NCBI GenBank assembly: GCA_023898625.1
Contig: CP060231.1
Location: 276,258-340,257 of the forward strand
From: Candidatus Nomurabacteria bacterium
GTDB lineage: Bacteria > Patescibacteriota > Saccharimonadia > Saccharimonadales > JAGQNJ01
Direction: 5' to 3'
Length of the DNA stretch: 64,000 bases
Position numbers and translations under genes: made by a program. Under the pieces are notes generated by a model. It worked only from the letters and a program-made list of their open reading frames with translations. It was not told the DNA's origin and searched no databases. Numbering within the stretch: the first letter of the stretch is position 1; every line of letters starts with the position of its first letter. Of the stretch, positions 1 through 64,000 are shown piece after piece.

Positions 1-850
1 ATCTGGGGCGGTACTGCGCTCTCCACTATCCACATCCATTATTCCAGATATCGGAATTCCTCTTTCATATAAAACTGTTGCCAAATCACCCAGATTATCA
101 AGAGTATCTTTTATATCTACCTCCCAATTATCTCCAGAAAAGGGCATAGTCTTCACTCTGAAACCCTCCCTTGCTTCCTTAATTCTGACTGTAGCTGGGT
201 CATTTGACTCTGAGCCTACTGTAATTTCTCCCCCGTTTTCCGTCATACCCGATAACATATCTAAAACAACCAGCCCCTCGTTTGGATTTGAGCAATCTCT
301 AACCCCTGTAACTATGCTATTTCCGTGTTGGTCTTTGATGATTTTAAGGCCATCTAGTTTGATGGAAGGAAAATCTTCTGGTACGTCTTGTTTTTGGTGA
401 ATATCAACATTAGCCCAATCAATATCGACAGATAATCCTCGAGCATCTGAACTTGAAATCTGATCCAAATCACGAAACTCTCCAGTGTATGTCAATCCCC
501 CAGGTATAAACAAAAAATCCGTTCCTGGGCGTTCAATAATCTTAGAGGAACTTCCTACACTATCAATAGTCGGTGTAGGTTGCATTGATAATTTTCGGCC
601 ATGATATTCTACGGCTTCAGGGACATGTTTAACGACCTCCGCCTTACCCACTCCTATTGATCCTAAAATTACACCTTCTATTGTCTGCATCTTATCACTC
701 AATTGCGCTTCAGCTATTTGTCTGTCTTTGGGCTGTTCTTCTTCTGATGATAACGTTGTGTGAGTAGCGTCTGCCACAAAAAATACTAGGCCTGCCATTA
801 AGGTCGCGACTACTCTTTTGCTACTATTGGGTTTTCGTCCTTTTTCCATG
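1..850 (-). CDS. hypothetical membrane-anchored/secreted protein, partial (C-terminus lies beyond the left window edge)
   Basis: Uninterrupted minus-strand frame from an ATG (complement of 848-850). An AGAGGA-like RBS precedes it. N-terminal hydrophobic segment VATLMAGLVFFV. Absent from the ORF track because no stop lies in the window. Confidence 0.5.
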
Positions 851-884
851 TTGATAATCCTCTTGTCTTGTCGGTTATATTTTG

Positions 885-1064
885 TTAGTCCATTGATGCA
901 CTTTGTGGTTCATCAAACAAGGTATGCGGGTCGTCGTCACCAAGCATCTGAATGTCTGATTCTTCGGCTAATTCCTGAGCAATCCATTCGTCCATCTGGT
1001 TTTGAGTCGGAGATATTACTGAGGGTGTTGCGCCTGAATTATCTGTGATTTTGATTTTTGACAT
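885..1064 (-). CDS. small acidic hypothetical protein
   Basis: ORF track lists 885..1100. The internal ATG at 1064 (MSKIKI...) has an AAGGAT RBS about 8 nt upstream. No recognisable domain. Confidence 0.3.
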   Translation of the reverse strand: MSKIKITDNSGATPSVISPTQNQMDEWIAQELAEESDIQMLGDDDPHTLFDEPQSASMD

Positions 1065-1121
1065 TTTTATTGTGATCCTTTTTTGTTTTATATTGACCAC
1101 TTTATATTAGCACAAGTACTT

Positions 1122-1622
1122 TTATTTGTCAATACCTGTTTTGCCTTTTTCTGCAGTTTTTCTTTTCTTAGAGTTCGAAGATTTTCGTAATAACCGAATA
1201 TGAACAGATAATATGATTGTTAGTGTCGTGAACGCCAAAAACGACATAAAAGGAATTGTGATAAATCCGAACCAGTTAATTTGCGGCTCAGCACAAGAAC
1301 TATCGATCGAACAGGTAGTAATTACCTCTTTAATTATTCCCCATTGCAGTAATGTATGATAAAAGGCTATCACCATACCAATTATGCTTAGAGGTAGTGC
1401 ATAGTAAGCCGAGTTGTCATCTTTACGATAGACACCAACACCCAATACGAATGCTAACGGAAACATAAATATTCTTTGATACCAGCACAATGCGCAGGGC
1501 TTAAGATTTAGTATCTCACTCAATCCCATACTGCCAATTACTGCTCCCAGAGCCACAATCCAGCTAATGAAGACTAGGTTATTTAAAATCCATTTTTTGG
1601 GCTGTTGAAACACTTTATCCAT
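1122..1622 (-). CDS. dsbB: disulfide bond formation protein, DsbB/BdbC family
   Basis: Four predicted TM segments. CxxC motif (KPCALCWYQR) in the first loop and a second Cys pair (CSIDSSC) in the later loop. Confidence 0.75.
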   Translation of the reverse strand: MDKVFQQPKKWILNNLVFISWIVALGAVIGSMGLSEILNLKPCALCWYQRIFMFPLAFVLGVGVYRKDDNSAYYALPLSIIGMVIAFYHTLLQWGIIKEVITTCSIDSSCAEPQINWFGFITIPFMSFLAFTTLTIILSVHIRLLRKSSNSKKRKTAEKGKTGIDK

Positions 1623-1631
1623 CTCCTTATA

Positions 1632-2804
1632 TTATACCTTACAAATAGGGCAAGTCTCTTCGTCAAGAAAACCACTACGCCAAACACTTAGCGCTTTAGG
1701 TATCGGCAAAAAGGATAGATAAACCTTCAGATCAGCCAAGCGCCTTAAAATCCAACCAATTAATCCATATATTTCTACTCCATGCCACGATACTGCAGCC
1801 CAATACTTACCTACCGGAACAGCATAAACAGGTTTTTTGGGCTTATATTTGATTAGTTGTTTGTTTTTTTGTTCACGAATTATATTGTTTGCGACAAATT
1901 TCGCATCGTGTATTGCTGTTTGTGCCATACCGCTATACTGTGTATCTGCGCAGTCTCCTATCACAAAGATGTTCTTTGTAGCCATTAAATATTCATCTAC
2001 CACTACTCTACCTGCTCTGCCATACGAAAAGACCTTTGGGAATTTCTTGAAGAATGGATTATTTGCAACACCAGCAGTCCAGACAACAGTTTTGGATTCA
2101 ATAGATCCATTAGGAAGTTGTATTCCCTCTATTGTCTCAGTCTTAACTGCTGTCTTTGTGTGAATTTTTATGCCCATATGACGCAATCTGGTTTTAACTT
2201 TTTTGGAATACCTTTTTGTCATGGTCGATAAAACTCTGGGGCTTGCTTCTATTAACTCAATATTAAATGTTGGGCGTACTTTATGTTTTTTTCGAATCTT
2301 CTTTATGTATGTTTTCAATTCAGCACTCAGCTCCACGCCTGTAGCCCCCGCTCCAATAACCACATAATTCTTCTCTGTTTTTGGGTCCATCAACTGTTCA
2401 TGGATGTGGCGCTTCAATCTCAACGCTTCATGGATGCTTTTTACCCCATAAGCGAACTGTTTTAGACCTTTGATATTAAAAAATTCTGTTACGTTGCCCA
2501 GTGAAAGTATTAGCCTATCATAAGTATATACTGAACCACTTTCTCCAATAACTTGACTGCTTTTGTTGTCCAAGTCAACAATGATATCTTTAACGACTTC
2601 AACATTCTGTGCATAGCCAAAAAAATCGCGCAAAGGTATAGCTACCTCCAGTGGGGAATGCCCTGTGGCCGAACGATAAAGCGCTGGACGATATTCAAAA
2701 TAACTTTCTGTAGATATTAGTTTAACTTCAATATTTTTCTTGTTAGCTAAACTTAGCGCTGTACGAATTCCAGCAAAACCGGCCCCTACTACCACAACCT
2801 TCAT
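1632..2804 (-). CDS. ndh: type II NADH dehydrogenase (NDH-2) / FAD-dependent pyridine nucleotide-disulfide oxidoreductase
   Basis: N-terminal GxGxxG (VVVVGAGFAG) and a second dinucleotide fold (VVIGAGATGVE). C-terminal GDCA motif. Length 390 aa. Confidence 0.8.
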   Translation of the reverse strand: MKVVVVGAGFAGIRTALSLANKKNIEVKLISTESYFEYRPALYRSATGHSPLEVAIPLRDFFGYAQNVEVVKDIIVDLDNKSSQVIGESGSVYTYDRLILSLGNVTEFFNIKGLKQFAYGVKSIHEALRLKRHIHEQLMDPKTEKNYVVIGAGATGVELSAELKTYIKKIRKKHKVRPTFNIELIEASPRVLSTMTKRYSKKVKTRLRHMGIKIHTKTAVKTETIEGIQLPNGSIESKTVVWTAGVANNPFFKKFPKVFSYGRAGRVVVDEYLMATKNIFVIGDCADTQYSGMAQTAIHDAKFVANNIIREQKNKQLIKYKPKKPVYAVPVGKYWAAVSWHGVEIYGLIGWILRRLADLKVYLSFLPIPKALSVWRSGFLDEETCPICKV

Positions 2805-2900
2805 AGATTTATCAATCCAAAACGCATTATTTGTTCTGTATCCCGTTTTGATTTGTGTTTTATCACTCTCACCTAATCTCCTGTTTATGTATTAACCGTC

Positions 2901-3446
2901 TTATTCTAGTATCGGAAATTGCTTAACTATATTCTGTCGTATCCACCATTTACGAAAGCCCCACACCTGACGGTTGTTTGAATATAATAAGCCGAGTAGC
3001 ACAATAGAATAAATAACATGTTCATCAACAAACGGATTATTCTCTGGAAATAGGGTTGCCAGCCACATCAACATCAATAATATAGCACCGCTGATTGTTG
3101 CTATTCTCATACCAACACCGAGTATTAGAGACAAACCGATAAGAAATAAGCCCGTCATGAATAAAAAATCGATTAATGAATTTCCGGCCATTGCCTGAAA
3201 AACATCAGATAAAGGGCCTTTTGTTCCGAACTTCAGAAAGCCCTCGGTTGGTGATGCTCCATTTATCCATGTTTTTTCACACATATACACAACGATATCT
3301 GTCTTTTTGTCTCGACATGTAGCAAATCCCAAGCCCAATAATTTATCAAAAAATGCCCACAAAAAGGTAAATCCTAATGTAATTCTGGCCAAGGCCCAAA
3401 AGTATACAGATTTATCTGCGGTTTGTTTCTTTCTTGTTTTAGACAT
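2901..3446 (-). CDS. DoxX-family membrane protein
   Basis: Four TM segments. N-terminal RITLGFTFLWAFFDKLLGLGF is typical of DoxX/DoxD-like proteins. Confidence 0.55.
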   Translation of the reverse strand: MSKTRKKQTADKSVYFWALARITLGFTFLWAFFDKLLGLGFATCRDKKTDIVVYMCEKTWINGASPTEGFLKFGTKGPLSDVFQAMAGNSLIDFLFMTGLFLIGLSLILGVGMRIATISGAILLMLMWLATLFPENNPFVDEHVIYSIVLLGLLYSNNRQVWGFRKWWIRQNIVKQFPILE

Positions 3447-3569
3447 AACACCCCCTGTTAGCTAATATATTTATTCTATAACATAAACAATTAGAAGTCA
3501 TCCTAATAATAAACATTAGACTAGACATTAATCTGGTTGATATGCTCATGCTTTGGTATGATTAGTGTT

Positions 3570-4280
3570 ATGGATCCTAGTAATCAATTTCAGCCAAATC
3601 CACAGCTTGGACAAACGCAAAATAGCCAACCTTCTCAGCAGGTAGTACAAACTGAAGTACAAGCTCCACAAACTCAACCTACTTCTGAAAACTTAGATAG
3701 TCAGCAGTTTGATTTTATTATGAACCCTCAAACACCACCAAAGAAAAGTTTACTGCCAAATAACCCGAAGCTAAAAATGCTAATTATAGGACTAGGCGTT
3801 GTTACATTAGTTGTATTGTTGCTTGTAGTTATTTTTAGTATTTTTGGATCGAAAGACAGCTCAACAGAATCATTAGTAAAGATTGCCCAACAACAAAATG
3901 AGATTATTCGTATCGCTGGTGCTGGTACCACAAAAGCTGGTGGCGAAAAAGCAAAAAAGCTAGCTGTAGTAACGTCAATGACTATGAAATCAGATCAAAA
4001 CAGCTTAATTAATTATCTTGCAAAACAAAAACGCAAAGTAAAGGATAAAGAACTTGTATTATTAACAGACAAGAAAACTGATCAAGAACTTACCGCTGCC
4101 TCTAGTAATGGTCGTTATGATGAAGTGTTCACTCAAATTATTACCGAAAAACTTGCAGAGTATCAAAAATCACTAGAAGCACAATACGGCAGTGTTGGCC
4201 CCAAAGGTAAAGAAGTTATTAAACAAAGTAACGACAACGTCACCCTGATTCTTAAAGATAACACTAGAGCTTCTCAATGA
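3570..4280 (+). CDS. hypothetical single-pass membrane protein with Q/P-rich N-terminus
   Basis: ORF 3537..4280; the in-frame ATG at 3570 is preferred. One TM (MLIIGLGVVTLVVLLLVVIF). Its stop overlaps the next start (ATGA). Confidence 0.5.
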   Translation: MDPSNQFQPNPQLGQTQNSQPSQQVVQTEVQAPQTQPTSENLDSQQFDFIMNPQTPPKKSLLPNNPKLKMLIIGLGVVTLVVLLLVVIFSIFGSKDSSTESLVKIAQQQNEIIRIAGAGTTKAGGEKAKKLAVVTSMTMKSDQNSLINYLAKQKRKVKDKELVLLTDKKTDQELTAASSNGRYDEVFTQIITEKLAEYQKSLEAQYGSVGPKGKEVIKQSNDNVTLILKDNTRASQ

Positions 4281-4768
4281 TTGGAAGAGAAAATTTCACC
4301 ACACCCCAATGGATAGATATGCAGATGAGCATTAAAGAGTCGTCAAGATACATAATCCTTTCACATCCAGGATTCTTTGAAGATCTTAAGGATAGTTTCA
4401 TTACGAAACAAGTCATTAAAAATTTTGCTGATAACGCAAACTCTGATCTCATTGATGACTTACTTGATTTTGATAACTATAGGTCTCCAATTCCAGAATA
4501 CGCAAGAGATACATCCGAAGGTATTGAGCCACAATTACTTAGGGCAATTACTAACTCTGTTGCTCTACTTAAATTACAGGATCAAAGCTCTGCACTATTG
4601 TTTAAAGATCTGGTGACCAAAATTGCGAATAGCGTGCTTGACGCCGACAAGCATATTAGCCCAGCAGAAAGTGTAGCATATCAGAATATATTAAATGCGC
4701 TAGAGGCTGAACCAGAACCTATCATAAAAGAATGGGATCCAAAAAACCCTCTTGCTCCTTCAAAGTAG
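4277..4768 (+). CDS. hypothetical protein
   Basis: Translationally coupled to the upstream ORF. No confident domain assignment. Confidence 0.45.
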   Translation: MIGRENFTTPQWIDMQMSIKESSRYIILSHPGFFEDLKDSFITKQVIKNFADNANSDLIDDLLDFDNYRSPIPEYARDTSEGIEPQLLRAITNSVALLKLQDQSSALLFKDLVTKIANSVLDADKHISPAESVAYQNILNALEAEPEPIIKEWDPKNPLAPSK

Positions 4769-4771
4769 AAA

Positions 4772-5095
4772 CTACTTAGTTTTATTAACCAGATTATAAC
4801 TTAGATCAATTAGACCTTTTATATCATCCCACGGTAGTTGTCCGCTTAAGATAACCGTGTTCCAGTGCTTCTTATTTAGATGATATCCTGGCATAACAGA
4901 TTCGTATTTTTCTCTTAAAACTTCTGACAATTTAGGATCACACTTAAGACTTATCCTAACTGGGCTACTCCCTTCTGCTATTAAAGCAAACATTTTACTA
5001 TTTGTTTTATAGACTGCCACCCCTTTTCCAAATGGATAGTCAAGTATCGAATCAGGCTTTGATAATAAATATTCTTCTATAGATTTATGGTCCAC
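4772..5095 (-). CDS. MmcQ/YjbR-family DNA-binding protein
   Basis: 107 aa. Family-typical DYPFG...VYK...KMFA...LKCDP...PGYHLNKKHWNTV pattern. Confidence 0.7.
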   Translation of the reverse strand: MDHKSIEEYLLSKPDSILDYPFGKGVAVYKTNSKMFALIAEGSSPVRISLKCDPKLSEVLREKYESVMPGYHLNKKHWNTVILSGQLPWDDIKGLIDLSYNLVNKTK

Positions 5096-5122
5096 GATAT
5101 TTTCTTCATTAACTTACTGCAT

Positions 5123-6247
5123 CTAGGCCTTCAACATTATATCAATAGCTTCCTGGTTTATAATTATCTTTTGTCCGCTGTATAATACATTTAAGTCTCT
5201 GATATTAGGATTAGCTTTAGATATTTCTGGCATAATCATCCCTATACGCCTATTTAACTCATGCTTTTCTATATTTAAATATGCAAAATTATTTTGCAAT
5301 AATCTCCATAAGTTATCTCCTTTTTGGACAGAAAGCTCTTGCTCAACGACAGCAAATACTTGGCTGTTTTCTGTTGGGTTATTTTTTTGTGGTAAATTAT
5401 TGGATTGCTCCGTATTCTGCATGTTATCAGAATTAACCTGAGCGGTCGCTTTCTGTTCCATTGGCCTATCGTTTTGAGTGGTTGATATTGATTTACGTTC
5501 TTGTGTAGTTGCTTCTTGTTGGTTTATTACCGTAGTTATGTTCGATTCTTCTTTACTTGCTTGTTGTTCGTCCTCTGATAGCCCTTTACTTACACCGAAC
5601 ATTACTACACCAATTAAGGCAATCGAGGCAATACCCTTAACTATTAATCTATCTCTTTTTAACTTATTGCTCCGTGAAGATGTAGGGGCATGTTCAGATT
5701 TTGAAAAAAACCCCCTAAGCTTCTCTACTAATCGAAACCTCCTAAGAATAAATTCTTGATTTTGTTGTGCGCCCAGAAAATTAGATCGAGATAAACTACT
5801 TCCTTCTGATAGCTCTCTCATATCGTGGTCACTAATTGTTTCGGTATACGTATGTGGATTGGTGGATATCACCCAATTAAATCTTGTTTTATACTCGGGT
5901 GATACAACCATACTATAATCTATAGATTCCGAATCTGTTTCGGCGATATGCAACAATTCATGAGCATTAAGAATATTGAGTGGATTTACATCATTTCTAA
6001 TTGATTTATCTATATATATTGCAAGTAATTGGCGCTGTTTGAGTCCTACATCATCGTGACCAATTCCATAATAATTCGCAAATTCGTGGATAGCTTTATA
6101 AGATCTGTCTTCGGCATCTCGCCATAGTTCTGGGTCATTAACCGGTATATTATTCAGGCGTCGGATCCTTTCAATACTTACATTGAGAGCGTCATGAACT
6201 GACTCTTCATCTAAATGCAAACCTCTATAACGATCAATTTCAGGCAC
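5123..6247 (-). CDS. membrane-anchored protein with HExxH motif and C-terminal LysM-like domain
   Basis: HELLH motif in the N-terminal region. Central TM (IASIALIGVVMFGV). C-terminal VQKGDNLWRL...YSGQKIIIN is LysM-like. Confidence 0.5.
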   Translation of the reverse strand: MPEIDRYRGLHLDEESVHDALNVSIERIRRLNNIPVNDPELWRDAEDRSYKAIHEFANYYGIGHDDVGLKQRQLLAIYIDKSIRNDVNPLNILNAHELLHIAETDSESIDYSMVVSPEYKTRFNWVISTNPHTYTETISDHDMRELSEGSSLSRSNFLGAQQNQEFILRRFRLVEKLRGFFSKSEHAPTSSRSNKLKRDRLIVKGIASIALIGVVMFGVSKGLSEDEQQASKEESNITTVINQQEATTQERKSISTTQNDRPMEQKATAQVNSDNMQNTEQSNNLPQKNNPTENSQVFAVVEQELSVQKGDNLWRLLQNNFAYLNIEKHELNRRIGMIMPEISKANPNIRDLNVLYSGQKIIINQEAIDIMLKA

Positions 6248-6324
6248 TATGAATCCTCATACAATATATCCAAATATTGTACTATACCTAAGCACATATT
6301 GCAACTTTGTTGTGCTGTATGTTT

Positions 6325-6879
6325 TTATTTTTGCTTTTTAAACCAGTCCAGATAATATTGAAGCTCAGCAATTGAGCCTTGCGTGTCTTCAAATGCGCGA
6401 TGAATTTCAGGTTTGGTGTATTCCTTGCCAAACTTCCCCTGCATTAACACCTTCCATGAACTGACATCAAGCATTCTGTAATGAAGCTTAAGGTCTAATG
6501 TGGGCATCCATTGTTTAATAAATAACCTGTCGTTATATATTGAATTTCCAGCCAATACTGCTGGTTCATCGCCAAACTGTTCTTCAATAATTCCTATCAA
6601 TTCGGATTCTGTATCTGCCAATTCCTTGCCCTTTTCTAAATTATTCACAAACTGATCTCTGTTTTCAGGATAATTTTGCCACCATGGATTTGCCTGCATT
6701 CGACTTACTACCACGTCTTTGGGTTGTTTTATGCAAGCTTCATAAGTAGCCAAAGTCTTAAAATCAAAATCTGTTATTTCGGCAGCGACTTCTAAAATAA
6801 CATCATTCTTACAGTCTAGACCGGTCATTTCCAGATCCATCCAGAGAAGTTTTGTTGGTTTAAGTTTCTTATTAATCAT
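6325..6879 (-). CDS. orn: oligoribonuclease
   Basis: DEDDh exonuclease motifs (LLWMDLEMTGLD; final H...D). 184 aa, typical Orn length. Confidence 0.85.
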   Translation of the reverse strand: MINKKLKPTKLLWMDLEMTGLDCKNDVILEVAAEITDFDFKTLATYEACIKQPKDVVVSRMQANPWWQNYPENRDQFVNNLEKGKELADTESELIGIIEEQFGDEPAVLAGNSIYNDRLFIKQWMPTLDLKLHYRMLDVSSWKVLMQGKFGKEYTKPEIHRAFEDTQGSIAELQYYLDWFKKQK

Positions 6880-6918
6880 TATTGACCATTATAACTCGAT
6901 ATTTGCCCATAACCATAA

Positions 6919-8160
6919 TTACCTTTGCCCTAACTTCTTTAATGTTTCTTGCCAATTTGCACGCTCTTCAACTTCTTGTTGAGTGACCGAGTCAGCCTTC
7001 TGGGTTAGCTGTTTATACCCAGTTGTACTTGCAACCAAGCCATAAGTAAAAGTCGGTTTGATCTTTTTGAGCTTTAAGTCTTGTGCAAGTTTTAAGCAGT
7101 CGTCGTAATGTGTTTTACATCTATCTCCTAAAGTCAGCCATTTCGCGACATTTTCGTCATACTTAATCTTCATATTCACCTCAATTGAGGCTCCACGATT
7201 AGTTTCCTTGTCTAGTTGATCAAAGATAAAATTTCCTGTTGAATAAAATATCAGCTTATTTTTGTATACATCGCTGTTTTGTACCCAATGAGGACTATTT
7301 CCGATAACAAACTCTGCGCCTCCATCAATTATCGATCTACCTACAAATTCTTGATCAGATCCGGCTTTAGCAACATATTCTTGACCAACCTGCATCAACC
7401 CCACCACCGGCATGATATCTGCGTATTTCTTCATGACATCAAACTCCCCTGGATAGGGCTGTCTTTCAAAATAATGCCACGCACAAAAAGCTATCGGTAA
7501 AGAACCCTCTGTACTTGATCCATCTTTCTTATTAAGATGCACCTTCATAGACATAACCTCACATACATCTTTTGTTTCGGCCGGATTTTGATTACCAAGA
7601 AATTGAAACCCGGCATCTTGAGCATACTTCTGCATTTGCGGAAACTTGTCGCTACCCTGATCGTAAACATGGTTGTTTGCAAAATTTAAAACTGTAAAGT
7701 ATTTTTTCATGGCAGGCAAAAATTCAGGACGGCAATTAAAAACGGTATTAGTAACTTGTTGACGATATGGTATATTCGCGTCCGTTATAGGACACTCGTT
7801 GTCTATGGTCCAGGCATCGTACTGAGACGGATTAAATGTATCTAGTTTGCTGAATGGTTGATTATAATCAATACTTCCATCAGATTTACGAGCCTCATTT
7901 TCTACTGCCCTTGCTGGAACAACCGTGCCGCTGAATAAATATTTTGCCTTTACGGTATCAAAATCGTGAATCTGCTCAGTTGCTTGATTATTGGCGTTTA
8001 CTCCATTGCTCCCCTCTGTTGCACTTTTATTATTTTTCCTACTTTCATAGAAGAATAAACATACTAAAAGAACAACTATTATGATTATCACCAAAAACAA
8101 CCATCTATATTTCCTTGATCTTTTCTGCTGAGATCTAGTAACATTGCCATAGTAACGCAT
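6919..8160 (-). CDS. CapA-family (poly-gamma-glutamate capsule synthesis-like) metallophosphoesterase, membrane anchored
   Basis: N-terminal TM. NFANNHVYDQG and GNSPHW motifs are typical of CapA/PGA_cap. Confidence 0.65.
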   Translation of the reverse strand: MRYYGNVTRSQQKRSRKYRWLFLVIIIIVVLLVCLFFYESRKNNKSATEGSNGVNANNQATEQIHDFDTVKAKYLFSGTVVPARAVENEARKSDGSIDYNQPFSKLDTFNPSQYDAWTIDNECPITDANIPYRQQVTNTVFNCRPEFLPAMKKYFTVLNFANNHVYDQGSDKFPQMQKYAQDAGFQFLGNQNPAETKDVCEVMSMKVHLNKKDGSSTEGSLPIAFCAWHYFERQPYPGEFDVMKKYADIMPVVGLMQVGQEYVAKAGSDQEFVGRSIIDGGAEFVIGNSPHWVQNSDVYKNKLIFYSTGNFIFDQLDKETNRGASIEVNMKIKYDENVAKWLTLGDRCKTHYDDCLKLAQDLKLKKIKPTFTYGLVASTTGYKQLTQKADSVTQQEVEERANWQETLKKLGQR

Positions 8161-8225
8161 TTACTTAAAATATAGACCTTATGACTAAAAAAATCTAATG
8201 GTTAATTTAACAACTAACAAATATG

Positions 8226-8621
8226 TTAGCTTTTCTTTTTATCGAGCTTATCAAGATGTAACCACTTAAAAGTAAAGTAGATAACTCCGGCAATTATTAA
8301 AAAATTAATCACAGCATACACAAATGCCCCCCACGCAAAAGATGCTGAACGAGAATTAATTTGAACGTATACCGATTTTTCGCTTAAACTTTTACTGCCA
8401 CCAATCAGTAATCCCAGTATCGGATCTATAAAACTCCTAGACATCTGATCAATCAGTTGCTTGGCCTGAGTACCCATTACAAAACCAATCGCTAACCCAA
8501 TTATTCCTTGCGTACGAATAAAATCTACAAAACCTTCCAACTCAGATTTGGCAGACGACTTAACCTTTTTGGTAACTTTTTTTGTAACTTTTACTCCGCT
8601 CTTCTTTGGCGCCTTCGCCAT
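8226..8621 (-). CDS. mscL: large-conductance mechanosensitive channel
   Basis: FVDFIRTQGIIGLAIGFVMG TM1 signature and a second TM. Lys-rich N-terminal extension. Confidence 0.8.
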   Translation of the reverse strand: MAKAPKKSGVKVTKKVTKKVKSSAKSELEGFVDFIRTQGIIGLAIGFVMGTQAKQLIDQMSRSFIDPILGLLIGGSKSLSEKSVYVQINSRSASFAWGAFVYAVINFLIIAGVIYFTFKWLHLDKLDKKKS

Positions 8622-8634
8622 ATTAGAAAATCTC

Positions 8635-9060
8635 CTATTTCCAAAGAGCTAGTATAACACCTATTGCTGACATCGTCAATATATCACCCACAGCAGTAAC
8701 TACAAATAAAGAGAACGGGCGTTGCTCGTATAGCTTATGCATACCATTATTTGTAGCAAGGAGCCCAAAACCTACCAGCAAACCAAACAATAGCCCACTC
8801 CATGCCCCAGAAATTTTTAAGACATCTATCAAAACTGCAGTTGCCGCTGTCATAATCAGCAAAGTTATAAATGCGATAATAAGCCCAACGTCTGTTTTTG
8901 GGTTTTCGATATCTTTTTTCTTTAGCCCGATTGACTTTCTCCAAACCTGACCAAAAAAAGCATCAGAGTACCAAACCGCTGATATAAGCATGCCAACGCA
9001 CGAGGCGATTACAACCGTAAACCAATTAATTTGATAAATATAGTCGAATAAAATATCCAT
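8635..9060 (-). CDS. DUF1761-like membrane protein
   Basis: Four TM segments. The YSDAFFGQVWRK motif is typical of DUF1761. Confidence 0.5.
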   Translation of the reverse strand: MDILFDYIYQINWFTVVIASCVGMLISAVWYSDAFFGQVWRKSIGLKKKDIENPKTDVGLIIAFITLLIMTAATAVLIDVLKISGAWSGLLFGLLVGFGLLATNNGMHKLYEQRPFSLFVVTAVGDILTMSAIGVILALWK

Positions 9061-9118
9061 AAAGATTAGACTCCTTGATAATTGTTATGCTTTCAGTATA
9101 GCAAAAACTTGTGTTTGT

Positions 9119-10753
9119 CTACATTTTTTCTAATACTGGAATTCCTAGAATGTCTAAACATTTTTTAAGTGTTCTAGTATACAAGCCAATCAATTTTACT
9201 CTTTGATCTTCTCTTTCGTCGCCAATCACCCTATTTTTTTCGTAAAAACTATTGAAACTCTGCGTAAGCTCGTATGTATAGTTTGCTAGTATATGTGGCG
9301 AAAGATCCTTTTGTGCCTTTTCTAAAATTTCGTTGTATTCACTTATTTTATGCAACAAAATATGTTCGTTAGACTCCAAATCAATAAGCATAGTATCTGT
9401 AGGTTCGTTTATTTTGCTTAGTATAGAATAGGCTCGTGCATAAGAATATTGAAGGTATGGGCCGGTATTACCTTGTAATTGTGTTGCGCCTTGAATATCA
9501 AAGACTACATCATTGCCAATTTTAACTTTTAAAAATTGATATCTTATTGCGCCCGTTATTATTGCTTCATCATTACTACTGTGCGACTCTAGCGCCTGCT
9601 TTATCTGATTAAATAGCCACTCAACTTCTAGCACATCACCATCCCGGGAGCTCATTTTTCCTGAAGTTAACTTAACTGTTCCTGTTGGAATATTTACAGT
9701 TGTGTTCTGTAAATTAGGCAGACACAATTCCGAAGCCTTGATAACACCTTTAAAATAATCTCTTTGTTCTTCAGCGGTTACAATATAGCTTTTTTCGGGA
9801 TGATAGTCTCGATTCTTCAGTTGCATTAGCCCTAAGTCGCGGGCACCATATAATCCAGATCCATTACTGCCAACAAAAACATTATCGAATGAACCGTATT
9901 TAGATCCTGGAAACATTATCGCACCTTCACTTTCAATAAAAACATCTCCGACATGTTGCCTAACAGTCTCTACTCCTAAGTTATCGGCTTGACTCTCCAG
10001 ATAGCGTCTTTCTGTTGGTTTGTTTCCAAGTCGTGCTACCAAATCATCTATCTGCTCAAAACTCCATTCCCTACAAGTTTCATAGACCTTCTTATAAATA
10101 GGGTCGTCAAGTATAAACGACTGTTTGGCCAGCCCGTCAATCTCTTTCTTGGCCGAATCGTCATTTTTATATACTTTCGATCCTTGGGCATACATCTGAG
10201 ACATGAAACGGTTGCGTTCATTTACTGGAATAGTGTCTAGCTTTGAAGGATCACCCTCTACAAACTTAAGTAAACTATACATGCTTTTTCCAACGTGCAG
10301 ACCAACATCGCCATGGTAACTAACTCTATGTGTATTTGCCCCAGAAGATTCCAGTAGGTTAGCAATTGTGTCTGCAAGCACACAGTTAAAACCGTGCCCA
10401 ATATGCATCGACTTAAACGGATTAGGATTGTTAGTCTCAATCACCACAGTTTGGGTATTTTCATCACTTTTTGGAACAAGAATCATATCAACAAGAATCT
10501 CGTCACTAACTCTTAGGTTAATGAATCCTGGGCCAGCAACCTCAATATTTCTAATACCCTTTGCCTCATCTATAGAATCGACTATGTTTTGAGCAATTTG
10601 ACGAGGGTTATCCTTCAGTTCTTTGGCAAGTAACATGGCAACATTTGTAGAGAAATCGCCAAAATCGTTATCTGTTCTTGTAAAAATAACTTCTTTATCA
10701 ACGTTATATATACTGGCTATTGTTTTCTGGAAAATATCTTGGAGTCTGTCCAT
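9119..10753 (-). CDS. argS: arginine--tRNA ligase
   Basis: HIGH-type motif (SMHIGHGFN). Class I architecture and C-terminal anticodon-binding (DALR-like) region. 544 aa. Confidence 0.9.
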   Translation of the reverse strand: MDRLQDIFQKTIASIYNVDKEVIFTRTDNDFGDFSTNVAMLLAKELKDNPRQIAQNIVDSIDEAKGIRNIEVAGPGFINLRVSDEILVDMILVPKSDENTQTVVIETNNPNPFKSMHIGHGFNCVLADTIANLLESSGANTHRVSYHGDVGLHVGKSMYSLLKFVEGDPSKLDTIPVNERNRFMSQMYAQGSKVYKNDDSAKKEIDGLAKQSFILDDPIYKKVYETCREWSFEQIDDLVARLGNKPTERRYLESQADNLGVETVRQHVGDVFIESEGAIMFPGSKYGSFDNVFVGSNGSGLYGARDLGLMQLKNRDYHPEKSYIVTAEEQRDYFKGVIKASELCLPNLQNTTVNIPTGTVKLTSGKMSSRDGDVLEVEWLFNQIKQALESHSSNDEAIITGAIRYQFLKVKIGNDVVFDIQGATQLQGNTGPYLQYSYARAYSILSKINEPTDTMLIDLESNEHILLHKISEYNEILEKAQKDLSPHILANYTYELTQSFNSFYEKNRVIGDEREDQRVKLIGLYTRTLKKCLDILGIPVLEKM

Positions 10754-10782
10754 AACAGAGGTAGTATAACAGATAAATTTGT

Positions 10783-11457
10783 CTAGTTACTACGAATAAT
10801 TTCTATTAGATGATAGATAACAGCGTAGGTAGAGCCTAATAACACGTAAAAAACCCCTGTCACTACAAACGTCAGCGTATACGACCCTGGATTAATAATT
10901 CGATCGGATACATCAAAAATTAATCCCATAGGATTGATAACGACATCCCAAGTATTCCAGCGTAAGTATCTTCCTAAATAAATCGCAAACCCAGACAACA
11001 AAAGCGCTAACTGCGCTAACCAATAGGCAGTATATTCAGAGACATACTTTTTGATTAAAGTATGGACAATGTACAGACTAATATAGCCAAGAAGCAATCC
11101 GTTAATCACAAAGGATATAATTAATGCTGTATCATACAATAAACTAACCTCACCACTGCTCTGAAGGTGTATCAAATCAGTCATTAAGTAAAAACTATTA
11201 GGCAAAAATAACAACCATAATAACCCGACAGCAACCTCTTTCCAGGTTGGGATTTTTCTTCTATCGGTCAGAAACTTAAGCCAAACGGCTAGTAATAAGG
11301 GTATCCAGGCTAAAAACAGATTCCACGACAAAAACCATAATCTCCAACTTTCAGAAGCTAATATCCTAATGATTAGCAAAACCAGACTAACACAACTTGA
11401 AACCAACAAAGTACTCAGAACATCTCTTTGTGCCTTTGCGGACCACATACGCTTCAT
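10783..11457 (-). CDS. DUF1361-like polytopic membrane protein
   Basis: ORF track 10783..11553. Start moved to the ATG at 11457 (MKRMWSAK) to avoid overlap with the divergent gene. Multiple TMs. Confidence 0.5.
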   Translation of the reverse strand: MKRMWSAKAQRDVLSTLLVSSCVSLVLLIIRILASESWRLWFLSWNLFLAWIPLLLAVWLKFLTDRRKIPTWKEVAVGLLWLLFLPNSFYLMTDLIHLQSSGEVSLLYDTALIISFVINGLLLGYISLYIVHTLIKKYVSEYTAYWLAQLALLLSGFAIYLGRYLRWNTWDVVINPMGLIFDVSDRIINPGSYTLTFVVTGVFYVLLGSTYAVIYHLIEIIRSN

Positions 11458-11480
11458 GTATTTACATTTTAACAGGTATA

Positions 11481-12122
11481 ATGGAATCCATGAATAATCT
11501 AATTGATCAAACTCGACAACAAGTTCGCCGTGTAATGAATTCCATGGCATCAATAATCAATAGGCTATCCCGAGGGCGCGTTACTCCAAATATGATTACA
11601 ATACTGGGCTTACTGGGTCATTTTCTCGTAGCGTGGCTAATAGCAAATCAAGTTTTTATATGGTCGGGCATACTATTGGTAATCTTTGGCTTATTAGATG
11701 CCATAGACGGCTCACTTGCACGTATTCAGGGTAGTGCCTCCAAGAAAGGTATGTTGCTTGACTCCATTACCGACCGGATTAAAGAAGTTGTTATATATGC
11801 TGGAATTGCATACGCGCTAGTCACCTCTGGTGAGATTTTTTATACAGTTTGGGTGGTTATTGCGTGTGGGTTATCGATAATAGTCAGTTACATTAATGCG
11901 TGGGGTGAAGTTGTATCAAAGAAATCAAATAAAGCAAGCTCACACGAAACAAATACAACCTTCCGAAACGGAATAATGACATATGACGTACGCATGTTTA
12001 CGCTAGTAATTGGTCTGTTAAGTGGCTACTTAAAGCAAGCTGTGCTCGTAGTTGCTATACTATCTTTAGTGACCATTTATCAGCGTTTTTCTTTAGTAGT
12101 AAACAAAGTAGATGATGTATAA
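11481..12122 (+). CDS. CDP-alcohol phosphatidyltransferase
   Basis: Complete D-x2-D-G-x2-A-R-x8-G-x3-D-x3-D motif (DAIDGSLARIQGSASKKGMLLDSITD). Start taken at ATG 11481 (11490 is also possible). Confidence 0.8.
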   Translation: MESMNNLIDQTRQQVRRVMNSMASIINRLSRGRVTPNMITILGLLGHFLVAWLIANQVFIWSGILLVIFGLLDAIDGSLARIQGSASKKGMLLDSITDRIKEVVIYAGIAYALVTSGEIFYTVWVVIACGLSIIVSYINAWGEVVSKKSNKASSHETNTTFRNGIMTYDVRMFTLVIGLLSGYLKQAVLVVAILSLVTIYQRFSLVVNKVDDV

Positions 12123-12762
12123 GGTTGACCTCCACACCCACTCAATTGCCTCTAAAGATGGTGGACTAACTCCATCGCAATACCGTCAATTTATTGAAGA
12201 CGACAAACTGGATTATATAGCCATAACAGACCACAATACCATTGAGCTAGCCGCAGAGCTAAAAAGTATGCTCGGTGAAGCAATTATAGTGGGCGAAGAA
12301 ATAGATAGTAAAGACGGGGAGATAATTGGTTTGTACCTCAAGAAAGCCGTTACGCCAGGCATGTCAGCAACTAAAACTGCTCGTGCCATAAAACAGCAAG
12401 GAGGCTTGGTATATATCCCTCACCCATTTGAGACAGTTAGACATGGAATTTCAAAAGCAACACTAGAGAAAATTATGGATCAAATTGATATTATCGAGAT
12501 ATACAATGGGCGAGCTGTTTTTCAAAATAAGGGACCGGAGGCCACGACATTTGCCAGGCTAAACAACATACCTTGTGCCGCCAGCAGTGATGCTCACGGA
12601 GAAAAAGGAATGGCTTCTGTGTATTCCCAGATATCCCATAAACCAACTAAAAATAATCTTCCTACACTACTTCGAACCGCACACTATTCAATGGTGCGAC
12701 CGCCACTCAAAACCTTACTTTATCCAAAGATAAATCGTATAAGAAAGAGACTCAAGCCTTGA
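12112..12762 (+). CDS. PHP-domain phosphoesterase
   Basis: VDLHTHS... N-terminal PHP metal-binding motif; later ITDHN and SDAH motifs. Overlaps both neighbours, so appears translationally coupled. Confidence 0.7.
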   Translation: MMYKVDLHTHSIASKDGGLTPSQYRQFIEDDKLDYIAITDHNTIELAAELKSMLGEAIIVGEEIDSKDGEIIGLYLKKAVTPGMSATKTARAIKQQGGLVYIPHPFETVRHGISKATLEKIMDQIDIIEIYNGRAVFQNKGPEATTFARLNNIPCAASSDAHGEKGMASVYSQISHKPTKNNLPTLLRTAHYSMVRPPLKTLLYPKINRIRKRLKP

Positions 12763-13310
12763 TTGATATTATCATCCTTGCTTTATGGTTTTTTGCACCC
12801 GCTGGCATAGCAAACGCCACGCCTGTTTTTGCCAAAAGAATCCCTTATCTACGTAAATGGAAAACTCCCCTAGATTTTGGAAAATCATTCAAAGGAAAAC
12901 GAATATTAGGAGACAACAAAACATGGAGAGGCTTTTGCTTTGGCGTAATACTTGCCAGCCTAGTTTTTTGGCTACAAAAGTACCTTTACATACATAATGA
13001 TTTGATTAGTAGTTTGATTAAGCTGGATTATGCAAGTTTACCTATAGGTTTAGGAATTTTACTTGGCATTGGTGCCTTGTTGGGCGACGCCATTGAAAGT
13101 TTTTTTAAGCGTCAACTTCGGATTCCTTCTGGTGAAGCATGGTTTCCCTTTGATCAAATAGACTACATAATCGGTGGAATACTGCTATCGTCGCTAGTAA
13201 TAACTCTTACTCCCCTGCAAAATGTTACAGTGCTATTAGTATGGTTCGGTTTGCATCTAGTTTCTAGTTATGTCGGCTACTTACTAGGACTAAAAGATAA
13301 ACCAATTTAA
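12759..13310 (+). CDS. carS: CDP-archaeol synthase family (CarS/DUF46) membrane protein
   Basis: ILGDNKTWRGF and LGDAIESFFKRQL...G...PFDQIDY motifs match the CarS family. Five TMs. 4-nt overlap with the upstream gene. Confidence 0.7.
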   Translation: MIDIIILALWFFAPAGIANATPVFAKRIPYLRKWKTPLDFGKSFKGKRILGDNKTWRGFCFGVILASLVFWLQKYLYIHNDLISSLIKLDYASLPIGLGILLGIGALLGDAIESFFKRQLRIPSGEAWFPFDQIDYIIGGILLSSLVITLTPLQNVTVLLVWFGLHLVSSYVGYLLGLKDKPI

Positions 13311-13318
13311 AGCATGTA

Positions 13319-14041
13319 ATGCGTTTATCTGATACACTCTTTAATGTGCAAACAACAAACTCATCATTAATATCCGTGAAAAATCTTTCTAAAGTTTATG
13401 GCAAAAAAGAGAATTCATTCAAGGCACTCAAAGGTGTATCGCTTACCATAAACAAGGGTGATAGTTTAGCAATTATTGGGAAGAGTGGCTCTGGCAAATC
13501 TACATTAATGCATATTCTTGCCTGCTTGGACCGTCCTACATCTGGAACTTATCTATTCGAAGGTAAAAACGTAAACAAACTTAAGCCTGCCGAACTAGAT
13601 AGATTGCGGAATGAACGATTTGGTTTTGTGTTCCAGCAATTCTTTATGAATGCCAATGATACAGTTATAGATAATGTTGCGTTACCGTTAAAAATTGCAG
13701 GCGTAGGAAAAAAAGAACGACAAAAACTTGCTCTAGAGACATTAGCTCAGGTTGATTTGAAAGATAAAGCAAAAAACCGTGCAAAAAACTTAAGTGGAGG
13801 ACAGAAGCAGCGCGTCTGCATTGCTAGAGCTTTAATAAATAGGCCTGACGTTCTCTTTGCAGACGAACCAACGGGTAACCTTGATAGCGTAACCGGCGCA
13901 CAAGTTGAAGATATTTTGTTTAAACTTAATAAAGAGCATGGCATCACACTAATAATCGTTACGCATGATGATGATTTGGCAAAGAAATGCAATAAGCGGG
14001 TTTATATAAAAGATGGCTTGATTAAGAAAGACGAAAAGTAA
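13319..14041 (+). CDS. ABC transporter ATP-binding protein (MacB/LolD/FtsE-like)
   Basis: Walker A GKSGSGKST, signature LSGGQKQR, Walker B LFADEPT. Confidence 0.9.
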   Translation: MRLSDTLFNVQTTNSSLISVKNLSKVYGKKENSFKALKGVSLTINKGDSLAIIGKSGSGKSTLMHILACLDRPTSGTYLFEGKNVNKLKPAELDRLRNERFGFVFQQFFMNANDTVIDNVALPLKIAGVGKKERQKLALETLAQVDLKDKAKNRAKNLSGGQKQRVCIARALINRPDVLFADEPTGNLDSVTGAQVEDILFKLNKEHGITLIIVTHDDDLAKKCNKRVYIKDGLIKKDEK

Positions 14042-15324
14042 TGCGAATTTGGGACATCATACTAACCGCAAATTCAAACTTAGCTAAAAGTAAATTACGG
14101 ACTTTTTTGACAATTTCTGCTGTTTTTATCGGGGGTTTAACCTTAATGCTGACCAACGGTGTCGGAGCCGGGCTAAAAACATATGTTGACAAACAGGTTG
14201 ATGCGGTTGGAGCCAAGGATGTTTTGCTGATTTCAGCAAAAAGCCAAACCAACGAAAACCCCATCGCCAACGCCAAACCAACGGAATACAACCCAGACGC
14301 TCGTCCTACTGGTCAATTTGGGCAAGCATTGCTAACATCAGAGGATCTTGCCACTATAAAATCGGAGCCAGGGATAAAGTCGGTTGTACCTCTGTACAAT
14401 ATTCAAGCCGAATACATGACTACGGGTGACAAAAAATGGAATACTACAGTAATGCAAACTACTGAAGGAGTAAACTATCCTGTATCTAGTGGCCGTAGAG
14501 TTAATGTTACGGGCAAAGAGCGTGAGGTCACCATACCTACAGAATATGTGTCGGCTCTTGGTTTTGAGTCACCAGAAGATGCATTGAATAAAAAATTGAC
14601 TTTTGGCTTCAAGAACGCCCTTGGCAAACAATTCACTTTAGATGCAACAATTGTGGGAATCCAAGAAACCAGTATCATTAATGGTAGTCAGGTAACTAGC
14701 AACATCTCTTTTGCTAAACAAGCAAATGATGCTATGACTCAAGGGATCCCAGAGTTTCAAAAAGATCAATACATGATTGCATTCGCCAAGTTTGATAATA
14801 GTTTTACTGATCAACAAATTAATGACCTTAAAGCAAATCTATCCAAAAAGGGGTTTGATGCAAAAACCCTGGACGATCAATTAGGCATCATAACAAGTAT
14901 TATTAGCGCCATAACAACCTTCCTTAATATTTTTGCCGGAATCGCTCTAGTGGCAGCTACTTTTGGTATTATCAACACCTTGATGATGGCAGTAGCTGAG
15001 CGAACCAAAGAAATAGGACTAATGAAGGCTTTGGGCATGAGAAAATTAAAAATCTTTGCCTTGTTTAGTTTTGAGGCCATCTTGATTGGTTTTTGGGGTG
15101 CACTCGTTGCCTTAGGTGTAGCAAATATTGTGGGTCGCATTGGCAGTAGTATCGCTTCGGAAACTTTATTTAAAGATTTTGATGGGCTCAGCTTATTTTC
15201 TTTCCCTTCCCTTCCAATGATAGGCATTATTTTGGTAATAGTTGCTATATCATTTGTTGCGGGCACGTTACCAGCACGTCGGGCTAGTAAACTCGACCCC
15301 ATAGAAGCACTACGCTACGAATAA
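14041..15324 (+). CDS. ABC transporter permease, FtsX/MacB-type
   Basis: N-terminal TM, large periplasmic-like domain, and a C-terminal 3-TM FtsX domain ending ...PARRASKLDPIEALRYE. Start overlaps the ATPase stop. Confidence 0.85.
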   Translation: MRIWDIILTANSNLAKSKLRTFLTISAVFIGGLTLMLTNGVGAGLKTYVDKQVDAVGAKDVLLISAKSQTNENPIANAKPTEYNPDARPTGQFGQALLTSEDLATIKSEPGIKSVVPLYNIQAEYMTTGDKKWNTTVMQTTEGVNYPVSSGRRVNVTGKEREVTIPTEYVSALGFESPEDALNKKLTFGFKNALGKQFTLDATIVGIQETSIINGSQVTSNISFAKQANDAMTQGIPEFQKDQYMIAFAKFDNSFTDQQINDLKANLSKKGFDAKTLDDQLGIITSIISAITTFLNIFAGIALVAATFGIINTLMMAVAERTKEIGLMKALGMRKLKIFALFSFEAILIGFWGALVALGVANIVGRIGSSIASETLFKDFDGLSLFSFPSLPMIGIILVIVAISFVAGTLPARRASKLDPIEALRYE

Positions 15325-15380
15325 TTATTTGTACATATTTATGGTCTTAACAGCTCGCCCAAAACAGATTCTCCTACGAT

Positions 15381-16109
15381 TTAAGAATTGTATTTAATAA
15401 AAGCTTCGGTAGAAAAAGCACTAACTAATGTACCTCTATCAAAGATATCCATCATCTTCTGAGTTTGTGACGGCATTGCCTGCAGTGCACGATACTTTAT
15501 ATCGAATAATTCTTTGTCAAGATTAAGGCAAATGTCACAATCTTTTTCTTTTTTTAGCTTCGGATGATCGATATTAAAAAAGAAGTTAAGACGTTCATCG
15601 AGCCTAATTAGCGACGCTTCGTATTGCTCAGTTGTTATAACTGCTTGATATATTTTTGCTTTTTTCTCTGCACTAATATTAGCTTTGGTAACCCATTTAT
15701 GAACTGCTTGATGGTCGGTGTGACCGGTTAGGCCATCAGCACCGAAAGTTAATATAGTATCTGGTTGTATTTTGTTAATAAATTGTCGTATGGTCTCGAT
15801 CGCGACAAGGTTGTTTGATTTACAAAGCCCATCTTTATATCCAAGCCAATGATGCTCGGTAATTCCTAGAATTTTATAAGCCTCGTCATGCTCTGCTTTA
15901 CGAATTTCTGCAAGCTTTGACCTTGGCCATTTTAGCTCATCTTGAACACCCTGCTCGCCACTAGTGGCTGTTAAGCAAACTACTCTTTGGCCATTAGCTA
16001 TGGCATTCGCCAAAATACCACCAGAAGAGAAAGTTTCATCATCCGGATGAGCCCAGACACCAAGAATCACACCAAGCTTTTTTATATCTTCTGGAGTACG
16101 TAATTTCAT
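15381..16109 (-). CDS. PIG-L/LmbE-family deacetylase
   Basis: The AHPDDE motif and downstream HxDH (GHTDH) are typical of PIG-L family zinc deacetylases. Confidence 0.75.
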   Translation of the reverse strand: MKLRTPEDIKKLGVILGVWAHPDDETFSSGGILANAIANGQRVVCLTATSGEQGVQDELKWPRSKLAEIRKAEHDEAYKILGITEHHWLGYKDGLCKSNNLVAIETIRQFINKIQPDTILTFGADGLTGHTDHQAVHKWVTKANISAEKKAKIYQAVITTEQYEASLIRLDERLNFFFNIDHPKLKKEKDCDICLNLDKELFDIKYRALQAMPSQTQKMMDIFDRGTLVSAFSTEAFIKYNS

Positions 16110-16111
16110 AG

Positions 16112-17152
16112 TTAATTGAGTTCATTTTTAAGTTTTTCTATTAGTTCCACGGGTGTGGGGTCAATATTATTTAACAAAGCAAGATACAAACTTACAAAGT
16201 CACCTAATGCTACAGTAAAAAATAACCTCTCTATAGGCGTCTCTCCCAAAACATTAACAACTATCGGAGTAGGCATTTTACCAGAAAGAAGTTTACTTGT
16301 TAGCGAAAATCGCTTTTTTATCCGAGGATGATCAAAATCTGAAACCAAAAAAACTGGGGCATATGGTTTTTGAATTGGATGACTAGACCACCCAAGAAAC
16401 TCGTTGTGATTAAACTCAGGAAACTGGTTACACCAGGCAATGTTTTTTGCATTTTCATTAAAGCTAATCTTCCATTTATATGCTCCTGGAAACAATTTGG
16501 TGCTAGAATAAACCACCGGGGATTTACCAACAACATCAAGTACGATTTGTTTTGCTAGATTTCTACTAGTTGGTACTTGTGGTAACCAGCCTTCAATATG
16601 TGTTGGTAGATTTTTGGAGCTCCTTTCAATAGCACTTATTTCGCCATCTACTAATGACGTTGATGCCATCACCTCAGCTAAAGCTCTATACTGATAGCCA
16701 AAAGTAAATCGTGGTTGATATCCAATTGGTAGTTTGAGGTGAGGTACATTGTTTTGTATAGCCAACTCCTCAAGCTTACCGCCAGATGATATAGCCACCA
16801 CCATAGGCCGGGAGTCAGCAAATTGTTCACCAAATGCTTGTTGAAAAACGCTTATCACTTCTTCTGTGTTTCCTGAATAGCTTGAACATATCAACAAAGT
16901 ATTTTCATTCACCCTGTCTGGTAGCTCGTAATCTTGAAGTGTAGCGAACGGAACATTAATACTGCTTGTATTTGCATAAGCTTTGCTAGCAAGACCTGAC
17001 CCCCCCATACCAGCCACTATAACTTCATGTATTGTTTTTGAGGGATTCCAACTAAATCCAAAATTATGTAAATATTGGTCTGTTTGATTTTGTGCTATGC
17101 CTAGCGCATCACTTTTATCTCTTTGATGAATATACTTCAGGTCATCTAACAC
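16112..17152 (-). CDS. bifunctional phosphoglucose/phosphomannose isomerase (SIS domain)
   Basis: GMGGSG and SYSGNTEE SIS motifs. About 346 aa, typical of archaeal/CPR-type PGI/PMI. Confidence 0.7.
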   Translation of the reverse strand: MLDDLKYIHQRDKSDALGIAQNQTDQYLHNFGFSWNPSKTIHEVIVAGMGGSGLASKAYANTSSINVPFATLQDYELPDRVNENTLLICSSYSGNTEEVISVFQQAFGEQFADSRPMVVAISSGGKLEELAIQNNVPHLKLPIGYQPRFTFGYQYRALAEVMASTSLVDGEISAIERSSKNLPTHIEGWLPQVPTSRNLAKQIVLDVVGKSPVVYSSTKLFPGAYKWKISFNENAKNIAWCNQFPEFNHNEFLGWSSHPIQKPYAPVFLVSDFDHPRIKKRFSLTSKLLSGKMPTPIVVNVLGETPIERLFFTVALGDFVSLYLALLNNIDPTPVELIEKLKNELN

Positions 17153-17244
17153 GTACGCCTCCTAGAAAATTCTTTTGCTTATAACAATATTTTGCTACTA
17201 TATGTAGTATAAACTATTATGTGAGTAATCAAGTAGGGGGTGAC

Positions 17245-17835
17245 ATGTTTGGGCAAGGCAATAATAAAGATGAGGGAGCAAACCCTCCAATCAGCAATAA
17301 ACCAGTAAATAATGGACTACTCGGCATTGATGATGATAACGACGATGTGGTAAGTTCTACCGTTTCAGGGTCTCAGTCAGTATCAACGCCCACAGTACAA
17401 CCATCATCAACACCGCCAATCCCAGACACTCCAACAATTAGCGTCACTGATGAACCAAAGGAGAGTATTTCCCCAGAATCTACTAACAATACCCCATCAT
17501 CTTCAACAGCCTTCTCGCCAGTAGATGACCCGTACTCAACACCGCCAGCTTATGCTCAAAACTCGATTACCAACACACAGACCACAACAGACGATTTGGC
17601 AAATATTAAACGCCAAGCTCTGCAAGATCTTACTCCATTAATTAATCATCTAGACCAAAATGCAGAAGAGAAGTTTAAAACTACTATGATGATGATACAG
17701 GCATCTGATGACAAAGACCTAATACCAAAAGCATACGAATCGGCTAAAGATATCTCAGACGAAAAAAAGCGCGCACAAGCGTTACTAGATATTGTCAACG
17801 AAATTAACTACTTCACTCACAAAACTGAGGAATAA
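17245..17835 (+). CDS. hypothetical low-complexity (S/T/P-rich) protein
   Basis: ORF track 17221..17835. ATG 17245 follows a GGGGGTG RBS-like run. Confidence 0.45.
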   Translation: MFGQGNNKDEGANPPISNKPVNNGLLGIDDDNDDVVSSTVSGSQSVSTPTVQPSSTPPIPDTPTISVTDEPKESISPESTNNTPSSSTAFSPVDDPYSTPPAYAQNSITNTQTTTDDLANIKRQALQDLTPLINHLDQNAEEKFKTTMMMIQASDDKDLIPKAYESAKDISDEKKRAQALLDIVNEINYFTHKTEE

Positions 17836-17836
17836 T

Positions 17837-18322
17837 CTACTCCTCAGTAGCACCAGTTCTAGGAATTTCTGGAGTTTCTGGACCTGTTACTGGTGTTGTC
17901 GTGGAGCTATGTGTATTCTGTTGGCTACTTGAAACACCTGCATTATTTTGAGGGCTAGTTGATGTTGACGAGTTTGCTGTAGTACCGCCATCGTTACCAG
18001 AATTTTGGTTGTTCTGGTTAACATTTTGGTCGCCTTGGCTTTGCTGGGAGTTATTACTTGGGCTAGAGCCGACTTGCTCATTTGGAACTGATTGGCTGGA
18101 GCTATCGACAGTATTCTTATTAAATACTTTTTGATAAACCCACCTTCCGCCAAAGAATATAACAACAGCAATTAACAGGGTTATGGTAAGTGCAACTAGC
18201 ATCAATAACCAAGCTATACCACGTCGTTCCTTGTGTTCTGCTTGATAATACTCTTCAACTTCTGCTGGTATTTGCGAAGCAACAGGTCGTGTTCTGTTGC
18301 GATTCCATGGCATTTTAACCAT
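17837..18322 (-). CDS. hypothetical single-pass membrane protein with S/N/Q-rich ectodomain
   Basis: TM segment (IAWLLMLVALTITLLIAVVIFF). Low-complexity C-terminus. Confidence 0.5.
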   Translation of the reverse strand: MVKMPWNRNRTRPVASQIPAEVEEYYQAEHKERRGIAWLLMLVALTITLLIAVVIFFGGRWVYQKVFNKNTVDSSSQSVPNEQVGSSPSNNSQQSQGDQNVNQNNQNSGNDGGTTANSSTSTSPQNNAGVSSSQQNTHSSTTTPVTGPETPEIPRTGATEE

Positions 18323-18426
18323 ATCAGTCTCCTTAGATAACCATATTTTACTGCTTTTTGATTATTTAGTCAATAACTTGATATAGTATATTGTGCTTTT
18401 GTCAATTTTTATGTTATAATATAGCT

Positions 18427-18684
18427 ATGCCAAAAGAACATTTCTCTAGAGAGGAACTTGTTGATTTTTATAATAATCAACGACGCTCGGTTATGGGAGA
18501 CCAAGGCGAGTTAAAACGTAGATTTTTCGATCCTAATAATGATAAGGTCATTGATGTTAACGATCCGGATATGAACCGACTTGTCGGTAAAATAGACGGC
18601 CAGTTGGGCATGTTGGCAAACTTAGCCTATTTCATTGAGCAAGAACCGATACCTGACAATATAGAAGACATTGACAAAGCTTAA
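18427..18684 (+). CDS. hypothetical protein
   Basis: ORF track 18391..18684. ATG 18427 lies 7 nt after a TATAAT box, so the mRNA may be near-leaderless. Confidence 0.4.
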   Translation: MPKEHFSREELVDFYNNQRRSVMGDQGELKRRFFDPNNDKVIDVNDPDMNRLVGKIDGQLGMLANLAYFIEQEPIPDNIEDIDKA

Positions 18685-18736
18685 GTATTTTGATACACTA
18701 GCAATACTGCAAGCTAAAATACACAGGAACCAAACA

Positions 18737-18994
18737 ATGAACGAAGAAAATCTACCCAAACCAACAGAAGACGCATATGCTGATCTGGTCACTCAAGCGA
18801 CTACTCCAGAAGAAGCACAAGCTCTTGAAGAGATGCGACAGCAAGATTTAAAAGAACGCCAGGAGTCTATCAAGGATATTGCTAATCGCCCATTACCTGA
18901 GATAAGCCCTAATGGTATCGCACTATTAGATGGTGAAGACCCAAAAGACGGAGATGAACCACCCGAATATGGCCAAGGTGGCCCACGCGCATAG
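18737..18994 (+). CDS. hypothetical acidic protein
   Basis: ORF track 18671..18994. ATG 18737 is preceded by an AGGAA RBS. Confidence 0.4.
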   Translation: MNEENLPKPTEDAYADLVTQATTPEEAQALEEMRQQDLKERQESIKDIANRPLPEISPNGIALLDGEDPKDGDEPPEYGQGGPRA

Positions 18995-19097
18995 TCAAAT
19001 AACGCCCCTTACTGCACCCGCAATAAAACATTCTGCAAACAAAAACACCCTAGAGATTAAACTAGAGCGTTTTTTAGGCAGAACAACTACTCGACGA

Positions 19098-20750
19098 TTA
19101 CATCATCCCCATTCCACCACCCATACCCATTCCACCACCCGCTGGCATTGGAGACTCTTTTTCTGGTACATCAACAACTAAAGCACCCATGGTCATACTT
19201 GTTCCGGCAATCGAAACAGCATTTTGAATTGCCTCTTTTGTTACCCTTGTTGGGTCAACAACCCCATTAGATTTAAGGTCTACTAATTTACTTGGGCTAT
19301 TCACATTGACACCTTGGCCTGCTTTTGCTTTTTTGACTTGTGGCAACCACTCATCTGGGTTGATTGCAGAGTTAAGCATCAAGATTCTGAATGGCTGTTC
19401 TAAAGCACTCTTTAGAAGTTGAGCGCCAGCAGAACTTGAATCATGACCACCAATTTTGATGGTTTCTGCTAGATTCACCAGTGTTACTCCACCTCCAGGT
19501 ACGATGCCTTCTTCAAGTGCCGCCTTTGTGGCTGCAACTGCATCATCAACACGGAACTTCTTCTCCTCAATCTCTGTCTCTGTTGCACCACCAACCTTAA
19601 TTACCGCTACTTTACCTTGCAATGAAGCACGTCGTTTATCCAACTGCTCTTTGTCGTACTCACTACTAGCATTATCGGCCTGTCCAACAATCTGGGTAAT
19701 TCTTTGTTTTACATCTGTTGCTCGTCCTGCACCTTCAATAATTGTTGTTTCATCCTTTGTGACAATAATTTTACGAGCAGTTCCGACAACATCAAGCTCA
19801 ACGTTTTCGAATGTCATACCTTGTTCTTCGCTGATTACCACACCACCAGTTAGTATTGCAATATCCTGCAAAACATCTTTGCGTCGATCACCAAAGCTTG
19901 GTGCTTTGACGGCGACTGTATTTAGTACTCCCTTTAATTTATTGAGTACAAGGGTTCCTAATACCTCGCCCTCAACATCCTCTGCGATAATTACAAGATC
20001 CTTTTTCCCAGCTTGAGCAAGCTTTTCTAGTAACGGAAGAAATTCTTGCACAGAACTAATCTTCTTGTCGGTAATTACGATTGCTGGCTTGTCGTATACT
20101 GCCTCCATGCGAGTCGTATCAGTGACCATTAAGGCACTTACATAGCCCTTATCGAAAGTAAAGCCTTCTACAACTTCACTTTCAAGCTCTAGGCTCTGAC
20201 CTTCTTCAACTGTCACAACTCCATCTTTACCAACCTTTTCGATAACATCAGCGATCAAACTACCAATTTCACTATCACCAGCGCTAATAGTGGCGACTTC
20301 GGCGACCCGTTTCTTGTTGCTCTTAATATCTTCACTTAGACCACTTAACTTGGCAATTACATCTTGAGACGCTGACTCTAGGCCTTTTCTGAGCAACATT
20401 GGATTGTGACCCGCGGCAATTAATTTATTTGCCTCGCTAAGGATATGATATGTCAAGACAGTTACCGTTGTTGTTCCGTCACCAGCCACATCATTCATTT
20501 TATTTGCAGCTTGCTTGATAAGCTCAGCGCCAACCTTGTAGCCTAAAGTCTCGTCGTCTTTATCTTCAATCTCTACACCTTTGGCAACAGTTACTCCATC
20601 ATGTGTAACAGTAGGGTTGCCATAAGACTTACTAATCACTACATTTCGACCTTTTGGTCCCATAGTAGTTTTAACTGCTTCGTATAAAATTCGCGCACCC
20701 TCTAGAACTCGTCGACGAGCATCTTCATCATAAAAAACTTTTTTTGCCAT
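19098..20750 (-). CDS. groL: chaperonin GroEL
   Basis: Full-length Cpn60 sequence (AAVEEGIVPGGG) with a C-terminal GGM repeat tail. Confidence 0.97.
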   Translation of the reverse strand: MAKKVFYDEDARRRVLEGARILYEAVKTTMGPKGRNVVISKSYGNPTVTHDGVTVAKGVEIEDKDDETLGYKVGAELIKQAANKMNDVAGDGTTTVTVLTYHILSEANKLIAAGHNPMLLRKGLESASQDVIAKLSGLSEDIKSNKKRVAEVATISAGDSEIGSLIADVIEKVGKDGVVTVEEGQSLELESEVVEGFTFDKGYVSALMVTDTTRMEAVYDKPAIVITDKKISSVQEFLPLLEKLAQAGKKDLVIIAEDVEGEVLGTLVLNKLKGVLNTVAVKAPSFGDRRKDVLQDIAILTGGVVISEEQGMTFENVELDVVGTARKIIVTKDETTIIEGAGRATDVKQRITQIVGQADNASSEYDKEQLDKRRASLQGKVAVIKVGGATETEIEEKKFRVDDAVAATKAALEEGIVPGGGVTLVNLAETIKIGGHDSSSAGAQLLKSALEQPFRILMLNSAINPDEWLPQVKKAKAGQGVNVNSPSKLVDLKSNGVVDPTRVTKEAIQNAVSIAGTSMTMGALVVDVPEKESPMPAGGGMGMGGGMGMM

Positions 20751-20773
20751 TTGTTAATTCTCCCCTTCTTGTC

Positions 20774-21043
20774 TTATTTAACAATTGCGATAATATTCTT
20801 TTTGTAAACTACAGTGTATTCATCAGCACCAAACTTAACTGTTGTCGCTTCATACTCATTCTTGTATATAATCTTGTCGCCAACCTTGACGCCCTTAACA
20901 TCAGATCCAACCGCAACAACCTTAGCAGTCTTTGGCTTTTCTTGAGCAGAATCAGGAATATATAATCCGCTTGTTGTTGTAGTTTTTGTTTCTTCCGCTT
21001 GAACAACCACGTAATCTTCCATTGGTTGAATTTTATTTGTCAT
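20774..21043 (-). CDS. groES: co-chaperonin GroES
   Basis: 89 aa Cpn10 immediately upstream of groEL. Confidence 0.93.
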   Translation of the reverse strand: MTNKIQPMEDYVVVQAEETKTTTTSGLYIPDSAQEKPKTAKVVAVGSDVKGVKVGDKIIYKNEYEATTVKFGADEYTVVYKKNIIAIVK

Positions 21044-21076
21044 CTTATCCTCCTTATACTAGATTTTCAGTTGCAG

Positions 21077-21103
21077 TTAGCACTTATGCTATTAGAGTGC
21101 TAA
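21077..21103 (-). promoter_or_regulatory. CIRCE operator (HrcA binding site) upstream of groES
   Basis: TTAGCACTT-N9-GAGTGCTAA. One mismatch to the TTAGCACTC-N9-GAGTGCTAA consensus. Lies 34 nt upstream of the groES start. Confidence 0.85.
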
Positions 21104-21141
21104 CTTTCAGCACTCACTATAGCCGATTGCTAATTTAGCTG

Positions 21142-22029
21142 TCAAGCATCGGATTGATTTTGGATTGAAGAATGTAAGATACTATCTATAAACTGTTTGG
21201 TAGCATTGGTTGGAATACACATAATCTCACGACCATCCTGCAGGGCACTAACCAACATACCCTCACGAACGACACGTATCTTGTAGTCGCTACCAACTAA
21301 ACCAATCTCTTCTTTGCCCCACGGAACAACATTTAAAACCAACTTTTTCCCTAGGTTAATATCGAGAATAAATTCCCTATCAAACTCATCAGTTCTCGGC
21401 GAATCTTCGCTGGGTAATGTTTCGTGAATTGCAATATCGAATGTTGTTGACTCCCCTACATCATAGTCAATAACACCATATCTGCGAGCAATCAATCGAT
21501 GCTTGGTTTCTAGGTCAATATCAAAAATCCTTGATGCTAGAGTGTACGTATTTGTTTGGGGAGTACTTAAATATTCAATCTGGGTTGGAATCATTCTTGG
21601 ATCTTGCTCAGACTGTGGAATCGGGTATACTCTTGGAAAATCTAGACGTTCTGCTAATTGCTGAGCAGAAAACCCAGGAACCCTAGTGCCAGTACGTGGG
21701 TTAAAATACGTCACTTTGACTGCATTATCTATCCAAAAAACCACATCTTTTGGGCTAACCTGCCATTGATCTGTACAAATCTCAACACCTTGGTCTGGAT
21801 TTGATAACCAAACTCCAGCCCCCGTAAAATCATTAGTATCTGCTGGTAGTCCAGTTATAACAATTCTGTCACCACTATTATTATCAGTAAACACTGAGCA
21901 CTCTTCGTACAAATCAGTGTTAATAACAGCCGGCTCAAGCTCAACGCCTCTTATTTCGCGATATGCTTGAAAGTTATACAGTGTATCAAGCAAATAATCT
22001 TCTGGCTTCTGATGTAACATCTCGCTCAT
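21142..22029 (-). CDS. hypothetical protein
   Basis: 295-aa ORF with no recognisable motif. Co-directional with 22040..22681 and 10 nt from it. Confidence 0.5.
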   Translation of the reverse strand: MSEMLHQKPEDYLLDTLYNFQAYREIRGVELEPAVINTDLYEECSVFTDNNSGDRIVITGLPADTNDFTGAGVWLSNPDQGVEICTDQWQVSPKDVVFWIDNAVKVTYFNPRTGTRVPGFSAQQLAERLDFPRVYPIPQSEQDPRMIPTQIEYLSTPQTNTYTLASRIFDIDLETKHRLIARRYGVIDYDVGESTTFDIAIHETLPSEDSPRTDEFDREFILDINLGKKLVLNVVPWGKEEIGLVGSDYKIRVVREGMLVSALQDGREIMCIPTNATKQFIDSILHSSIQNQSDA

Positions 22030-22039
22030 AATACCCTCG

Positions 22040-22681
22040 CTAGTTCTGTGGGACTATCGCCCACTCGTCAAGTTTTATTATGAGTTCTTCAGCGTAAGCT
22101 CTATCTAGTTGTCGGAGCTGTCTTTTGCTTACTCTATCTTGGGTTGTGCTTGATTGCATTGTTGCCTCTTCAATAGCAGACATTATGTCAATATCATCTA
22201 AAGAATATTCTACTTCTGAATGTAAGTCGCTGAGGTTAGGGAGCCATGCATGAATGCCTTGTTCGTCAATACGGCTATATCGCCACTCTCCTGACTTGCT
22301 CTGATGCGCCACAAAATAACTATCCGTTTTATACGGTAATGTTGAATAATCCTCTAAGAGCGAAGCTACAGCTTCTCTAACAGAACTATACTCATCGTTC
22401 ATTCTTGCCAAAACCCTGATTTTCTCTACACCATAATCTGGCTTCCCGCCACTTTCTGTCAAAAGAACACTGAATAACTTCTCGTCAACTAAAGAGTGAG
22501 TGTCAATCTGCACCAGATCAACGACAGATTTTTGGGGTTTATCTGCCCGGTAGCTTCTAAGTGAGTCATTAAAAGCATCATCAACAACAAAGCCCAGCTG
22601 ATCTACGAGATCAACAAACACTGGACTATCAGGGCCTAGCTCAAAATTACGGGATTCATCAAAACTACTCATCATGTACAA
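22040..22681 (-). CDS. hypothetical acidic protein
   Basis: 213-aa ORF with no recognisable motif. Confidence 0.5.
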   Translation of the reverse strand: MYMMSSFDESRNFELGPDSPVFVDLVDQLGFVVDDAFNDSLRSYRADKPQKSVVDLVQIDTHSLVDEKLFSVLLTESGGKPDYGVEKIRVLARMNDEYSSVREAVASLLEDYSTLPYKTDSYFVAHQSKSGEWRYSRIDEQGIHAWLPNLSDLHSEVEYSLDDIDIMSAIEEATMQSSTTQDRVSKRQLRQLDRAYAEELIIKLDEWAIVPQN

Positions 22682-22719
22682 TTATACAACAAATGTGACT
22701 TAGAAGCAATTGTTTGGTA

Positions 22720-22748
22720 TTGACATTTTTTGATATTTGTGTTTAAAT
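22720..22748 (+). promoter_or_regulatory. sigma70-like promoter for the high-GC ORF
   Basis: TTGACA (22720-22725), 17-nt spacer, TTAAAT (22743-22748). Confidence 0.45.
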
Positions 22749-22782
22749 GAATTGTCCCATTTCCCGACTAACAAGGAGTATG

Positions 22783-23202
22783 ATGGAGACAATCAAGGTA
22801 GATGGCGAAGCCATCGAAGTAGGAGATATCAAGTTCTCCTACACCAACGGCGTTGCGATGGCGCACCTGCCATCGGCCGTCGTTCGTACCTGGCTCCCCG
22901 CCATGTACGAGGTATACGGCTCGCGCGAGTTCTTCTCACGTGAGATCGAATCTTTCCGGGACACCGGAAGGTGGATATCGTTCACATTCGTGAACCACTC
23001 GCTTCAGAGCGAGGTCATGCGTGTGATCGTGTTGCAGTTGGTCGAGCAATCGGCTCAACTCCATCAGGAGCGTGAGCGAGCTCGTTCACGCAAGAACCAT
23101 CCGTCCAACGGACGGAACTTGGTGGTGGCCAACCCTGACCGCTACCATGAGGCTTCGCCTCAGAAGTTCACCAACAAGCCTCCTTTCATGAGGCGTCGGT
23201 GA
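22783..23202 (+). CDS. hypothetical protein, compositionally foreign (high GC)
   Basis: ORF track 22747..23202. Start placed at ATG 22783 (or 22780) after the AAGGAG RBS at 22773-22778. Hand-counted GC is roughly 57%, against about 40% in the flanks. Basic C-terminus. Confidence 0.6.
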   Translation: METIKVDGEAIEVGDIKFSYTNGVAMAHLPSAVVRTWLPAMYEVYGSREFFSREIESFRDTGRWISFTFVNHSLQSEVMRVIVLQLVEQSAQLHQERERARSRKNHPSNGRNLVVANPDRYHEASPQKFTNKPPFMRRR

Positions 23203-23225
23203 GCTAAGATCGCTGGGGGTGACCA

Positions 23226-23280
23226 TGAGGGGTTGCAGGCCGGTTGACAACGTCGTCAACATCAAGGCCTGCGCCCCTCA
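23226..23280 (+). terminator. GC-rich nested stem-loop downstream of the high-GC ORF
   Basis: TGAGGGGTTGCAGGCC pairs imperfectly with GGCCTGCGCCCCTCA. An inner GTTGAC-AACGTC-GTCAAC hairpin sits inside. No U-tract, so terminator function is uncertain. Confidence 0.35.
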
Positions 23281-23401
23281 GGTCGCAAGCGATTAACATC
23301 TACCAACCTGGGCAGTGTGCCACTCTTTCTATTACAGAAATCGAGAAAATCACTGCCCCTAATTCATATTTCATCATTCACACTAAACAGCTTCTTGGCT
23401 G

Positions 23402-24694
23402 TTATTTTTTTAGAACTTTTTTAGTCACATCTATATCACTCCAGGCAATCTTTTTGCCACCCATATTGCGAGTTGTTTGGTGTCCAATACCAGATATTAT
23501 GACCACATCACCCTTCTTGGCATTTTTTAATGCCGACTCAATTGCTTTAGTACGATCAGCATACATGGTGACTTTTGAGCGATAATTCTTCTTAACACCA
23601 CCGTAAACCGCTTGTCTGATTGCCTCAGCATTCTCAGTGTATGTTTCATCATCTGTTAAGTAAACTTTATCTGCGAGCTTGCTAGCTACTTCACCCATTT
23701 TAGGACGCTTTGTTTTGTCACGATCCCCAGTTGCGCCAAACACAATGTGTAACTTGCCCTTCCCTGCTAAATGGCGTGTTGTTGTTAGTACGCTTTCGAT
23801 TGCCCCTGGAGTAACCGCATAATCAATTAAGACATGAAAATTTTGCCCTTCATCAATCGGCATCATTCGACCATTCACATAAGCTAAATTGGCAACTCCT
23901 TTTTCGATATCTTTGGGTGATAAACCAACAATTCGCCCCACAGCCACACCTGCTAGTACGTTATAGACATTAAAACCACCGATTAATGGAGATTTGATTT
24001 TGTAAACATCACCATCTATGGTAGCTAAGAAATTGTTACCTTTTAATGTTGATTCTATTTTCGATGCCCTCAAATCGCCCTTGTTAATTCCGTAGGTTAC
24101 GGCAGTCTGAATATCGTGCTTAAAGTATTCTGCAGACTTGTCATCAGCATTGATAATTCCAGTTTTCAAACCATGTTTATTGGTGTTTGCTAGCTTAAAG
24201 AGTCTTTCTTTTGCTTTACGATAGTTTTCAAAAGTTTCATGATAATCCAGATGCTCTGGGCTCAAGTTTGTTAGCACCGCTAAGGTAAAAGGGATCCCCC
24301 AGACCCGCCGTTGCCACAAAGCATGACTAGAAACTTCTAAAACAAGCCACTCTACACCGTTATTGTTAATTGTTGATATCAAACGATTAAGTTGCTTAGC
24401 ACTCCCTGTGGTCAATTGTGTTGGGTTTTCTTGTTCGCCTTCTCCATCACCAAAATCCACCGAAGCAGTGGTAATCATTGCTGTTTTATGACCCGCACTA
24501 CGCAATATGCTAGCAATCAACATACAAGTCGTTGTTTTGCCATCAGTGCCAGTTACCCCAATAACCTTCAGCTTCTTTGCAGGATACCCTGACTTTTGCT
24601 GGGCAATAATTGCCTCGGCCCAGTGACCATACGGCTCTATGTGCTTAAACGCTCCTTTTGGTATTATTGATTTAACCAGTTTTCGGCTATTCAT
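23402..24694 (-). CDS. murE: Mur ligase family protein, MurE-like (short N-terminus)
   Basis: P-loop GVTGTDGKTTT at about residue 48. Mur ligase middle and C-terminal domains (GDRDKTKRP). Lacks a DNPR motif. Confidence 0.6.
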   Translation of the reverse strand: MNSRKLVKSIIPKGAFKHIEPYGHWAEAIIAQQKSGYPAKKLKVIGVTGTDGKTTTCMLIASILRSAGHKTAMITTASVDFGDGEGEQENPTQLTTGSAKQLNRLISTINNNGVEWLVLEVSSHALWQRRVWGIPFTLAVLTNLSPEHLDYHETFENYRKAKERLFKLANTNKHGLKTGIINADDKSAEYFKHDIQTAVTYGINKGDLRASKIESTLKGNNFLATIDGDVYKIKSPLIGGFNVYNVLAGVAVGRIVGLSPKDIEKGVANLAYVNGRMMPIDEGQNFHVLIDYAVTPGAIESVLTTTRHLAGKGKLHIVFGATGDRDKTKRPKMGEVASKLADKVYLTDDETYTENAEAIRQAVYGGVKKNYRSKVTMYADRTKAIESALKNAKKGDVVIISGIGHQTTRNMGGKKIAWSDIDVTKKVLKK

Positions 24695-24769
24695 ATTTTA
24701 ATAATACAACTGGTCAACAATAATCAAAAATCAACTGCTGATACTTTTATACCTGTTATACTTATACCA

Positions 24770-25831
24770 ATGATTGTTCTGGGAATTGAAAGTAGTTGCG
24801 ATGAAACATCCGTTGGTATTGTTAAAAATGGTGATACATTATTGGCCTGCTCAACTGCTAGCAGTATGAATATCCACGCCAAATATGGTGGTGTAGTACC
24901 AGAGATTGCTGCCCGTGAGCATATTCAAGCCATGACACCTACTCTAAAAGATGCACTTAATCAATCTGGGTTAAACTGGAAAGACATTGACGCCATTGCC
25001 GTTACTAATGGCGCTGGGCTAGGAGGCTCCTTGTTAATCGGGGTATTGACAGCGCGAACCTTGGCAATAACTAAAAATAAACCACTTTACGCCTGCAACC
25101 ATGTCGAGGGTCATGTATATGCCAACTTCTTAACCAAAACGGCGCTATCTGGATACAACCTTCCAAAAAAACAGCCCAACTTCCCTCTTTTGGCGCTTAT
25201 TGTCAGCGGTGGACATACACAACTAGTATTGTTCCAGGATCATTTTAACTACCAACTACTTGGCCAAACTCACGACGACGCGATTGGAGAGGCTTTTGAT
25301 AAAGTAGCTAAAATCCTTGGCCTCCCCTACCCCGGAGGGCCAAGTATCGCAAAATCTGCCAGCGGAGGAAACCCAAATGCCTTGCAATTACCCAAAGCAC
25401 GAATGGAAAACCGTTATGATTTTAGCTTCTCTGGGCTTAAAACAGCCGTTTTAAGGGCGACTCAGAACATTTTGGGTGTAGACCACACTTTTGAAAGTTT
25501 TCGGCTTGCAGAGCGTCTAAATGCCTCTCAGCGCAAAGATATTTCTGCAAGTTTTCAAAGAGTAGCAATAGAAACAGTCGTTGACAAAACACTCGACGCC
25601 TTTCGCACTTATGCCGTAAATAGCGTGGTCATTGCTGGGGGTGTTGCTTCTAACCTTGAGTTACGACATCAGTTATCTGAACGACTACCAATCGATGTTG
25701 AATATACTGATCCAAAACTCTGCACCGATAATGGCGCTATGATTGCTACTCTGGGGTGCTTTAAGATGAAATGTGATCAGCCGACAGCAGACCCTAATTC
25801 CCTAGATATTGAGCCTAATCTCTCGATGTAG
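24770..25831 (+). CDS. tsaD: tRNA N6-adenosine threonylcarbamoyltransferase
   Basis: GIESSCDET N-terminal motif. Kae1/Gcp family length and motifs (HVEGH, SGGHT). Confidence 0.92.
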   Translation: MIVLGIESSCDETSVGIVKNGDTLLACSTASSMNIHAKYGGVVPEIAAREHIQAMTPTLKDALNQSGLNWKDIDAIAVTNGAGLGGSLLIGVLTARTLAITKNKPLYACNHVEGHVYANFLTKTALSGYNLPKKQPNFPLLALIVSGGHTQLVLFQDHFNYQLLGQTHDDAIGEAFDKVAKILGLPYPGGPSIAKSASGGNPNALQLPKARMENRYDFSFSGLKTAVLRATQNILGVDHTFESFRLAERLNASQRKDISASFQRVAIETVVDKTLDAFRTYAVNSVVIAGGVASNLELRHQLSERLPIDVEYTDPKLCTDNGAMIATLGCFKMKCDQPTADPNSLDIEPNLSM

Positions 25832-26105
25832 CAGGAAACTTAGCAACCACTGCAAACAGATATTCGCCCTCGCCCGTCCGTGTTACGGCACTGTTATGTC
25901 TGCTCGCCTCAGTGTTTAGTTTGCCATTCATATTTAGAAAAACTGCATAAGCGCCAAGTTGTCTAGTATAAAACTCAACAAACTCAAGGTTGGTTTGTTC
26001 ACGACCAAGCGCTTCATCGTATACACCACTTGATTGACGCAACTCCGACCAAGAAGTCTCGATAATTGTTTCTTCAAAGCCTTCTTCTAAAAACATAAGC
26101 TTCAC
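25815..26105 (-). CDS. hypothetical protein
   Basis: 96-aa ORF convergent with tsaD, overlapping it by 17 nt. No domain recognised. Confidence 0.35.
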   Translation of the reverse strand: MKLMFLEEGFEETIIETSWSELRQSSGVYDEALGREQTNLEFVEFYTRQLGAYAVFLNMNGKLNTEASRHNSAVTRTGEGEYLFAVVAKFPATSRD

Positions 26106-26312
26106 ATTATAACAGCGCTTATGCTATTTGTCAATATTGTTTACATAACATCTCTTTGTTATGCTTAGCTTACTAAAACAAAAACGTAGGTACCGTCTCG
26201 AAACCCATCGAGATAGCACATTAGAAACAAATTTATCAGTTATGGAGGGTGGGAATTTAAGCTTGCAGTCGCTAGTGATTGTATAAGTTTGTTTTCACGT
26301 GAAAAGTATTAT

Positions 26313-26338
26313 TCATCTCTGACAGAGGTGATTTTTTT
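26313..26338 (+). terminator. intrinsic terminator-like hairpin in the valS leader (possible attenuator)
   Basis: TCATCTC-TGACA-GAGGTGA stem-loop with one G-U pair, then T7. Lies 26 nt upstream of the valS ATG. Confidence 0.55.
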
Positions 26339-26364
26339 ATTAAAAAGTGATAAAATAACCCCTT

Positions 26365-28932
26365 ATGGCACTATCTTCATCATACGAACCCACAAAATAT
26401 GAATCAAAAATCTATAAATTATGGGAAGAAAACCAGGCATTTACTCCAGTAAATAGGGGTAGTTCTGAGACATTTAGTATTGTTGTGCCACCCCCAAATG
26501 CAAATGGGAACTTGCATATTGGCCACGCGCTGACAAACGCTCTGCAAGATGTTGCAGTTCGTTACCAACGTATGAAAGGGAAAGCCACATTATTTGTACC
26601 TGGGGCAGACCACGCTGGTTTTGAGACACAAGTTGTTTTTGAAAAAGAACTCAACAAAGCAGGGAAGAGTCGGTTTGATTTCTCCAGAGAAGATCTGTAC
26701 AAGCAAATTTGGGATTTTGTTGCGCAGAATAAATCAAACTATCAACAACAGTTCAGGCGTCTTGGTGCAAGCGTTGACTGGAATAGCTTTACATTCACTC
26801 TTGATAAGAAAATAATAAATCGAGCAAACCTTACATTCAAAAAAATGTGGGACGAAGGGCTAATTTACAGAGGCGAAAGACTGGTCAACTTCTGTACCTT
26901 CCATGGCACTGCTTTTGCAGATATCGAAGTAGTCTACAAAACTGAAGTAGGGAAGATGTATTACATCAAATTCCCTTTATCACCGCTTAACGGTATTAAG
27001 GATAAAAATTCATATATCCTTATCGCCACTACTAGGCCAGAAACAATGCTTGGCGATGTAGCGGTAGCCGTTCATCCAAACGATAAACGCTTTAAGCACT
27101 TGGTAGGTAGAACTGCTGTAATTCCATTAGCCAACAGAGAAGTTCCTATAATTTCCGACGAGATGGTTGACACCAAATTTGGGACTGGTGCAGTAAAGAT
27201 CACATCTGCTCATGACCCTAATGATTTCGACGTTGCCCAAAAACATAATCTGCCCCTACTTAAGGTAATAACCGAAGCAGGGGAGATTGGTCATGATGCC
27301 CCTCACCAATATCACGGTCTTTCTGTTGATCAAGCACGCAAGCAAATCGTCAAAGAGCTTGAAGAACAAGAGTTACTGGAAAAGGTTGAAGATCACGAAC
27401 ACCGGGTAGGGCATTGCTATAAATGCGACACCGTCATTCAACCTCTGGTACGTGACCAGTGGTTCATTAATATGAAGCCTTTGGTACGTAAAGCAATTAG
27501 TGTGTTAGAAGATAAACAAATCCAATTCTACCCAGAGAGTAAGAGGATACAACTGATTACATACCTAGAAGGTTTGCGAGATTGGAACATTAGCCGACAA
27601 ATTGCCTGGGGTATCCCGATTCCAGCTTTTCAGAATGTCGATGATCCAGACGATTGGATATTTGACACTCGGACAGATCAAGAAATCTTAACAATAAATG
27701 ACAAGACCTATCGCCGTGACCCAGATGTTTTTGACACTTGGTTCTCTAGTGGACAGTGGCCATACGCCACACTAGACTACCCAGATGGGCAAAAATTCAA
27801 GGAATTTTATCCATTAAGTGTTATGGAGACCGGGGTAGATATTCTTGCCCCTTGGGTCTCACGCATGATAATGCTCGGCATCTACATTACCGGCGAAGTT
27901 CCATTTAAATCAGTATATTTACATGGGTTAGTTCTTGATGAGCACGGTGCTAAAATGAGTAAAAGCAAGGGTAATGTTGTAAACCCTATGGATATGATTG
28001 ATGAATATGGTTCTGACGCCCTAAGAATGGGAATTATAACTGGTCAATCAGCTGGAAATAATCAGCCATTCACTACTGACAAAATAATTGGGGCTCGCAA
28101 CTTTGCAAATAAGCTATGGAATATAGCCCGATATGTTGAGTCTAAAGCAGAAGATAACACCTACACACCAACTCCTCCAATTCCACAAACAGTAGCAGAT
28201 CATTGGGTGTTGGGAGTTTTACAACATGCCGGCAACCAGGTCAGTTCTTATCTTGAAGAATATCGTTTTTCCGAAGCCTTCGATACCGTTTACCATACTG
28301 TTTGGTCAGAGGTAGCAGATTGGTATATAGAAGCCTCAAAAACTAAAGCAGGGAAGGGTATGCTCACTTTTGTACTTGAAACGGTTCTTAAAATAACTCA
28401 TCCTTTTGCGCCGTTTGTAACAGAAGCGATCTGGCAAGAACTGGACTGGAATAAGTGCCTACTGATAGTTTCTGAGTGGCCAAAGGTAGAGGGTTTTGAC
28501 ACTAAAAAATCGAAAGAATTCGAGAAAATTAAGGATATCACAACTGAGCTTCGCCAACTTAGCAAAAACATTGGACTAACAAAGCCTGTTTTATTTAGTA
28601 GTTCAGGAATTGTCGCTAATAACTCAGATCTGCTAATCAATCTATGCAAGTTAGGTAGTATTGAAAACAGCAACAGCAAAGGGGTGCGTTTACTTAGCGC
28701 ACAAGCATGGCTAGAAGTAGATACAGAGAAGCTATCGGCATACAAGAATACATTAAAACTAAAGATAGAAAAAAAAGAGCAGGAGATTACCGGGCTTCAA
28801 AAACGGCTCGCTAACAAGGCATACACATCGAATGCACCGGAACAGATAGTAACTCAAACTAAAAACCAACTATCAACACTACTAGAGGAAAATGAGTTAC
28901 TACAAACCCAATACAAACAACTTAGCAAATAA
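26365..28932 (+). CDS. valS: valine--tRNA ligase
   Basis: HIGH motif (NLHIGHAL), KMSKS motif, editing domain and C-terminal coiled coil. 855 aa. Confidence 0.95.
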   Translation: MALSSSYEPTKYESKIYKLWEENQAFTPVNRGSSETFSIVVPPPNANGNLHIGHALTNALQDVAVRYQRMKGKATLFVPGADHAGFETQVVFEKELNKAGKSRFDFSREDLYKQIWDFVAQNKSNYQQQFRRLGASVDWNSFTFTLDKKIINRANLTFKKMWDEGLIYRGERLVNFCTFHGTAFADIEVVYKTEVGKMYYIKFPLSPLNGIKDKNSYILIATTRPETMLGDVAVAVHPNDKRFKHLVGRTAVIPLANREVPIISDEMVDTKFGTGAVKITSAHDPNDFDVAQKHNLPLLKVITEAGEIGHDAPHQYHGLSVDQARKQIVKELEEQELLEKVEDHEHRVGHCYKCDTVIQPLVRDQWFINMKPLVRKAISVLEDKQIQFYPESKRIQLITYLEGLRDWNISRQIAWGIPIPAFQNVDDPDDWIFDTRTDQEILTINDKTYRRDPDVFDTWFSSGQWPYATLDYPDGQKFKEFYPLSVMETGVDILAPWVSRMIMLGIYITGEVPFKSVYLHGLVLDEHGAKMSKSKGNVVNPMDMIDEYGSDALRMGIITGQSAGNNQPFTTDKIIGARNFANKLWNIARYVESKAEDNTYTPTPPIPQTVADHWVLGVLQHAGNQVSSYLEEYRFSEAFDTVYHTVWSEVADWYIEASKTKAGKGMLTFVLETVLKITHPFAPFVTEAIWQELDWNKCLLIVSEWPKVEGFDTKKSKEFEKIKDITTELRQLSKNIGLTKPVLFSSSGIVANNSDLLINLCKLGSIENSNSKGVRLLSAQAWLEVDTEKLSAYKNTLKLKIEKKEQEITGLQKRLANKAYTSNAPEQIVTQTKNQLSTLLEENELLQTQYKQLSK

Positions 28933-29053
28933 CTGATCGAAATTAGATTACTAGGCAATTATCCCCACCTGGGTAGATAGCTAATTACCTTGGTTGCTTA
29001 TTGATTTTTGTTATGGTTTGTGGTATAGTCAATTAAGCTAAGCAAAGACAAAA

Positions 29054-30100
29054 ATGTCAAACAAAGATCCAATAAATAGCTCCGAATCTCAATATTCTCA
29101 AGAAGATGTTGAGCTTTTTGTTGCAGATTGTATGCGACGAATAGGTCTTGGTCCTCAAAATGATTATTCAAAACTAGACCATTACGGCCCACCTCTTGAA
29201 CCATATCTTCACGAGGATTCTACTGCTGTTCATGACAACGAAGATAATAATCCTTATGTATTTAACCATCGAGACGAATTCTTAGAAGAATTACTTTCTT
29301 TTGCCGATCAAGGTACATCTATACTGGGTGAAGGTTTAGGGCAACTAGAACCAAACATTGGCAAAGCCGTATCGAGCAAACTTCAAGAAGTAATTATGCT
29401 ACTATCCTATGATATTGATGTAGACCTTGGTACCAATATCGGCCCTAAAGATCTAGCCCTACGGGACCTAGCAATTCTATCAATAGCCGTAAGTTCCTCG
29501 CTTGGTTTTGTCGACTATGTAACCGCGACAGGATTTGGTGCTCATAGTTTTATTGAACAAGCCAAAATAACCAATAGGAGCACTGGAACTACTGGAGAAT
29601 TTGAAGTTTGCTATGACTCTATTGATTATTATGATGATCAAGACATTTCATCAGTGAAAGAATCTGATTATGAGGAGTATCCCGATTTTTACCACTATCC
29701 TGGAAAACTCAAGATTAGTGTTAGCGATCACAGAATTGAATTCTCCTTGCAACATGAGTTGCCTGAAGCAGAGGAGCGATACGCGCAAACTATTCATACC
29801 GAACGCGGAGACATAACCACCAACACTATTTCAATTAGAATCGACAAAGATCCTAGCGCTCCACATGGGTATAGTGTTGATATTGGTCGTGACCCTCGTG
29901 AAACAAGCAAGCTATCACGTAAAGGTGACCTTCTAGGTACACTTCTTTCAGCTACGCGAGGTGACGGAAGTCACTTTTACACAGAAGCGGATGAAATTAA
30001 CGAGTCTTCTTTTAGGACTATGACACACAACCTATCCTTGCTTTTAAATTCCATAGATGAAAGGATAAAGCTGGATACTAACTTAAAGGGAGATTCATAA
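29054..30100 (+). CDS. hypothetical acidic protein
   Basis: 348-aa ORF with no motif recognised. Confidence 0.5.
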   Translation: MSNKDPINSSESQYSQEDVELFVADCMRRIGLGPQNDYSKLDHYGPPLEPYLHEDSTAVHDNEDNNPYVFNHRDEFLEELLSFADQGTSILGEGLGQLEPNIGKAVSSKLQEVIMLLSYDIDVDLGTNIGPKDLALRDLAILSIAVSSSLGFVDYVTATGFGAHSFIEQAKITNRSTGTTGEFEVCYDSIDYYDDQDISSVKESDYEEYPDFYHYPGKLKISVSDHRIEFSLQHELPEAEERYAQTIHTERGDITTNTISIRIDKDPSAPHGYSVDIGRDPRETSKLSRKGDLLGTLLSATRGDGSHFYTEADEINESSFRTMTHNLSLLLNSIDERIKLDTNLKGDS

Positions 30101-30126
30101 GTTAGTGCGGTCTATGATTTTGTGCG

Positions 30127-30873
30127 TTACTCGTTTTTACTTAAGCCTAAAAGTAGTTGTTTCATCGCGGTTGCGATGGTTGGGCTTTGAATTATGACCC
30201 CCATAACGTCTTCGCCATAACTCAAAAATGCCGTCTTATCACCGTATACGTCAACTTCTACGGATGCAGTGTATGATTCTTCTGGTAACCAGGTTCTTAT
30301 TACATTGTATATCTTATCTGATTGTGAATATTGGCGACTGTCATCCTTCTCTGTCGTAAAAGCATACGTAGCAATACCAAGATCTGCGCGTCGTTTTTTG
30401 TACTTTTCAAAATACTCATCACCTAGGGTTTGGATCTCTTTTGGTGTACGTAAGAAATAAATATCTTGTTTTGTACGCAAAGTGTCGGCATAGATCTCTT
30501 TTAACCCCTCAACACCCTCTAAAAGCCGTATACCAGGCTTTTCTGTAAAAGTGTAGAAATAGCTCAGCATTTTAGGCATAGCATGTTTTATGGCTTGCTC
30601 AGCCTCAATAAACTGCTTACGCCGTTCCTCTACAAGTTTTTCGATGGCTATTGGGTTTAATGATCGGTATGATATTTTGTTATTATTTGAACTTTTCTCT
30701 ATTAGTCCTAAAGACGCCAACTTATCAAGAATCATATACGTATTGGTGCGAGATTCTCCAGACAATTTAGAAACTTCAGGAGGGGATAGTTCACCTTTTT
30801 CAATTAATAACAGATAGGTTTTTGCTTGAGAATCAGTTAATCCTATTGTTTTAAGAAGATCTGGGGTCATCAT
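30127..30873 (-). CDS. TrmB-family transcriptional regulator
   Basis: N-terminal winged HTH (LGLTDSQAKTYLLLIEKGELSPPEVSKLSGESRTNTYMILDKLASLGLIE) plus a TrmB-type C-terminal domain. Confidence 0.7.
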   Translation of the reverse strand: MMTPDLLKTIGLTDSQAKTYLLLIEKGELSPPEVSKLSGESRTNTYMILDKLASLGLIEKSSNNNKISYRSLNPIAIEKLVEERRKQFIEAEQAIKHAMPKMLSYFYTFTEKPGIRLLEGVEGLKEIYADTLRTKQDIYFLRTPKEIQTLGDEYFEKYKKRRADLGIATYAFTTEKDDSRQYSQSDKIYNVIRTWLPEESYTASVEVDVYGDKTAFLSYGEDVMGVIIQSPTIATAMKQLLLGLSKNE

Positions 30874-30900
30874 TAAGATATTAGCATAGATAATGTGTGA

Positions 30901-30959
30901 TTGTCAATGCTATTTTGACAAACTCATTACATGTTTACATCTGTTATGTATCGATACAT
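30901..30959. promoter_or_regulatory. two palindromic candidate operators in the divergent intergenic region
   Basis: TTGTCAA-N7-TTGACAA (30901-30921) and the perfect 14-bp palindrome ATGTATCGATACAT (30946-30959). Confidence 0.35.
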
Positions 30960-30969
30960 AATCACGATA

Positions 30970-30998
30970 TTGACATTTTGAATATTATTTGGCATAAT
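30970..30998 (+). promoter_or_regulatory. near-consensus sigma70 promoter with extended -10
   Basis: TTGACA (30970-30975), 17-nt spacer ending in TGG, CATAAT (30993-30998). Confidence 0.6.
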
Positions 30999-31004
30999 GT
31001 ACGC

Positions 31005-31590
31005 AGTCGATTGAATGAGAGGCTTCAGTCGAATCGAACATTTTTGGTATAAGTGGTAGTAATAAAACTAACTCTAATGTGGTTGAACTCTCTGTTAACA
31101 GATCGAGATCCTACAATAGAGAATGAAGAATACGGTTGAGCACCGCATATTGTATTGATTGCGAAGTTGCTTTTTTGCATTTCCGCACCGCTGGGCACAG
31201 ATTGGAAACTATACACTTCATCTGTTGTATGCAATAACAGTTGTTGAACTACTAGCCACGAAGTACCATCTGCCTCGTTTAACCTGTTTGATAGCTTTAG
31301 CGTTCGATTTCAGAGAGGCTTTCACGGCGCTAAAGCTACCTTCTAGAATGTTGAATAGATAACTTACGAGAACTGATGTATTTATTGGGCATTCTTATTA
31401 AGAAGCGCCCAAGTTCGTTAAAAGCTTTGTTAGTTGTAGGCACGAGAGGTCACTTGTGAAAGATCATTTCTTTTAAATGAAGCCTCTCATTCGGATTAAT
31501 CCCAAGTGGTCTCTTATGTTAATTTACGGAGCTTTTGGGCTCGGTTTTTTGTAGCTACGTTAGAAAAAGCCGGCCCAAAGGCTTCCGATT
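31005..31590 (+). ncRNA. candidate large structured RNA or long structured 5' leader (unclassified); alternative reading is a MITE-like element
   Basis: No ORF over 70 aa. 15-bp perfect long-range complement 31013-31027/31478-31492. 11-bp hairpin 31292-31302/31328-31338. Hairpin 31385-31412. 20-bp interrupted hairpin 31530-31583. Confidence 0.4.
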
Positions 31591-31660
31591 AGTAGGAGAT
31601 CTTTGGGGCGTGCAGCCCGGCAACACCGCCAAACGCACATAAACCATCGGAGGAAAAACG

Positions 31661-32257
31661 ATGGACGTTAAGATCTTGGAAGAGCTTGCCCCCTGGGCGG
31701 GGAAGGTCCCTCCCACGAAGGAGAGTGCGGAAGGAAGCGAGAGCTTCCTGTACCGCGGTACAGTCAGCTACCGGCCGTGGGGCTATGAAGCCCTTCGGCA
31801 AAGGCATTTTCTGGTGATAGTGCCAGAAAATGGCCTGCCGTATGCGGTGGAGTGGGACGATAGTCTCACTCCTGTCGTGGAGGCCTTTATCGCCTCCGGG
31901 GTTGTGGCGCCGATGGCGCCCTCCTACCGCATCTCTCTCGACGACGTGGTCGGGTGGAGAAGAGCATGGGGTTCAGATTGGATCCCAACAAGCCGTGAGG
32001 GCGTATTGCCCATAACGGCATTGCCACAACACGTGGCTGATGCCCTGGACAGGGACGGCGGATGGACAGACATCCGTGTCGTTGGCAATGAAGTGCGGGC
32101 CACCCAGGACTACCGCTCTGGCGGCTCCTGCGGTCGTTCGCAAGAGATGGTCTTCGCTACCTTGAAGACAACCTCCGAAGGAGTGAGGTTCAAGACCACC
32201 GTCCATTCTGTCGCGTATGAGGACAGCCTGGGCAGAAAGAGAGGTACATTCACCTAA
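31661..32257 (+). CDS. hypothetical protein, compositionally foreign (high GC)
   Basis: ATG preceded by a GGAGG RBS (31648-31652). The first 150 nt hand-count to about 59% GC. The antisense ORFs on the other strand are typical high-GC artefacts. Confidence 0.6.
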   Translation: MDVKILEELAPWAGKVPPTKESAEGSESFLYRGTVSYRPWGYEALRQRHFLVIVPENGLPYAVEWDDSLTPVVEAFIASGVVAPMAPSYRISLDDVVGWRRAWGSDWIPTSREGVLPITALPQHVADALDRDGGWTDIRVVGNEVRATQDYRSGGSCGRSQEMVFATLKTTSEGVRFKTTVHSVAYEDSLGRKRGTFT

Positions 32258-32570
32258 AAACAAAAAGGCCTCGCATTAGCCTTACATCACCGCAAACAAT
32301 GCGCCTACAACGGTAAGGCACCGTAAAGAACTATTGCTGTTGCAACCCGGCAACGATAAATCACTCTGTTAGTAATAGCAGACATGAAGCAACCCATGCT
32401 TTGTGAGGGGATTTGCTTGATTCGGCACAAGCTAGAGTGTACGTTCCTGTACAGGGAATATGGCACAATACCGAGGTCATTGTGGTAGACCGCTCTTTAG
32501 AGCAAAGGCCACCCGGTTTTCTCGAATCCCGGATTGTAGCACACTCAGTGCTATGGTAAGTCGAGTTTCA

Positions 32571-32645
32571 CCCCAATCATCGCTCACCAGCTCAGGTGAG
32601 TTCGCTGAACAAGCGATTGATAGATGATTGGGGTATTTTTATTTG
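32571..32645 (+). terminator. branched intrinsic terminator
   Basis: 11-bp closing stem CCCCAATCATC/GATGATTGGGG (32571-32581/32623-32633). It encloses two small hairpins and is followed by TATTTTTATTT. Confidence 0.55.
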
Positions 32646-32649
32646 TGCT

Positions 32650-33510
32650 CTAGTCTTCAAATTCGAGGGCGTTTTTGATGCGTGAAATGCTTTGCTCTGG
32701 GTTATTGCTATTAAACCAAAGCACTTTCCAGCCTTTTTTGCTGGCAGTCATCAAGTTTGGCCGACTGTCGTCTATCAACAGTATTTCTGATGGCTGACAA
32801 TTACTCCGATCTTCTGCTTCCTCATAGATTGCTTCTTCTGGCTTTATTGCTCCGACTTCTGAAGAATCGATAATAACGTCGTAGTTGATATTAGGCACAA
32901 GATTGTGGTCAATTAATTCATTCAAAAATCCGGGCATTATATTGGTCATTAACCCGACATGGTAATTTTCAATAGCCCAAGATAATAAATCGTCCATTCC
33001 CTGAACTAGCTCTACTTCTTCTGTGTAGTACTTAGCCCAGTCAATATTATCTATATTAAGATCATTTGCGAATCGTTTATTAAACTCCTCTATGGATATT
33101 TCACCCCTGCAAACCATATCGTTATGTTGCCAAAAGGCCATTTCTACAACATCTGGCGATAAATCATATTCTTCGCTAATTCGCTCCAGAGCGCGGTGAA
33201 AAAACTGAACCAAACATCCGTTGACGTCAAAATACACAAAACGCACCCCAGATTTACTGACCTTTTTTGGCACAATTGGTGGGAATCCAGAGCCTTGAGA
33301 TTCTGATATACCCAACAGTTCGTTTAAGGTTAACCCAAGCACACTGGCTATCCGTTGAATAGTAAAAATTGACGGAGCCTTAATAGCACCTCGCTCAATC
33401 TTTGCCAGGGTAGAATATGAAATATCTGCTTTTTGGCACAACGTTTGTTGTGTCAATCCTGCCTTTATTCTGGCTTCTTGTAATTGTTTTCCGAGACCCA
33501 CCTCGTCCAT
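32650..33510 (-). CDS. XRE-family HTH domain fused to HAD-like hydrolase domain
   Basis: N-terminal HTH (LTQQTLCQKADISYSTLAKIERG). C-terminal HAD-like motifs (YFDVNGCLV ... LLIDDS). Confidence 0.65.
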   Translation of the reverse strand: MDEVGLGKQLQEARIKAGLTQQTLCQKADISYSTLAKIERGAIKAPSIFTIQRIASVLGLTLNELLGISESQGSGFPPIVPKKVSKSGVRFVYFDVNGCLVQFFHRALERISEEYDLSPDVVEMAFWQHNDMVCRGEISIEEFNKRFANDLNIDNIDWAKYYTEEVELVQGMDDLLSWAIENYHVGLMTNIMPGFLNELIDHNLVPNINYDVIIDSSEVGAIKPEEAIYEEAEDRSNCQPSEILLIDDSRPNLMTASKKGWKVLWFNSNNPEQSISRIKNALEFED

Positions 33511-33574
33511 ATAAACCTAATATTACCAGTTGTCTAGCTAAAAGGGAAGAGTAAACTAGCATTAAATGGCTAGT

Positions 33575-33757
33575 TTACTTAAGCATGTTTTCGATAGTGT
33601 TAAGAATTAACAGCATAATTACGAAGGCAAAGATTCCGGCGATTCCAGCAGTTATTGCCGAATTTTGAGCATTACCTCCGGTGCTACACATAATTTTAGT
33701 ATAGACCCATGTTCCAGCACCAACAGCAAACAATAGCGCAACAACAACAGGAGGCAT
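33575..33757 (-). CDS. small two-TM membrane protein
   Basis: 60 aa, hydrophobic. Its start overlaps the stop of the upstream HIT gene. Confidence 0.4.
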   Translation of the reverse strand: MPPVVVALLFAVGAGTWVYTKIMCSTGGNAQNSAITAGIAGIFAFVIMLLILNTIENMLK

Positions 33758-34173
33758 TAGACGTTCTCCATGGTTAGCTTTTTTGCCATTTCGGCCAATA
33801 CGGTGTGATCTGGTTCGGCAGACATATTCTGTTTGGCATTATATTCATTTATCGTATTAAATGGGTAGATTTTTACATGAGCATGTGGAACATCAACCCC
33901 CTCAATCCTTGTACCAACAAATTTAGTACCTAGTTTATTGCGTAGGTGTATAGATACTTTTTTGGTGGTTGACATCAGGGCTTGGTAGTATTCATCATCC
34001 AAATCCCACACAAACTCCAGCTGAATTTTGGGCACCACCACCGTTTGGCCAACAACTGCCGGATAGATATCTAAAAAAGCCAGGGTTTTATCATCCTCAT
34101 AAACCTTATAAGACGGTATTTCACCTTTGATTATCTTTGCAAAAACACTTTCTTCTGCCATATCTAATGACAA
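33757..34173 (-). CDS. HIT-family (histidine triad) protein
   Basis: HIT fold sequence (FAKIIKGEIPSYKVYEDD...). The triad region reads HAHVKIYP, with the third His replaced by Lys. Confidence 0.7.
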   Translation of the reverse strand: MSLDMAEESVFAKIIKGEIPSYKVYEDDKTLAFLDIYPAVVGQTVVVPKIQLEFVWDLDDEYYQALMSTTKKVSIHLRNKLGTKFVGTRIEGVDVPHAHVKIYPFNTINEYNAKQNMSAEPDHTVLAEMAKKLTMENV

Positions 34174-34190
34174 TATAGCATAATTAACGC

Positions 34191-35198
34191 ATGGATATTA
34201 TGAAAATAATACTACTAGCACTGGTCAAGGTATTAATATTGGCTTGTTTGGGTCTGTTCATTATAGGCGTTATTTTTAAGGTTACTTTTGGAAATCAAGA
34301 TTTTATCAAGCAGTCGCTGAATAATAGCGGGTTGTATTCAACAGTAGAGAAGGGGATAAAACAACAAATAGCCACCCAAGTAGCATCGGTCAGCAATACA
34401 ACAACACTAAATACAATAATTAGCCAAGCAATCGACAAATCAGTAACTAGTGATCTTATACAACAAAATATTGAAAGTACCATTTCTAATGCTTACGCTT
34501 GGTTGAGTGGAGAAAATACAAATCTCGTCATCTCTTACAACGTAGACGATGCACAAGCTACTTTCTTACAAGAGGTTACTGATGGATTACGTGAAAGAGC
34601 TAAAACCTTGCCCAAATGCTCCAGAAAAATACGGCCAACTACAAATGACATATTCACCATTAACTGTATCCCTCCAGGCACAAACATAGAAGGGGAAATT
34701 TTGGAAGCGCAACAACAGTTCAACCAGCAAATAGCAACTCAACCACAAAAGGTAGACTTAACAAAAATAACCAATAATTCTAGTTCACCAATAAACAGAT
34801 TGCCGAATGTTTACAAAATTCTAACCTTGCTTCCTCTAATCTCAATATTGCTAATTGTGTTGCTACTCATATTTGAGTTACTTTTGTCACGACCAAGATA
34901 TCGTGCATTACGAACAGTTGGCATAGCTTCAATTTTGTGTGGAGTTCTTTGTTTGATATGCAGATTTATTACTCCTATTATTCTTTATGAAAGGATAAAA
35001 CATATCTCATTAAACACTGATGTGGCAGATTTTTCTTTACCTGTTCAAAAAATTTTTCAGGACATAGTAAGTCAGATAAGCTCAACACTACTAACGATAG
35101 GTGTATCACTTATAGCTTTAGGTTGTTTGTGTCTAGGGTTCTATATCTTTATCAGAAAAACCAATACCAGAAATGAACTACCTAAGAACATTCCTTAG
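34191..35198 (+). CDS. hypothetical membrane protein
   Basis: N-terminal TM, a large extracytoplasmic region and C-terminal TMs. Confidence 0.5.
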   Translation: MDIMKIILLALVKVLILACLGLFIIGVIFKVTFGNQDFIKQSLNNSGLYSTVEKGIKQQIATQVASVSNTTTLNTIISQAIDKSVTSDLIQQNIESTISNAYAWLSGENTNLVISYNVDDAQATFLQEVTDGLRERAKTLPKCSRKIRPTTNDIFTINCIPPGTNIEGEILEAQQQFNQQIATQPQKVDLTKITNNSSSPINRLPNVYKILTLLPLISILLIVLLLIFELLLSRPRYRALRTVGIASILCGVLCLICRFITPIILYERIKHISLNTDVADFSLPVQKIFQDIVSQISSTLLTIGVSLIALGCLCLGFYIFIRKTNTRNELPKNIP

Positions 35199-35314
35199 TT
35201 CCACCTCTTTGTTGTGCCCACTAACATTACTAGAATCCGTTTTTTTGGTTAAAAGTTGAGACCAAAACAGAACCAAACCTATAGCCTGTTACAAAGGAAA
35301 GAAGCAGTCAAAGT

Positions 35315-36361
35315 TCAGGACTGTGACGTACTGGAGACATATGCCTTTAGAGCAGGCTCAAGCGTTACGACATGCGAACCACCATAAACAACAAATGGAC
35401 TTTTGCCACTATTGTATGCTTCTAGAATATGATTAAAGATTACCCTATCTCTCATCTCCATGCTCAGTTTAGCCACCTCATTGAGCCTATGTTCACCAGA
35501 CCAGTTAAGTTTATCCATCGTTATCTCGGAAATATCATCAGCAAATTCAGGATTAATTGCAACTTTGCCATCCACTAAAACCAGCAGATCTTTATTGTCT
35601 AGAATAGGTTTGTATAATTTATTGAGGCTTGGGAGAATCTGCGCGACTTTGTTATTCAATTCGACTTTCAGCTCATCAAACTTGCCACTTTCTATAATCT
35701 CCTGCTTTTCGGCCTCTGAAAAGGTATAAAATCCATCAATACCTAAGGTTGCGGCGTGATGGTTGATATAGCCTGCCAGAAAATCAGTCTCACCACTAGA
35801 TACCTGTGTCTCGAGACCACGAGCAACATATAAAGCCAGAAGCTCCTCTCTACTAACACCAAGTTGTTCCATAACAGCCACAACTTCTGATTCAGTAGGC
35901 TCGCCAGGTATAGCGGGTACGTTCTCTTTGTTGGCCAGGTGTTGAATTAAACCAGAATCGGTGGCCTGGGTAATCGCTTCATCTCTATCCGTAAATAGTC
36001 TTTCGTCGCCCTCATAAATCACACATCTTCTTTCTGGTGGAGTAATAGCTATGTAGTCAGCAAAGGCCGCTTCGGTATCTCGCATACTTTCTGCTTCAGG
36101 ACGACTCTCGTGTCCCGATACGACTTGCCCAGTATCTGGATCAATCTTGATTGAGGCAACCAATGTTATAGATTTGTCATCATCACCAATATTTACAATT
36201 TGAACTTTGCCATCTGCTATCCGCTCTTGATTAGCTTGTTCATACTCAGCACTTCCTATCGGATTGTAGTGCTCCCAGGCCAGTTCCTCTTGCGGATTTA
36301 CCATATATTCTGAAGTTTGTTCCTGTTGGATTGTTTCGTCTAGGTTGTGCGTATCTCCCAT
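35315..36361 (-). CDS. hypothetical acidic protein
   Basis: 348-aa ORF. No confident domain. Confidence 0.5.
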   Translation of the reverse strand: MGDTHNLDETIQQEQTSEYMVNPQEELAWEHYNPIGSAEYEQANQERIADGKVQIVNIGDDDKSITLVASIKIDPDTGQVVSGHESRPEAESMRDTEAAFADYIAITPPERRCVIYEGDERLFTDRDEAITQATDSGLIQHLANKENVPAIPGEPTESEVVAVMEQLGVSREELLALYVARGLETQVSSGETDFLAGYINHHAATLGIDGFYTFSEAEKQEIIESGKFDELKVELNNKVAQILPSLNKLYKPILDNKDLLVLVDGKVAINPEFADDISEITMDKLNWSGEHRLNEVAKLSMEMRDRVIFNHILEAYNSGKSPFVVYGGSHVVTLEPALKAYVSSTSQS

Positions 36362-36557
36362 TAGCCTATTATACTCCTTTAGGGTACTTGTAGCAGATCA
36401 ATTAGATATTTAATGGGCAGACTGAGCTTGTTTGTATGAAAAACAAGTATGGTTTCTATTACGCAATAGTTTCACTTCCTGTAATAAAACATTAGGTTTG
36501 CTTTACAAAACAAAAAAGCAGTCCTTTTAGGCGACACTTCCACAAGAAAGCCAACTT

Positions 36558-36576
36558 CTGGCGGAAGGGGTGGGAT
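36558..36576 (-). repeat. 19-nt duplicate of the tRNA-Ser(CGA) 3' end (att-like scar)
   Basis: CTGGCGGAAGGGGTGGGAT at 36558-36576 is identical to 36697-36715, the 3' acceptor/T-stem of the tRNA plus 1 nt. The similarity extends a few more nt with one indel. Confidence 0.7.
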
Positions 36577-36697
36577 GGTAGATATCCGCCTGTTTGCAAG
36601 CTAAAGCTTGCGGGGGATATACGAACCGCATTGGGTTCAAATCCCTTGTTTTCTTTACAGAAAACAAAAAACTTACCCTTTTGGCAAGTTTCCTTCC

Positions 36698-36789
36698 TGG
36701 CGGAAGGGGTGGGATTCGAACCCACGGTACCAGTTGCCCGGCACAACTGTTTTCGAGACAGTCCAGTTCAACCACTCCTGCACCCTTCC
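36698..36789 (-). tRNA. tRNA-Ser (anticodon CGA), CCA encoded
   Basis: Manual fold: 7-bp acceptor GGAAGGG/CCCTTCC, anticodon arm ACTGT-CTCGAAA-ACAGT, long variable arm, T-loop GGGTTCGAATCCC. Confidence 0.9.
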
Positions 36790-36881
36790 GTTAGCTACAC
36801 TATAAACTATTGCTGTTACCTCTGTAAATATGCTAATATACTTATTGTTGCAAATCCATAAGAATGTATATGTATAGTTTT

Positions 36882-36958
36882 GCACCCGTAGCTCAGCTGG
36901 ATAGAGCGTTGGCTTGCGGAGCCAGAGGCCACAGGTTCGAATCCTGTCGGGTGTACCA
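36882..36958 (+). tRNA. tRNA-Arg (anticodon GCG), CCA encoded
   Basis: Manual fold: acceptor with G1-U72, D-arm GCTC/GAGC, anticodon loop TTGCGGA, T-arm ACAGG-TTCGAAT-CCTGT. Confidence 0.85.
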
Positions 36959-38164
36959 TTCTAGACGGAGAGCCTCAAGAAGGCTCTTTTTCATCTGTTG
37001 AGACATTGTTCTAACCTTTTCTATCTCAGCAACGAAGTGTTTTGTGTTTTCCTGCAATGGTAATAGCCATTCGTTAGGTGTTATTTGCAGTTTTCCGTCT
37101 AAAAGCACTGGGTTCTGACCAATTACTAACAGTATTTCTTTCTTATCAGCTATATCACCGTTTACGAACTTAGCGTTAGCGTTCATGAACTTACTTATTA
37201 GATTAGTCATATAGTCGTACCAGCTCTCAGTGTTTTCATTACTGGTAGCCTGTTGCTTATGCAGTTCTTTTAATTCAGCCTTGAGCTTTGCAGATTTCTC
37301 TATAAAGTCTTTTTCTTCTACGAGCTTGCGAGTAGACATGTCTAACAGGGTATCTAGCTGGTCTTTTAAGCCCCTTATAGCTTGCTCCTGCATAGTTTCT
37401 ACACTCTTACGCTCTGGTATCTCAGCTTGTGCCATTTGGTTAATAGCATCCATGCTTCAATCATAGAGTTCTGGTATGAGTTCCCAGTTATTCAATTCAT
37501 CTACACATTCTGTAAATAGCTCATCTTCGGTTTTATAACCATACTTCTTAATCTGGCCGCAAGGGCGTTTACCAGTACAGTGACAGTAAGTATTTACATG
37601 TGTAACACCCTTAGAGTTAGTGCGTTCCTTGCTTTGAGCCGTAATCATACAGCCACACTCACCACAGCGTATAAAGCCACGTAGCACGAATTGTTTACGA
37701 GTTGCGAAACGCTTACCACCATGACGACCTAGTAATAGTTGGATTTTGTCGTACTCCTCTTGGGTCATTAAAGCTGGAAAATCTGCTACATACAATTTGT
37801 CTTCATCATAAGGGTCAGGCACCCAACCTGCGTAACGAACGTTACGGAACATGTAATAGAGCGATGAGCGGCCAAGTGGACCGCCACTCTTTTTCTTACG
37901 CTGAACCGTGCGATAGCCCCATTCATTATTCATAATATCTAAGATTTGCTGGACGCTGTATTCGCCTGTAAGCATTAAATCTACAGCCTGACGGAGTAAT
38001 GGAAAGCGTTCAGGGTCTTTGTATACGGTTTTATTTATACGGTCATTCAAGTAGCCCTCTGAGGCTACGCCAGTAATGCCACCAATCTTACGCTTCTTCT
38101 CATTACAACGCTTCACGTCCTTACTCAGCTTCGCTGAGAAGTATTGGGACTGGCTCATAGTCAA
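36893..38164 (-). pseudogene. large serine recombinase remnant: catalytic domain missing, split by an in-frame stop
   Basis: 37457..38164 encodes the recombinase domain plus a zinc beta-ribbon (CGECGCMITAQ...CHC). 36893..37453 encodes the coiled-coil C-terminal part. No N-terminal resolvase domain is present. The last ~22 codons run antisense through tRNA-Arg. Confidence 0.6.
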
Positions 38165-38534
38165 ATTTATCTATAAACCATATGTTGTCGTACTCTCTAT
38201 GTGCTGGATCAGTCTCATGCCAGTCACCCCAGACAGTATTTGCCCACTCTTTGGGTATGTTAGGGTTCACTGACTTGGCAATCTCAAGTTCTTCCTGAGC
38301 GTCTATTACTTGGTTGCGATACCAGTTTTCATCAGAACGAGTTTCAATTACCTCTGCATTGGTTAATGTATTTAATGCCCGTTCTTCACGACTAGCATTC
38401 TTAAAATTATCTGTTTTTGAGAGTTTAGCGTCCCACTCAAAAACCCAGCGTTCATCAAAGAAATCGGTGCCGTTGAAGTACAACGTATTCAGCTTTGTAA
38501 CCACTAATTGTAGCCATTCGTTATTATCTGTCAT
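38121..38534 (-). CDS. hypothetical protein (island-borne)
   Basis: 137-aa ORF overlapping the recombinase remnant by 44 nt. Not resolvase-like. Confidence 0.4.
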   Translation of the reverse strand: MTDNNEWLQLVVTKLNTLYFNGTDFFDERWVFEWDAKLSKTDNFKNASREERALNTLTNAEVIETRSDENWYRNQVIDAQEELEIAKSVNPNIPKEWANTVWGDWHETDPAHREYDNIWFIDKFDYEPVPILLSEAE

Positions 38535-38640
38535 TGGTGTTAGTATATGCGTCCAATAAAGCTAACTCAAATACCAGTGATTAGACCAATTTGAGATAAT
38601 AGATATATAGGGTAAGTACAAAAACAAAAGGAGTCTTATT

Positions 38641-38871
38641 ATGTTTAGCAATCCAGTGGGAAGACCCACAAAAATGAATATCAGAACGATGGTGAAGTTG
38701 GCTGACGCACTGAAGAACAACTACAGCCTGACTGACGCTTGTAAGTGGGCTAGGGTTGGCAGAACCACCTACTACCGACACATAAATAATAACGTGGTCT
38801 TCGCAACTAAGATGAATTATGCGATAGAGTGCCGTGATAAAGTGTCATTTAATTTTGGCACACTCTCCTAG
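38641..38871 (+). CDS. small HTH DNA-binding protein (resolvase/terminase-small-subunit-like HTH)
   Basis: GRPTK...SLTDACKWARVGRTTYYRH helix-turn-helix pattern. 76 aa. Confidence 0.5.
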   Translation: MFSNPVGRPTKMNIRTMVKLADALKNNYSLTDACKWARVGRTTYYRHINNNVVFATKMNYAIECRDKVSFNFGTLS

Positions 38872-39190
38872 TTCAACTTGCTGATTCGTACACGACTATA
38901 ATAAAAGTAGTGTTTCATAATTGGTAGCTCTCTGATGGTGGAAAATGGCGTTGAGGGGTCAAAAATCTGAAAAAATAATGCGTAACGATACGTAGTCAAA
39001 ATCAACCCATTTAGGTGAACGGGATATAGTGCCCTCTGTAAGCGTTCCAGGGGTCGTAGGTGAGGTTTTAAGGCAAAAGTTGAATAAAGTACCGTGTGGA
39101 AAATAAGAAGTACTTTGACATCATTTTACTCATTGACAAGCTTATGCTTTGGTTTCCCGTAACAAGTGTTTATAATTTACACTTAAGAAT

Positions 39191-39883
39191 ATGAGTGAGA
39201 GCCTACACAAACCAACTATTGCTATATTAGCCTCAGGAAGTGGCTCTACAGCCGAGACATTTATCCACGCTACTCAAGATGGTCGTGTTGATGCAGAAGT
39301 CGGTCTAATAGTATGCAATAACCCACCAGAAAAGGCAGGAATATTTGCTAGGGCTTCTAGGTTAAATGCACTCTATGGGCTTGATGTTGAAACTATAGAA
39401 ATAAGTGGTCGTACGCACCCCGATGGCAACGTGGGGCGTGGACAAACACTTAGCGAGTCATCTGCTATATGCGAGCGTATCAGTAACGGTGGCTTTGCTC
39501 ACGTAGCTCTTATGGGTTATATGAAGATGGTTCGCGGTGAACTCATTGAGGAGTACGGCTGGCAACCAATTTACAGTTCTATCTATCAAGCAAGAATGAC
39601 TAACACACACCCAGGTCCACTGCCAGAAACAGAAGACACGTACGGCATACACACTTCTGAACAAGTACTAGAGCTTGGCATGTCTGCTTCACGTCACACA
39701 GTACATCTTGTGGCAGATGGAATAGATAGGGGTCCAAAGATTGCTGAACACCCTGTGGAAGTTATTGAAGGCGATACTGCACAGAGTTTGTTTGATAGAG
39801 TTCAAGTAGTAGAAAAGGCAGCATTGCCATACGTTATAGGTAAGTTCCTGCAGGAACAAGGAGGTTATCTTGGCAATTCATGA
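39191..39883 (+). CDS. purN: phosphoribosylglycinamide formyltransferase-like
   Basis: IAILASGSGST N-terminal motif. Formyltransferase core with NTHPGPLP (variant of NIHPSLLP). 230 aa. Confidence 0.75.
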   Translation: MSESLHKPTIAILASGSGSTAETFIHATQDGRVDAEVGLIVCNNPPEKAGIFARASRLNALYGLDVETIEISGRTHPDGNVGRGQTLSESSAICERISNGGFAHVALMGYMKMVRGELIEEYGWQPIYSSIYQARMTNTHPGPLPETEDTYGIHTSEQVLELGMSASRHTVHLVADGIDRGPKIAEHPVEVIEGDTAQSLFDRVQVVEKAALPYVIGKFLQEQGGYLGNS

Positions 39884-42707
39884 GATTAGAGTCACACCTA
39901 TCGAGGGCGACCCAATTGGACACGAAGCACAGCAAGAAGCGGAACGCACACTTGGCTTAGACAGCATAGAATCAATTCGCACAGCGAAAGTATATCGTGT
40001 TCAGGGTGTGAGCGAAGAAGAAGCACACACGTTAGCGGGACAATTGCTCACAGACCCTGTGAGTGAGCAATACAGTCTTGACGAACCAGTAGGTTTCGAG
40101 ACTCCTCACGTTGTAGAAGTGGCATATAAGCCTGGTGTGATGAACCCAGAAGCATCTTCAATCATGAAAGCCGCTCAAGACCTTGGGATTAGCCAACAAG
40201 CCGTTGATTCTTCAAGGGAGTATGCGTTTTTCGGAGATGTAGAGCCAACTCAAGTCGACGAAGTGGTTGGACGATTACTAATGAACAAAACAGTTGAACA
40301 TGTTGTTACTGAAAAACCATCGTCTCTAACTTTTGAGGGGAATGTTGGACCTATCAGCATAGTTCCTATTAGAGAGGCTTCAGAGCCAGAGTTAGCAGAG
40401 CTATCAAAGGACAAGTTATTTCTTAATGATGAGGAGATGGGTGTCGTTCAGAAGCATTTCCGAAAGCTTGACCGTGATCCAACTGATGCAGAGCTTGAAA
40501 TTATTGCTGCACGTTGGAGTGAGCATTGTGGTCATAAGACGTTCAATGCAAAAGTTGTAGTTGATGGCGTTGAGAAAGAACCGCTCTACACACGTATTAA
40601 GAATGCGGCTAAAGAGCAGTTCGGTGATTTAGTAGTATCAGCATTTGGTGATAATTCAGGTGTTATGAAATTTTATGAGGGTCAAGCTATTTGTGGCAAG
40701 GTTGAGACACACAACAGCCCGTCAGCTATTGAGCCGTACGGTGGTGCAATGACGGGTAGTGGTGGTGTGTTCCGTGACATAATGGGAACTGGTCAGGGTG
40801 CTAAGACAATCATTTCTACTGATATGTTTTGTTTTGCTCCGCCAGACCTTGACGAGAGTCTTTTGCCTTCTGGCACCTTGCGCCCCGATTACCTACAAAG
40901 ACGAGTTGTTCAAGGAGTGCGAGACTATGGTAATCGTATGGGCATTCCAACGGGAAACGGCTCTGTACATTATCACGAAGATTTTAGAGCCAAGCCTACT
41001 GTAATAGTAGGAGCATACGGAATCATGCCAGAGTCACGTGCAGAAAAAGGCGAACCATTGGTCGGTGACCTAGTTGTTATTATTGGTGGCAAAACAGGTC
41101 GTGACGGTATACACGGTGCTACCTTCTCGTCAGGCGAAATGACTGACCGTACAGCTAATGTGAATTCAAGTGCAGTTCAAATTGGAAACGCAATTGAAGA
41201 AAAGCGTATGTTCGATGCTTTAATTGAAGCAAGAGATTTAGGATATATTCGTGCATTAACCGACTGTGGTGCTGCGGGATTCTCATCTGCTATCGGTGAA
41301 ATCGGAGAGAATATCGGTTTAACAGTAGATATTAGCAAGGCACCACTTAAATACCCAGGACTTGCCCCGTGGGAAATCTGGCTTAGTGAATCACAAGAAC
41401 GTATGGTTGCGGCAATCTCACCAGACAACATAGAGGACTTTCTTGCCGTTAGTCGTAAATATAATGTTGAATCCACTGTACTCGGTGTGTTTGATGGGAG
41501 TTATACCTTAACCGTGAATTACGGTGAACAAAATGTTGCAGAACTTGATTACGAGTTCCTGTCTGGCGGTCTACCGCAACGTGTTATGCAAGCACATTGG
41601 AAACGAGTTGATGTACCTGAAGTAAGTCCTGACATTCCACAAAACGAACAAGAGTGGGTTGATAGGCTTAAGGCTGTTCTCTCTCACGGTAATGTTTGTT
41701 CCAAAGAGCCAATAGTTAGACAATATGACCACGGGGTTCAAGGTGGCAATGTTGTTTCTCCTTTTGGAGGCGTAAAGCAAGATGGACCAAATGACGCTCT
41801 GGTCGTACGACCTATGCTTGATAAGCCTTATGGTGTTGTTCAATCCCACGGGATGAACCCAATACTTAATAGGTTAGACCCATTTGAAGGAACAGTCTGG
41901 GCTATTGCTGAGGCTGCAGCAAATTATGTTTCTGCTGGCGGCAACATTGATGAAGCAGCAGCAGTTGGTAACTACATTTGGCCGTTCCCAGATGAAGAAG
42001 CTATGGGTTCACTAGACCGTTCTGTTGACGCTGCTGTAGAAATGATGCAACGGCTGAAGCTTCCTGTTATATCAGGCAAAGACAGTCTCTCATCAACCTA
42101 CCGAGGCAAAGACGGACAAGTTATCAAGATTCCGCCCGTTTACACAATGTCTATATTTGGTCGCATACCTGACGTAGAGAAGACTATGACAAGTGACATA
42201 AAACAAGCAGGATCAACCCTTGTCTTAGTTGGAAATCTAGGCGAAGGAATGGCGGGGTCAGCTTATTATGATATTGCTGGTGGGAGTAGCAACAATATAC
42301 CGCTTGTTGATAAAGAAACACTACCAGCAGTGCTTGGTTCCGTACATCAAGCTATAGTCGGTGGCAAAGTCCTTGCTTGTCACGATATAAGCGAAGGTGG
42401 TGTAATCTCGGCTGTTGCAGAAATGTGTTTTGGTGGCAATGTTGGCGTAGAACTTGAGCCTAATAATGTATCAGTCTCTGAAATGGATAAGTTCCTGTTT
42501 AATGAAACGGCTGGCTGTTTTGTTGTGGAAGTTGAAAGTGATGAAGTAGCACAAGAATTATTCAGCAATGTTCCATACCAAAAGCTTGGTCAAACAACTA
42601 CTGATGAGACTATTCAGGTCCGTGAGCAAAATGGAGTCGTCTTTACTGTAGGTACGGACGAACTTAAGCGTGCATGGCAAGCACCTATGAAAGGGATTTT
42701 TCACTAA
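39870..42707 (+). CDS. purL: phosphoribosylformylglycinamidine synthase subunit PurL with two N-terminal PurS-like repeats
   Basis: TTG start 5 nt after an AAGGAGG RBS. The first ~150 aa hold two PurS-like modules. The rest is small-PurL type (AIR-synthase-like repeats, SESQERM motif). 945 aa. Confidence 0.85.
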   Translation: MAIHEIRVTPIEGDPIGHEAQQEAERTLGLDSIESIRTAKVYRVQGVSEEEAHTLAGQLLTDPVSEQYSLDEPVGFETPHVVEVAYKPGVMNPEASSIMKAAQDLGISQQAVDSSREYAFFGDVEPTQVDEVVGRLLMNKTVEHVVTEKPSSLTFEGNVGPISIVPIREASEPELAELSKDKLFLNDEEMGVVQKHFRKLDRDPTDAELEIIAARWSEHCGHKTFNAKVVVDGVEKEPLYTRIKNAAKEQFGDLVVSAFGDNSGVMKFYEGQAICGKVETHNSPSAIEPYGGAMTGSGGVFRDIMGTGQGAKTIISTDMFCFAPPDLDESLLPSGTLRPDYLQRRVVQGVRDYGNRMGIPTGNGSVHYHEDFRAKPTVIVGAYGIMPESRAEKGEPLVGDLVVIIGGKTGRDGIHGATFSSGEMTDRTANVNSSAVQIGNAIEEKRMFDALIEARDLGYIRALTDCGAAGFSSAIGEIGENIGLTVDISKAPLKYPGLAPWEIWLSESQERMVAAISPDNIEDFLAVSRKYNVESTVLGVFDGSYTLTVNYGEQNVAELDYEFLSGGLPQRVMQAHWKRVDVPEVSPDIPQNEQEWVDRLKAVLSHGNVCSKEPIVRQYDHGVQGGNVVSPFGGVKQDGPNDALVVRPMLDKPYGVVQSHGMNPILNRLDPFEGTVWAIAEAAANYVSAGGNIDEAAAVGNYIWPFPDEEAMGSLDRSVDAAVEMMQRLKLPVISGKDSLSSTYRGKDGQVIKIPPVYTMSIFGRIPDVEKTMTSDIKQAGSTLVLVGNLGEGMAGSAYYDIAGGSSNNIPLVDKETLPAVLGSVHQAIVGGKVLACHDISEGGVISAVAEMCFGGNVGVELEPNNVSVSEMDKFLFNETAGCFVVEVESDEVAQELFSNVPYQKLGQTTTDETIQVREQNGVVFTVGTDELKRAWQAPMKGIFH

Positions 42708-43490
42708 ATGAGCAACCTAGAAGTATGCGTACTAAAGACGGACGGTATTAACTGTGATGAAGAAATGGCGAATGCTTTTCAAGTAGCTGGGGCTACACCT
42801 GAAACCGTACATATTAACCAACTGCGAAGTGGCGAACGTCAGCTTGACCAGTACGGTATTCTAGCAATACCAGGGGGTTTCTCTTACGGAGATGATATTG
42901 CTTCAGGTAAGGTGCTGGCAACAGAGCTTACGTCCTATCTATCTGACCAGTTACAAGATTTTGTCGATAAAGGTAAGCCTGTTATCGGAATCTGTAATGG
43001 CTTTCAGGTGCTTGTTAGGACTGGCTTGTTGCCAAATCGCAAGCTGAATGAACAACAAGTAACTCTTGCTGATAATGAAGTTGGAAGATTTGAGTGTCGC
43101 TGGATTGACCTAGCAGTTGGTCGGTCAGCGTGTAAGTTTGTAAGTCCAGAAGATTTTGCAGAACAACCAATTCCAATGCAAACGGCTCACGGTGAAGGTA
43201 GATTCTTTGGTGGTGAAGATGACATTCGGGAGCTAAAAGAAAACGGACAGTTTGTTTTTCGTTATACTACGCCTGACTTAGGACAGCCGAGTGGCTATCC
43301 TGAAAATCCAAATGGTGCAGTAGACGATATTGCAGGAATTTGTGACCCAAGTGGCTTAGTGCTTGGTATGATGCCACACCCTGAACGCTCAGTGGCTGCT
43401 TTTCACCCACACCGAGTACGCACAGAAGCTGCACGAAACGCAGCAAACACAATTTTTAGTAATATCGTTACTTACGCAAAGGAGATGTAA
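42708..43490 (+). CDS. purQ: phosphoribosylformylglycinamidine synthase glutaminase subunit
   Basis: Class I glutamine amidotransferase motifs (PGGFSYGDD, GICNGFQ, MPHPER). Confidence 0.9.
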   Translation: MSNLEVCVLKTDGINCDEEMANAFQVAGATPETVHINQLRSGERQLDQYGILAIPGGFSYGDDIASGKVLATELTSYLSDQLQDFVDKGKPVIGICNGFQVLVRTGLLPNRKLNEQQVTLADNEVGRFECRWIDLAVGRSACKFVSPEDFAEQPIPMQTAHGEGRFFGGEDDIRELKENGQFVFRYTTPDLGQPSGYPENPNGAVDDIAGICDPSGLVLGMMPHPERSVAAFHPHRVRTEAARNAANTIFSNIVTYAKEM

Positions 43491-44623
43491 TGACTGAACG
43501 AAGAGGACCGATACAGGATGTAAATATTGAGCTTGGTGATGATGTTTCTAAAATGCTGTATGAAGCTTCAAAGCAAACCCACGACAACCGACCAGGCTTG
43601 CTTGTTGAGTTTCACGAATCATTTTCTGGGCTACGAGCAATTCCAGGCACGATGCTTAAAGACGTAGATAATATGTATCTTAATCTTGCATTTGATGGTG
43701 TCGGAACAAAGGTTGAAGTATCAGAAAGGCTTGATGACCATTCAGTTGTAGCACACGATTTATTTGCAATGGTATGTGATGACGCAGTTGTTCGGGGAGC
43801 TGAACCAGTTGCGATAGGCTCAATCTTAGATGTACGGCAGCTTAATGACACAAAACACACTAGAACGGCAGTTAGACAACTATCACAGGGCTATGTTGAA
43901 GCAGCTAAGGCGGCTGGTGTAGTGGTCGTTAATGGTGAAGTTGCCGAACTTGGGGATAGAGTTGGTGGTTATGGGGATTTCAATTATAACTGGGGCGCTA
44001 CGGTACTTTGGTTTGCTCATAAGGACAGAATACTTACGGGTCATGAGATTCAGCCTGGCGATTCACTAGTAGGTCTTGCTGAACACGGTTTCCGCTCAAA
44101 TGGCATTACAGACGTAAGAAAAGCTATGCTGGAACACTACGGACCACAATGGCAAGACGTAGTAGTTAAAGAACTCGGCGAACTTTCATTAGGTAAACTT
44201 GTACAGAAACCATCAATTATTTATTCACGATTCATATCGGAACTTACAGGTGGCTATGACATTGATAAAGAGCCTAAGGCTGTGGTAAGCGGTGTGGCAC
44301 ACATTACTGGTGGTGGGCAGCCAAGTAAGCTAGGCCGAATGCTTGAGCCGTCAGGACTCGGCGTTACTATTGACACACCAATTGAGCCACCACGCATAAT
44401 GACGGAAGTGCAAAAGCTGCGAGGCTTCTCCGACGAAACAGCATACGGTAAATGGCATTTGGGTTCTGGTATGGTTATTGCCACTTCTGAACCAGAAAAA
44501 GTACTCGCAGAAGCAGAAAGCTTTGGACTATCTGCACAGACTATTGGGCAAATCACAGACGAGCCAGGTATCCGTATCAAGAATCGTGGTGCAGTTCAAG
44601 ATTCAGAGTGGCTAAGCTTCTAA
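43490..44623 (+). CDS. purM: phosphoribosylformylglycinamidine cyclo-ligase (AIR synthase)
   Basis: DGVGTK motif and PurM N/C domain architecture. Start overlaps the purQ stop (TAATG). Confidence 0.85.
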   Translation: MTERRGPIQDVNIELGDDVSKMLYEASKQTHDNRPGLLVEFHESFSGLRAIPGTMLKDVDNMYLNLAFDGVGTKVEVSERLDDHSVVAHDLFAMVCDDAVVRGAEPVAIGSILDVRQLNDTKHTRTAVRQLSQGYVEAAKAAGVVVVNGEVAELGDRVGGYGDFNYNWGATVLWFAHKDRILTGHEIQPGDSLVGLAEHGFRSNGITDVRKAMLEHYGPQWQDVVVKELGELSLGKLVQKPSIIYSRFISELTGGYDIDKEPKAVVSGVAHITGGGQPSKLGRMLEPSGLGVTIDTPIEPPRIMTEVQKLRGFSDETAYGKWHLGSGMVIATSEPEKVLAEAESFGLSAQTIGQITDEPGIRIKNRGAVQDSEWLSF

Positions 44624-44685
44624 AGTAGAAAGCTTATGCTTTGTATCTGTTGGTCGGTAGAGCATAATTAGATTAGGTACTAATT

Positions 44686-45683
44686 ATGATCATAAACCAA
44701 CATTTCGTAGATTTACTATCAACTCTTACGCCTACAGCTTCGGAGAAAACAGGCTATGCTTCCCACAGGACTTCAATTGAAGCGAAGCTTGAGTCTTCGT
44801 TTAATGTAACGTTCACCATGGAAACAGGTTCATTTAGAAGTGGTACGGGCGTGAGATACCACACCGACTTAGATGTACTTGCCTCAATACCTTCCACTTA
44901 TCAAAAAGACAATTCTTACAATATGTTATTGGCTATTAAAAAGCCTTACAAGAACGGTATGGTGAAAGCGGAATATACATCAGAACACCATCTGTGGTCT
45001 GTGCCTTTAGTGGGAACAAGACCATTGAAATCACACCTGGATATTATAAGTATCAGACTGATTACCGCTATAACGTTTACAAAATCCCAGATTTTGATGG
45101 TGATTGGCAAATTGCAACACCGTCAGCACATATAGCCTACGTTAATGGCGTGAACAACAGGTTGGATAAGAAAGTTAAACACGTTATTCGCTTAATCAAA
45201 GATATTAAATATGCACATAATATCCCTATATCTTCGTTTTATCTTGAGATGAGGACAGCAAAGCATTGCGATGATGAAACATTCATATCTTACGCAGAAG
45301 ACGTACACAATACGCTCAATAGGCTCGTTAATGACGAGCTGGCGTTAATGCAAGACCCTGTAGGAATCGCAGGATATATTGAGCCTTGCAGTACTGACGC
45401 AAAGAAGACCGAAGCACTTTCAAATCTTACATCTGTCAGAAATCGTGCTAAATGGGCTATTGAAGAAGAAAAGGCTGGGAATCACACAAAGGCTCTTGAA
45501 TGGTGTTTTATTGAAGTTGACTCAAAAGAAGGCGGCGTCAAAACGTTGCGAGAAGGATTATCAGAGCTTGTAGCACGACAACAAGAAATAAACGGAACCG
45601 CATACATACCTTCACCAAAGGCTCGTGAAAGAGCTGAGAAAAACATAAAGAATGGCCGTCAGAACTACGAGGTTGATGAGTAA
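44686..45683 (+). pseudogene. SMODS/CD-NTase-like nucleotidyltransferase interrupted by a -1 frameshift
   Basis: Frame 1 (44686..45135) carries GSFRSGTGVRYHTDLDV (the GS...DxD NTase core). The continuation (W..ATPSAHIAYV...IRLIKDIK...SFYLE) is in the -1 frame from about 44943 (ORF 44994..45683). The shift maps to T-AAA-AAG at 44937-44943. Confidence 0.6.
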
Positions 45684-45902
45684 TTTTAAGCAAAGTATAT
45701 AGGTAAGCGTGGTGGGTAGTGTTTTATAGGGCGTTTGAGCCATTATAAGCAAGGAACAGTGACCTAACCTGCTCTAGTATGCTGTACCAATTAGTATTTA
45801 CCATAACATCGAGTATTATTCTCATTATTTTAACCATAACTTGTATTGACAAACGGAAAATACTGCGAGACAATTACTGTAAATAGCAATCAAGAAATAA
45901 TT

Positions 45903-46487
45903 ATGGATAATCAAAACCAGCAACAAACACCAAAACAGAATCGGATGCCAATAGTTGTTATTTTATTGGTTCTCTTGGTAGCTATAATTATTGTGGCTGT
46001 TTATGCGTTTAATAAGATTGGCAATCGTCCTCAACAGACCGACAACAGTCAAACCAGCGCTACAGAACAAACAATTAATAAAACCGCGGAACTTTCAACA
46101 GATCCTAGTATCATGACAAGCAAGAGTGGCGAGGTTGTAACATTCTCCATTTGGCTAGATACCGGCAATCAAAAGGTTAGTACCGTAGAGGCTATTCTTA
46201 ACTACCCAGTCGATCAATATGACTTTGTTAGTATTGATGACTCTGAAAGTGCATTTTCAATTAATGCAGAGGCAACAGGACAAAATGGAATTGTAACCAT
46301 TGCACGAGGACAAATAGATGGTGTATCAGGAAAAGTTTTAGTCGGAAAGGTCAATTTAAAAACAAAAACATCCTCCGGACAAGGAAACCTAACATTTTCT
46401 GATGATTCAAAAGTCCTAACCTTATCAGATGATCCACAAAATATTCTAAATGAAACATCAGGGGCAACCCTACAAATAGAAAACTAG
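45903..46487 (+). CDS. membrane-anchored cohesin-like domain protein
   Basis: ORF track 45846..46487; ATG 45903 (MDNQNQQ) preferred. One TM. The C-terminal domain resembles a cohesin module. Confidence 0.55.
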   Translation: MDNQNQQQTPKQNRMPIVVILLVLLVAIIIVAVYAFNKIGNRPQQTDNSQTSATEQTINKTAELSTDPSIMTSKSGEVVTFSIWLDTGNQKVSTVEAILNYPVDQYDFVSIDDSESAFSINAEATGQNGIVTIARGQIDGVSGKVLVGKVNLKTKTSSGQGNLTFSDDSKVLTLSDDPQNILNETSGATLQIEN

Positions 46488-46498
46488 GAGACAAGTTC

Positions 46499-48043
46499 AT
46501 GAATACCCAGCCAGGTTCACACTTTAAAAAACGAACACCTTTCATTATTGTTACGTTACTGGTTGGGATTGTTGGCTGTGTTATCCTGCTACAAAGCTAT
46601 GCTGCGGTCCCAAATCCTCCCTCCGTATATTTAACTCCAGAAAATACCGCCAATGGCCCTGGTAAGCAAGTAAGAATTCAAGTTAGAGAAAACAGCGGAA
46701 CAGCCGCAATAAACGCAACCGAGGTTGCTATTACATACCCTGCAAACTTGATAGAGTTTAATTCGTTTGATGACACCGGAAGTTTATTTTTGACTAAACC
46801 TGACCCTGTAATTACGAGCGGAAAAGTCGTCCTAAGTCGAGGTATTAACGCTGGTACCAGCAATTTAACAGGCGACCAACTAATAACTACTTTAGTCTTT
46901 ACAACAAAAACTTCGTCTGGAACCGCTAATCTTGCTATTGTTGCAAATGAAACTTCTGTACTTAACGCCACAACTTATCAAAACATTATTACAGGAAGTG
47001 GTCGAACCCAAGGCGCAAACGTAGTTGTCGATGCCACTCCGCCAACTGTATCGGTGACGGGTACATCAAATAATCAAGTTCTGTCTAGCAATTCTACTGT
47101 TCCTATAAATATCAATACTACAGATGCAACTGGCGCAACAAGACTAGATATACGTATTGATGGCAAAACTGTTTTGGCTCCAAATATAACCAGTCCAACC
47201 TACATCTTTCAATGGAATACGACTGGGTTAAGTATTGGCAACCATACTATCCAAGTTCTAGCTAGTGATTCATACGGTAATACTGGCCAATCTGCAATCA
47301 CTACGGTTTCTATTGCCGACAAGACACCACCAACAGTCGCCCTAACTGTACCATCAAGTCCACTAAAAGGTGTTGTTACGTTAAGTGCAACTGCTTCTGA
47401 TAGTGGCGGTTCTGGATTAAATAGAGTAGAGTTCTATGCTGGGTCAACCCTTATTGGTTCAGATAATACAAGCCCTTATCAAGTATCCTGGAATACTAAT
47501 GATGGAAAGTACGCCGATGGTTCATATAGTATCACAGCAAAAGCCTATGATAACGCCAACCCCTCGAACACTTCTACTAGTACACCATCTAATGTCACGG
47601 TTCAAAATACCGACAAAACACCTCCTTCAGCCCCAACAAATCTTAATGTTAAATCGGTCACCATGAATAGTGTCAATCTGGCTTGGAATGCTAGCTCTGA
47701 CAATGTTGGAGTAACGGGGTACCAAGTTAGTAGAAATGGTACGGTAATAAATACCGTAGCAGGAACATCATTTACAGACAACAACCTTACTCCAGGGACA
47801 AGCTATTCGTATTCTGTAGTTGCAATCGACGCAGGAGGCAATAAGTCCGCTCAAGTCAGCGTAAATGCAACAACTCTCGCTCAAAAGATCGGGGACTTCA
47901 ATCAAGATGGCAAAGTATACCTAGATGACCTAGCAGGACTGCTAGCAAATTGGAAAAAGGCAAATCCACTATACGACCTAGATAAGAAGGGGTCTGTTGA
48001 TATTGTTGACCTTGCTATATTCCTTGCAAACTATGGCAAGTAA
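46499..48043 (+). CDS. surface protein: cohesin-like domain, two Ig-like repeats, FN3 domain, C-terminal dockerin
   Basis: AGGAG RBS and a signal/TM segment. FN3 (PPSAPTNL...WNASSDNVGVTGYQV). Dockerin EF-hand-like duplicate (DFNQDGKVYLDDL ... DLDKKGSVDIVDL). Confidence 0.7.
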   Translation: MNTQPGSHFKKRTPFIIVTLLVGIVGCVILLQSYAAVPNPPSVYLTPENTANGPGKQVRIQVRENSGTAAINATEVAITYPANLIEFNSFDDTGSLFLTKPDPVITSGKVVLSRGINAGTSNLTGDQLITTLVFTTKTSSGTANLAIVANETSVLNATTYQNIITGSGRTQGANVVVDATPPTVSVTGTSNNQVLSSNSTVPININTTDATGATRLDIRIDGKTVLAPNITSPTYIFQWNTTGLSIGNHTIQVLASDSYGNTGQSAITTVSIADKTPPTVALTVPSSPLKGVVTLSATASDSGGSGLNRVEFYAGSTLIGSDNTSPYQVSWNTNDGKYADGSYSITAKAYDNANPSNTSTSTPSNVTVQNTDKTPPSAPTNLNVKSVTMNSVNLAWNASSDNVGVTGYQVSRNGTVINTVAGTSFTDNNLTPGTSYSYSVVAIDAGGNKSAQVSVNATTLAQKIGDFNQDGKVYLDDLAGLLANWKKANPLYDLDKKGSVDIVDLAIFLANYGK

Positions 48044-48200
48044 ATTTAGATTTATCCAAAATAATAGACGATATCTTTCAGGTGTTTGACTATAACTACG
48101 TGTCTTTGATATACACATAACGCAGAACACGAATCTTTACGCTTAGCCAGTATAAATATTAAATCAATACAGTGAAGGGTTTTTGAGTTTGGATTTTAAG

Positions 48201-48782
48201 CTAGAACCTAATTTTGTGCATTAACTTATCGATTAATGGCTGCTCACGGTTTTCTTGGGGTAAAAACTTACCCAACGAAGAGATAATTACATCTTCGTCC
48301 TTAGGGTCATAATACATACTTATCGCGGGCATGAATCGTTGCATAGGAAGGATATCTATTGATCTTATGGTTCCTTCTTCTATAACTGCAAAAGACTTCA
48401 TAGTTCTGTACAAGTGTAATTTATCTCCGATTCGGATGCCTTTATCAGATATCTCATAATTCAATACCCTTGGCTTCCTTGAAGCAAATACAATAAATAG
48501 CACGCCTAAAGCTATTGTCACTATTGTAGATATTGTATCTTTTGTTACTAAGAAAATAAGTCCAGCTACTAAAATTACTCCCGCAACGGCCAGAACATAC
48601 CATGATTTATTTTTTTGGTATGCAATGAATTCAGATGCTGTCCAAGATATCTGCGTATTAGGTTGAGTTTGTGAAGCTATGGGCTGAGAAAACTGAGACC
48701 CGTCCGATCCTGGCTGAGCTGAGTTATACTGCCAATTAGTTGGTGGTTGATTTGTATTCTGAACCTCGGGTGGCATAAGCAT
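48201..48782 (-). CDS. hypothetical two-TM membrane protein (bPH-like C-terminal region)
   Basis: Q/P-rich N-terminus, two adjacent TMs and a cytoplasmic C-terminal domain. Confidence 0.5.
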   Translation of the reverse strand: MLMPPEVQNTNQPPTNWQYNSAQPGSDGSQFSQPIASQTQPNTQISWTASEFIAYQKNKSWYVLAVAGVILVAGLIFLVTKDTISTIVTIALGVLFIVFASRKPRVLNYEISDKGIRIGDKLHLYRTMKSFAVIEEGTIRSIDILPMQRFMPAISMYYDPKDEDVIISSLGKFLPQENREQPLIDKLMHKIRF

Positions 48783-48806
48783 ATTCTATCATGACACACA
48801 GCGATG

Positions 48807-49475
48807 TTAGTAGTAATTATTGAATATAAAATTCTTAAGTCGCATAAATAGCTTGTAAAAGAGAATAAATATATGTAGTGTCACTATTGTTCCAAATATC
48901 GCTATTAATAGCTTGAATATGCTACCAACCTCGCTTAATGACTGTAGTCCTAATTGAAACAATGTAGACCACGCTGGAATTAGTATGTTTAAGGCGAATA
49001 ACGTATAAAACAAGAAAAGTAATATGCTAGAGCAGAAAAACAGTGTATGAGACAATGTAGTGCCCCACCAACCTTCTGTATCACCTTCATCTTTTTGTTG
49101 GGCAGGTGATTTTTTTAGTTTAGCGGTCACGACATCGTCGTAAACTTCAATTGCCATATTCTGAAACACCCAAATACCCATATATACAACGCTCCCGATT
49201 CCCAACCAGAATATAAATAGCACCACCCTACCTAGTATTGGTATGGCGAGCAAACTTGATATATATTCAAGCCGTTGCCCAAAAACCTCACCAACAGACA
49301 ATGGAGTGACTGGACTACCATCGGCTAGTATAACTAGTAGTGTTCTATTACTAGCTACACCCAACACTAATAAGCTGGCGAAAAAATATGGAATTAGCTC
49401 GATAGGACTTGGTAATAAAAATTGAGTAATGAATAGTTTAATTTTTGATGTTCGCGAATAATCTTGATGTTCCAT
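48807..49475 (-). CDS. hypothetical polytopic membrane protein
   Basis: 222 aa with about six hydrophobic segments. Confidence 0.5.
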   Translation of the reverse strand: MEHQDYSRTSKIKLFITQFLLPSPIELIPYFFASLLVLGVASNRTLLVILADGSPVTPLSVGEVFGQRLEYISSLLAIPILGRVVLFIFWLGIGSVVYMGIWVFQNMAIEVYDDVVTAKLKKSPAQQKDEGDTEGWWGTTLSHTLFFCSSILLFLFYTLFALNILIPAWSTLFQLGLQSLSEVGSIFKLLIAIFGTIVTLHIFILFYKLFMRLKNFIFNNYY

Positions 49476-49538
49476 TTGTATATATTCTACTAGTTATTCA
49501 ACAAATAATAAAATATCGGTGGTGAATAGCTAAAAACT

Positions 49539-49567
49539 TTGATTACGATACTTATAGATGATATAAT
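49539..49567 (+). promoter_or_regulatory. sigma70-like promoter of the tRNA-Ser pair
   Basis: TTGATT (49539-49544), 17-nt spacer, TATAAT (49562-49567). Lies about 22 nt upstream of the first tRNA. Confidence 0.5.
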
Positions 49568-49588
49568 TTACCTCTGTTAGTGGCGACC

Positions 49589-49681
49589 GGAGAGGTACCC
49601 AAGTGGCTGAAGGGGACGGTTTGCTAAATCGTTAGGGGGGAGAGATCTCCCGCGAGGGTTCGAATCCCTCTCTCTCCGCCA
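49589..49681 (+). tRNA. tRNA-Ser (anticodon GCU), CCA encoded
   Basis: Manual fold: acceptor GGAGAGG/TCTCTCC, anticodon loop TTGCTAA, long variable arm, T-arm GAGGG-TTCGAAT-CCCTC. Confidence 0.9.
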
Positions 49682-49694
49682 TTAACATACACCA

Positions 49695-49784
<90 letters not shown>

Positions 49785-49950
49785 AATTTCGTATTTTGCT
49801 TTGCAAAATGCGCCGCCAAAAGTGGAGTTGTGTTTGCCCCGCCCACCCGTGCGCACACAACGATGTTACTCCCTAAAGAAGTTGAATAATTGCTATCCAT
49901 AGACCAATCATACAACATTTGATAAAATCAATGCAAGTGGACAAACCTTT

Positions 49951-50157
49951 ATGAAAAACGAAGTTTTGCAATTCGGCAAAAAATTAAGAGAGATGCGCTT
50001 AAAAAAGAAGTTATCACAAGGCGATATGGCAAGAACTTTAGGCGTCCACCGGTCGTATATTAGTGGCTTAGAGCGCGGAAGGCGCAATCCTTCGCTTTTA
50101 ACTGTTCATAAGGTCGCTAAAGCCCTAGGGATTGCGCCTGATGAATTATTGAAATAA
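49951..50157 (+). CDS. XRE-family HTH transcriptional regulator
   Basis: 68 aa. LSQGDMARTLGVHRSYISGLERGRRNPSL is a canonical Cro/C1 HTH. Confidence 0.8.
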   Translation: MKNEVLQFGKKLREMRLKKKLSQGDMARTLGVHRSYISGLERGRRNPSLLTVHKVAKALGIAPDELLK

Positions 50158-50159
50158 TT

Positions 50160-50978
50160 ATGATTGAAAATTTTTACAAATTGGATAAAAGAGGTATTGC
50201 GGATTTGGTTCGTAATTTTGTGGAGCAAGATTTTTATTCGAAATTTCCTGAACTCAAAGACAGTGTTTCCATTGTTGCAACTGGTTCTGTGGCGACACAA
50301 AATTACGATCAATACAGTGATATTGATTTAGCAATAATTTTCCAAAACGCCGAAGAAGCTGGAAAGTATCTTCCAGTGATAAAAGAATACAAAAAGCATA
50401 TTCGCGAAATTAAGGAACCGATCCAAGTTCACAAGCCAACAACCTATGAGGAAATCGAGTCGGAGTTAACAACTTGGCAACAGGACAACTTACTGCGCGA
50501 ATACTCTCAAGCATTAGTAATAGAAGACCCAAATGATAGATTTCTCAAAATTCAGGAAAGGTTTTTGTACTATCCAGAGGAAATTTTTCAAGAAAAAATT
50601 TCCTGGCTCTTTGCCGAAACTACTTTTCAGATTAAAGAGCGGCTTGAAATTGCAGTAGCTCGTAAAGATATATATTTTTGCGAAGTGGTCAAAATGCAAA
50701 TTGTGAGACTTTTTCTGAACACACTGCTTCTTCTCAACAAAAAATGGCCCGCTTTTGATAAGCACCTCTATCAGGATGTTAGAAAAATGACGAAACAGTA
50801 TGATATATCAATCGTTGAGAAACTTATTGCTGAACAGGAGATTGAAAAGTTACTCCCATTGGTAAATCAGATAAAGGCGCAGTTAGAAAAACTGCTGCTT
50901 GAAGCAAATATAATAAAACATGAGACGGAGCAGTATTGGATAGATTTACGTCCTAAATATCAAATCAAACTTGGTTAA
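50160..50978 (+). CDS. Pol-beta-superfamily nucleotidyltransferase with helical C-terminal domain
   Basis: GS-x11-DIDL motif (ATGSVATQNYDQYSDIDLAIIF). Starts 2 nt after the XRE stop. Confidence 0.65.
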   Translation: MIENFYKLDKRGIADLVRNFVEQDFYSKFPELKDSVSIVATGSVATQNYDQYSDIDLAIIFQNAEEAGKYLPVIKEYKKHIREIKEPIQVHKPTTYEEIESELTTWQQDNLLREYSQALVIEDPNDRFLKIQERFLYYPEEIFQEKISWLFAETTFQIKERLEIAVARKDIYFCEVVKMQIVRLFLNTLLLLNKKWPAFDKHLYQDVRKMTKQYDISIVEKLIAEQEIEKLLPLVNQIKAQLEKLLLEANIIKHETEQYWIDLRPKYQIKLG

Positions 50979-50983
50979 AAACT

Positions 50984-51598
50984 ATGCCGAAAAAAGAGAT
51001 CATTCTAAAAAGTGGTAACACTATTATAAATTTTGACGAAGCGGATTTGCCCATGCTTATTCATGGAGCGGCCCACGCTGGCGCATCTCTCTTTTCGGTT
51101 ACGGCCATCGTAAATTTATTCCTAGCCGAAAGAAAGGTGTTATTTTTCACCGCATATCCAATGGCTAAGGAAGAATTTAGTGAGCAGATAAAAGACACTG
51201 ACAAAGAAAATAAGGTCTTTTATCTCCAGAACCATTCAGATATTAAAGAGGCGCACAAGTATGAGGTTGTTATCGTAAAAAGTGGTGATTCTGATTTATG
51301 TACGCAGACAATAAAAGCACTGTCGGATGTGGATGAAAGAATAATTTTTGTGAAGAACATTGAATCTATTTTAACGAAAGAGCTTTTTGAGGTTGTCTCA
51401 AGGTTTCAAAAAATTATTCTTTCGGGTGATTTAGACCAAGTTGAATTTAGAAATGAAATTGTAAAAATTGAATTTCTAACAAAGATTTTGTTCTCTACTT
51501 CAGAGATAGATTTGAAAGTGAAATTGCCCGAATTAGAAAAATACGTTGGCTTTATGAGTGGCAGACAATCAGGGCTGGTAACAACCCGTATTCCTTGA
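50984..51598 (+). CDS. hypothetical protein with degenerate P-loop-like motif
   Basis: 204 aa. HGAAHAGAS resembles a Walker A lacking the Lys. Later VVIV...D and IIFV hydrophobic strands. Confidence 0.45.
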   Translation: MPKKEIILKSGNTIINFDEADLPMLIHGAAHAGASLFSVTAIVNLFLAERKVLFFTAYPMAKEEFSEQIKDTDKENKVFYLQNHSDIKEAHKYEVVIVKSGDSDLCTQTIKALSDVDERIIFVKNIESILTKELFEVVSRFQKIILSGDLDQVEFRNEIVKIEFLTKILFSTSEIDLKVKLPELEKYVGFMSGRQSGLVTTRIP

Positions 51599-51609
51599 TA
51601 AATTGTTTT

Positions 51610-51740
51610 GAGCGGCGCGCCAACTTCGTTGGCACGAAATTGGGCGGCGGCGGAAAGCGAGGGCGGGCAAAAATTCCTTCCCCCCAACCCCCTTCCTTTT
51701 TGCCCGCCCGAGCGTTTCGGTTTTGCGCGCGAAGCGCGCA
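51610..51740. other. GC-rich noncoding segment with three consecutive hairpins
   Basis: GCCAAC-TTC-GTTGGC (51619-51633). A 13-bp stem GGGCGGGCAAAAA/TTTTTGCCCGCCC (51661-51673/51697-51709) with a 23-nt C-rich loop. GCGCGC-GAA-GCGCGC (51725-51739). Confidence 0.6.
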
Positions 51741-51870
51741 ATCATTCAGGGTTTTGCTCAAAGAAAGTTCGAACATCAATCAAAAACGACCGCCATATTA
51801 GAAATTTAGACATCATTCGCATGTATACACAGTAATAGCCGTTTAATAGTACAGGTTAGCCATTAATAAA

Positions 51871-52554
51871 TTAAGTTGTGTAACAAAAAACTATAGCATC
51901 GACTTTTCTGACGCCATTTTCTTTCAATACCTTGGTTGCTTCTGATAGTGTTGCACCGGTTGTGACCACATCATCAACCAATATAACGTGGCTTGGCGTA
52001 TCACCATCACCCGATTTATATCTGAAAGATCCCTTTATTTGCTGTTTTCTCAACGATCTATTTGACCCGACTTGGTGAATGTTGGTTGTTCTCCTTAGAA
52101 TATTCTCGACCTTAAGTCCGGTTTGCTTCGACAATTCATTAGCCAATATTACAGTCTGATCAAAACCACGCTGACGAATATGAGAGGGTATTGTAGGTAT
52201 CGGCACCAGGAATACCTCTTCTGAAGATGGGTAGTAGGGAAGAATGTTGGCCATCGACTTGGCAATTGGCAAACCAACATGACGTTTATAGCCAAATTTA
52301 AATGCTTTGATTAGTTGCTGATTGATGTCTTTGTACTCACCATAAACATACACCGCATTTAGTTTTGTGTTTTTGCGACACTTTATACATACTTTGTGGT
52401 CTTTTGTAATTGAGTGACACAAGAAACATCTACTAGGCAAGGGATCGTATTGTAACCTACAATTATCGCACCAAATTATTCCCTCACTATTACACTCTAG
52501 GCATACCTCTGGAGCTATAAAATCTAATATCCTGGTTAATATAGTTGTTGTCAT
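51871..52554 (-). CDS. comFC: ComF-family phosphoribosyltransferase-domain protein
   Basis: N-terminal Cys4 zinc-finger-like motifs. C-terminal PRTase motif ILVDDVVTTGATL. Confidence 0.8.
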   Translation of the reverse strand: MTTTILTRILDFIAPEVCLECNSEGIIWCDNCRLQYDPLPSRCFLCHSITKDHKVCIKCRKNTKLNAVYVYGEYKDINQQLIKAFKFGYKRHVGLPIAKSMANILPYYPSSEEVFLVPIPTIPSHIRQRGFDQTVILANELSKQTGLKVENILRRTTNIHQVGSNRSLRKQQIKGSFRYKSGDGDTPSHVILVDDVVTTGATLSEATKVLKENGVRKVDAIVFCYTT

Positions 52555-52680
52555 TATTGTGTTGTAAATATATGTTACGAATTTGCCTTAAGCACTTATT
52601 GTAGTCTATACTTCTAGATAAGACAAAAATCTAAAAAGATAGTTAGTTAATAATAGTACACATAGTGGAGGGTAACAACT

Positions 52681-53184
52681 ATGGCGCGTAAGCAACGAGA
52701 TGATGATTTGTTGATGGAAGATGAGCTTACTGCCGCATTCTTGGGTGAGGATGAATTTGAAGAAACTGCGGTTATTCAAGAACAAGACACGGATCAAGAT
52801 CCACAACAAAACCAAACACCATTACCTGCTCAGGATGAATGGGATGAAGAGGAAGCTGTTCCTGGACAGCTAGCAGTAGACGTTTTTGAGACTAAAGAAA
52901 AACTTGTGGTTAAGGCTAGGACGGCCGGTGTAAACAAGCACGATCTTGATGTCAGTATTGCAGACAATACACTGAGCATCCGTGGAACATTATCAGCAGG
53001 GAATGAAGATGATGTAATTAATTATTTTGTGCAAGAATGTTATTGGGGAGAGTTTTCTCGTAGCCTAGCATTACCAATTGCCGTAAAAGAAGATGAAATT
53101 GAGGCAGTCCTAAAAGATGGTGTATTGACTATTTCTTTCACTAAAGTAAAACAAGATACCGTTAAAAAGATCCAGATTCAATAA
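52681..53184 (+). CDS. Hsp20/alpha-crystallin small heat-shock protein
   Basis: Acidic N-terminus followed by an alpha-crystallin domain (AVDVFETKEKLVVKA...GV.K.DLDVSI..N.L.I.G ... LP.). Confidence 0.85.
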   Translation: MARKQRDDDLLMEDELTAAFLGEDEFEETAVIQEQDTDQDPQQNQTPLPAQDEWDEEEAVPGQLAVDVFETKEKLVVKARTAGVNKHDLDVSIADNTLSIRGTLSAGNEDDVINYFVQECYWGEFSRSLALPIAVKEDEIEAVLKDGVLTISFTKVKQDTVKKIQIQ

Positions 53185-53221
53185 ATACTACATATCAAAT
53201 GTAAGTATGCCATTTTAAAAA

Positions 53222-53248
53222 TAACCCTAAAACTAGGGTTATTTTTTT
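53222..53248. terminator. rho-independent terminator, probably bidirectional (hsp20 and pilin operon)
   Basis: TAACCCTA-AAAC-TAGGGTTA followed by T7 and preceded by an A-run. Confidence 0.8.
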
Positions 53249-53267
53249 AAGAAACTGTGACCACTAT

Positions 53268-53672
53268 CTATGTAGTTGAAACTTTATTAAGAACAAACTT
53301 GACAATTACTTGAGCAAGAGCGACGATCACTAATCCAACTATCGCATAAAGAATAGTATTTTTTGCTCCACTGACGTTTCCAGAATCGCCCCCAGAAGTG
53401 ATGTACTTAAGCCCTCCGACGATTATCATAATAACCGAAACAACACCTACTATTAACGAAAATATATTGATAACGGTAGCTATTATGTCATTGACTGTAC
53501 CTTCTGCGCCACTTACATCACAGCTCTGATCGGTACTCAAACAGCTTCCTTGTTCAAGGCCTTGTTGAATATTTGGTGTTTGAGCATGAATACTCACCGG
53601 AATAGCTAGAGGTACTAGCGCTAAAGAAAGGCTGATGAGCCAGGCGTTTATTTTATTAGTTAACTTTTTCAT
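53268..53672 (-). CDS. T4SS pilin-like protein (TrbC/VirB2-like), paralog 6
   Basis: Signal peptide and a Cys pair (CLSTDQSC). Conserved C-terminal block GGLKYITSGGDSGNVSGAKNTILYAIVGLVIVALAQVIVKFV. Confidence 0.7.
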   Translation of the reverse strand: MKKLTNKINAWLISLSLALVPLAIPVSIHAQTPNIQQGLEQGSCLSTDQSCDVSGAEGTVNDIIATVINIFSLIVGVVSVIMIIVGGLKYITSGGDSGNVSGAKNTILYAIVGLVIVALAQVIVKFVLNKVSTT

Positions 53673-53749
53673 AATATTAGGTATTTTCCTTTCGTTATTG
53701 GATTAATTACACTTTACTATATTTTTATAAGCATTTTCAAGTAGTTATT

Positions 53750-54160
53750 CTATAATTTATTAAGAACAAATTTAACGATAGCTTGCGCCATAGCGACAAC
53801 CACCAATCCAATAATTGCATATAGGATGGTGTTTTTGGCGCCACTAACGTTAGCAGAATCGCCCTGAGATGTTATATATTTAAATCCACCAATTATTATC
53901 ATTATTACCGCTGTGATTCCCACTATCCAAGAAAAAATATTAATAACCGTGGCTATAGTACTGTTTATTTTTCCTTCTGTTGCACTAGAATCAGTAGTAC
54001 AACTACCTCCTGTTAGGGTAACACCCTGGCAAGCCGCTTCCTTCGGATCTAAGGCTCTTACTGAAGCTGTATGCAAGGATACACCCAAAAATGTCATGAC
54101 TAACATCAAAATAAAAATTGTCATTCTTATTCTCATAATCTTATCCTTTCGTTTAATCAT
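53750..54160 (-). CDS. T4SS pilin-like protein, paralog 5
   Basis: Same C-terminal block (GGFKYITSQGDSANVSGAKNTILYAIIGLVVVAMAQAIVKFV). The alternative start at 54136 has an AAAGGA RBS. Confidence 0.7.
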   Translation of the reverse strand: MIKRKDKIMRIRMTIFILMLVMTFLGVSLHTASVRALDPKEAACQGVTLTGGSCTTDSSATEGKINSTIATVINIFSWIVGITAVIMIIIGGFKYITSQGDSANVSGAKNTILYAIIGLVVVAMAQAIVKFVLNKL

Positions 54161-54546
54161 TATAGTCTAGTTATTACAAATGACACTATTGCTTGAGCTA
54201 TCACAACAACCACTAGGCCAATAATTGAGTACAGGATTGTGTCTTTTGCGGAACTAACTTTTCCGGAATCTCCATTCGACACCATATACTTGAAACCACC
54301 CACCATTATCATTATAACGCTGGCAACCCCTGCAATCATAATCATTATTTCTATAACCTTAGTAATTATTCCGTTTGGACCAAGTAGTGGGTTAGTGGTA
54401 GTGTGCGTCTGGCATGCGCTTGAACTGGAGCTACGACCACTGCAAACTCCTGAAAAAGGATCCTCAGCATAGGTTATTCTTGGATAAAAGACAATCAGCC
54501 CGATCAATAACCCTATTACAGTAATTACAAGTGTCAGCCTACTCAT
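54160..54546 (-). CDS. T4SS pilin-like protein, paralog 4
   Basis: GGFKYMVSNGDSGKVSSAKDTILYSIIGLVVVVIAQAIVSFV. Cys pair CSGRSSSSSAC. Confidence 0.7.
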   Translation of the reverse strand: MSRLTLVITVIGLLIGLIVFYPRITYAEDPFSGVCSGRSSSSSACQTHTTTNPLLGPNGIITKVIEIMIMIAGVASVIMIMVGGFKYMVSNGDSGKVSSAKDTILYSIIGLVVVVIAQAIVSFVITRL

Positions 54547-54845
54547 CCGAATACCCTCCCAATCACAAAAGATACAATTACATTTGCTAGAATAGCAACC
54601 ACCAGCCCGATCAAAGCATAAAGTATGGTGTTTTTAGCTTTGGCGGTCTTTTGAGGGTCTCCAGCAGAAAGTATATAGCTTATTCCTGCAATGATAATCA
54701 CGATAACCGCAACCACTCCTGCAATAGTAAATACCAACTGCAACAAGACCTCAATCTGTCCGTTTGTAGCTTCGGACTTAGGAATAACCAATTCGTTTGG
54801 GTTGGCTATACTTTCAGCAATATATTTTAAATACATGTCTATCAT
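54543..54845 (-). CDS. T4SS pilin-like protein, paralog 3 (short)
   Basis: AGISYILSAGDPQKTAKAKNTILYALIGLVVAILANVIVSFV. 4-nt overlaps with both neighbours. Confidence 0.65.
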   Translation of the reverse strand: MIDMYLKYIAESIANPNELVIPKSEATNGQIEVLLQLVFTIAGVVAVIVIIIAGISYILSAGDPQKTAKAKNTILYALIGLVVAILANVIVSFVIGRVFG

Positions 54846-55213
54846 TTTATGCTATTTCCGATAAATGACACTACAGAAGATGCAACAATAGCTACTACTA
54901 AACCAATTAGAGCATTCAATATGGTATCTTTAGCCCCCTTAGTTCGATCTGGCTCCCCATTGCTTGTCATGTATACAAAGCCTCCGTATATAATAAAACC
55001 AACCGACACAAACCCGACAACATAAAGCAGTATATCGATCCCCGCTAGGCCAATTCCCCATAAATCGTTAATCTGGTTGGGATCGAATGTTGGTACGCAT
55101 TTTCCTAAAGCATCAGTTTTACCATCAAGATATTCAAACCAATGCGGAAACCCAAAGAACGAGTTTGCTGAATCCATTGGATTACAGGCAAATATTTTAA
55201 ATAGACCGATCAA
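54842..55213 (-). CDS. T4SS pilin-like protein, paralog 2
   Basis: GGFVYMTSNGEPDRTKGAKDTILNALIGLVVAIVASSVVSFI. Confidence 0.65.
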   Translation of the reverse strand: MIGLFKIFACNPMDSANSFFGFPHWFEYLDGKTDALGKCVPTFDPNQINDLWGIGLAGIDILLYVVGFVSVGFIIYGGFVYMTSNGEPDRTKGAKDTILNALIGLVVAIVASSVVSFIGNSIK

Positions 55214-55908
55214 AATGCACCCCCTGGTATCAGGTATTGAATAAACGCATAAAGGAAGAAATATGCTACTAAAGCAATTATAGCATTAGTAATTTTTCCT
55301 TTGGCGGCCTGCACAGCCTGTGGATTTTGACCTGCAGATGCATACTGAATCCCACCAACAATAATCATAATCGTTACTACAACACCAACGCCAATGGATA
55401 GAAAATTCATCGCCATTTTCGTGTATTTAACAAGTGGGTTATCCTTTATACATGACGGGGAGTCACAGTTCACGATCTTGTCACGATCTTTATCGGTATA
55501 TACTGACGTTGTATCAAAGTTAGTATTATCATCGTTATTCTTGGCGGAGTTAGTATTGTTTTTAGATGCAACTGCGTTTTCTTGAACAACTTGAGACATA
55601 GGCTTGGCATTAATATATTCATTAATCTCACAGTTAACTTCGTTACCCTTCTTGGTGGCATCGGATCCCCAGGCATAACATTTAGTATTGCTTTCTAAGG
55701 GATTCGGCAGACCTTTCATATTAAAACCCATGTTCTTTAAGTTCTGATAATCACAACTATCTAGCTTAACGATCTGGTTTCCCTCACTAATTCGCACAAA
55801 ACAACCACTCACAGCACTTACGGTTGCTTTAGTCGCCACAAAACATCCCAAAATAGCGATAATATAAACTAGTGTAGCGCCCAATCTTTTATTAAGTAGT
55901 TTGCCCAT
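55210..55908 (-). CDS. T4SS pilin-like protein, paralog 1, with extended Cys-containing N-terminal domain
   Basis: Signal peptide and a ~150-aa Cys-containing domain. C-terminal block GGIQYASAGQNPQAVQAAKGKITNAIIALVAYF. Confidence 0.6.
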   Translation of the reverse strand: MGKLLNKRLGATLVYIIAILGCFVATKATVSAVSGCFVRISEGNQIVKLDSCDYQNLKNMGFNMKGLPNPLESNTKCYAWGSDATKKGNEVNCEINEYINAKPMSQVVQENAVASKNNTNSAKNNDDNTNFDTTSVYTDKDRDKIVNCDSPSCIKDNPLVKYTKMAMNFLSIGVGVVVTIMIIVGGIQYASAGQNPQAVQAAKGKITNAIIALVAYFFLYAFIQYLIPGGAF

Positions 55909-55914
55909 GATAAA

Positions 55915-56394
55915 TTATGCCTCTATCCTGATAGCTTCTATTTTATCACTGTTTATTATCTCTAGGTTTACACTATTACCATCTCTTGTTTGGCAATTAT
56001 AATAATGGCTCGTCTTGCTTTGTTCGCCCTGTTTCGTCTCTGTTTCTTTGCAAGTAGCAAAATCAATACTACCTCTTAAGCGCAGTAATGCACCTACGGC
56101 CATTGTCTGGTTTGATTGCAGATCATCAGACAATAGTTCCCTAGCTTTCGCCAGATTAACCTCATCCACTGTCGACATTGCTTGAAGAAACTGCACATTG
56201 GCAGATGCATTCGGATCAATGTTAGCCACTTTTTGTTGCTTGTTGTTTCCAAAGATAACTCCAAATGCTGTGATAATCAACAGAAGAATCAACATAATGC
56301 CCAAGATTTTCACCTTCGTAGAAACCCTGTTCTTTACCGGTACGCTAGGTTGCTGATTTATGAAATCAAAATTCAAATCTGTTTTTTGAGCCAT
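55915..56394 (-). CDS. hypothetical single-pass membrane protein, first gene of the pilin operon
   Basis: 159 aa. TM (ILGIMLILLLIITAFGVIF). Confidence 0.5.
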   Translation of the reverse strand: MAQKTDLNFDFINQQPSVPVKNRVSTKVKILGIMLILLLIITAFGVIFGNNKQQKVANIDPNASANVQFLQAMSTVDEVNLAKARELLSDDLQSNQTMAVGALLRLRGSIDFATCKETETKQGEQSKTSHYYNCQTRDGNSVNLEIINSDKIEAIRIEA

Positions 56395-56486
56395 CTTCGT
56401 ATATTATACAAAAAATATGGTTTATTACATTACTAATAAATCACCAGTAATGATATATTGTAACTACAGATTCAAGAATAAATACC

Positions 56487-57347
56487 ATGAAAACACCAGC
56501 ATACATAATAAGAAAGAATATATTCGTCGCGGTTTTATGTTCTTTAGTGAGCGCTTCTGTACTATCAATATTATTTCAACCAGTTACCATTTATGCTGCC
56601 GATATAGAATTCGAAAAGTCGGTTGAATACAAGATTATTGAGGATTGCTCCAAAACAAACGACCCACAATGCATTTACAAACATTGGGGAGGAAACACAA
56701 ATATGATACAGGCAGGAAATGAATGTCAATACAAAAAAGAACCCCAAAGATGCAGAGATAGCAAATTGCTTGCGTTAGAAATTAATGCAAAGTACCGCCC
56801 CAAACAAAACACAAATCCAGAATCTGAACAAGAAGATCAAAGCAACCCTATTGAAAATTCCTATCCAAACACCAAGTGCTTTACGGCACTTGGAGGGGTT
56901 TTGCAAGAAAAGCTTTGCCCTAAAGATGCCACATACCCAAATGGAAACCCCCCAGAGACAAATAAGTGTTATGGATCACAGGTAACTGAAGATAATAATA
57001 GGCCTTTGTATGAAGAAGTTGATTGTGATAAAAGTAAATTTTCTGTTGGTGCGTATGGTGAAGAAAAGAAAGAAGATGAAAGTAATCCTTCAGAATGCCA
57101 ACAACGCATGAAACTAAGTGCTGGCTGGATTGTGTGTAGTGGGTTAGAGTTACTTTCTAGTGGCATGGATACTTTGTTTGGCTATATAGATAGTTTGTTG
57201 AATGTTAACGTAATAAAACTGAATGCTTCTGATGATCAGGGGTTATATAAGTCTTGGTCATATTTTAGGGGTATAGCTACGTTTATGTTGTTTGCTGTAG
57301 GTTTAGTTATGATTATTGGTCAGGCTGTTGGGGGAGGGAAGAATTAA
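56487..57347 (+). CDS. Cys-rich secreted protein with C-terminal membrane-anchor module (T4SS-associated)
   Basis: Signal peptide and many Cys residues. The C-terminal 78 aa are identical to those of the next gene. Confidence 0.6.
   Translation: MKTPAYIIRKNIFVAVLCSLVSASVLSILFQPVTIYAADIEFEKSVEYKIIEDCSKTNDPQCIYKHWGGNTNMIQAGNECQYKKEPQRCRDSKLLALEINAKYRPKQNTNPESEQEDQSNPIENSYPNTKCFTALGGVLQEKLCPKDATYPNGNPPETNKCYGSQVTEDNNRPLYEEVDCDKSKFSVGAYGEEKKEDESNPSECQQRMKLSAGWIVCSGLELLSSGMDTLFGYIDSLLNVNVIKLNASDDQGLYKSWSYFRGIATFMLFAVGLVMIIGQAVGGGKN
57108..57341 (+). repeat. 234-bp direct repeat, copy 1 (pairs with 58321-58554)
   Basis: Hand alignment gives 5 mismatches in 234 nt. All are transitions and all are synonymous. 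Confidence 0.9.
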
Positions 57348-57411
57348 TATATATTGCTATTAAGGTAAGCTATAAACTATAATGAACAATGTTAACTAAA
57401 CTGCTAAAGCT

Positions 57412-58557
57412 TTGAATAAAACTATATCTTTACTTTTTTTAATTCTTTTTTCAATGTCAATGACATTTGGGTTTATATCACCGTATGTTATAAGTAGTGT
57501 CCGTGCTCAAGAAGCCACACTAACTGATACTCTATCAAGAGAAGCGAGGCTTTATACCGTTACTAACGCATTGGTCGCATGTTTTCAGGGTCAAACGGGC
57601 GAGGGATTAAGTTCCGAAACTACCACAAATAACCTAAGTTCGGAATTACCAGTCTTTATTAATCAAAAGGTATTTGTTGGACATCATGTTAAGCCAAGTG
57701 ACGGCAACGCAAATTGCAATGACGCTTCCTGGGTGTCAAGCGCCGTGAACATGGTAGGGTTTTCTAGTAATACAGCCTTTATGAATCTCTTTTATGAAAA
57801 AAATAGCGGAAACTTTTGGCAACTTAAAGTCCCGGTTGCATCTGGAGAGGTCAATGTCATTAACCAGTTTTTAAATAAATCAATCGAAGGTGGCAACACA
57901 ACTGTGACATGTACGCCTAAGAATGGATGTACAGTCAGCATATCAGATGCCGCAAAATATGTACTTTATCTAGAAAACCTCAAAAAGGGTTGTGGCGCAA
58001 CCGAAGTCAATAATGAAGACGATATTAATAGTATTGATGAAGACAAAAAGGCGGTCATTAAAGTTCCTAACGCTAATGCTATCCTGGAAGAAAAAGTCTA
58101 TAAAATGGATAAAGGTAAGGGGAAGTTTATAGATGTTGGTCAAGGTCTTGCACAAGACGGAAACTTATCGTGCGGAACATTAATTGACAAGATAAACCAG
58201 TATGCATCTGGCTTTAATGATAGACTGGTGCAAGCTAAAAACAACAATCAAGACATCGGAGACCTTTCTTCACTAACAAGCACTGGCTCTGGTGAAAATG
58301 AAGAAAGTTGTGAAGAGCGTATGAAACTAAGTGCTGGCTGGATTGTATGTAGTGGGTTAGAGTTACTTTCTAGTGGCATGGATACTTTGTTTGGCTATAT
58401 AGATAGTTTGTTGAATGTTAACGTAATAAAACTGAATGCTTCTGATGATCAGGGATTATACAAGTCTTGGTCATATTTTAGAGGTATAGCTACATTTATG
58501 TTGTTTGCTGTAGGTTTAGTTATGATTATTGGTCAGGCTGTTGGGGGAGGGAAGTAA
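57412..58557 (+). CDS. secreted protein with the same C-terminal membrane-anchor module (T4SS-associated)
   Basis: TTG start and a signal peptide. The N-terminal ~300 aa are unrelated to the previous gene; the C-terminal 78 aa are identical. Confidence 0.6.
   Translation: MNKTISLLFLILFSMSMTFGFISPYVISSVRAQEATLTDTLSREARLYTVTNALVACFQGQTGEGLSSETTTNNLSSELPVFINQKVFVGHHVKPSDGNANCNDASWVSSAVNMVGFSSNTAFMNLFYEKNSGNFWQLKVPVASGEVNVINQFLNKSIEGGNTTVTCTPKNGCTVSISDAAKYVLYLENLKKGCGATEVNNEDDINSIDEDKKAVIKVPNANAILEEKVYKMDKGKGKFIDVGQGLAQDGNLSCGTLIDKINQYASGFNDRLVQAKNNNQDIGDLSSLTSTGSGENEESCEERMKLSAGWIVCSGLELLSSGMDTLFGYIDSLLNVNVIKLNASDDQGLYKSWSYFRGIATFMLFAVGLVMIIGQAVGGGK
58321..58554 (+). repeat. 234-bp direct repeat, copy 2
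   Basis: See copy 1. Confidence 0.9.
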
Positions 58558-60278
58558 TGTTTGATGCCTATACTATCAAAAAAGTATTGCCAAGATTGGT
58601 TATAGCCGTGATCTTAATTCAATTATCTTGGCCACTAATAACCACCTTGATAAATGTTATTAATCAAGTATCTTGGGGTTTAGAAGGACTCATGTATTTG
58701 CCTTTTGGAGGTAGAGATGCGTTAGATATAGGAGTAACTCTTGAGAAGGCTGGTGGAGGTGGTACCTTTGCTGGATTATTACTAGGTGGTGGGGCATATC
58801 TTTTGGCGGGTGCGCCTGGAGCTCTGGCTTTAGCCGTTGGTATTTTAGTAGCTTTAGTTGTTGCGTTCTTTACTTTAGCTATTAGACAAATTATTATTAT
58901 TGCCCTGGTATTGACAGCTCCGTTGGCACTTGTGGCATGGATATTACCCAACACAGAAGGATTCTTTAAGTTTTGGTGGAGCACGCTCAGCAAGGCTCTA
59001 CTAATGTATCCAATTATTTTACTACTTGTAGCGGCAGGTAGAATTGGCGCGCACCTAGTTGTGGCGACTGATCTGCCCTCGGGCGTACAAACTATCTTGG
59101 CAATCATTATATTCTTTGCACCATTATTCTTAATATCTAAGACTTTCCAATACGCTGGTGGGGCGATTGGAGCTGTTGCCAACGTTGTTGGCTCTAAGGG
59201 TTCAAAAATTACCGGTTGGGCAGGCAAACGCTCTACGGCCAAGCAAGGACAAAAATGGGGTGCTCGTAAAGAAAAATTCCAGTCAGGTGGCTATGGGTCT
59301 GATAAAAATATGTTTACTCGTGGCTTAAGAAGGGCTGGGCAAATGTCTGGGCAGTCAGTTTGGACTGGTTATGGCATGACAGGGAAAGGTAAACAAAGGA
59401 TGGCTCTTGCCTCCAGCGCATCTGCTAACGAACTTCTCAAGGATGGAAAGTTTGTTGAAGCTACCTACGATGATGATGCCAGACTTGCGCTTCAGCTTGG
59501 TAGCGAAAAAGCTGCACGAGCCACACTTCTCGCAAACGCAGAAAGAAAAGCTCGAAGCGAAGGAAGAAGTGTCCGAGCAGACGAACTAGCTAAAATTGAT
59601 AAAAGTATTAATGCAGCAAAGGCTGTTGGATTCAATTCCCACACTCAGCTTGCTGCCCTAAAAGCCGAGGCATCGAACAAAGGCCGAAACTACAAAGGTT
59701 TGGCTGGGATCGATGAGCTTAATAGCAGAATTGATGCAGTGGCGGCAGCTACTGGCGTTAATGCAGAAGACTTGCGGAGCGAAGTTACATATGGCATGCG
59801 TACCCAAGGTGGGAGATTTGATCTTGGTGCACTTGACTCAAGCAAGTCAGCATCCGAACAAGCAATTGCAGGATGGAACAAAGGTTCTCTCTATCAACAC
59901 GCTGGCTCACAAGCCAACTCCTTTGATACTATACATGAAGCGTTTCTCGATCGTGGTGACGATGATGCTCTTGCAGTATTTCACGAAGAATCACAGGCCA
60001 TTCTACCAAACGCAACCGGAGATGTAGCTGGAAAAATCGAAGAGGTCGTGGGAGATGGCAGTAGCACACATCACCGTGTTGAAGCACACTATGAAGCAGG
60101 ACCCAAAAAGGATGTACATCCAAAGATGCAAGAGACAACAACCAATCCAACAACTGGCGCTCAAGAAACTAGGGTGGTTGAAGATCCTACAAGAACAGTT
60201 ACAGTACGAGAAAAAGAAGCAGAAGCCAAACAAAATGCAAGAACATACAAGTCTCAAAACCCTAATGAAATGGAGTAG
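58557..60278 (+). CDS. VirB6/TrbL-like polytopic T4SS membrane protein
   Basis: About 6-7 TM segments in the N-terminal 230 aa, then a long hydrophilic C-terminal tail. Position within the T4SS operon supports the call. Confidence 0.55.
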   Translation: MFDAYTIKKVLPRLVIAVILIQLSWPLITTLINVINQVSWGLEGLMYLPFGGRDALDIGVTLEKAGGGGTFAGLLLGGGAYLLAGAPGALALAVGILVALVVAFFTLAIRQIIIIALVLTAPLALVAWILPNTEGFFKFWWSTLSKALLMYPIILLLVAAGRIGAHLVVATDLPSGVQTILAIIIFFAPLFLISKTFQYAGGAIGAVANVVGSKGSKITGWAGKRSTAKQGQKWGARKEKFQSGGYGSDKNMFTRGLRRAGQMSGQSVWTGYGMTGKGKQRMALASSASANELLKDGKFVEATYDDDARLALQLGSEKAARATLLANAERKARSEGRSVRADELAKIDKSINAAKAVGFNSHTQLAALKAEASNKGRNYKGLAGIDELNSRIDAVAAATGVNAEDLRSEVTYGMRTQGGRFDLGALDSSKSASEQAIAGWNKGSLYQHAGSQANSFDTIHEAFLDRGDDDALAVFHEESQAILPNATGDVAGKIEEVVGDGSSTHHRVEAHYEAGPKKDVHPKMQETTTNPTTGAQETRVVEDPTRTVTVREKEAEAKQNARTYKSQNPNEME

Positions 60279-60286
60279 GTTAATAA

Positions 60287-61243
60287 ATGGCGCAGTATAA
60301 AGTAATTCAAGATATCGAATCAGAAGACAAGCTACTTGGTCCGTTAAGCTTGCGACAATTTATCTACGCGGCGATCACTATCGCTCTGGGTTTTGTAGCT
60401 TTTAAGTTATTTATTAGTAGTGCTTGGTTTTTAGGCATAGTTTTTGTTCCGCCAGCACTATTTTTTGGCTTGTTAGCAGCGCCACTAGGTGGGCAACAAT
60501 CTTCTGAAATTTGGTTGCTAGCCAAAATACGTTTTTTTATTATGCCACGCAAACGAATTTGGGATCAATCTGGTATTCAGCAATTAGTCACCATAACAGC
60601 CCCTAAAAAGGTCGAAAAACAACTTACTAAAGGTTACAGTCAAGATGAGGTCAAGAGTCGCTTAAGAACACTGTCAGCCACCTTAGATACTAGAGGTTGG
60701 GCAGTAAAAAATGCCACCAATATGTATGCTGTTGGACAGAACCAATCTAGTGACAGACTTTTTGAGATAGACACGCAGGATATTCCGTCAATCAGCACAG
60801 AGCCAACTGCCGATATGCTAGACCCCACCACCAGCCCCAGAGCTCAAGCTATGGATCAGATGATTAACAAATCCGCCCAGGAGCACAAGCAACAAATAGA
60901 AGAAAACCTTAAAAAATATTCTCAAAAGCTGTCTAACCAAACCAGGGTTGCGCCACCATCAGAACAACAAGAGCAAGATCTTCTCAAGAAAATTCATGCT
61001 CAGCAATCACAGCCTAGTGAATTTAATAGTCGTTTAAAAACCATTAACCCGATCGGGGACCAACAAACTCAAATCACAAAAACTCAAAGTCCTGTCCATT
61101 CACCAGTGACACCAACGACCGACCCTGCTATACTAAATCTTGTCGAGAATAGCGAAGGACTTTCTGTTAGAACTATTGCACACGAGGCTGAACGCCTCAA
61201 GAAGCGCGATGATGACGATGAGGTTGTTATTTCGCTTCATTAG
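60287..61243 (+). CDS. PrgI/VirB3-like T4SS membrane protein
   Basis: The N-terminal pattern Y.V..DIE.EDKLLGPLSLRQFIY followed by two TMs is typical of the PrgI family. Q-rich C-terminal extension. Confidence 0.55.
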   Translation: MAQYKVIQDIESEDKLLGPLSLRQFIYAAITIALGFVAFKLFISSAWFLGIVFVPPALFFGLLAAPLGGQQSSEIWLLAKIRFFIMPRKRIWDQSGIQQLVTITAPKKVEKQLTKGYSQDEVKSRLRTLSATLDTRGWAVKNATNMYAVGQNQSSDRLFEIDTQDIPSISTEPTADMLDPTTSPRAQAMDQMINKSAQEHKQQIEENLKKYSQKLSNQTRVAPPSEQQEQDLLKKIHAQQSQPSEFNSRLKTINPIGDQQTQITKTQSPVHSPVTPTTDPAILNLVENSEGLSVRTIAHEAERLKKRDDDDEVVISLH

Positions 61244-61279
61244 TTTGACGATAGTCATCGCTGGTGGGCAAAACAACAC

Positions 61280-62155
61280 ATGAATCCAGATCAGAATCAA
61301 CCACAATACCCCATACAAACTCCAGCCAGTCCTGGCGCTCAAGCATACCCCCAACCAGGGATGGTATCGCCCCTCAACAATCAGCAAAATACCCCACCCA
61401 ACCAACAAACCTTTGCTAACACCAAAACCAACCCTAATAGCACCCAGAATACTCTACAGTTTGCTGAAATTCGTGATGGAATAGTAATCATGAACGATGG
61501 TTCATTCCGTTCAGTTATCATGCTAAAATCTATTAACTTTGATTTAATGAGCCCCCAGGAAAGAGAAGCAGTCGAGGCTGCCTATCAAAACTTCTTGAAC
61601 TCGTTATACTTTGATGTTCAAATATTTATCCGCTCTGAGCGAATCGATATTCGTCCTTATATTGAAAGATTAGACAAAATTAGGAGCGAGCACGACAACA
61701 TGCTTCTAGCCATGTTAATGGAAGATTATATTGGGTTTATTACAGAAGTATCGATGCAGACTAATATTATGGACAAACGATTTTACTTAGTTATTCCATT
61801 TTATGCTAAAGCTGATGTTAAGAAAGCAATTACTCAGAGTAAAAACTTCTTTACTGGATTAACTAATCTGTTCAACAATAAAGAACAGCATGTCGTGGTG
61901 AATGAAGCAGATCTAGGAGCGGCCAAAAGCGAGTTAAGAAATCGCATTCAAGCAGTATTGGCTAGTTTGCAACAATGTGGTGTGCAGGGTGTTCCCTTAG
62001 ATACTCAAGAATTAATCGAACTGTATTACGATACTTACAACCCTGACACTGCAACACGTCAACAGTTAAAGAATTTTGATGATTTAGCCGTACCAGTCGT
62101 AACTAAGGGCGAGGGTCACGCCCCTCAACCTAATTTAGATAAGGAGCTTAGATAA
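61280..62155 (+). CDS. hypothetical protein resembling a VirB4 N-terminal domain (no ATPase domain)
   Basis: After a P/Q-rich N-terminus, the segment LQFAEIRDGIVIMNDGSFRSVIMLKSINFDLMSPQERE resembles the start of Gram-positive VirB4-like proteins. Confidence 0.35.
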   Translation: MNPDQNQPQYPIQTPASPGAQAYPQPGMVSPLNNQQNTPPNQQTFANTKTNPNSTQNTLQFAEIRDGIVIMNDGSFRSVIMLKSINFDLMSPQEREAVEAAYQNFLNSLYFDVQIFIRSERIDIRPYIERLDKIRSEHDNMLLAMLMEDYIGFITEVSMQTNIMDKRFYLVIPFYAKADVKKAITQSKNFFTGLTNLFNNKEQHVVVNEADLGAAKSELRNRIQAVLASLQQCGVQGVPLDTQELIELYYDTYNPDTATRQQLKNFDDLAVPVVTKGEGHAPQPNLDKELR

Positions 62156-64000
62156 TGGCCTTCGGCAAAAAACAACAACCACTTGACCCGGTAGCTATTG
62201 CCCAACAACAAGCAATGCGCGAACAACAAGAGGTTAACACAGCTTTTCAAAAAGGTGTGACTGCTCTTCGTGATTTTATTGCCCCGAGTTCATTGGAGTT
62301 TAATTCTTCGTATTTCCAAATCGGAACAAGGCATGCTAGAACATTTTATGTTTTCGGTTACCCTAGACAGCTTTATACCGGATGGCTGAGTAGCTTGATA
62401 AACATTGATGAGATTATTGATATGTCTATGTTCATCTACCCGGTTGAAAGCCAGGTGGTGTTAGAGAACCTTCGCAAAAAGGTTAGCCAATTAGAGGCTG
62501 GCTTACAAATTGATGCCGAGAAGGGAAGGGTTCGTGACCCAGGCAAGCAGGCAGCCATTGTGGATGCTGAAGAAATGCGAGACAAACTTCAAGTTGGTGA
62601 AGAACGGTTCTTTAGGTTTGGCTTTTACTTTACGATTTACGCTAGTAGCCTTGATGAATTAGAATTCGTAACGCATAAAATTGAATCACTTCTTGGCCAA
62701 CAGTTAGTTTATTCTAAGCCCGCGACTTCACAACAAGAACAGGGCTTGAGTAGTACAGTTCCACAATTCACCGATCAGCTTCAAATTAAACGAAACATGA
62801 GCACTGGAGCATTGAGCACTACCTTTCCGTTCACTAGTGCCGACCTTACCCAAGAAAACGGCATTATGTATGGCATAAACATGCATAACTCTGGCTTGGT
62901 GATTTTTGATCGATTTAGCCTAGAAAACAGTAACGCGGTAGTTTTTGCAAAATCCGGTGCCGGGAAATCCTTCACTGTTAAACTTGAAGCTTTGCGAAGT
63001 ATGATGTTTGGAACAGAAGTTGTGATTATAGATCCGGAAAACGAATATCAACGCATGGCCGAAGCTGTTGGTGGTGCATATGTACGTCTTAGCCTAAACT
63101 CCTCAACGCGCATTAATCCTTTTGATTTACCAAGAGTAGTCGACACCGAAGAAGCTGACAATGCACTGCGTAGCAACTTAATCACACTACATGGTTTATT
63201 ACGATTAATGATGGGTGGCGCTCAAGCTCAAATGCAATCTGGGGGTGGCATGGTTGCCCCCGCTCTTAGCCCTGTAGAAGAAGCCGATCTGGACGCCGCC
63301 TTGATTGAAACTTATGCCAAAGCCGGAATCACCAATGACCCCCTAACACACAACTCACCACCACCAACAATAAACGACCTCTATGATACGCTTCTACATA
63401 TGGGTGGAACGGGGCCTCAGCTTGCTCAAAGATTAAGGAAGTACACTAGTGGTACATTCGCTGGTATTTTCTCTCAGCAATCAAATATTGACATCAATAA
63501 TCAGTTAGCTGTGTTTAATATCCGCGATCTTGAAGATGAGCTACGACCAGTAGCAATGTATATAGTACTGAATTTCATATGGAACAGAACAAAAGCAGAC
63601 AAAAAGAAACGTATTTTAATCGTAGACGAGGCGTGGCAACTAATGAAGTATGAAGACTCTGCTAATTTTATGTTTAGCCTAGCAAAACGAGCTCGTAAGT
63701 ATAATCTAGGCATCACAACTATAACTCAGGATGTGGAAGATTTCATGGGAAGTCGAATGGGGCGAGCGATTGTTGCTAACTCATCACTACAAATACTACT
63801 CAAGCAATCGCCTTCTGCGGTTGATGTTTTAGCCGATGTTTTTAAGTTAACAAGTGAGGAACGAAAACGACTCAGTCAGTTCCCGGTTGGTCAAGGATTA
63901 TTTTTTGCCGGACAAAATCATGTTCATATTCAAATTATGGCTAGCCCAACCGAGACTCAGCTAATCACCACCAACCCAAAACAAGTTCAACAAATTCAGG
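62155..64000 (+). CDS. virB4: VirB4/TrbE/PrgJ-like T4SS ATPase, partial (continues beyond the right window edge)
   Basis: ATG overlaps the upstream TAA. My translation gives Walker A AKSGAGKSFTVK (around 62950) and Walker B RILIVDEAWQL (around 63610). Absent from the ORF track because no stop lies in the window. Confidence 0.85.
   Translation, partial: MAFGKKQQPLDPVAIAQQQAMREQQEVNTAFQKGVTALRDFIAPSSLEFNSSYFQIGTRHARTFYVFGYPRQLYTGWLSSLINIDEIIDMSMFIYPVESQVVLENLRKKVSQLEAGLQIDAEKGRVRDPGKQAAIVDAEEMRDKLQVGEERFFRFGFYFTIYASSLDELEFVTHKIESLLGQQLVYSKPATSQQEQGLSSTVPQFTDQLQIKRNMSTGALSTTFPFTSADLTQENGIMYGINMHNSGLVIFDRFSLENSNAVVFAKSGAGKSFTVKLEALRSMMFGTEVVIIDPENEYQRMAEAVGGAYVRLSLNSSTRINPFDLPRVVDTEEADNALRSNLITLHGLLRLMMGGAQAQMQSGGGMVAPALSPVEEADLDAALIETYAKAGITNDPLTHNSPPPTINDLYDTLLHMGGTGPQLAQRLRKYTSGTFAGIFSQQSNIDINNQLAVFNIRDLEDELRPVAMYIVLNFIWNRTKADKKKRILIVDEAWQLMKYEDSANFMFSLAKRARKYNLGITTITQDVEDFMGSRMGRAIVANSSLQILLKQSPSAVDVLADVFKLTSEERKRLSQFPVGQGLFFAGQNHVHIQIMASPTETQLITTNPKQVQQIQ

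Follow-up and report, generated by a model that had tools for sequence, protein, structure and literature searches.

An 8,868-nt island (~8.9 kb, positions 36959-45826) carrying four purine-synthesis genes occupies the 3' end of a tRNA-Arg(GCG) gene in the window, by which we mean the whole 64-kb stretch of DNA analysed. It belongs to a known class of accessory islands, and its cargo is unusual. It is probably what is left, now immobilised, of a small integrative element that was driven by a large serine recombinase and had a Saccharibacterial purN-purSL-purQ-purM operon as its cargo.

Gene content of the island

The genes run in the order tRNA-Arg(GCG), decayed large serine recombinase, small helix-turn-helix (HTH) gene, purN-purSL-purQ-purM and frameshifted SMODS-type gene. 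This series had already been read from the bare sequence in a first-pass annotation, and gene calls and profile matches uphold it. The features are as follows.

36882-36958, + strand: tRNA-Arg(GCG), intact (ARAGORN; Rfam 68.4 bits)
36959-45826, no strand: island, delimited by its presence or absence among strains (8,868 nt here; 89 unrelated nt in its place in another strain of the species)
36926-38170, - strand: large serine recombinase pseudogene (tblastn of P0306; PHROG 95 integrase; Pfam Recombinase PF07508)
38121-38534, - strand: 137-aa ORF with no assigned function (no Pfam match; marginal PHROG match)
38641-38871, + strand: 76-aa HTH protein of terminase-small-subunit or transposase type (PHROG E-values 3e-6 and 2e-5)
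39128-39190, + strand: conserved operon upstream region (window aligned with L011 and L012)
39191-39883, + strand: purN-like GAR formyltransferase, 230 aa, divergent (Pfam PF00551 Formyl_trans_N, E-value 2e-17)
39870-42707, + strand: purS-purS-purL fusion, 945 aa, FGAM synthase synthetase subunit (TIGR01736; PurS, linker, AIRS and AIRS_C)
42708-43490, + strand: purQ, 260 aa, FGAM synthase glutaminase subunit (Pfam GATase_5, E-value 3e-69; TIGR01737)
43490-44623, + strand: purM-like AIR synthetase, 377 aa, divergent (AIRS/AIRS_C; TIGR00878)
44686-45683, + strand: SMODS-type nucleotidyltransferase pseudogene, frameshifted (Pfam SMODS; phrog_18746; three-frame translation)
45696-45790, + strand: conserved right-end segment, ending in GCTGTACCA (81% identical to L011)
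45790-45826, no strand: 37 nt from the attR-like core to the resumption of identity with the empty-site strain (comparison with L106)

No purine gene beyond purN, purSL, purQ and purM was found in the 64-kb window, in agreement with the earlier statement that purF, purD and the later steps are not in it.

Strain polymorphism and the edges of the island

Some strains of the species carry the island, and at least one lacks it. The empty allele is found on L106, a conspecific metagenome scaffold with an identical flank protein and flanks that are 99.8-99.96% identical to the window. To be specific, the reverse complement of L106 matches window 31075-36958 over its positions 1-5885 (99.8%) and window 45827-48178 over its positions 5975-8326 (99.96%), with 89 nt in place of the 8,868 nt of the window. 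Nowhere else in the window do these 89 nt occur, which rules out a collapsed mis-join in L106; the scaffold supplies the relative without an insert at this tRNA-Arg that the first-pass annotation proposed to look for. Strains that bear the island are 99.8-100% identical across it, and the pur operon is identical or near-identical in more than 20 independent assemblies.

The left breakpoint relative to L106 falls at 36958, the final base of tRNA-Arg(GCG), whose terminal GTACCA (36953-36958) constitutes the left junction (attL core). An attR-like core, the GTACCA at 45784-45789 inside the end of the right-end segment, repeats the tRNA 3' end. The core repeat is just 6-7 nt; a longer duplicate of the tRNA end is absent. 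The 37 nt past the attR-like core show no alignment with the 89 nt that L106 has instead of the island. The right junction is therefore not clean, and a simple site-specific insertion into exactly the empty allele of L106 does not follow from it. Alignment of the empty site, suggested at the outset as a route to attL and attR, thus placed the left edge on the last tRNA base and gave no equally clean right edge.

A second insertion site

A copy of the same element, ~85% identical at the nucleotide level, occurs in another Saccharibacterium (locus L011), where it sits behind a tRNA-Arg(TCT) that is itself preceded by tRNA-Gly. The shared segments are window 36959-37894, 38596-44622 and 45696-45790; the stretch 37894-38596 has no counterpart in L011. 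The tRNA bodies of the two loci differ, and identity is 100% directly past GTACCA, the core that bounds the L011 copy as well. Both right ends stop after GCTGTACCAA, homology ending directly past ...ATGCTGTACCAA, beyond which the flanks diverge completely; the flanks differ on either side. The initial reading of this region, a tRNA-Arg-flanked island with steps 3-5 of purine synthesis, is borne out by the conspecific indel, this second tRNA-Arg site and a recombinase family that targets tRNA genes.

In a third locus, L012, the same operon adjoins a tyrosine integrase and a terS-like HTH protein, a second mobile context. Locus L094 has 18-nt and 10-nt repeats of the tRNA-Arg(GCG) 3' end. Of the ~85 loci compared, only three (the window, L011 and L012) have recombinases close to the pur cluster, and in more distant Saccharibacteria the operon is found in ordinary chromosomal contexts without a recombinase.

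The recombinase and the small genes

The recombinase is dead, having lost its catalytic domain and acquired a TGA nonsense codon. The pseudogene matches residues 124-543 of intact 550-aa relatives and lacks residues 1-123, the N-terminal domain with the catalytic serine. A tblastn search of the window with the intact relative P0306 returned a single frame at 52% identity with one stop, the TGA at 37457-37459, which aligns with a Trp of that relative. A 186-aa ORF (36893-37453) and a 235-aa piece are one recombinase split by this single codon. The 186-aa ORF, taken for an orphan in the first-pass annotation, makes up the C-terminal end of the recombinase; an orphan does exist, namely the 137-aa ORF at 38121-38534, which stands where the catalytic domain would be and is not in the L011 copy.

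The recombinase matches the PHROG 95 integrase (E-value 4e-25), belongs to a family with 3,352 homologs whose intact members are 530-570 aa long, and runs antisense at its 3' end into tRNA-Arg(GCG). Similarly, the intact P0306 gene, at locus L102, overlaps tRNA-Gly(TCC) by 57 nt in antisense; this locus has the same conserved element terminus, with a second GCACCA 9.07 kb off. Between the window and L011, the recombinase parts show a dS of 0.62-0.63 (dN/dS 0.06-0.15), close to the 0.64-0.82 of the pur genes, so recombinase and pur genes travelled together. The inactivating lesions are not the same in these two genomes. Since the recombinase is inactive in all strains observed and the L106 flanks are 99.8-99.96% identical, the island may have entered the species already dead, via homologous recombination.

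The 76-aa HTH protein, which may act as a regulator or as a recombination directionality factor, is 59% identical to its L011 counterpart (dN/dS 0.12) and has homologs in other variable regions as well (L097 and L099). At the far end of the island, an ORF at 44686-45135 and a second one that overlaps it (44994-45683) match phrog_18746 over consecutive stretches, the former scoring 26.2 bits against Pfam SMODS, slightly below the cut-off of 26.5. This SMODS-type gene has one frameshift near 45,000 and an intact GS...DxD motif; it is present in the species of the window and in neither the L011 nor the L012 copy.

A plausible history begins with attP x attB recombination, mediated by the large serine recombinase in or beside GTACCA, which would have left the tRNA intact. 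Decay of the recombinase would later have immobilised the element.

The purine operon

Strong purifying selection acts on the pur operon, whose catalytic motifs are conserved. All four frames are intact and show translational coupling: purN and purSL overlap by 14 nt, purSL and purQ abut with a gap of 0 nt, and purQ and purM overlap by 1 nt. Upstream of purN lie a TATAAT at 39171-39176, 15 nt 5' of the ATG, and the left copy (39138-39151) of a 14-nt repeat, AAGCTTATGCTTTG; homology with L012 has its left limit in the same region (39128-39190). The operon is presumably expressed from this conserved region of its own.

PurSL (529.2 bits against a cut-off of 525.75 for TIGR01736) and PurQ (193.8 against 177.8 for TIGR01737) lie above the NCBIfam equivalog cut-offs, with PurN (96.8 bits for TIGR00639, cut-off 150.1) and PurM (151.3 bits for TIGR00878, cut-off 236.35) below them. 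By alignment, the PurN catalytic positions N138, H140 and D179 are invariant, and PurM conserves the DGVGTK and HITGGG motifs. PurSL has full-length homologs in the hundreds and begins with two PurS modules (residues 14-70 and 82-143), both weak and under the curated cut-offs. Against two relatives, dN/dS is 0.02-0.06 across all four genes at a dS of 0.6-1.6 (PurN 0.04-0.06, PurSL 0.03-0.04, PurQ 0.02-0.04, PurM 0.03).

The predicted conversion, a metabolic role that we infer, is GAR to FGAR to FGAM to AIR. Such an operon would be useful only if the other steps are encoded elsewhere in the genome (compare locus L018) or the intermediates are supplied; strains with and without the island would then differ in purine independence.

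Origin of the cargo

By phylogeny and GC3, the pur genes are Saccharibacterial. They are indeed richer in GC than their surroundings, as the first-pass annotation noted from a hand count (about 46% against 38-41% nearby); the measured values are 44.7-45.3%, against a mean of 39.7% (sd 4.2) for the other 53 long ORFs. The excess is confined to codon positions 1 and 2, with GC3 at 0.32-0.33 against a background of 0.346 (sd 0.074), and thus reflects amino-acid composition only, which removes composition as a sign of foreign origin. In a neighbor-joining tree, the PurSL of the window falls beside L011, then L012, L091 and L092, deep inside a monophyletic Saccharibacteria clade, contrary to the donor from outside the lineage for which a PurL phylogeny had been proposed as a check. 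The PurSL phylogeny is therefore nested in the host lineage with no compositional deviation, an outcome that the first-pass annotation had named as speaking against its reading; the other such outcome named there, relatives keeping the whole pathway at this position, was not observed.

Nor is there support for the initial premise that the lineage lacks the pathway. The same operon type was retrieved at no fewer than 15 Saccharibacteria loci, at one of which purH, a purE-like gene, purC and purB directly adjoin it, and Saccharibacteria-like PurH clusters number more than 120. Pathways have also been published. Some Saccharibacteria are reported to possess a partial purine pathway of 6 of 12 enzymes (PMC7786006), and Ca. 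Lutisaccharimonas (Saccharimonadia) to have near-complete de novo nucleotide synthesis, including the purine pathway (bioRxiv 10.64898/2026.09.16.751625).

Alternative explanations

An unlikely alternative, if the strongest of those considered, is a native, vertically inherited chromosomal operon with a dead recombinase adjacent by chance, L106 being a secondary deletion. Background-level GC3 and codon usage, the lineage-like branching of PurSL, the imperfect right junction and the operons without nearby mobile genes at L091, L092, L093 and L018 would all fit. However, recombinase, HTH gene, operon and right-end segment form one block that stands at a different tRNA-Arg in L011, with GTACCA at both ends and different flanks on both sides; the recombinase family targets tRNA ends, and a random deletion would not stop precisely at the final tRNA base. 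It is quite improbable that the partial pathway is a non-functional leftover being lost, as in a reduced symbiont genome. Intact, coupled frames, conserved catalytic motifs, low dN/dS in four genes against two relatives (0.02-0.06 over dS 0.6-1.6) and the near-uniform operon of more than 20 assemblies all oppose such decay, despite the lack of purF, purD and late-step genes in the window, the pseudogenes next to the operon (recombinase and SMODS) and the existence of at least one strain without the island.

Cyanophages carry purine auxiliary metabolic genes, and the first-pass annotation accordingly raised a prophage or phage-derived genes comparable to cyanophage purN, purM and purL. A serine recombinase with an 'integrase' PHROG, an HTH protein with terminase-small-subunit-like matches and a SMODS-type gene are all common in phages. 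Nevertheless, no capsid, tail, portal or large-terminase gene was found in or near the island, which is only 8.9 kb in size, and no relative of PurSL on IMG/VR contigs; the best matches in the phage collection searched reach at most 30% identity for PurSL and 25% for the recombinase; and the cargo genes of the intact relative L102 have no PHROG matches. The phage link is not sustained by these searches, and we regard it as the least probable reading, with very little chance of being correct. What the island shares with the cyanophage genes is a subset of the purine pathway on a mobile genome; it differs in having no phage and in the host-lineage origin of its genes.

Comparison with known systems

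The degenerate integrative element that we favor resembles tRNA 3'-end islands and integrative elements, including serine-recombinase integrative mobilisable elements, in its edge integrase facing an intact tRNA, short core repeat at both ends, cargo genes and presence or absence among strains. Unlike the usual islands, it has a large serine recombinase rather than a tyrosine integrase, a core repeat of 6-7 nt, no compositional deviation, a degenerate state with the catalytic domain lost, and a CPR host. The tycheposons of Prochlorococcus, a minority of which (27 of 937) rely on large serine recombinases and some of which have terS-like genes, are also small cargo elements at tRNA genes of streamlined genomes, with an integrase at one end and metabolic operons as 'plug-in cassettes' (bioRxiv 10.1101/2020.12.28.424599). 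Their defining traits, a tyrosine recombinase clade specific to the lineage and a common set of replication hallmark genes, are both absent from the island, and their cargo serves nutrient uptake rather than nucleotide anabolism. The likeness is one of working principle and does not make the island a tycheposon.

Like Ca. Lutisaccharimonas and the Saccharibacteria with 6 of 12 enzymes, the window represents environmental Saccharibacteria with purine genes, against the general picture of CPR; the available text of those two sources (PMC7786006; bioRxiv 10.64898/2026.09.16.751625) does not describe the genes as strain-variable, tRNA-inserted cargo. The FGAM synthase, for its part, agrees with the three-component PurS/PurL/PurQ enzyme and its fused form ('PurSL' by JGI) in that PurL and PurQ exceed their cut-offs, differs in the weakness of its PurS modules, and recalls the N-terminal domain of single-chain large PurL in placing two such modules before PurL. 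This fusion type is common only to other CPR and a Pelotomaculum/Desulfotomaculaceae clade, other Saccharibacteria having a 1,499-aa single-chain PurL instead.

An island present in some conspecific strains and absent from others

The window contains a block of 8,868 nt (36959-45826) that a conspecific scaffold, L106 (ENA ERZ28655790), lacks. L106 matches window 31075-36958 at 99.8% identity and 45827-48178 at 99.96% identity, with both tRNAs kept, and has 89 unrelated nt between these flanks. The left breakpoint is the final base of tRNA-Arg(GCG). The first-pass annotation, which had proposed a tRNA-Arg-flanked pur island and suggested looking for a relative with no insert at this tRNA, is borne out on both counts. 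Because the 89-nt segment has no other copy anywhere in the window, the scaffold is not a collapsed mis-join. The sample that yielded L106 also holds an occupied allele (L010), so that occupied and empty sites occur in one metagenome, and the island is 99.8-100% identical throughout among occupied strains. The empty site was found by exact-protein look-up of the window's left-flank gene. It was not reached via relatives of that gene: the contig of L095 breaks before the tRNAs, and L096, L097, and L099 are not syntenic.

Features of the island and its left edge
36882-36958, tRNA-Arg(GCG) (ARAGORN and Rfam)
38170 to 36926, minus strand, large serine recombinase remnant (Pfam Recombinase, PHROG 95 'integrase', alignment to P0306)
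downstream of the recombinase fragments and before purN, HTH ORF of 76 aa
39191-39883, purN (profile search)
39870-42707, purS-purL fusion of 945 aa (profile search)
42708-43490, purQ (profile search)
43490-44623, purM (profile search)
SMODS-type gene, in two overlapping ORFs that correspond to consecutive portions of a single family

Presence or absence among strains between conserved flanks is seen in the comparison of L106 with the window. Insertion at a tRNA 3' end with a recombinase at the edge is seen in the window and likewise in L011, a Saccharimonadales relative, and in L102, a contig encoding an intact recombinase of the same type. The island is real and strain-variable, a degenerate serine-recombinase island at a tRNA 3' end.

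Boundaries and core repeat

The same element occurs in L011, from isolate STL-PAT13 (JAXLZX01), whose PurS-PurS-PurL fusion (PurSL) is 94% identical to that of the window. The two have 36959-37894, 38596-44622, and 45696-45790 of the window in common at about 85% nucleotide identity. In L011 the block comes after a different gene, tRNA-Arg(TCT), itself preceded by tRNA-Gly. The tRNA bodies differ, and identity is 100% straight after the terminal GTACCA. At the right end, homology stops just after ...ATGCTGTACCAA, and the flanks beyond are unrelated. The core GTACCA, only 6-7 nt long, lies at 36953-36958 and 45784-45789, and is common to L011; a GCACCA...GCACCA pair in L102 parallels it. No longer direct repeat was found at the island ends. 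The right junction is imperfect, in that the 37 nt past this core do not align to the empty allele's 89 nt. The right boundary was set by genome comparison rather than by a search for repeats of the tRNA end. An attR formed as a copy of the tRNA 3' end was rejected, as no such 17-25-mer, at three or fewer mismatches, occurs in the window or L011.

A metagenome scan with the full tRNA-Arg(GCG) gave a single contig, L094, which is unrelated to the window and has an identical tRNA. At 2573-2840, this tRNA is followed by two repeats of its 3' end, of 18 nt and 10 nt, which look like att-type scars typical of integration at the 3' end of tRNA-Arg(GCG). Within the island, an exact 14-nt direct repeat, AAGCTTATGCTTTG, lies at 39138-39151 and 44630-44643 and can form a small hairpin (AAGC-TTAT-GCTT). 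Its copies mark both limits of the operon segment common to L012, a relative that shares the operon only; L011 has a partial right copy. It was rejected as an att site, the left copy being inside an upstream region conserved in all three genomes, and may act as an operator or a terminator, or be left over from capture of the cassette.

The recombinase and its family

An exhaustive search gave 3,352 recombinase relatives, of which intact ones are 530-570 aa long. The best is P0306, the intact 550-aa serine recombinase of L102. Its residues 124-543 align at 52% identity, all in one frame, with window 38170 to 36926, including the Cys-rich segment, and the sole interruption is one TGA where P0306 has Trp. 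The remnant retains the Recombinase domain (PF07508, E 7e-5), the zinc-ribbon, and the C-terminal region, and matches PHROG 95 at positions 212-437 and 460-565. P0306 residues 1-123, the catalytic serine domain, have no match in the window, nor is there a match to PF00239, which is present in intact P0306. Since this domain has no counterpart, the window recombinase is dead, a pseudogene of the large serine recombinase family rather than an active member. Decay of the recombinase had been recognized from the sequence at first reading; the adjacent 186-aa ORF, then called an orphan, is instead the recombinase C-terminus.

The last codons of the window recombinase are the antisense of tRNA-Arg(GCG), which the gene both adjoins and overlaps. 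The intact P0306 gene of L102 overlaps tRNA-Gly(TCC) by 57 nt, also antisense, and the element terminus beside the tRNA is conserved (TTyTAGACGkAGAGCCTC...ATCTGTTG). GCACCA recurs at a distance of 9.07 kb, 13 nt before tRNA-Arg(TCT). These overlaps and core repeats show that tRNA 3' ends are the targets of the P0306-type family, which leaves behind a core repeat of 6 nt. P0306 is a candidate serine integrase specific for tRNA ends, and its lineage is one for which genetic tools are scarce. L102 2439-11671 is an apparently intact element of about 9.07 kb at the tRNA-Gly(TCC) 3' end, with the 550-aa recombinase and seven cargo ORFs, none of which has a PHROG match.

The intact recombinase of L099 was rejected as a relative, as about 28% identity over 80 aa places it in a different family. 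At L099 1155-5600, this large serine recombinase of 558 aa is accompanied by an HTH_17 partner and small ORFs; the segment sits between ychF and a gene pair that adjoins ychF in L096; it looks like another small Saccharibacteria insertion.

At the far end of the island, the frameshift in the CD-NTase-like gene reported in the first-pass annotation is real and splits the gene. The family assignment is less firm, with a Pfam SMODS match of 26.2 bits falling just under the gathering score of 26.5, and a GS...DxD motif present.

The pur operon and its predicted function

Along the operon, purN overlaps the purS-purL fusion by 14 nt, purQ follows the fusion with a gap of 0 nt, and purM overlaps purQ by 1 nt. 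Gene calls and junctions agree with the tightly coupled purN, purS-purS-purL, purQ, purM operon first proposed, the PurS modules being weak. As had also been stated, purF, purD, and the later steps are missing from the window: no other purine gene occurs anywhere in the 64 kb. PurL passes the NCBIfam equivalog model TIGR01736 (529.2 bits, cut-off 525.75) and PurQ passes TIGR01737 (193.8 bits, cut-off 177.8). PurN and PurM score below cut-off (96.8 bits against 150.1 for TIGR00639, and 151.3 against 236.35 for TIGR00878), yet these are still the top models for each. PurN residues N138, H140, and D179 do not vary among five divergent homologs, and PurM keeps both the DGxGTK and ITGGG motifs. The two N-terminal modules of the fusion reach at best 25.7 and 31.5 bits, below cut-offs of 39-122 (TIGR00302, NF004630, and NF005019), and have no significant mutual similarity (E 0.12). 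They can be termed PurS-like by position and weak similarity only.

Divergence is considerable. PurM is only 21-25% identical to that of Levybacteria and other Saccharibacteria, and PurN only 21-25% identical to its Levybacteria counterpart, with PurSL at about 55%. Levybacteria Pur proteins used as tblastn probes were too divergent, missing even the window's own purN and purM, and the window pur genes were for this reason searched with Pfam. Rfam matched no riboswitch or other RNA element, either ahead of the operon or within the right-end patch, and a promoter and terminator scan gave counts no higher than in shuffled sequence.

Judged from sequence, the operon would convert GAR to AIR, which would help only in combination with further pur genes encoded elsewhere in the genome. 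A search with the PurH of L018, another Saccharibacterium, gave no match on a conspecific contig among the best 120 matches.

Origin of the pur cargo

Raised GC had been taken as a sign that the pur genes came from outside the lineage, and phage carriage had been suggested. The pur genes are indeed GC-rich, at 44.7-45.3% rather than 46%, but the excess lies wholly in codon positions 1 and 2 (GC1 0.59-0.63 against 0.48). At 0.32-0.33, GC3 is at the level of the background (0.346, sd 0.074), and the codon-usage distance is likewise typical. The island does not, therefore, stand out from its host in composition, which is not strictly required of an island when the donor is a close relative. In a neighbor-joining tree of 77 PurSL sequences, the window falls beside L011, then L012 and the Saccharibacteria loci L091 and L092, deep within a monophyletic Saccharibacteria clade. 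That clade is sister to Levy-/Daviesbacteria, with Pelotomaculum/Desulfotomaculaceae as a separate outgroup clade, a placement that tells against a foreign donor. The phage suggestion fares no better. Pfam and PHROG searches found no phage structural or packaging genes; PurSL has no relative on IMG/VR contigs, and in the phage collection no match exceeds 30% identity for PurSL or 25% for the recombinase. The window's housekeeping proteins, under the NCBI label 'Nomurabacteria', cluster at 90% or more with Saccharibacteria/Saccharimonadales entries. By PurSL phylogeny, GC3, the lack of a phage link, and taxonomy, the donor is another Saccharibacterium; the pur cargo is native to the lineage.

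Many MAGs titled 'uncultured Gammaproteobacteria' (L023, L025, L029, and others) have pur clusters that group with Levy-/Daviesbacteria. These titles and the 'Nomurabacteria' label of the window are probably taxonomy mislabels in public records.

Co-divergence and a second mobile context

In comparisons with L011 and L012, dN/dS of the four pur genes is 0.02-0.06 at dS of 0.64-1.6; the cargo is under purifying selection. The recombinase pieces have dS of 0.62-0.63 and dN/dS of 0.06-0.15. As the recombinase dS equals that of the pur genes, recombinase and operon have diverged as a single unit. The window and L011 carry different inactivating lesions; the recombinase was functional for most of the divergence and then lost independently in each lineage. 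No housekeeping genes are common to the flanks of the examined relatives and the window.

L012 (PurSL 93% identical) shares only the operon and its upstream region, window 39133-44622, and its operon adjoins a tyrosine integrase and a terS-like HTH protein. This gives the same pur cassette a second, unrelated mobile context. At L012 3408-9200, the operon is preceded by the tyrosine integrase of 413 aa, a pair of unknown ORFs, and a protein of 224 aa whose HTH is of the terminase-small-subunit type; the contig stops about 760 nt past the operon. Across the approximately 85 pur loci examined, recombinases within 10 kb of the locus were found only in the window, L011, and L012.

In working principle, the island is closest to known tRNA-targeting genomic islands and to the tycheposons of Prochlorococcus (bioRxiv 10.1101/2020.12.28.424599), the latter likeness being functional only. 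It differs from tycheposons in lacking their specific tyrosine recombinase clade, the window recombinase being of the serine type, and their replication hallmark genes; no primase, helicase, or polymerase was found in the island with Pfam or PHROG.

Purine genes across the lineage

[quoted passage not shown] The expectation that the present lineage lacks purine synthesis holds as a generalization but not as a rule. De novo nucleotide synthesis is absent from 93% of Patescibacteriota, with the genes 'scattered' (bioRxiv 10.64898/2026.06.21.733656). Two further reports describe Saccharibacteria that have 6 of the 12 purine enzymes (PMC7786006) and, for one Saccharimonadia genus, pathways that are near-complete (bioRxiv 10.64898/2026.09.16.751625). 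Levy-/Daviesbacteria loci carry purB, purE-like, purC, purF, purN, purD, purSL, purQ, and purM with guaA and guaB. The Saccharibacteria clusters vary: purSL-purQ (L092), purN-SL-Q (L091), purN-SL-Q-M (L093), and, between RNase J and FtsK, purH/purE-like/purC/purB/purN-SL-Q-M (L018). Each of these four lies in a different context, and none has an adjacent purF or purD. Another Saccharibacterium (L100/L101 792-11632) has purK, purE, purM, a 1,499-aa single-chain PurL, and purH together, so that two FGAM synthase architectures exist within Saccharibacteria. Saccharibacteria-like PurH clusters number more than 120.

Part of the purine pathway here lies on an island carried by only some strains of the species, and related species have had it at different tRNA sites. 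Should the genome encode the remaining steps, host dependence for purines would vary by strain, and a change between purine independence and dependence could come by horizontal transfer. Purine capacity in this Saccharibacteria subclade might even be a strain-variable, horizontally exchanged accessory trait, a proposal that we advance tentatively and hold to be rather doubtful. A purN-purSL-purQ-purM cassette would have been captured by at least two unrelated integration modules, a tRNA-targeting serine recombinase (window and L011) and a tyrosine integrase (L012). It would move between tRNA sites and genomes, supplying the middle steps that decide between making purines and scavenging them from the host. 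If true, this would give a concrete mechanism for the 'scattered' nucleotide-synthesis genes across Patescibacteria.

In L018 (9992-12850), purSL is split into ORFs of 601 and 330 aa, which may reflect a frameshift, a sequencing error, or a real split. Pelotomaculum/Desulfotomaculaceae (L030-L060; for instance, L032 9998-13614) have a lone purSL-purQ pair of the same fusion architecture at 54-57% identity, and their PurSL is the sister clade to all CPR PurSL. In P. propionicicum, the pair is flanked by selA and an L,D-transpeptidase gene and belongs to no pur operon.

Other loci in the window and its relatives

About 700 nt at window 31550-32300 have 58-61% GC in a genome of 39% GC. This stretch departs from the genome far more strongly in composition than the pur operon does. 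A 198-aa ORF therein (31661-32257; GC3 0.67) is matched by neither Pfam nor Rfam and is kept in all conspecific strains seen, including the empty-site strain. A 151-aa ORF at 22747-23202 (55% GC, GC3 0.68, no Pfam match) has hypothetical genes on one side and a Mur ligase gene on the other. Window 53268-62155, a cluster of small ORFs with a T4SS_pilin-domain protein (55210-55908), a PrgI-family protein (60287-61243), and large unannotated ORFs, is a type-IV-secretion-like region typical of Saccharibacteria. Homologs of the left-flank gene (35315-36361) are usually the second of two paralogs of about 430 aa (L097 1807-5105, L099 5365-8556, and L096 8746-11266). The pairs are a recurrent variable module, often preceded by a small HTH gene like the 76-aa ORF of the island and located near pilus or VirB4-like genes.

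Follow-up and report, generated by a model that had tools for sequence, protein, structure and literature searches.

Why would the locus of a single type IV secretion system (T4SS) encode six pilin-like proteins? The question arises from a run of short tandem genes in a 64,000-nt window, the whole stretch of DNA analysed here, which is a chromosome segment of a 939-kb metagenome-assembled genome. NCBI names the organism ‘Candidatus Nomurabacteria’; its relatives are Saccharimonadales. The array spans positions 53268–55908 on the minus strand (2641 bp) and holds six intact open reading frames (ORFs), called p1–p6 in transcription order. An original prediction from the sequence had described six consecutive minus-strand genes of 100–232 aa, all of which are present where it placed them, and had read them as VirB2-like pilins forming a heteropolymeric fibre, supplying minor and tip subunits, or serving surface variation. 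To our knowledge, the T4SSs of Patescibacteria are the only monoderm T4SSs reported with VirB2-like pilins.

The six genes are VirB2-like pilin paralogs of a chromosomal T4SS in a Saccharibacteria-type (Patescibacteria) bacterium. Together they make up the pilin array that is conserved in Saccharimonadia as part of their chromosomal T4SS, which is of the monoderm type (MPF-FATA-like). Six-pilin arrays were already published in 2023–2025 (Wang, 2023, PMC10633639; Quinonero-Coronel, 2025, PMC12102498; FEMS review, 2025, PMC12857230). The window array is a further example of these, neither a discovery nor a new kind of system.

Family assignment and fold

The six paralogs are listed in transcription order, with scores from profile searches.

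55210..55908, minus strand: p1, 232 aa; signal peptide; PF18895 30.3 bits; AF2 model
54842..55213, minus strand: p2, 123 aa from a TTG start (111 aa from ATG 55177); PF18895 33.8 bits
54543..54845, minus strand: p3, 100 aa, the shortest paralog; PF18895 59.2 bits, NF045849 52.5 bits
54160..54546, minus strand: p4, 128 aa; signal peptide, Cys pair CSGRSSSSSAC, core; PF18895 41.6 bits, PF04956 28.7 bits
53750..54160, minus strand: p5, 136 aa (128 aa from ATG 54136); signal peptide, Cys pair CQGVTLTGGSC, core; PF18895 49.0 bits
53268..53672, minus strand: p6, 134 aa; signal peptide, Cys pair CLSTDQSC, core; PF18895 49.0 bits

All six proteins pass the gathering cut-off of PF18895 (T4SS_pilin, 26.6 bits), with E-values from 4e-7 to 4e-16, so their resemblance to this Pfam family is not due to chance. 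The second-best family is PF04956 (TrbC/VirB2, cut-off 27.9 bits). Only p4 exceeds it; p5 (24.8), p6 (24.6), p3 (24.0) and p2 (14.1) fall below and p1 has no match, and a precomputed PF04956 match is found on many homologs. These profile searches, which the original prediction had proposed as a check, support its identification of VirB2-like pilins, as do the adjoining T4SS genes.

Four paralogs (p1, p2, p3 and p6) were also scanned with NF045849, the Mbov_0395 pilin-like family of Mycoplasma ICEs (cut-off 40 bits). Here p3 scores above the cut-off, and p2 (39.4), p6 (30.8) and p1 (24.1) below it. The TrsD-like neighbour described below has a weak match, far below cut-off, to a Mycoplasma ICE VirB4 model. 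These similarities suggest that a pilin-like hairpin already existed in monoderm MPF-FATA-type systems. Mbov_0395 is, by its model name, a conjugative ICE protein, whereas the six genes of the window form an array on the chromosome.

Two hydrophobic helices, linked by a short polar loop with an invariant A-K, give each product the form of a VirB2/TrbC-like helical hairpin. The AF2 model of p6 has a signal helix (2–23), a disordered segment (24–55) and a hairpin (56–92 and 97–133) with a core pLDDT of ~80–89; that of p1 places the core hairpin at 158–191 and 196–226. Nine core columns are invariant in the six-protein alignment, which bears out the C-terminal block originally described, p1 being furthest from the quoted consensus (GGIQYASAGQNPQAVQAAKGKITNAIIALVAY). 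Core identity of the other five paralogs to p6 is 78% (p5), 60%, 47%, 41% and 31%; p5 and p6 also share a 238-nt DNA repeat matching at 71%. When the PDB was searched with the p6 and p1 models by Foldseek, nothing reached E ≤ 0.001, and an archaeal conjugation pilus (8dfu) is listed only at E = 6. A helical hairpin by itself says little about fold, so this null result neither backs nor counters the VirB2 similarity. A sequence-profile search of the PDB gave one weak match (E ~0.1), to the unrelated cytochrome bd subunit II, and the same chance resemblance accounts for the ‘cytochrome bd’ names that JGI gives to some homologs. A tblastn search with p3 found no match among 72,556 plasmids and so yields no link between the family and known conjugative plasmids of Gram-positive bacteria.

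The N-terminal regions set the paralogs apart. By a hydropathy rule, used in place of a dedicated predictor, a signal-like hydrophobic region is called for p1 and p4–p6 in 28–31 of 31 orthologs, for p2 in 8 (weak) and for p3 in 1. A signal peptide plus exactly two cysteines is found in p4–p6 in 27–30 of 31 species; taken singly, both p4 and p5 have the signal peptide in 31/31 orthologs and two cysteines in 27/31 and 29/31. The three Cys pairs originally quoted are those listed above. The N-tail of p2 has a conserved FPHWFEYL motif and a Cys pair and that of p3 is ~26 aa long, the former without a strong signal peptide and the latter without any.

The extra domain predicted for the first paralog is also real: p1 has an N-terminal addition of ~150 aa with three Cys pairs. 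It consists of a Cys-rich, beta-rich domain (~33–110) and an Asn-rich disordered linker (112–138), followed by the two-helix core ending in PGGAF. Orthologs of p1 have a C..C-NP motif and a PGGxF end in common, and the N-domain can be aligned in close relatives only. It matches no Pfam or NCBIfam family and, by Foldseek, no fold in the PDB; any function assigned to it is a guess.

The window proteins resemble the diderm TrbC/VirB2 pilins (Agrobacterium VirB2, RP4 TrbC, F TraA) in being small, in having two hydrophobic helices and a short loop, in having a predicted signal peptide (four of six) and in adjoining VirB3- and VirB4-type genes. They differ in being six copies rather than one, in their monoderm host, in their disulfide-looped N-tails and in the missing signal peptides of p2 and p3.

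Neighbouring genes

The array lies head-to-head with VirB6-like, PrgI/VirB3, TrsD-like and VirB4 genes, all within 9 kb.

49589–49784: tRNA-Ser
51871–52554: phosphoribosyltransferase/ComF-like
52681–53184, convergent with the array: Hsp20
55915..56394, minus strand: membrane protein of 159 aa with a single transmembrane pass; its gene lies 6 nt ahead of p1 and has the motif TGTATAAT just upstream
56487..58557, plus strand: two secreted Cys-rich proteins (286 and 381 aa), divergent from the array, with a common C-terminal transmembrane module
58557..60278, plus strand: VirB6/TrbL-like polytopic membrane protein
60287..61243, plus strand: PrgI (VirB3-like), PF12666 37.1 bits (cut-off 27)
61280..62155, plus strand: TrsD/TraC-like protein, similar to the N-terminal region of VirB4
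62155..64000, plus strand: VirB4 ATPase, Walker A GAGKS, cut by the window end (full protein 653 aa)

The VirB6-like protein matches PF19590 (TrbL_3) on its 610-aa public gene call, and no Pfam family on the 573-aa ORF. The TrsD-like protein matches PF26593 on the public gene call, and its NCBIfam TrsD and VirB4 N-terminal matches lie under their cut-offs. VirB4 homologs carry PF19044, PF01935 and PF12846 and are 81–96% identical in 80 Saccharimonadales species. The locus shows no VirB5, VirB7, VirB9 or VirB10. The genes for the 286-aa and 381-aa proteins contain a direct repeat (57100–57341 and 58313–58554, 97% identical), and in several other species both proteins match the same ORF as the VirB6-like protein does. 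The 159-aa gene is probably the first gene of the pilin operon. Its product matches no Pfam or NCBIfam family. The loci of 30 other species were examined and none has a homolog of it; the gene is lineage-specific.

We also considered a mobile element. This reading is countered by the flanking genes, those scanned being housekeeping genes (ValRS, ArgRS, GroEL, a Mur ligase, TsaD, purine synthesis), and by the scanned subset of window ORFs, which includes no relaxase or coupling protein.

The closest known counterpart is the T4SS of Southlakia epibionticum ML1, which according to its authors has neither relaxase nor coupling proteins and is needed, by Tn-seq, for epibiotic growth on the host (PMC10633639). 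Each of its six pilins (SEML1_0014–0019) is scored GD/ES/ES (essential) by Tn-seq (PMC10633639). Both loci have six tandem PF18895 genes (132, 185, 103, 126, 127 and 138 aa in ML1; 232, 123, 100, 128, 136 and 134 aa in the window), divergent from VirB6-like, PrgI, TrsD-like and VirB4 genes, a layout also seen in related species loci. In both, the array is followed by a convergent Hsp20 gene, then a ComF-like gene and tRNA-Ser (SEML1_0020–0022 in ML1). They differ in that ML1 is cultivated and the window comes from an environmental Saccharimonadales metagenome-assembled genome. The long N-terminal domain is at position 1 in the window and at position 2 in ML1; only the window has the 159-aa gene before the array and two separate ORFs before the VirB6-like gene. 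The essentiality of the p1–p5 counterparts could stem from polar effects on downstream genes.

Junctions and expression signals

With the longest ORFs, successive genes overlap by 4 nt (p1/p2), 4 nt (p2/p3), 4 nt (p3/p4) and 1 nt (p4/p5), and a 77-nt gap separates p5 from p6. This reproduces the four overlaps of 1–4 nt in the original prediction, the last of which we would revise. For p5, the more likely start is ATG 54136, which has a Shine–Dalgarno site and is preceded by ACGAAAGGA; this start would turn the p4/p5 junction into a 21-nt gap. The p1/p2 overlap probably stands: in public gene calls p2 begins at the internal ATG (111 aa), but its TTG start is preceded by a Shine–Dalgarno-like run (GGGGGTG) and restores the first cysteine of a pair, upstream of that ATG, that is present in 26/31 orthologs. 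The ATGA overlap at p4 is preceded by a GGGAGGG Shine–Dalgarno run.

Three signals surround p6.

53711..53740, minus strand: predicted sigma-70-type promoter in the p5/p6 spacer (consensus match TTGAAA, 18 nt, TAAAGT)
53687–53693, minus strand: Shine–Dalgarno site of p6, GAAAGGA
53217..53246, minus strand: hairpin downstream of p6, flanked by A and T runs (−17.2 kcal/mol, z = −3.1; 0/200 shuffles fold as well)

A −35/−10 pattern precedes p6 in 33/34 species, 27–38 nt upstream of the ATG, compared to 2% of shuffled sequences, and the Shine–Dalgarno site is likewise present in 33/34. The p5/p6 spacer is an obligatory non-coding gap in 32/34 species; the p1/p2, p2/p3 and p3/p4 junctions are never gapped. 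The hairpin likely serves as an intrinsic terminator in both directions, for the array and for the convergent Hsp20 gene.

Comparison with related species

We compared the locus with those of 80 related species. Array counts come from 31–34 genomes of one clade (VirB4 81–96% identical) and describe that clade rather than all Patescibacteria. Comparing paralog number across relatives had been suggested as a check. Loci covering the whole array usually have six pilin ORFs, with 5 or 7 in a few species, and all six frames are intact throughout. Best hits across genomes fall at the same position for 92% (p1), 96% (p2), 83% (p3) and 97% (p6) of comparisons. By this measure p1, p2, p3 and p6 are positional orthologs. 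Across species, both the count of six and the order of the genes are kept. Orthologs share 45–69% core identity, compared to 25–39% between p1–p3 and any other position; between species, p6 reaches 69% and the other positions 41–54%. The same comparisons give no clear-cut positional orthology for p4 and p5, which show some turnover within the array. They form a subfamily with p6, and p5 is nearer to p6 of its own genome than to p5 elsewhere (p5–p6 similarity 67% within genomes and 58% between them). This excess of within-genome over ortholog similarity in p4–p6 points to duplication or gene conversion.

Core pN is 0.04–0.21 and core pS 0.69–0.93, values that indicate purifying constraint on all six cores; N-tail pN is 0.19–0.50. 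With synonymous changes at saturation even in comparisons to the nearest species (pS 0.61–0.93), dN/dS ratios are mostly undefined. Most copies being unexpressed pseudogenes, which the original prediction had named as refuting it, is contradicted by the intact frames and by pN far below pS. It is accordingly very improbable that a single pilin is functional and the other copies are decaying or silent duplicates of it. The low PF18895 scores of p1 and p2 are the sole point in its favour, and against it the position-specific motifs are also kept and the Southlakia counterparts are essential.

Fixed set or variation repertoire

In Patescibacteria, 441 VirB2 arrays of 2–11 tandem pilin genes near virB4 have been catalogued, found especially in Saccharimonadia and with low within-array identity (PMC12102498), a description that the window array fits. 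The same study sees variability in the arrays and suggests that they reflect adaptation to strains of the host (PMC12102498). A repertoire of interchangeable alternative major pilins, giving a broader host range or evasion of recognition, has been proposed for the duplicated VirB2 genes of Bartonella and Anaplasma and suggested for Patescibacteria (PMC12102498). The window bacterium resembles those two, which are likewise host-associated, in its several tandem VirB2 paralogs of divergent sequence. The fast-evolving exposed N-terminal segments, the within-genome similarity of p4–p6 and the few species with 5 or 7 copies would suit such a repertoire.

Nonetheless, we consider it improbable for the window array. 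The sampled clade, unlike the arrays as viewed in PMC12102498, has a fixed six-gene set with positional orthologs and a last gene with its own predicted promoter. The lineage-specific copy number and interchangeable non-orthologous copies of the Bartonella/Anaplasma type are not found in the window clade, where the set is fixed, largely orthologous and essential in the one cultivated relative tested. Tight packing in one operon means that the genes are probably co-expressed rather than switched. The array is also 100% identical in six contigs of six metagenome assemblies, although these were retrieved by the exact p4 sequence and are thus biased to identity. Since the six genes are fixed and largely orthologous, the cores constrained and the six Southlakia counterparts essential, the sequence comparisons favour a fixed, non-redundant set of one major plus minor pilins over a surface-variation repertoire. 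Among the three options first put forward, the comparative data thus point to a heteromeric assembly that includes minor or tip subunits rather than to surface variation.

Proposed assembly

We think it fairly probable that the array encodes a heteromeric fibre or cell-wall-spanning stalk of fixed subunits, with p6 as the bulk and p1–p3 as minor subunits, needed for epibiotic growth. The hairpins would insert in the cytoplasmic membrane with both ends outside, and signal peptidase would trim p1 and p4–p6. The adjoining VirB4/PrgI/VirB6 machinery would then extract the pilins and join them in a single heteromeric polymer, either a surface fibre or a stalk that spans the cell wall. We propose p6, the most conserved position, as the major subunit, because it is also separately promoted and last before the terminator. 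Subunits p4 and p5 would be major-like members of its subfamily, each showing a disulfide-bonded loop on the exposed N-tail. Low-abundance initiator, adaptor or tip subunits would be supplied by p1–p3, and the fast-evolving Cys-rich domain of p1 could be a point of contact with the host cell. If Southlakia is a guide, the assembly would be needed for epibiotic growth on a host bacterium rather than for conjugation. Conservation and the predicted promoter favour this division into major and minor roles.

A more specific version, specialised in the manner of type IV pili, with ancient minor subunits p1–p3 (p1 for variable host contact) and major-like p4–p6 with p6 as the bulk, is one that we hold only tentatively. 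We know of no filament seen for any Patescibacteria or other monoderm T4SS, which counts against a fibre. The lack of a recognisable signal peptide in p2 and p3 and the turnover of p4 and p5 are further points against the proposed assembly.

The six proteins could instead form a membrane-embedded heteromeric ring or channel, part of the translocon, with no extended fibre. Single polypeptides with 2–17 tandem pilin cores exist, one 6-repeat protein lying inside a pilin array. In favour of the proposed assembly, they argue for hairpins packed next to one another in a common structure; in favour of a membrane assembly, the extraction of such fusions (12 or more transmembrane helices) to build a filament would be difficult. 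The missing signal peptides of p2 and p3 fit a membrane assembly, as does the score of p3 above the cut-off for the Mycoplasma ICE family. We know of no T4SS pilus described in Mycoplasma. Monoderm T4SSs are also generally without pili, according to reviews. We nevertheless regard this as unlikely: the homology is to pilus-forming TrbC/VirB2, the conserved N-tail disulfide loops and adhesin-like variable p1 domain are easier to accommodate on a surface fibre, and p6, which has its own predicted promoter and is probably abundant, points to a polymer and not to a 1:1 ring.

Significance

The comparison sharpens the question raised by the locus. The six pilins look like a fixed, differentiated set of subunits, one of them separately promoted, and not like a variation repertoire. 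A fixed set predicts a defined stoichiometry and non-redundant deletion phenotypes, and Southlakia is genetically tractable. If a heteromeric assembly is correct, the multi-core fusion proteins would reflect side-by-side packing of hairpins, and the array would represent the first heteromeric VirB2-type assembly, in a monoderm.

Pilin genes

The original prediction described six minus-strand genes in tandem, and all six were found exactly as described.

Pilin genes in order of transcription
55908-55210, minus strand, p1, 232 aa
55213-54842, minus strand, p2, 123 aa, TTG start
54845-54543, minus strand, p3, 100 aa
54546-54160, minus strand, p4, 128 aa
54160-53750, minus strand, p5, 136 aa
53672-53268, minus strand, p6, 134 aa

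Alignment of p1–p6 delimits the common C-terminal block as a core of about 75 aa with nine invariant columns. Core identity to p6 is 78, 60, 47, 41 and 31% for the other five paralogs. The Cys pairs quoted from the diverging N-terminal tails are present, and p1 does carry about 150 extra residues at its N-terminus. The claim of overlapping junctions holds with refinements. Taken as longest ORFs, the genes overlap by 4, 4, 4 and 1 nt before a 77-nt gap; of these, the 1-nt p4/p5 overlap is doubtful. More probably, p5 starts at the ATG at 54136, behind ACGAAAGGA, leaving a 21-nt gap instead. The DNA reads as ATGA overlaps at the p2/p3 and p3/p4 junctions, with GGGAGGG ahead of p4. Public gene calls begin p2 at an internal ATG; the TTG start is preceded by GGGGGTG and regains a Cys kept in orthologs. 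Packing is tight whichever starts hold.

Family and predicted structure

Profile search bears out the identification as pilins: all six proteins exceed the cut-off of PF18895 T4SS_pilin (30–59 bits versus 26.6). The next family is TrbC/VirB2 (PF04956), whose cut-off is passed by p4 only. NCBIfam NF045849, the ‘Mbov_0395 pilin-like conjugal transfer protein’ of Mycoplasma ICE, is matched by p3 (52.5 versus a cut-off of 40), with p2 just short, and the TrsD-like neighbor matches the Mycoplasma ICE VirB4 model weakly, far under its cut-off. These matches suggest that pilin-like hairpins were already present in monoderm MPF-FATA-type systems. This reading is at odds with the description of these classes as having no VirB2 homologs (Quinonero-Coronel et al., 2025, PMC12102498).

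The AlphaFold2 model of p6 consists of a signal-peptide helix and a disordered tail containing the Cys pair, followed by two long helices that form a hairpin. In the p1 model, a small beta-rich domain (residues 33–110, pLDDT ~75–86) and an Asn-rich disordered linker precede the same hairpin. Foldseek searches of both models against the PDB returned nothing significant, a bare hairpin being an uninformative fold test, and a sequence-profile search of the PDB yielded a single weak hit (E ~0.1), an unrelated protein.

Comparison with related species

We used an HMM of the pilin core to scan 80 GTDB species loci, a narrow clade drawn from at least 571 matches, with VirB4 81–96% identical. In loci that contain the entire array, the set is fixed: there are usually six pilin ORFs, with five or seven in a few species. 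For the 31 genomes whose six-gene array is complete, the best match in other genomes occupies the same position for 92% of p1, 96% of p2, 83% of p3 and 97% of p6 comparisons, giving positional orthology at four of the six positions. The figures are 50% for p4 and 46% for p5, with the remainder mostly matching p6. Core identity between orthologs is 46, 48, 45, 41, 54 and 69% from p1 to p6. Identity of p5 to p6 is 67% in the same genome, above both the 58% seen across genomes and the 54% of p5 to p5. On these values p1–p3 are old, distinct lineages and p4–p6 a subfamily undergoing gene conversion or repeated duplication, in which p6 is the most constrained.

The tails are also position-specific. 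A signal peptide occurs in every ortholog of p4–p6, and their mature tail nearly always contains exactly two Cys; p2 orthologs usually have two Cys without a strong signal peptide, and p3 orthologs have a short tail and no signal peptide. Those of p1 combine a signal peptide with a variable domain in which the number of Cys is usually even. They have in common a C..C-NP motif and a C-terminal PGGxF, and their N-terminal domain is alignable in close relatives only.

Relative to the two closest species, with synonymous sites saturated, pN is 0.04–0.21 in the cores and 0.19–0.50 in the tails. These values point to purifying constraint on all six cores and fast evolution of the tails; decay of most copies is highly improbable. 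The array might instead be a repertoire for variation. Quinonero-Coronel et al. (2025, PMC12102498), who reported 441 arrays of 2–11 pilin genes in 383 Patescibacteria assemblies, suggested that array variety aids adaptation to host strains, by analogy with Bartonella and Anaplasma. We consider a repertoire unlikely here, however, since the comparison with relatives describes a differentiated, fixed set of subunits.

Operon architecture

An obligatory non-coding gap is absent from the p1/p2, p2/p3 and p3/p4 junctions in all 34 species (0/34) and present at p5/p6 in 32 of 34 (median 58 nt). The p5/p6 spacer contains a Shine-Dalgarno site in 33 of 34 species and, also in 33 of 34 (versus 2% of shuffles), a sigma-70-type -35/-10 pair at a constant distance of 27–38 nt from the ATG.

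Predicted promoter
53740-53711, minus strand, p6 promoter, sigma-70-type -35/-10 consensus

With this conserved promoter, p6 would be transcribed both with the operon and alone, which suits a subunit that is required in excess. The convergent p6 and Hsp20 genes are separated by a strong hairpin of 13 perfectly paired bp with A and T runs on either side (53217–53246), likely a bidirectional terminator missed by the consensus scan.

The ORF 6 nt upstream of p1 (55915–56394, minus strand) encodes a single-pass membrane protein of 159 aa. No family model matches it, and none of the 30 related species loci checked contains a homolog; the gene is an addition to the pilin operon specific to this lineage.

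Fusion proteins

Searched exhaustively with the profile, 1.84 billion cluster representatives yielded 62,350 members of the pilin family (E <= 0.001). The top scorers (P0370–P0382), from public metagenomes, are single polypeptides with 2–17 tandem pilin cores, such as a 552-aa protein with 6 and a 1775-aa protein with 17. In the 552-aa protein, P0370, a single signal peptide and a single Cys pair accompany six cores connected by short linkers; it lies at 1777–3435 of locus L087, within a pilin array, with three single pilins before it and one after. Its sequence predicts a 12-helix membrane protein with every linker outside. Several cores on one chain argue for side-by-side packing of multiple hairpins in a single assembly. 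Such fusions are compatible with an assembly that stays in the membrane, and the pilins could form a resident ring or channel, a reading we regard as doubtful though less so than a repertoire.

Locus context and source

The array is linked to a T4SS. Upstream of it, on the opposite strand, are genes for two secreted Cys-rich proteins, a VirB6/TrbL-like polytopic protein, PrgI (VirB3-like), a TrsD/TraC-like protein and a VirB4 ATPase that is truncated where the window ends. The Cys-rich genes (56487–57347 and 57412–58557) have a common 242-nt 3' end, 97% identical (repeat 57100–57341/58313–58554), which indicates that duplication or gene conversion took place recently. The VirB6-like protein and both Cys-rich proteins match one and the same ORF in several related species, so an ‘extended VirB6’ seems to be divided here between an exported N-terminal module, in two copies, and a polytopic part.

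Housekeeping genes elsewhere in the window (ValRS, ArgRS, GroEL, Mur ligase, TsaD, purN, purS-L, purQ, purM) place the locus on the chromosome. They include a purine biosynthesis cluster (39191–44623, plus strand) whose products are a PurN-like formyltransferase, PurQ, PurM and a 945-aa fusion of PurS with PurL; the usual description of Saccharibacteria is that they do not make nucleotides de novo (PMC10633639). A possible surface adhesin of 514 aa is encoded some 5 kb away from the pilin genes (46499–48043, plus strand); it contains Big_7, Big_3_3 and fibronectin type III domains. Fibronectin III-domain proteins are among the essential envelope proteins of Southlakia (Wang et al., 2023, PMC10633639).

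Exact pilin matches in GenBank are USN95864, USN95866 and USN95869 (locus tags H6793_01740, 01750 and 01765; 939,581-bp contig). The NCBI name of this H6793_ genome, ‘Candidatus Nomurabacteria bacterium’, looks like a misclassification, as its VirB4 and pilins are 81–100% identical to proteins of genomes labelled Saccharibacteria/Saccharimonadales, the label of all close relatives.

Published arrays and interpretation

The six-pilin array is already known from the literature. In Southlakia epibionticum ML1, SEML1_0014–0019 are six consecutive PF18895 genes (132, 185, 103, 126, 127 and 138 aa; Wang et al., 2023, PMC10633639, Table S1), each scored GD/ES/ES by Tn-seq, with polar effects possible. 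Wang et al. noted that relaxase and coupling proteins are missing from that T4SS. Downstream of SEML1_0014–0019 come Hsp20, then a ComF-like gene and tRNA-Ser; our array likewise has Hsp20 and a ComF-like gene after it, with tRNA-Ser genes ~2 kb beyond. A FEMS review (2025, PMC12857230) speculates on a pilus serving as a conduit.

We moderately favor a single heteromeric fibre or stalk in which p1–p6 would be non-redundant subunits and which the VirB4, PrgI and VirB6 machinery would assemble. In such a structure p6 would be the bulk subunit, p4 and p5 major-like, and p1–p3 minor subunits, with p1 carrying a host-contact domain. The original prediction was correct in its observation and sound in its interpretation of a feature that had already been described. 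Our analysis adds evidence for a differentiated, fixed subunit set as opposed to a variable repertoire, together with the observation of fusion proteins.

Follow-up and report, generated by a model that had tools for sequence, protein, structure and literature searches.

T4SS-type genes occupy positions 53268-64000 of the window, the complete 64-kb stretch of DNA that was analysed, and a check of its open reading frames found every one of them at the coordinates given here. As the initial annotation had described, a pilin operon on the minus strand and a secretion operon on the plus strand diverge from a 92-bp region, and its designation of comFC and hsp20 as flanking genes also proved correct. 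The former (51871-52554, minus strand; Pribosyltran and DZR_2 domains) adjoins the secretion genes in 25 of 86 loci and the latter (52681-53184, plus strand; PF00011) in 41 of 86, neither of which implies membership of the machine. Beyond comFC, tRNA-Ser genes follow about 2 kb further out, and the GC content of the locus equals that of the remaining window. The proposed DsbB cluster near the window start was found as well, with DsbB and a Pyr_redox_2 protein at ~1.1-2.8 kb. DsbB might introduce disulfides into the exported components, a link for which the one argument is that cysteines are nearly confined to the exported proteins of the locus.

From 53268 to 55908, the minus strand carries six genes for VirB2-like pilins, all of which match the Pfam family T4SS_pilin (PF18895, E 4e-16 to 4e-7) and also NCBIfam NF045849, the Mbov_0395 pilin-like family. 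Pilin 1 (53268-53672, 134 aa; PF18895 E 6.3e-13, NF045849 E 1.8e-7) comprises a signal peptide and a two-helix hairpin, with three hydrophobic segments and two cysteines, and is 60% identical to pilin 2 (53750-54160, 136 aa; E 6.3e-13 for PF18895, as for all following values). Pilin 3 (54160-54546, 128 aa; E 1.3e-10) additionally matches TrbC (PF04956) with 28.7 bits, which is above the cutoff, and pilin 4 (54543-54845, 100 aa; E 4.3e-16), which contains no cysteine, reaches 52.5 bits with NF045849 (cutoff 40). For pilin 5 (54842-55213, 123 aa from a TTG start; E 3.5e-8) the gene callers chose an alternative start on contigs L001 and L002, resulting in 111 aa (54842-55177). In pilin 6 (55210-55908, 232 aa) the match (E 4.3e-7) is located at residues 171-225, behind a cysteine-rich N-terminal extension of ~140 aa; the protein has seven cysteines in total.

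The first gene of the pilin operon (55915-56394, minus strand) encodes a bitopic membrane protein of 159 aa with an NTF2-like ectodomain (residues 61-159), which was modelled by AF2 with a pLDDT of 83-93. For this ectodomain, the Foldseek matches comprise NTF2/SnoaL folds as well as chains of VirB8 (8rtd_b, E 0.023; 5jbs; 4nhf), none of them below 1e-3. Homologues of the protein form only three clusters, and it is missing from L007 and L008. The modelled fold makes it a weak VirB8-like candidate; it is a species-specific, non-conserved accessory protein. The AT-rich spacer of 92 bp between the two operons (56395-56486), as delimited by the ORF coordinates, presumably holds their promoters; a promoter scan remained at chance level (33 sites versus 30.2 expected). 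No inverted repeats of at least 14 bp were found, which does not prove the absence of an oriT.

The plus-strand operon begins with two genes that had been taken for two modular secreted proteins. Both are indeed exported modules, but the second one, of 381 aa, is the detached N-terminal half of an extended VirB6 and the first one, of 286 aa, a species-specific paralogous copy of it. The 286-aa protein (56487-57347, plus strand, as are all following genes) consists of a signal peptide, a cysteine-rich ectodomain and a conserved C-terminal membrane segment, and shares 94% identity with the 381-aa protein over the C-terminal 86 aa. This shared membrane docking segment is encoded by a direct repeat of 242 nt detected in a repeat search, the copies of which (57100-57341 and 58313-58554) share 97% identity. 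No homologues of the 286-aa ectodomain were found in other species, and the gene is missing from L007 and L008. The 381-aa protein (57412-58557), with its signal peptide, ectodomain and first TM helix, is collinear with the single VirB6 ORFs of relatives; in most of the related species for which this region is covered, VirB6 is one ORF of 800-1300 aa. Its gene overlaps through a TAATG stop/start with that of a 573-aa protein (58557-60278), which combines a polytopic core (~6 TM, residues 1-240) with a hydrophilic C-terminal tail. The earlier VirB6-like designation of this protein agrees with its topology and with a precomputed TrbL_3 (PF19590) assignment, but not with strong sequence profiles, as the local Pfam search yielded TrbL_4 alone (E 0.2-0.9). 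The TrbL profile matches only four of 44 VirB6 family members (best E 8.5e-4), and the 573-aa protein is therefore tentatively regarded as VirB6.

The tail of this putative VirB6 lies in a strain-variable cassette (59254-60286). A comparison of the window with contig L001 gave 99.5-100% identity in the flanks and zero nucleotide similarity inside the cassette, where a 573-aa allele faces one of 610 aa. Each tail allele has at most one weak homologue (24-29% identity) in the loci of other species. The ectodomain of the 381-aa protein (57566-58254) likewise varies among strains, with an overall amino acid identity of 67% for the protein from L004. VirB6 tail and ectodomain are exchanged as cassettes between strains of the species.

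The assignments of the next gene as PrgI/VirB3-like and of the last one as a VirB4 ATPase both passed profile searches. PrgI (60287-61243, 318 aa; PF12666 E 4.8e-9 at residues 5-91), which carries a long C-terminal extension, was found in 81 of 86 loci. VirB4 (62155-64000; P-loop_TraG E 3.7e-27) is cut by the window end; its full length is 653 aa and its gene ends 116 nt past the window. It scores 367 bits against the CD1110 family (cutoff 325), covering positions 180-735 of the 752-residue profile. The TrsD-like protein of 291 aa between the two (61280-62155; precomputed PF26593) matches the same profile at 2-134 (E 6.7e-8), as well as TIGR00929 at 19-173 of 792 and the TrsD/TraD family NF041427 (E 8.5e-7). 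In the PDB, its top 14 Foldseek matches come without exception from cryo-EM entries of the R388 T4SS; the matching chains were taken to be TrwK/VirB4 judging from their lengths and the entry titles. As the 291-aa protein covers profile positions 2-134 and the ATPase those from 180 onwards, the pair is a split VirB4, with the complementary coverage of three independent profiles and the fold match to the R388 chains identifying the smaller protein as the split-off N-terminus. An extra VirB4 copy was rejected, as the adjacent ATPase begins on the profile after the coverage by the 291-aa protein has ended. The likeness to the N-terminal domain of VirB4 had thus been recognised correctly; the protein is, however, not unusual, as a TrsD family member occurs in 85 of 86 loci.

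A further 7.4 kb beyond the window end could be read from contigs identical to the window. Past VirB4 they encode two large cell-wall hydrolases, namely a VanY-type peptidase of 1003 aa and a 629-aa protein that has an Amidase_3 domain as well as weaker matches of the NlpC/P60 and transglycosylase-like types, followed by a PEGA protein, a small exported protein, recF and dnaN. VirB1-like hydrolases, which the initial annotation had proposed to look for further on, are therefore present just past the window, while VirB8 is represented by the weak candidate within it. Precomputed Pfam annotations of the 64-kb window and these 7.4 kb contain no relaxase, coupling protein or integrase, which agrees with the initial annotation and speaks against the ordinary ICE that, according to it, such genes downstream would have indicated. 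A coupling-protein homologue may be encoded elsewhere in the genome, as the scan covered the window and 7.4 kb of the 939-kb contig.

VirB4 relatives are encoded by 571 of the matched stretches in a species-representative genome collection, and the best 80 of them all belong to Saccharibacteria-type MAGs. The layout comFC-hsp20-pilins-VirB6-PrgI-TrsD-VirB4-hydrolases-recF recurs in ~80 Saccharimonadales species, with dnaN (60 loci), dnaA (47 loci) and variable hydrolases as neighbours. As the same site beside dnaA/dnaN/recF is kept in ~80 species, the locus is chromosomal, as had been supposed, and is core DNA and not an ICE, and the VirB4 identity of 81-96% between species (best 80 of 571 relatives) points to a core gene under strong purifying selection. 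A decayed or domesticated ICE, with relaxase and coupling protein elsewhere and DNA transfer still possible, is very improbable, even though VirB4 falls above the curated cutoff of the conjugative CD1110 family, its closest relatives on plasmids belong to monoderm systems of the conjugative type and T4CP homologues occur elsewhere in many Patescibacteria genomes (PMC12102498). Besides the fixed position and the VirB4 conservation, neither an integrase (window and 7.4 kb downstream) nor an att-like repeat or compositional break was found. According to a survey of 3,035 Patescibacteria genomes (Quinonero-Coronel 2025, PMC12102498), relaxases are present in just 103 of them, and the common coupling-protein homologues are located far from virB4 and are non-essential in Southlakia epibionticum.

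Gene for gene, the locus is orthologous to SEML1_0004-0019 of S. epibionticum, in a mirror-image layout. Both share, in the same order and orientation, dnaA-dnaN-recF, a small exported protein, a PEGA protein, a multi-domain hydrolase, a ~1000-aa protein with a C-terminal DD-peptidase, VirB4, a ~290-aa TrsD-like protein, PrgI, an extended VirB6, six pilins, hsp20, comFC and a tRNA-Ser beyond (adjacent there, ~2 kb further in the window), and both lack a relaxase and a coupling protein. S. epibionticum differs in having two full-length VirB6-like genes (998 and 1088 aa) instead of one split gene and a 286-aa N-module paralogue, in its NTF2-like protein (278 aa between the VirB6 genes, compared to 159 aa on the pilin strand) and in a hydrolase with two lysozyme-like domains and a cysteine peptidase in place of Amidase_3 and the weaker NlpC/P60 and transglycosylase-like domains. 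Tn-seq rated nearly all genes of SEML1_0004-0021 as essential in S. epibionticum cultured on its host bacterium, so that the T4SS is needed for epibiotic life (Wang 2023, PMC10633639); essential genes include the six pilins and hsp20 (SEML1_0020), but not comFC (SEML1_0021).

The observation is thus real, but the system is not new in kind, as it has been published in both studies. According to the survey, the Patescibacteria T4SS clade within MPF-FATA shares VirB4 with an adjacent TrsD, a PrgI-type VirB3, VirB6, VirB2 arrays of 2-11 genes that are abundant in Saccharimonadia, the lack of a relaxase and the proximity to dnaA/dnaN, and nothing essential is different (PMC12102498). It reports comF near T4SS genes mainly for the class ABY1, while the loci compared here show that Saccharimonadales, too, retain it as a conserved neighbour. 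VirB4 or VirB6 fissions are not mentioned in the sections consulted.

The neighbouring comFC, together with the lack of relaxase and T4CP as in Helicobacter ComB and weak VirB4 matches to CedB (E 2e-15) and CedD (E 7.5e-8), might point to a DNA-uptake machine like ComB or archaeal Ced that would cooperate with comFC and import host DNA for nucleotides, an idea already raised in a 2024 perspective. Such a function seems unlikely: in S. epibionticum comFC is non-essential, competence relies on type IV pili, and a comEC deletion is viable but abolishes competence. As the cells cannot do without the T4SS, whatever makes it essential does not run via ComEC-dependent uptake. Moreover, the adjacency of comFC may be plain synteny, with hsp20 lying on the opposite strand between it and the pilins.

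The origin of the locus lies in the conjugation apparatus of monoderms (MPF-FATA, CD1110/pGO1-like). Its 291-aa protein belongs by its match to TrsD/TraD, known from staphylococcal pGO1/pSK41 conjugation (TrsD/TraD and TrsE/TraE), VirB4 exceeds the curated cutoff of the CD1110 family of C. difficile CTn2, and a PrgI-type VirB3 occurs throughout, as do multi-domain cell-wall hydrolases. Those systems are, however, plasmid- or ICE-borne with relaxase and coupling protein, both of which the locus lacks while adding six pilins; an Embleya plasmid, by contrast, carries T4CP and a relaxase-like gene directly 3′ of virB4. The same gene order as in the locus is found on an 898-kb replicon of Pontibacillus sp. 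ALD_SL1 (NZ_CP062975.1, 351801-361354). It comprises two pilin-like genes, whose best pairings with pilins of the window reach 38-40% identity, followed by genes for proteins of 779 aa, 116 aa (VirB3/TraL-like) and 274 aa (TrsD-like; 29% identity, E 1e-29), for VirB4 (36% identity) and for a DD-metalloendopeptidase of 1050 aa, and no T4CP or relaxase is annotated within 12 kb. Unlike the locus of the window, this one belongs to a Firmicute, sits next to flagellar genes on a large secondary replicon and has only two pilins. Helicobacter pylori ComB, Bordetella Ptl and Brucella VirB are likewise VirB4-driven without VirD4-type coupling protein or relaxase, but belong to the diderm MPF-T type and possess VirB7, VirB9 and VirB10, genes lacking in this monoderm locus.

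The essential six pilins of S. epibionticum, the absence of a substrate-recruiting ATPase from the locus and the variable VirB6 ectodomain would also fit a VirB4 machine that builds only an attachment pilus or adhesin and passes no substrate. This appears rather improbable, as type IV pili are already credited with host adhesion and motility in the group, and neither the size of the VirB6 tail nor the presence of two giant hydrolases is readily explained by adhesion alone. Probably, the locus is a core chromosomal, origin-proximal T4SS of Saccharimonadales (Saccharibacteria, Patescibacteria) that has no conjugative role and serves epibiosis. In such a system VirB4, docked on PrgI and VirB6, would extract pilins from the membrane, which would polymerise into a putative pilus or a short conduit, while the hydrolases would open the cell wall of the producer and possibly also that of the host. 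The resulting structure would serve the interaction between epibiont and host by moving proteins or small molecules instead of conjugating DNA, and the hypervariable VirB6 ectodomain may be its host-facing part.

The feature under study (53268-64000) consists of two divergent operons. On the minus strand, six pilin genes (53268-55908) each match the Pfam family T4SS_pilin (E 4e-16 to 4e-7) and the pilin-like NCBIfam family Mbov_0395, and the head of this operon is formed by the gene of a 159-aa membrane protein (55915-56394, minus strand). A gap of exactly 92 bp (56395-56486) separates it from the plus-strand operon, which encodes, in this order, proteins of 286, 381, 573, 318 and 291 aa and an ATPase whose gene starts at 62155 and runs past the window end. 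The 318-aa protein is a VirB3 of the PrgI/TrsC type (PF12666, Pfam E 4.8e-9). The ATPase is of the VirB4 type, as indicated by Pfam (P-loop_TraG, E 3.7e-27) and NCBIfam (NF045971, 367 bits, cutoff 325), and its translation contains the Walker motifs GAGKS and ILIVDEAW. All open reading frames named in the initial annotation were thus found at the locus, and its pilin operon, its divergent 92-bp region and its PrgI/VirB3 and VirB4 calls were upheld. Scans for promoters and terminators at the locus performed no better than chance, and no inverted repeats of at least 14 bp within 60 nt, looked for as a possible sign of an oriT, were found.

As the exact 291-aa protein occurs on many public contigs, the locus could be followed past position 64000; one of these contigs, L002, is 100% identical to the window over 12.7 kb. 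In the contigs running past the window end the complete VirB4 has 653 aa and is followed by a 1003-aa protein with a C-terminal VanY domain (E 9e-12), a 629-aa hydrolase (Amidase_3, E 3e-10; weak transglycosylase-like and NlpC/P60 matches), a 205-aa PEGA protein, an exported protein of 203-215 aa and, on the opposite strand, recF and dnaN. The 629-aa and 1003-aa proteins, located directly past the window end, are multi-domain cell-wall hydrolases fitting the VirB1 role. According to precomputed Pfam matches, including those of identical contigs, neither a relaxase nor a VirD4/TcpA-type coupling protein nor an integrase is encoded in the 64-kb window or the 7.4 kb downstream of it, and the other genes of the window are housekeeping genes only. 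The absence of these three conjugation-related functions, claimed initially for the 10.7 kb of the locus, therefore extends to the whole window and the downstream region, and since none of them follows VirB4, the alternative of an ordinary integrative and conjugative element fails. The position of the hydrolase gene downstream of VirB4 is conserved between species, while the enzyme domains differ, the observed sets being Phage_lysozyme2 plus GDSL, SLT plus M23, or Amidase_3 plus NlpC/P60 (6414-7805, 14720-17122 and 15147-17636 in the loci L012, L051 and L070 of other species, compared with 15858-17747 in the same-species contig L001).

Within a collection of species-representative genomes, relatives of this VirB4 are encoded by 571 of the matched stretches, and the best 80 of these all belong to MAGs of the Saccharibacteria/Saccharimonadales type. 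The order comFC, hsp20, pilin array, VirB6, PrgI, TrsD-like, VirB4, hydrolases and recF recurs in these 80 loci, which agrees with the earlier designation of comFC and hsp20 as flanks. The commonest further neighbors are dnaN (60 loci), dnaA (47 loci) and alternative hydrolases of the Phage_lysozyme2, GDSL, SLT and M23 types. No relaxase or coupling protein was present among the neighboring ORFs scanned in the 80 species, namely recurrent and Walker-A-containing ones with a minority of the singletons. Conservation across species decreases from VirB4 (81-96% identity) over the TrsD-like protein (57-84%), PrgI (33-73%) and VirB6 (25-46%) to the pilins (22-75%). The position of the locus is constant, adjoining recF/dnaN/dnaA in about 80 species. 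This locus is a core, origin-proximal part of the chromosome and not a mobile element, so that the chromosomal placement proposed initially is borne out. With a TrsD-like gene next to virB4, a pilin array, an origin-proximal site and no relaxase, it belongs to the Patescibacteria T4SS clade of the Saccharimonadia type.

The 291-aa protein (61280-62155) had been described as resembling only the N-terminal domain of VirB4. BLASTP between it and the adjacent VirB4 yielded no match, and an hhalign comparison of the lineage alignments of both proteins gave no signal, these alignments being too shallow (Neff about 2). The lack of similarity is explained by NCBIfam profiles, in which each of the two proteins covers a part of VirB4 that the other does not. 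In the CD1110 family profile (752 positions) the 291-aa protein matches positions 2-134 and the 653-aa ATPase positions 180-735; the corresponding stretches are 95-253 and 292-893 in VirB4_plasma/NF045975 (894 positions), and 19-173 and 211-731 in TIGR00929 (792 positions). The smaller protein also matches the TrsD/TraD family of NCBIfam, and it combines a match to the N-terminal part of VirB4 profiles with the lack of a P-loop and a location directly upstream of VirB4, as is characteristic of TrsD/TraD. In its AlphaFold model, block-mean pLDDT values reach 70-89 across most of residues 60-250, and residues 186-204 form a loop of low confidence. When this model was compared with the PDB by Foldseek, the top 14 matches were all chains from cryo-EM structures of the R388 T4SS, read as TrwK/VirB4 from chain lengths and entry titles, and the next match was far weaker. 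The stop and start codons of the two genes overlap at 62155. The TrsD-like protein and the 653-aa ATPase are one split VirB4. The resemblance to the VirB4 N-terminus noted initially is thus real, but the 291-aa protein is neither an extra N-domain nor a VirB4 duplicate, as the two proteins match complementary parts of full-length VirB4 profiles.

VirB6 is split as well. In most related species with this region in view, the 381-aa and 573-aa proteins correspond to one ORF of 800-1300 aa, and when the two sequences are joined (954 aa), BLASTP alignments continue straight over the junction. At this junction (GGGAAGTAATG) the TAA stop overlaps the ATG start (TAATG, 58555-58559), so that the window reads ...GGGK*MFDAYTIKK... 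where a fused relative reads ...GVGPFDAYTIRK... The extended VirB6 is therefore encoded by two translationally coupled genes (57412-60278; compared with 5184-8033 in L083, a locus of another species). A sequencing frameshift or assembly error as the source of the split can be rejected, because independent assemblies that are 100% identical share it and because it also occurs in three other species (loci L007, L008 and L052). From this collinearity it follows that the 381-aa protein comprises the exported N-module and the first membrane helix of the extended VirB6. Of the "two modular secreted proteins" described initially, one is hence a piece of VirB6, and the other, the 286-aa protein, shares its C-terminus. 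The assignment as VirB6 is based on a precomputed TrbL_3 match of the 573-aa protein, weak TrbL matches in 4 of 44 relatives, a fitting position and roughly six-TM topology, and VirB6-like orthologues in Southlakia epibionticum, a cultured Saccharibacteria relative, which were annotated from structure (PMC10633639). These profile matches are weak: local Pfam searches with the VirB6 core, the joined construct, a fused homologue and a 610-aa allele gave nothing significant (E 0.2-0.9), and a profile of 44 relatives retrieved only chance-level matches from PDB sequences. The 573-aa protein is accordingly a VirB6-like candidate, in line with the original call. NCBIfam likewise contained no match for VirB6, PrgI, the two N-modules or the 159-aa protein.

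The ectodomain of the 286-aa protein is unrelated to that of the 381-aa protein, but their last 86 residues are the same. This shared C-terminal membrane segment is encoded by a 242-nt direct repeat (57100-57341 and 58313-58554; 97% identical), which, judged from its sequence, suggests duplication and gene conversion; the identity between the docking helices of both N-modules is probably kept by the latter process. With this helix in common, either ectodomain might fit a single VirB6 core. Outside two variable places, same-species contigs match the window at 99.5-100% identity. At one of them, the VirB6 tail (59254-60286), unrelated sequence is swapped in between strains, resulting in alleles of 573 aa in the window and 610 aa in L001. 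The other is the ectodomain of the 381-aa protein (57566-58254), which in one strain (L004) has diverged to 52% identity, with 67% amino acid identity over the whole protein. Homologues of the docking segment and the membrane core were found in the loci of the 80 other species, where ectodomains and tails have zero or one weak homologue. It appears rather unlikely that the extended VirB6 acts as the machine's specificity module and has turned modular in this species. Its tail of about 330 aa is probably cytoplasmic and might act as a substrate receptor replacing the missing coupling protein. If so, strain-level swaps would alter host range or cargo.

The 159-aa protein was considered as a VirB8. 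The ectodomain of its AlphaFold model is confident and shows an NTF2-like arrangement of three helices and a four-stranded sheet. Foldseek retrieved NTF2/SnoaL folds and, at E-values of 0.02-0.3 and none below 1e-3, VirB8 chains of R388, Brucella and Bartonella. Because of these weak fold matches and its absence from the closest species (L007 and L008), its reading as a core VirB8 was downgraded, and the model only weakly suggests a non-conserved, VirB8-like candidate. In S. epibionticum, the NTF2-like protein SEML1_0012 is non-essential (PMC10633639). The gene of the 286-aa protein is missing from the same two nearest species, and both proteins are recent, species-specific additions.

Pilins, N-modules, the 159-aa protein and the hydrolases contain 2-12 cysteines each, pilin 4 being the cysteine-free exception; TrsD has one, and no cysteine occurs in VirB6, PrgI and VirB4. 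This near confinement to exported proteins is compatible with extracellular disulfide bonding and does not link the T4SS locus to that of DsbB (166 aa), which adjoins a 390-aa Pyr_redox_2 flavoprotein (about 1122-2804) roughly 50 kb away. Saccharibacteria are described as being, in general, without a respiratory chain. Further features were observed near the locus. Between a tRNA-Ser pair and comFC lie three genes (49951-51598) for a 68-aa HTH protein, a 272-aa NTP_transf_2/DUF4037 nucleotidyltransferase and a 204-aa protein without matches; as tRNA-Ser directly follows comFC in S. epibionticum, they may represent a small insertion. An island of GC-rich sequence, about 140 bp long (51605-51745) and located between convergent genes, forms long hairpins (GGGCGGGCAAAAA...TTTTTGCCCGCCC; GCGCGCGAAGCGCGC) and may be a bidirectional terminator; it matched nothing in Rfam, and its folding z-score was only -1.46. 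A likely surface adhesin of 514 aa (46499-48043), carrying Big_7, Big_3_3 and fn3 repeats, is encoded about 5 kb upstream of the T4SS locus.

The system itself has been published already, and the novelty lies in details of gene structure and variability. In S. epibionticum, the cluster SEML1_0004-0021 mirrors the window locus even in the number of pilins (six) and in the presence of hsp20, comFC and tRNA-Ser; it contains pilins, lacks coupling protein and relaxase, and was found by Tn-seq to be essential for epibiotic growth (Wang et al. 2023, PMC10633639). A survey of 3,035 Patescibacteria genomes (Quinonero-Coronel et al. 2025, PMC12102498) describes TrsD next to virB4, PrgI, VirB6, pilin arrays, relaxases as nearly absent and dnaA/dnaN close by, and its tree places the Patescibacteria VirB4 clade inside MPF-FATA. 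This grouping is matched by CD1110 being the best curated NCBIfam family for VirB4 of the window. The nearest plasmid-encoded VirB4s are from monoderms (Actinomycetota and Bacillota; 29-40% identity). An Embleya plasmid shows a conjugative order of VirB6-like gene, PrgI, VirB4, T4CP, relaxase-like gene and NlpC/P60, with the T4CP, which the window locus lacks, directly after virB4. The gene order of the window's T4SS locus is found on the 898-kb replicon of Pontibacillus sp. ALD_SL1 (NZ_CP062975.1; L090 7483-17036), where two pilin-like genes are accompanied by genes for a 779-aa protein, VirB3-like, TrsD-like (29% identity to the window, E 1e-29), VirB4 (36%) and a 1050-aa DD-metalloendopeptidase. 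This locus adjoins flagellar genes and has no annotated T4CP or relaxase within 12 kb. A Firmicute therefore carries the complete module together with its pilins. In the literature, the Saccharibacteria system is the first T4SS reported essential for its own bacterium and, among monoderm T4SSs, alone in having a pilin array; the Pontibacillus genes show that pilin-like genes do occur in monoderm relatives. Such pilin-bearing Firmicute modules of the same order suggest that the pilins may have arrived with the monoderm ancestor instead of through later co-option.

Parts list, chromosomal core status and the lack of genes for conjugation within the locus and in its surroundings support the initial reading of a chromosomal T4SS-like system that does not serve conjugation. 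By analogy to what is established for T4SSs, a VirB4 that docks onto VirB3 and VirB6 would extract membrane pilins and drive pilus assembly, and the hydrolases would open the peptidoglycan. Judged from the genetics of the relative, the machine would be needed for growth on the host. In that relative the need for the T4SS does not act via ComEC-dependent DNA uptake; a 2024 perspective and a 2025 review speculate on effector delivery, uptake of DNA or nucleotides, and a pilus conduit. The window adds no new kind of system. Its natural two-piece VirB4 and VirB6 are an aid to picking domain boundaries for constructs, and the relaxase-less module of same gene order in Pontibacillus (Bacillota) may be experimentally easier than Saccharibacteria. 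In VirB6, the cassettes swapped naturally between strains indicate which parts are most likely shaped by host-driven selection in a T4SS which probably underlies the exploitation of hosts by ultrasmall epibionts.
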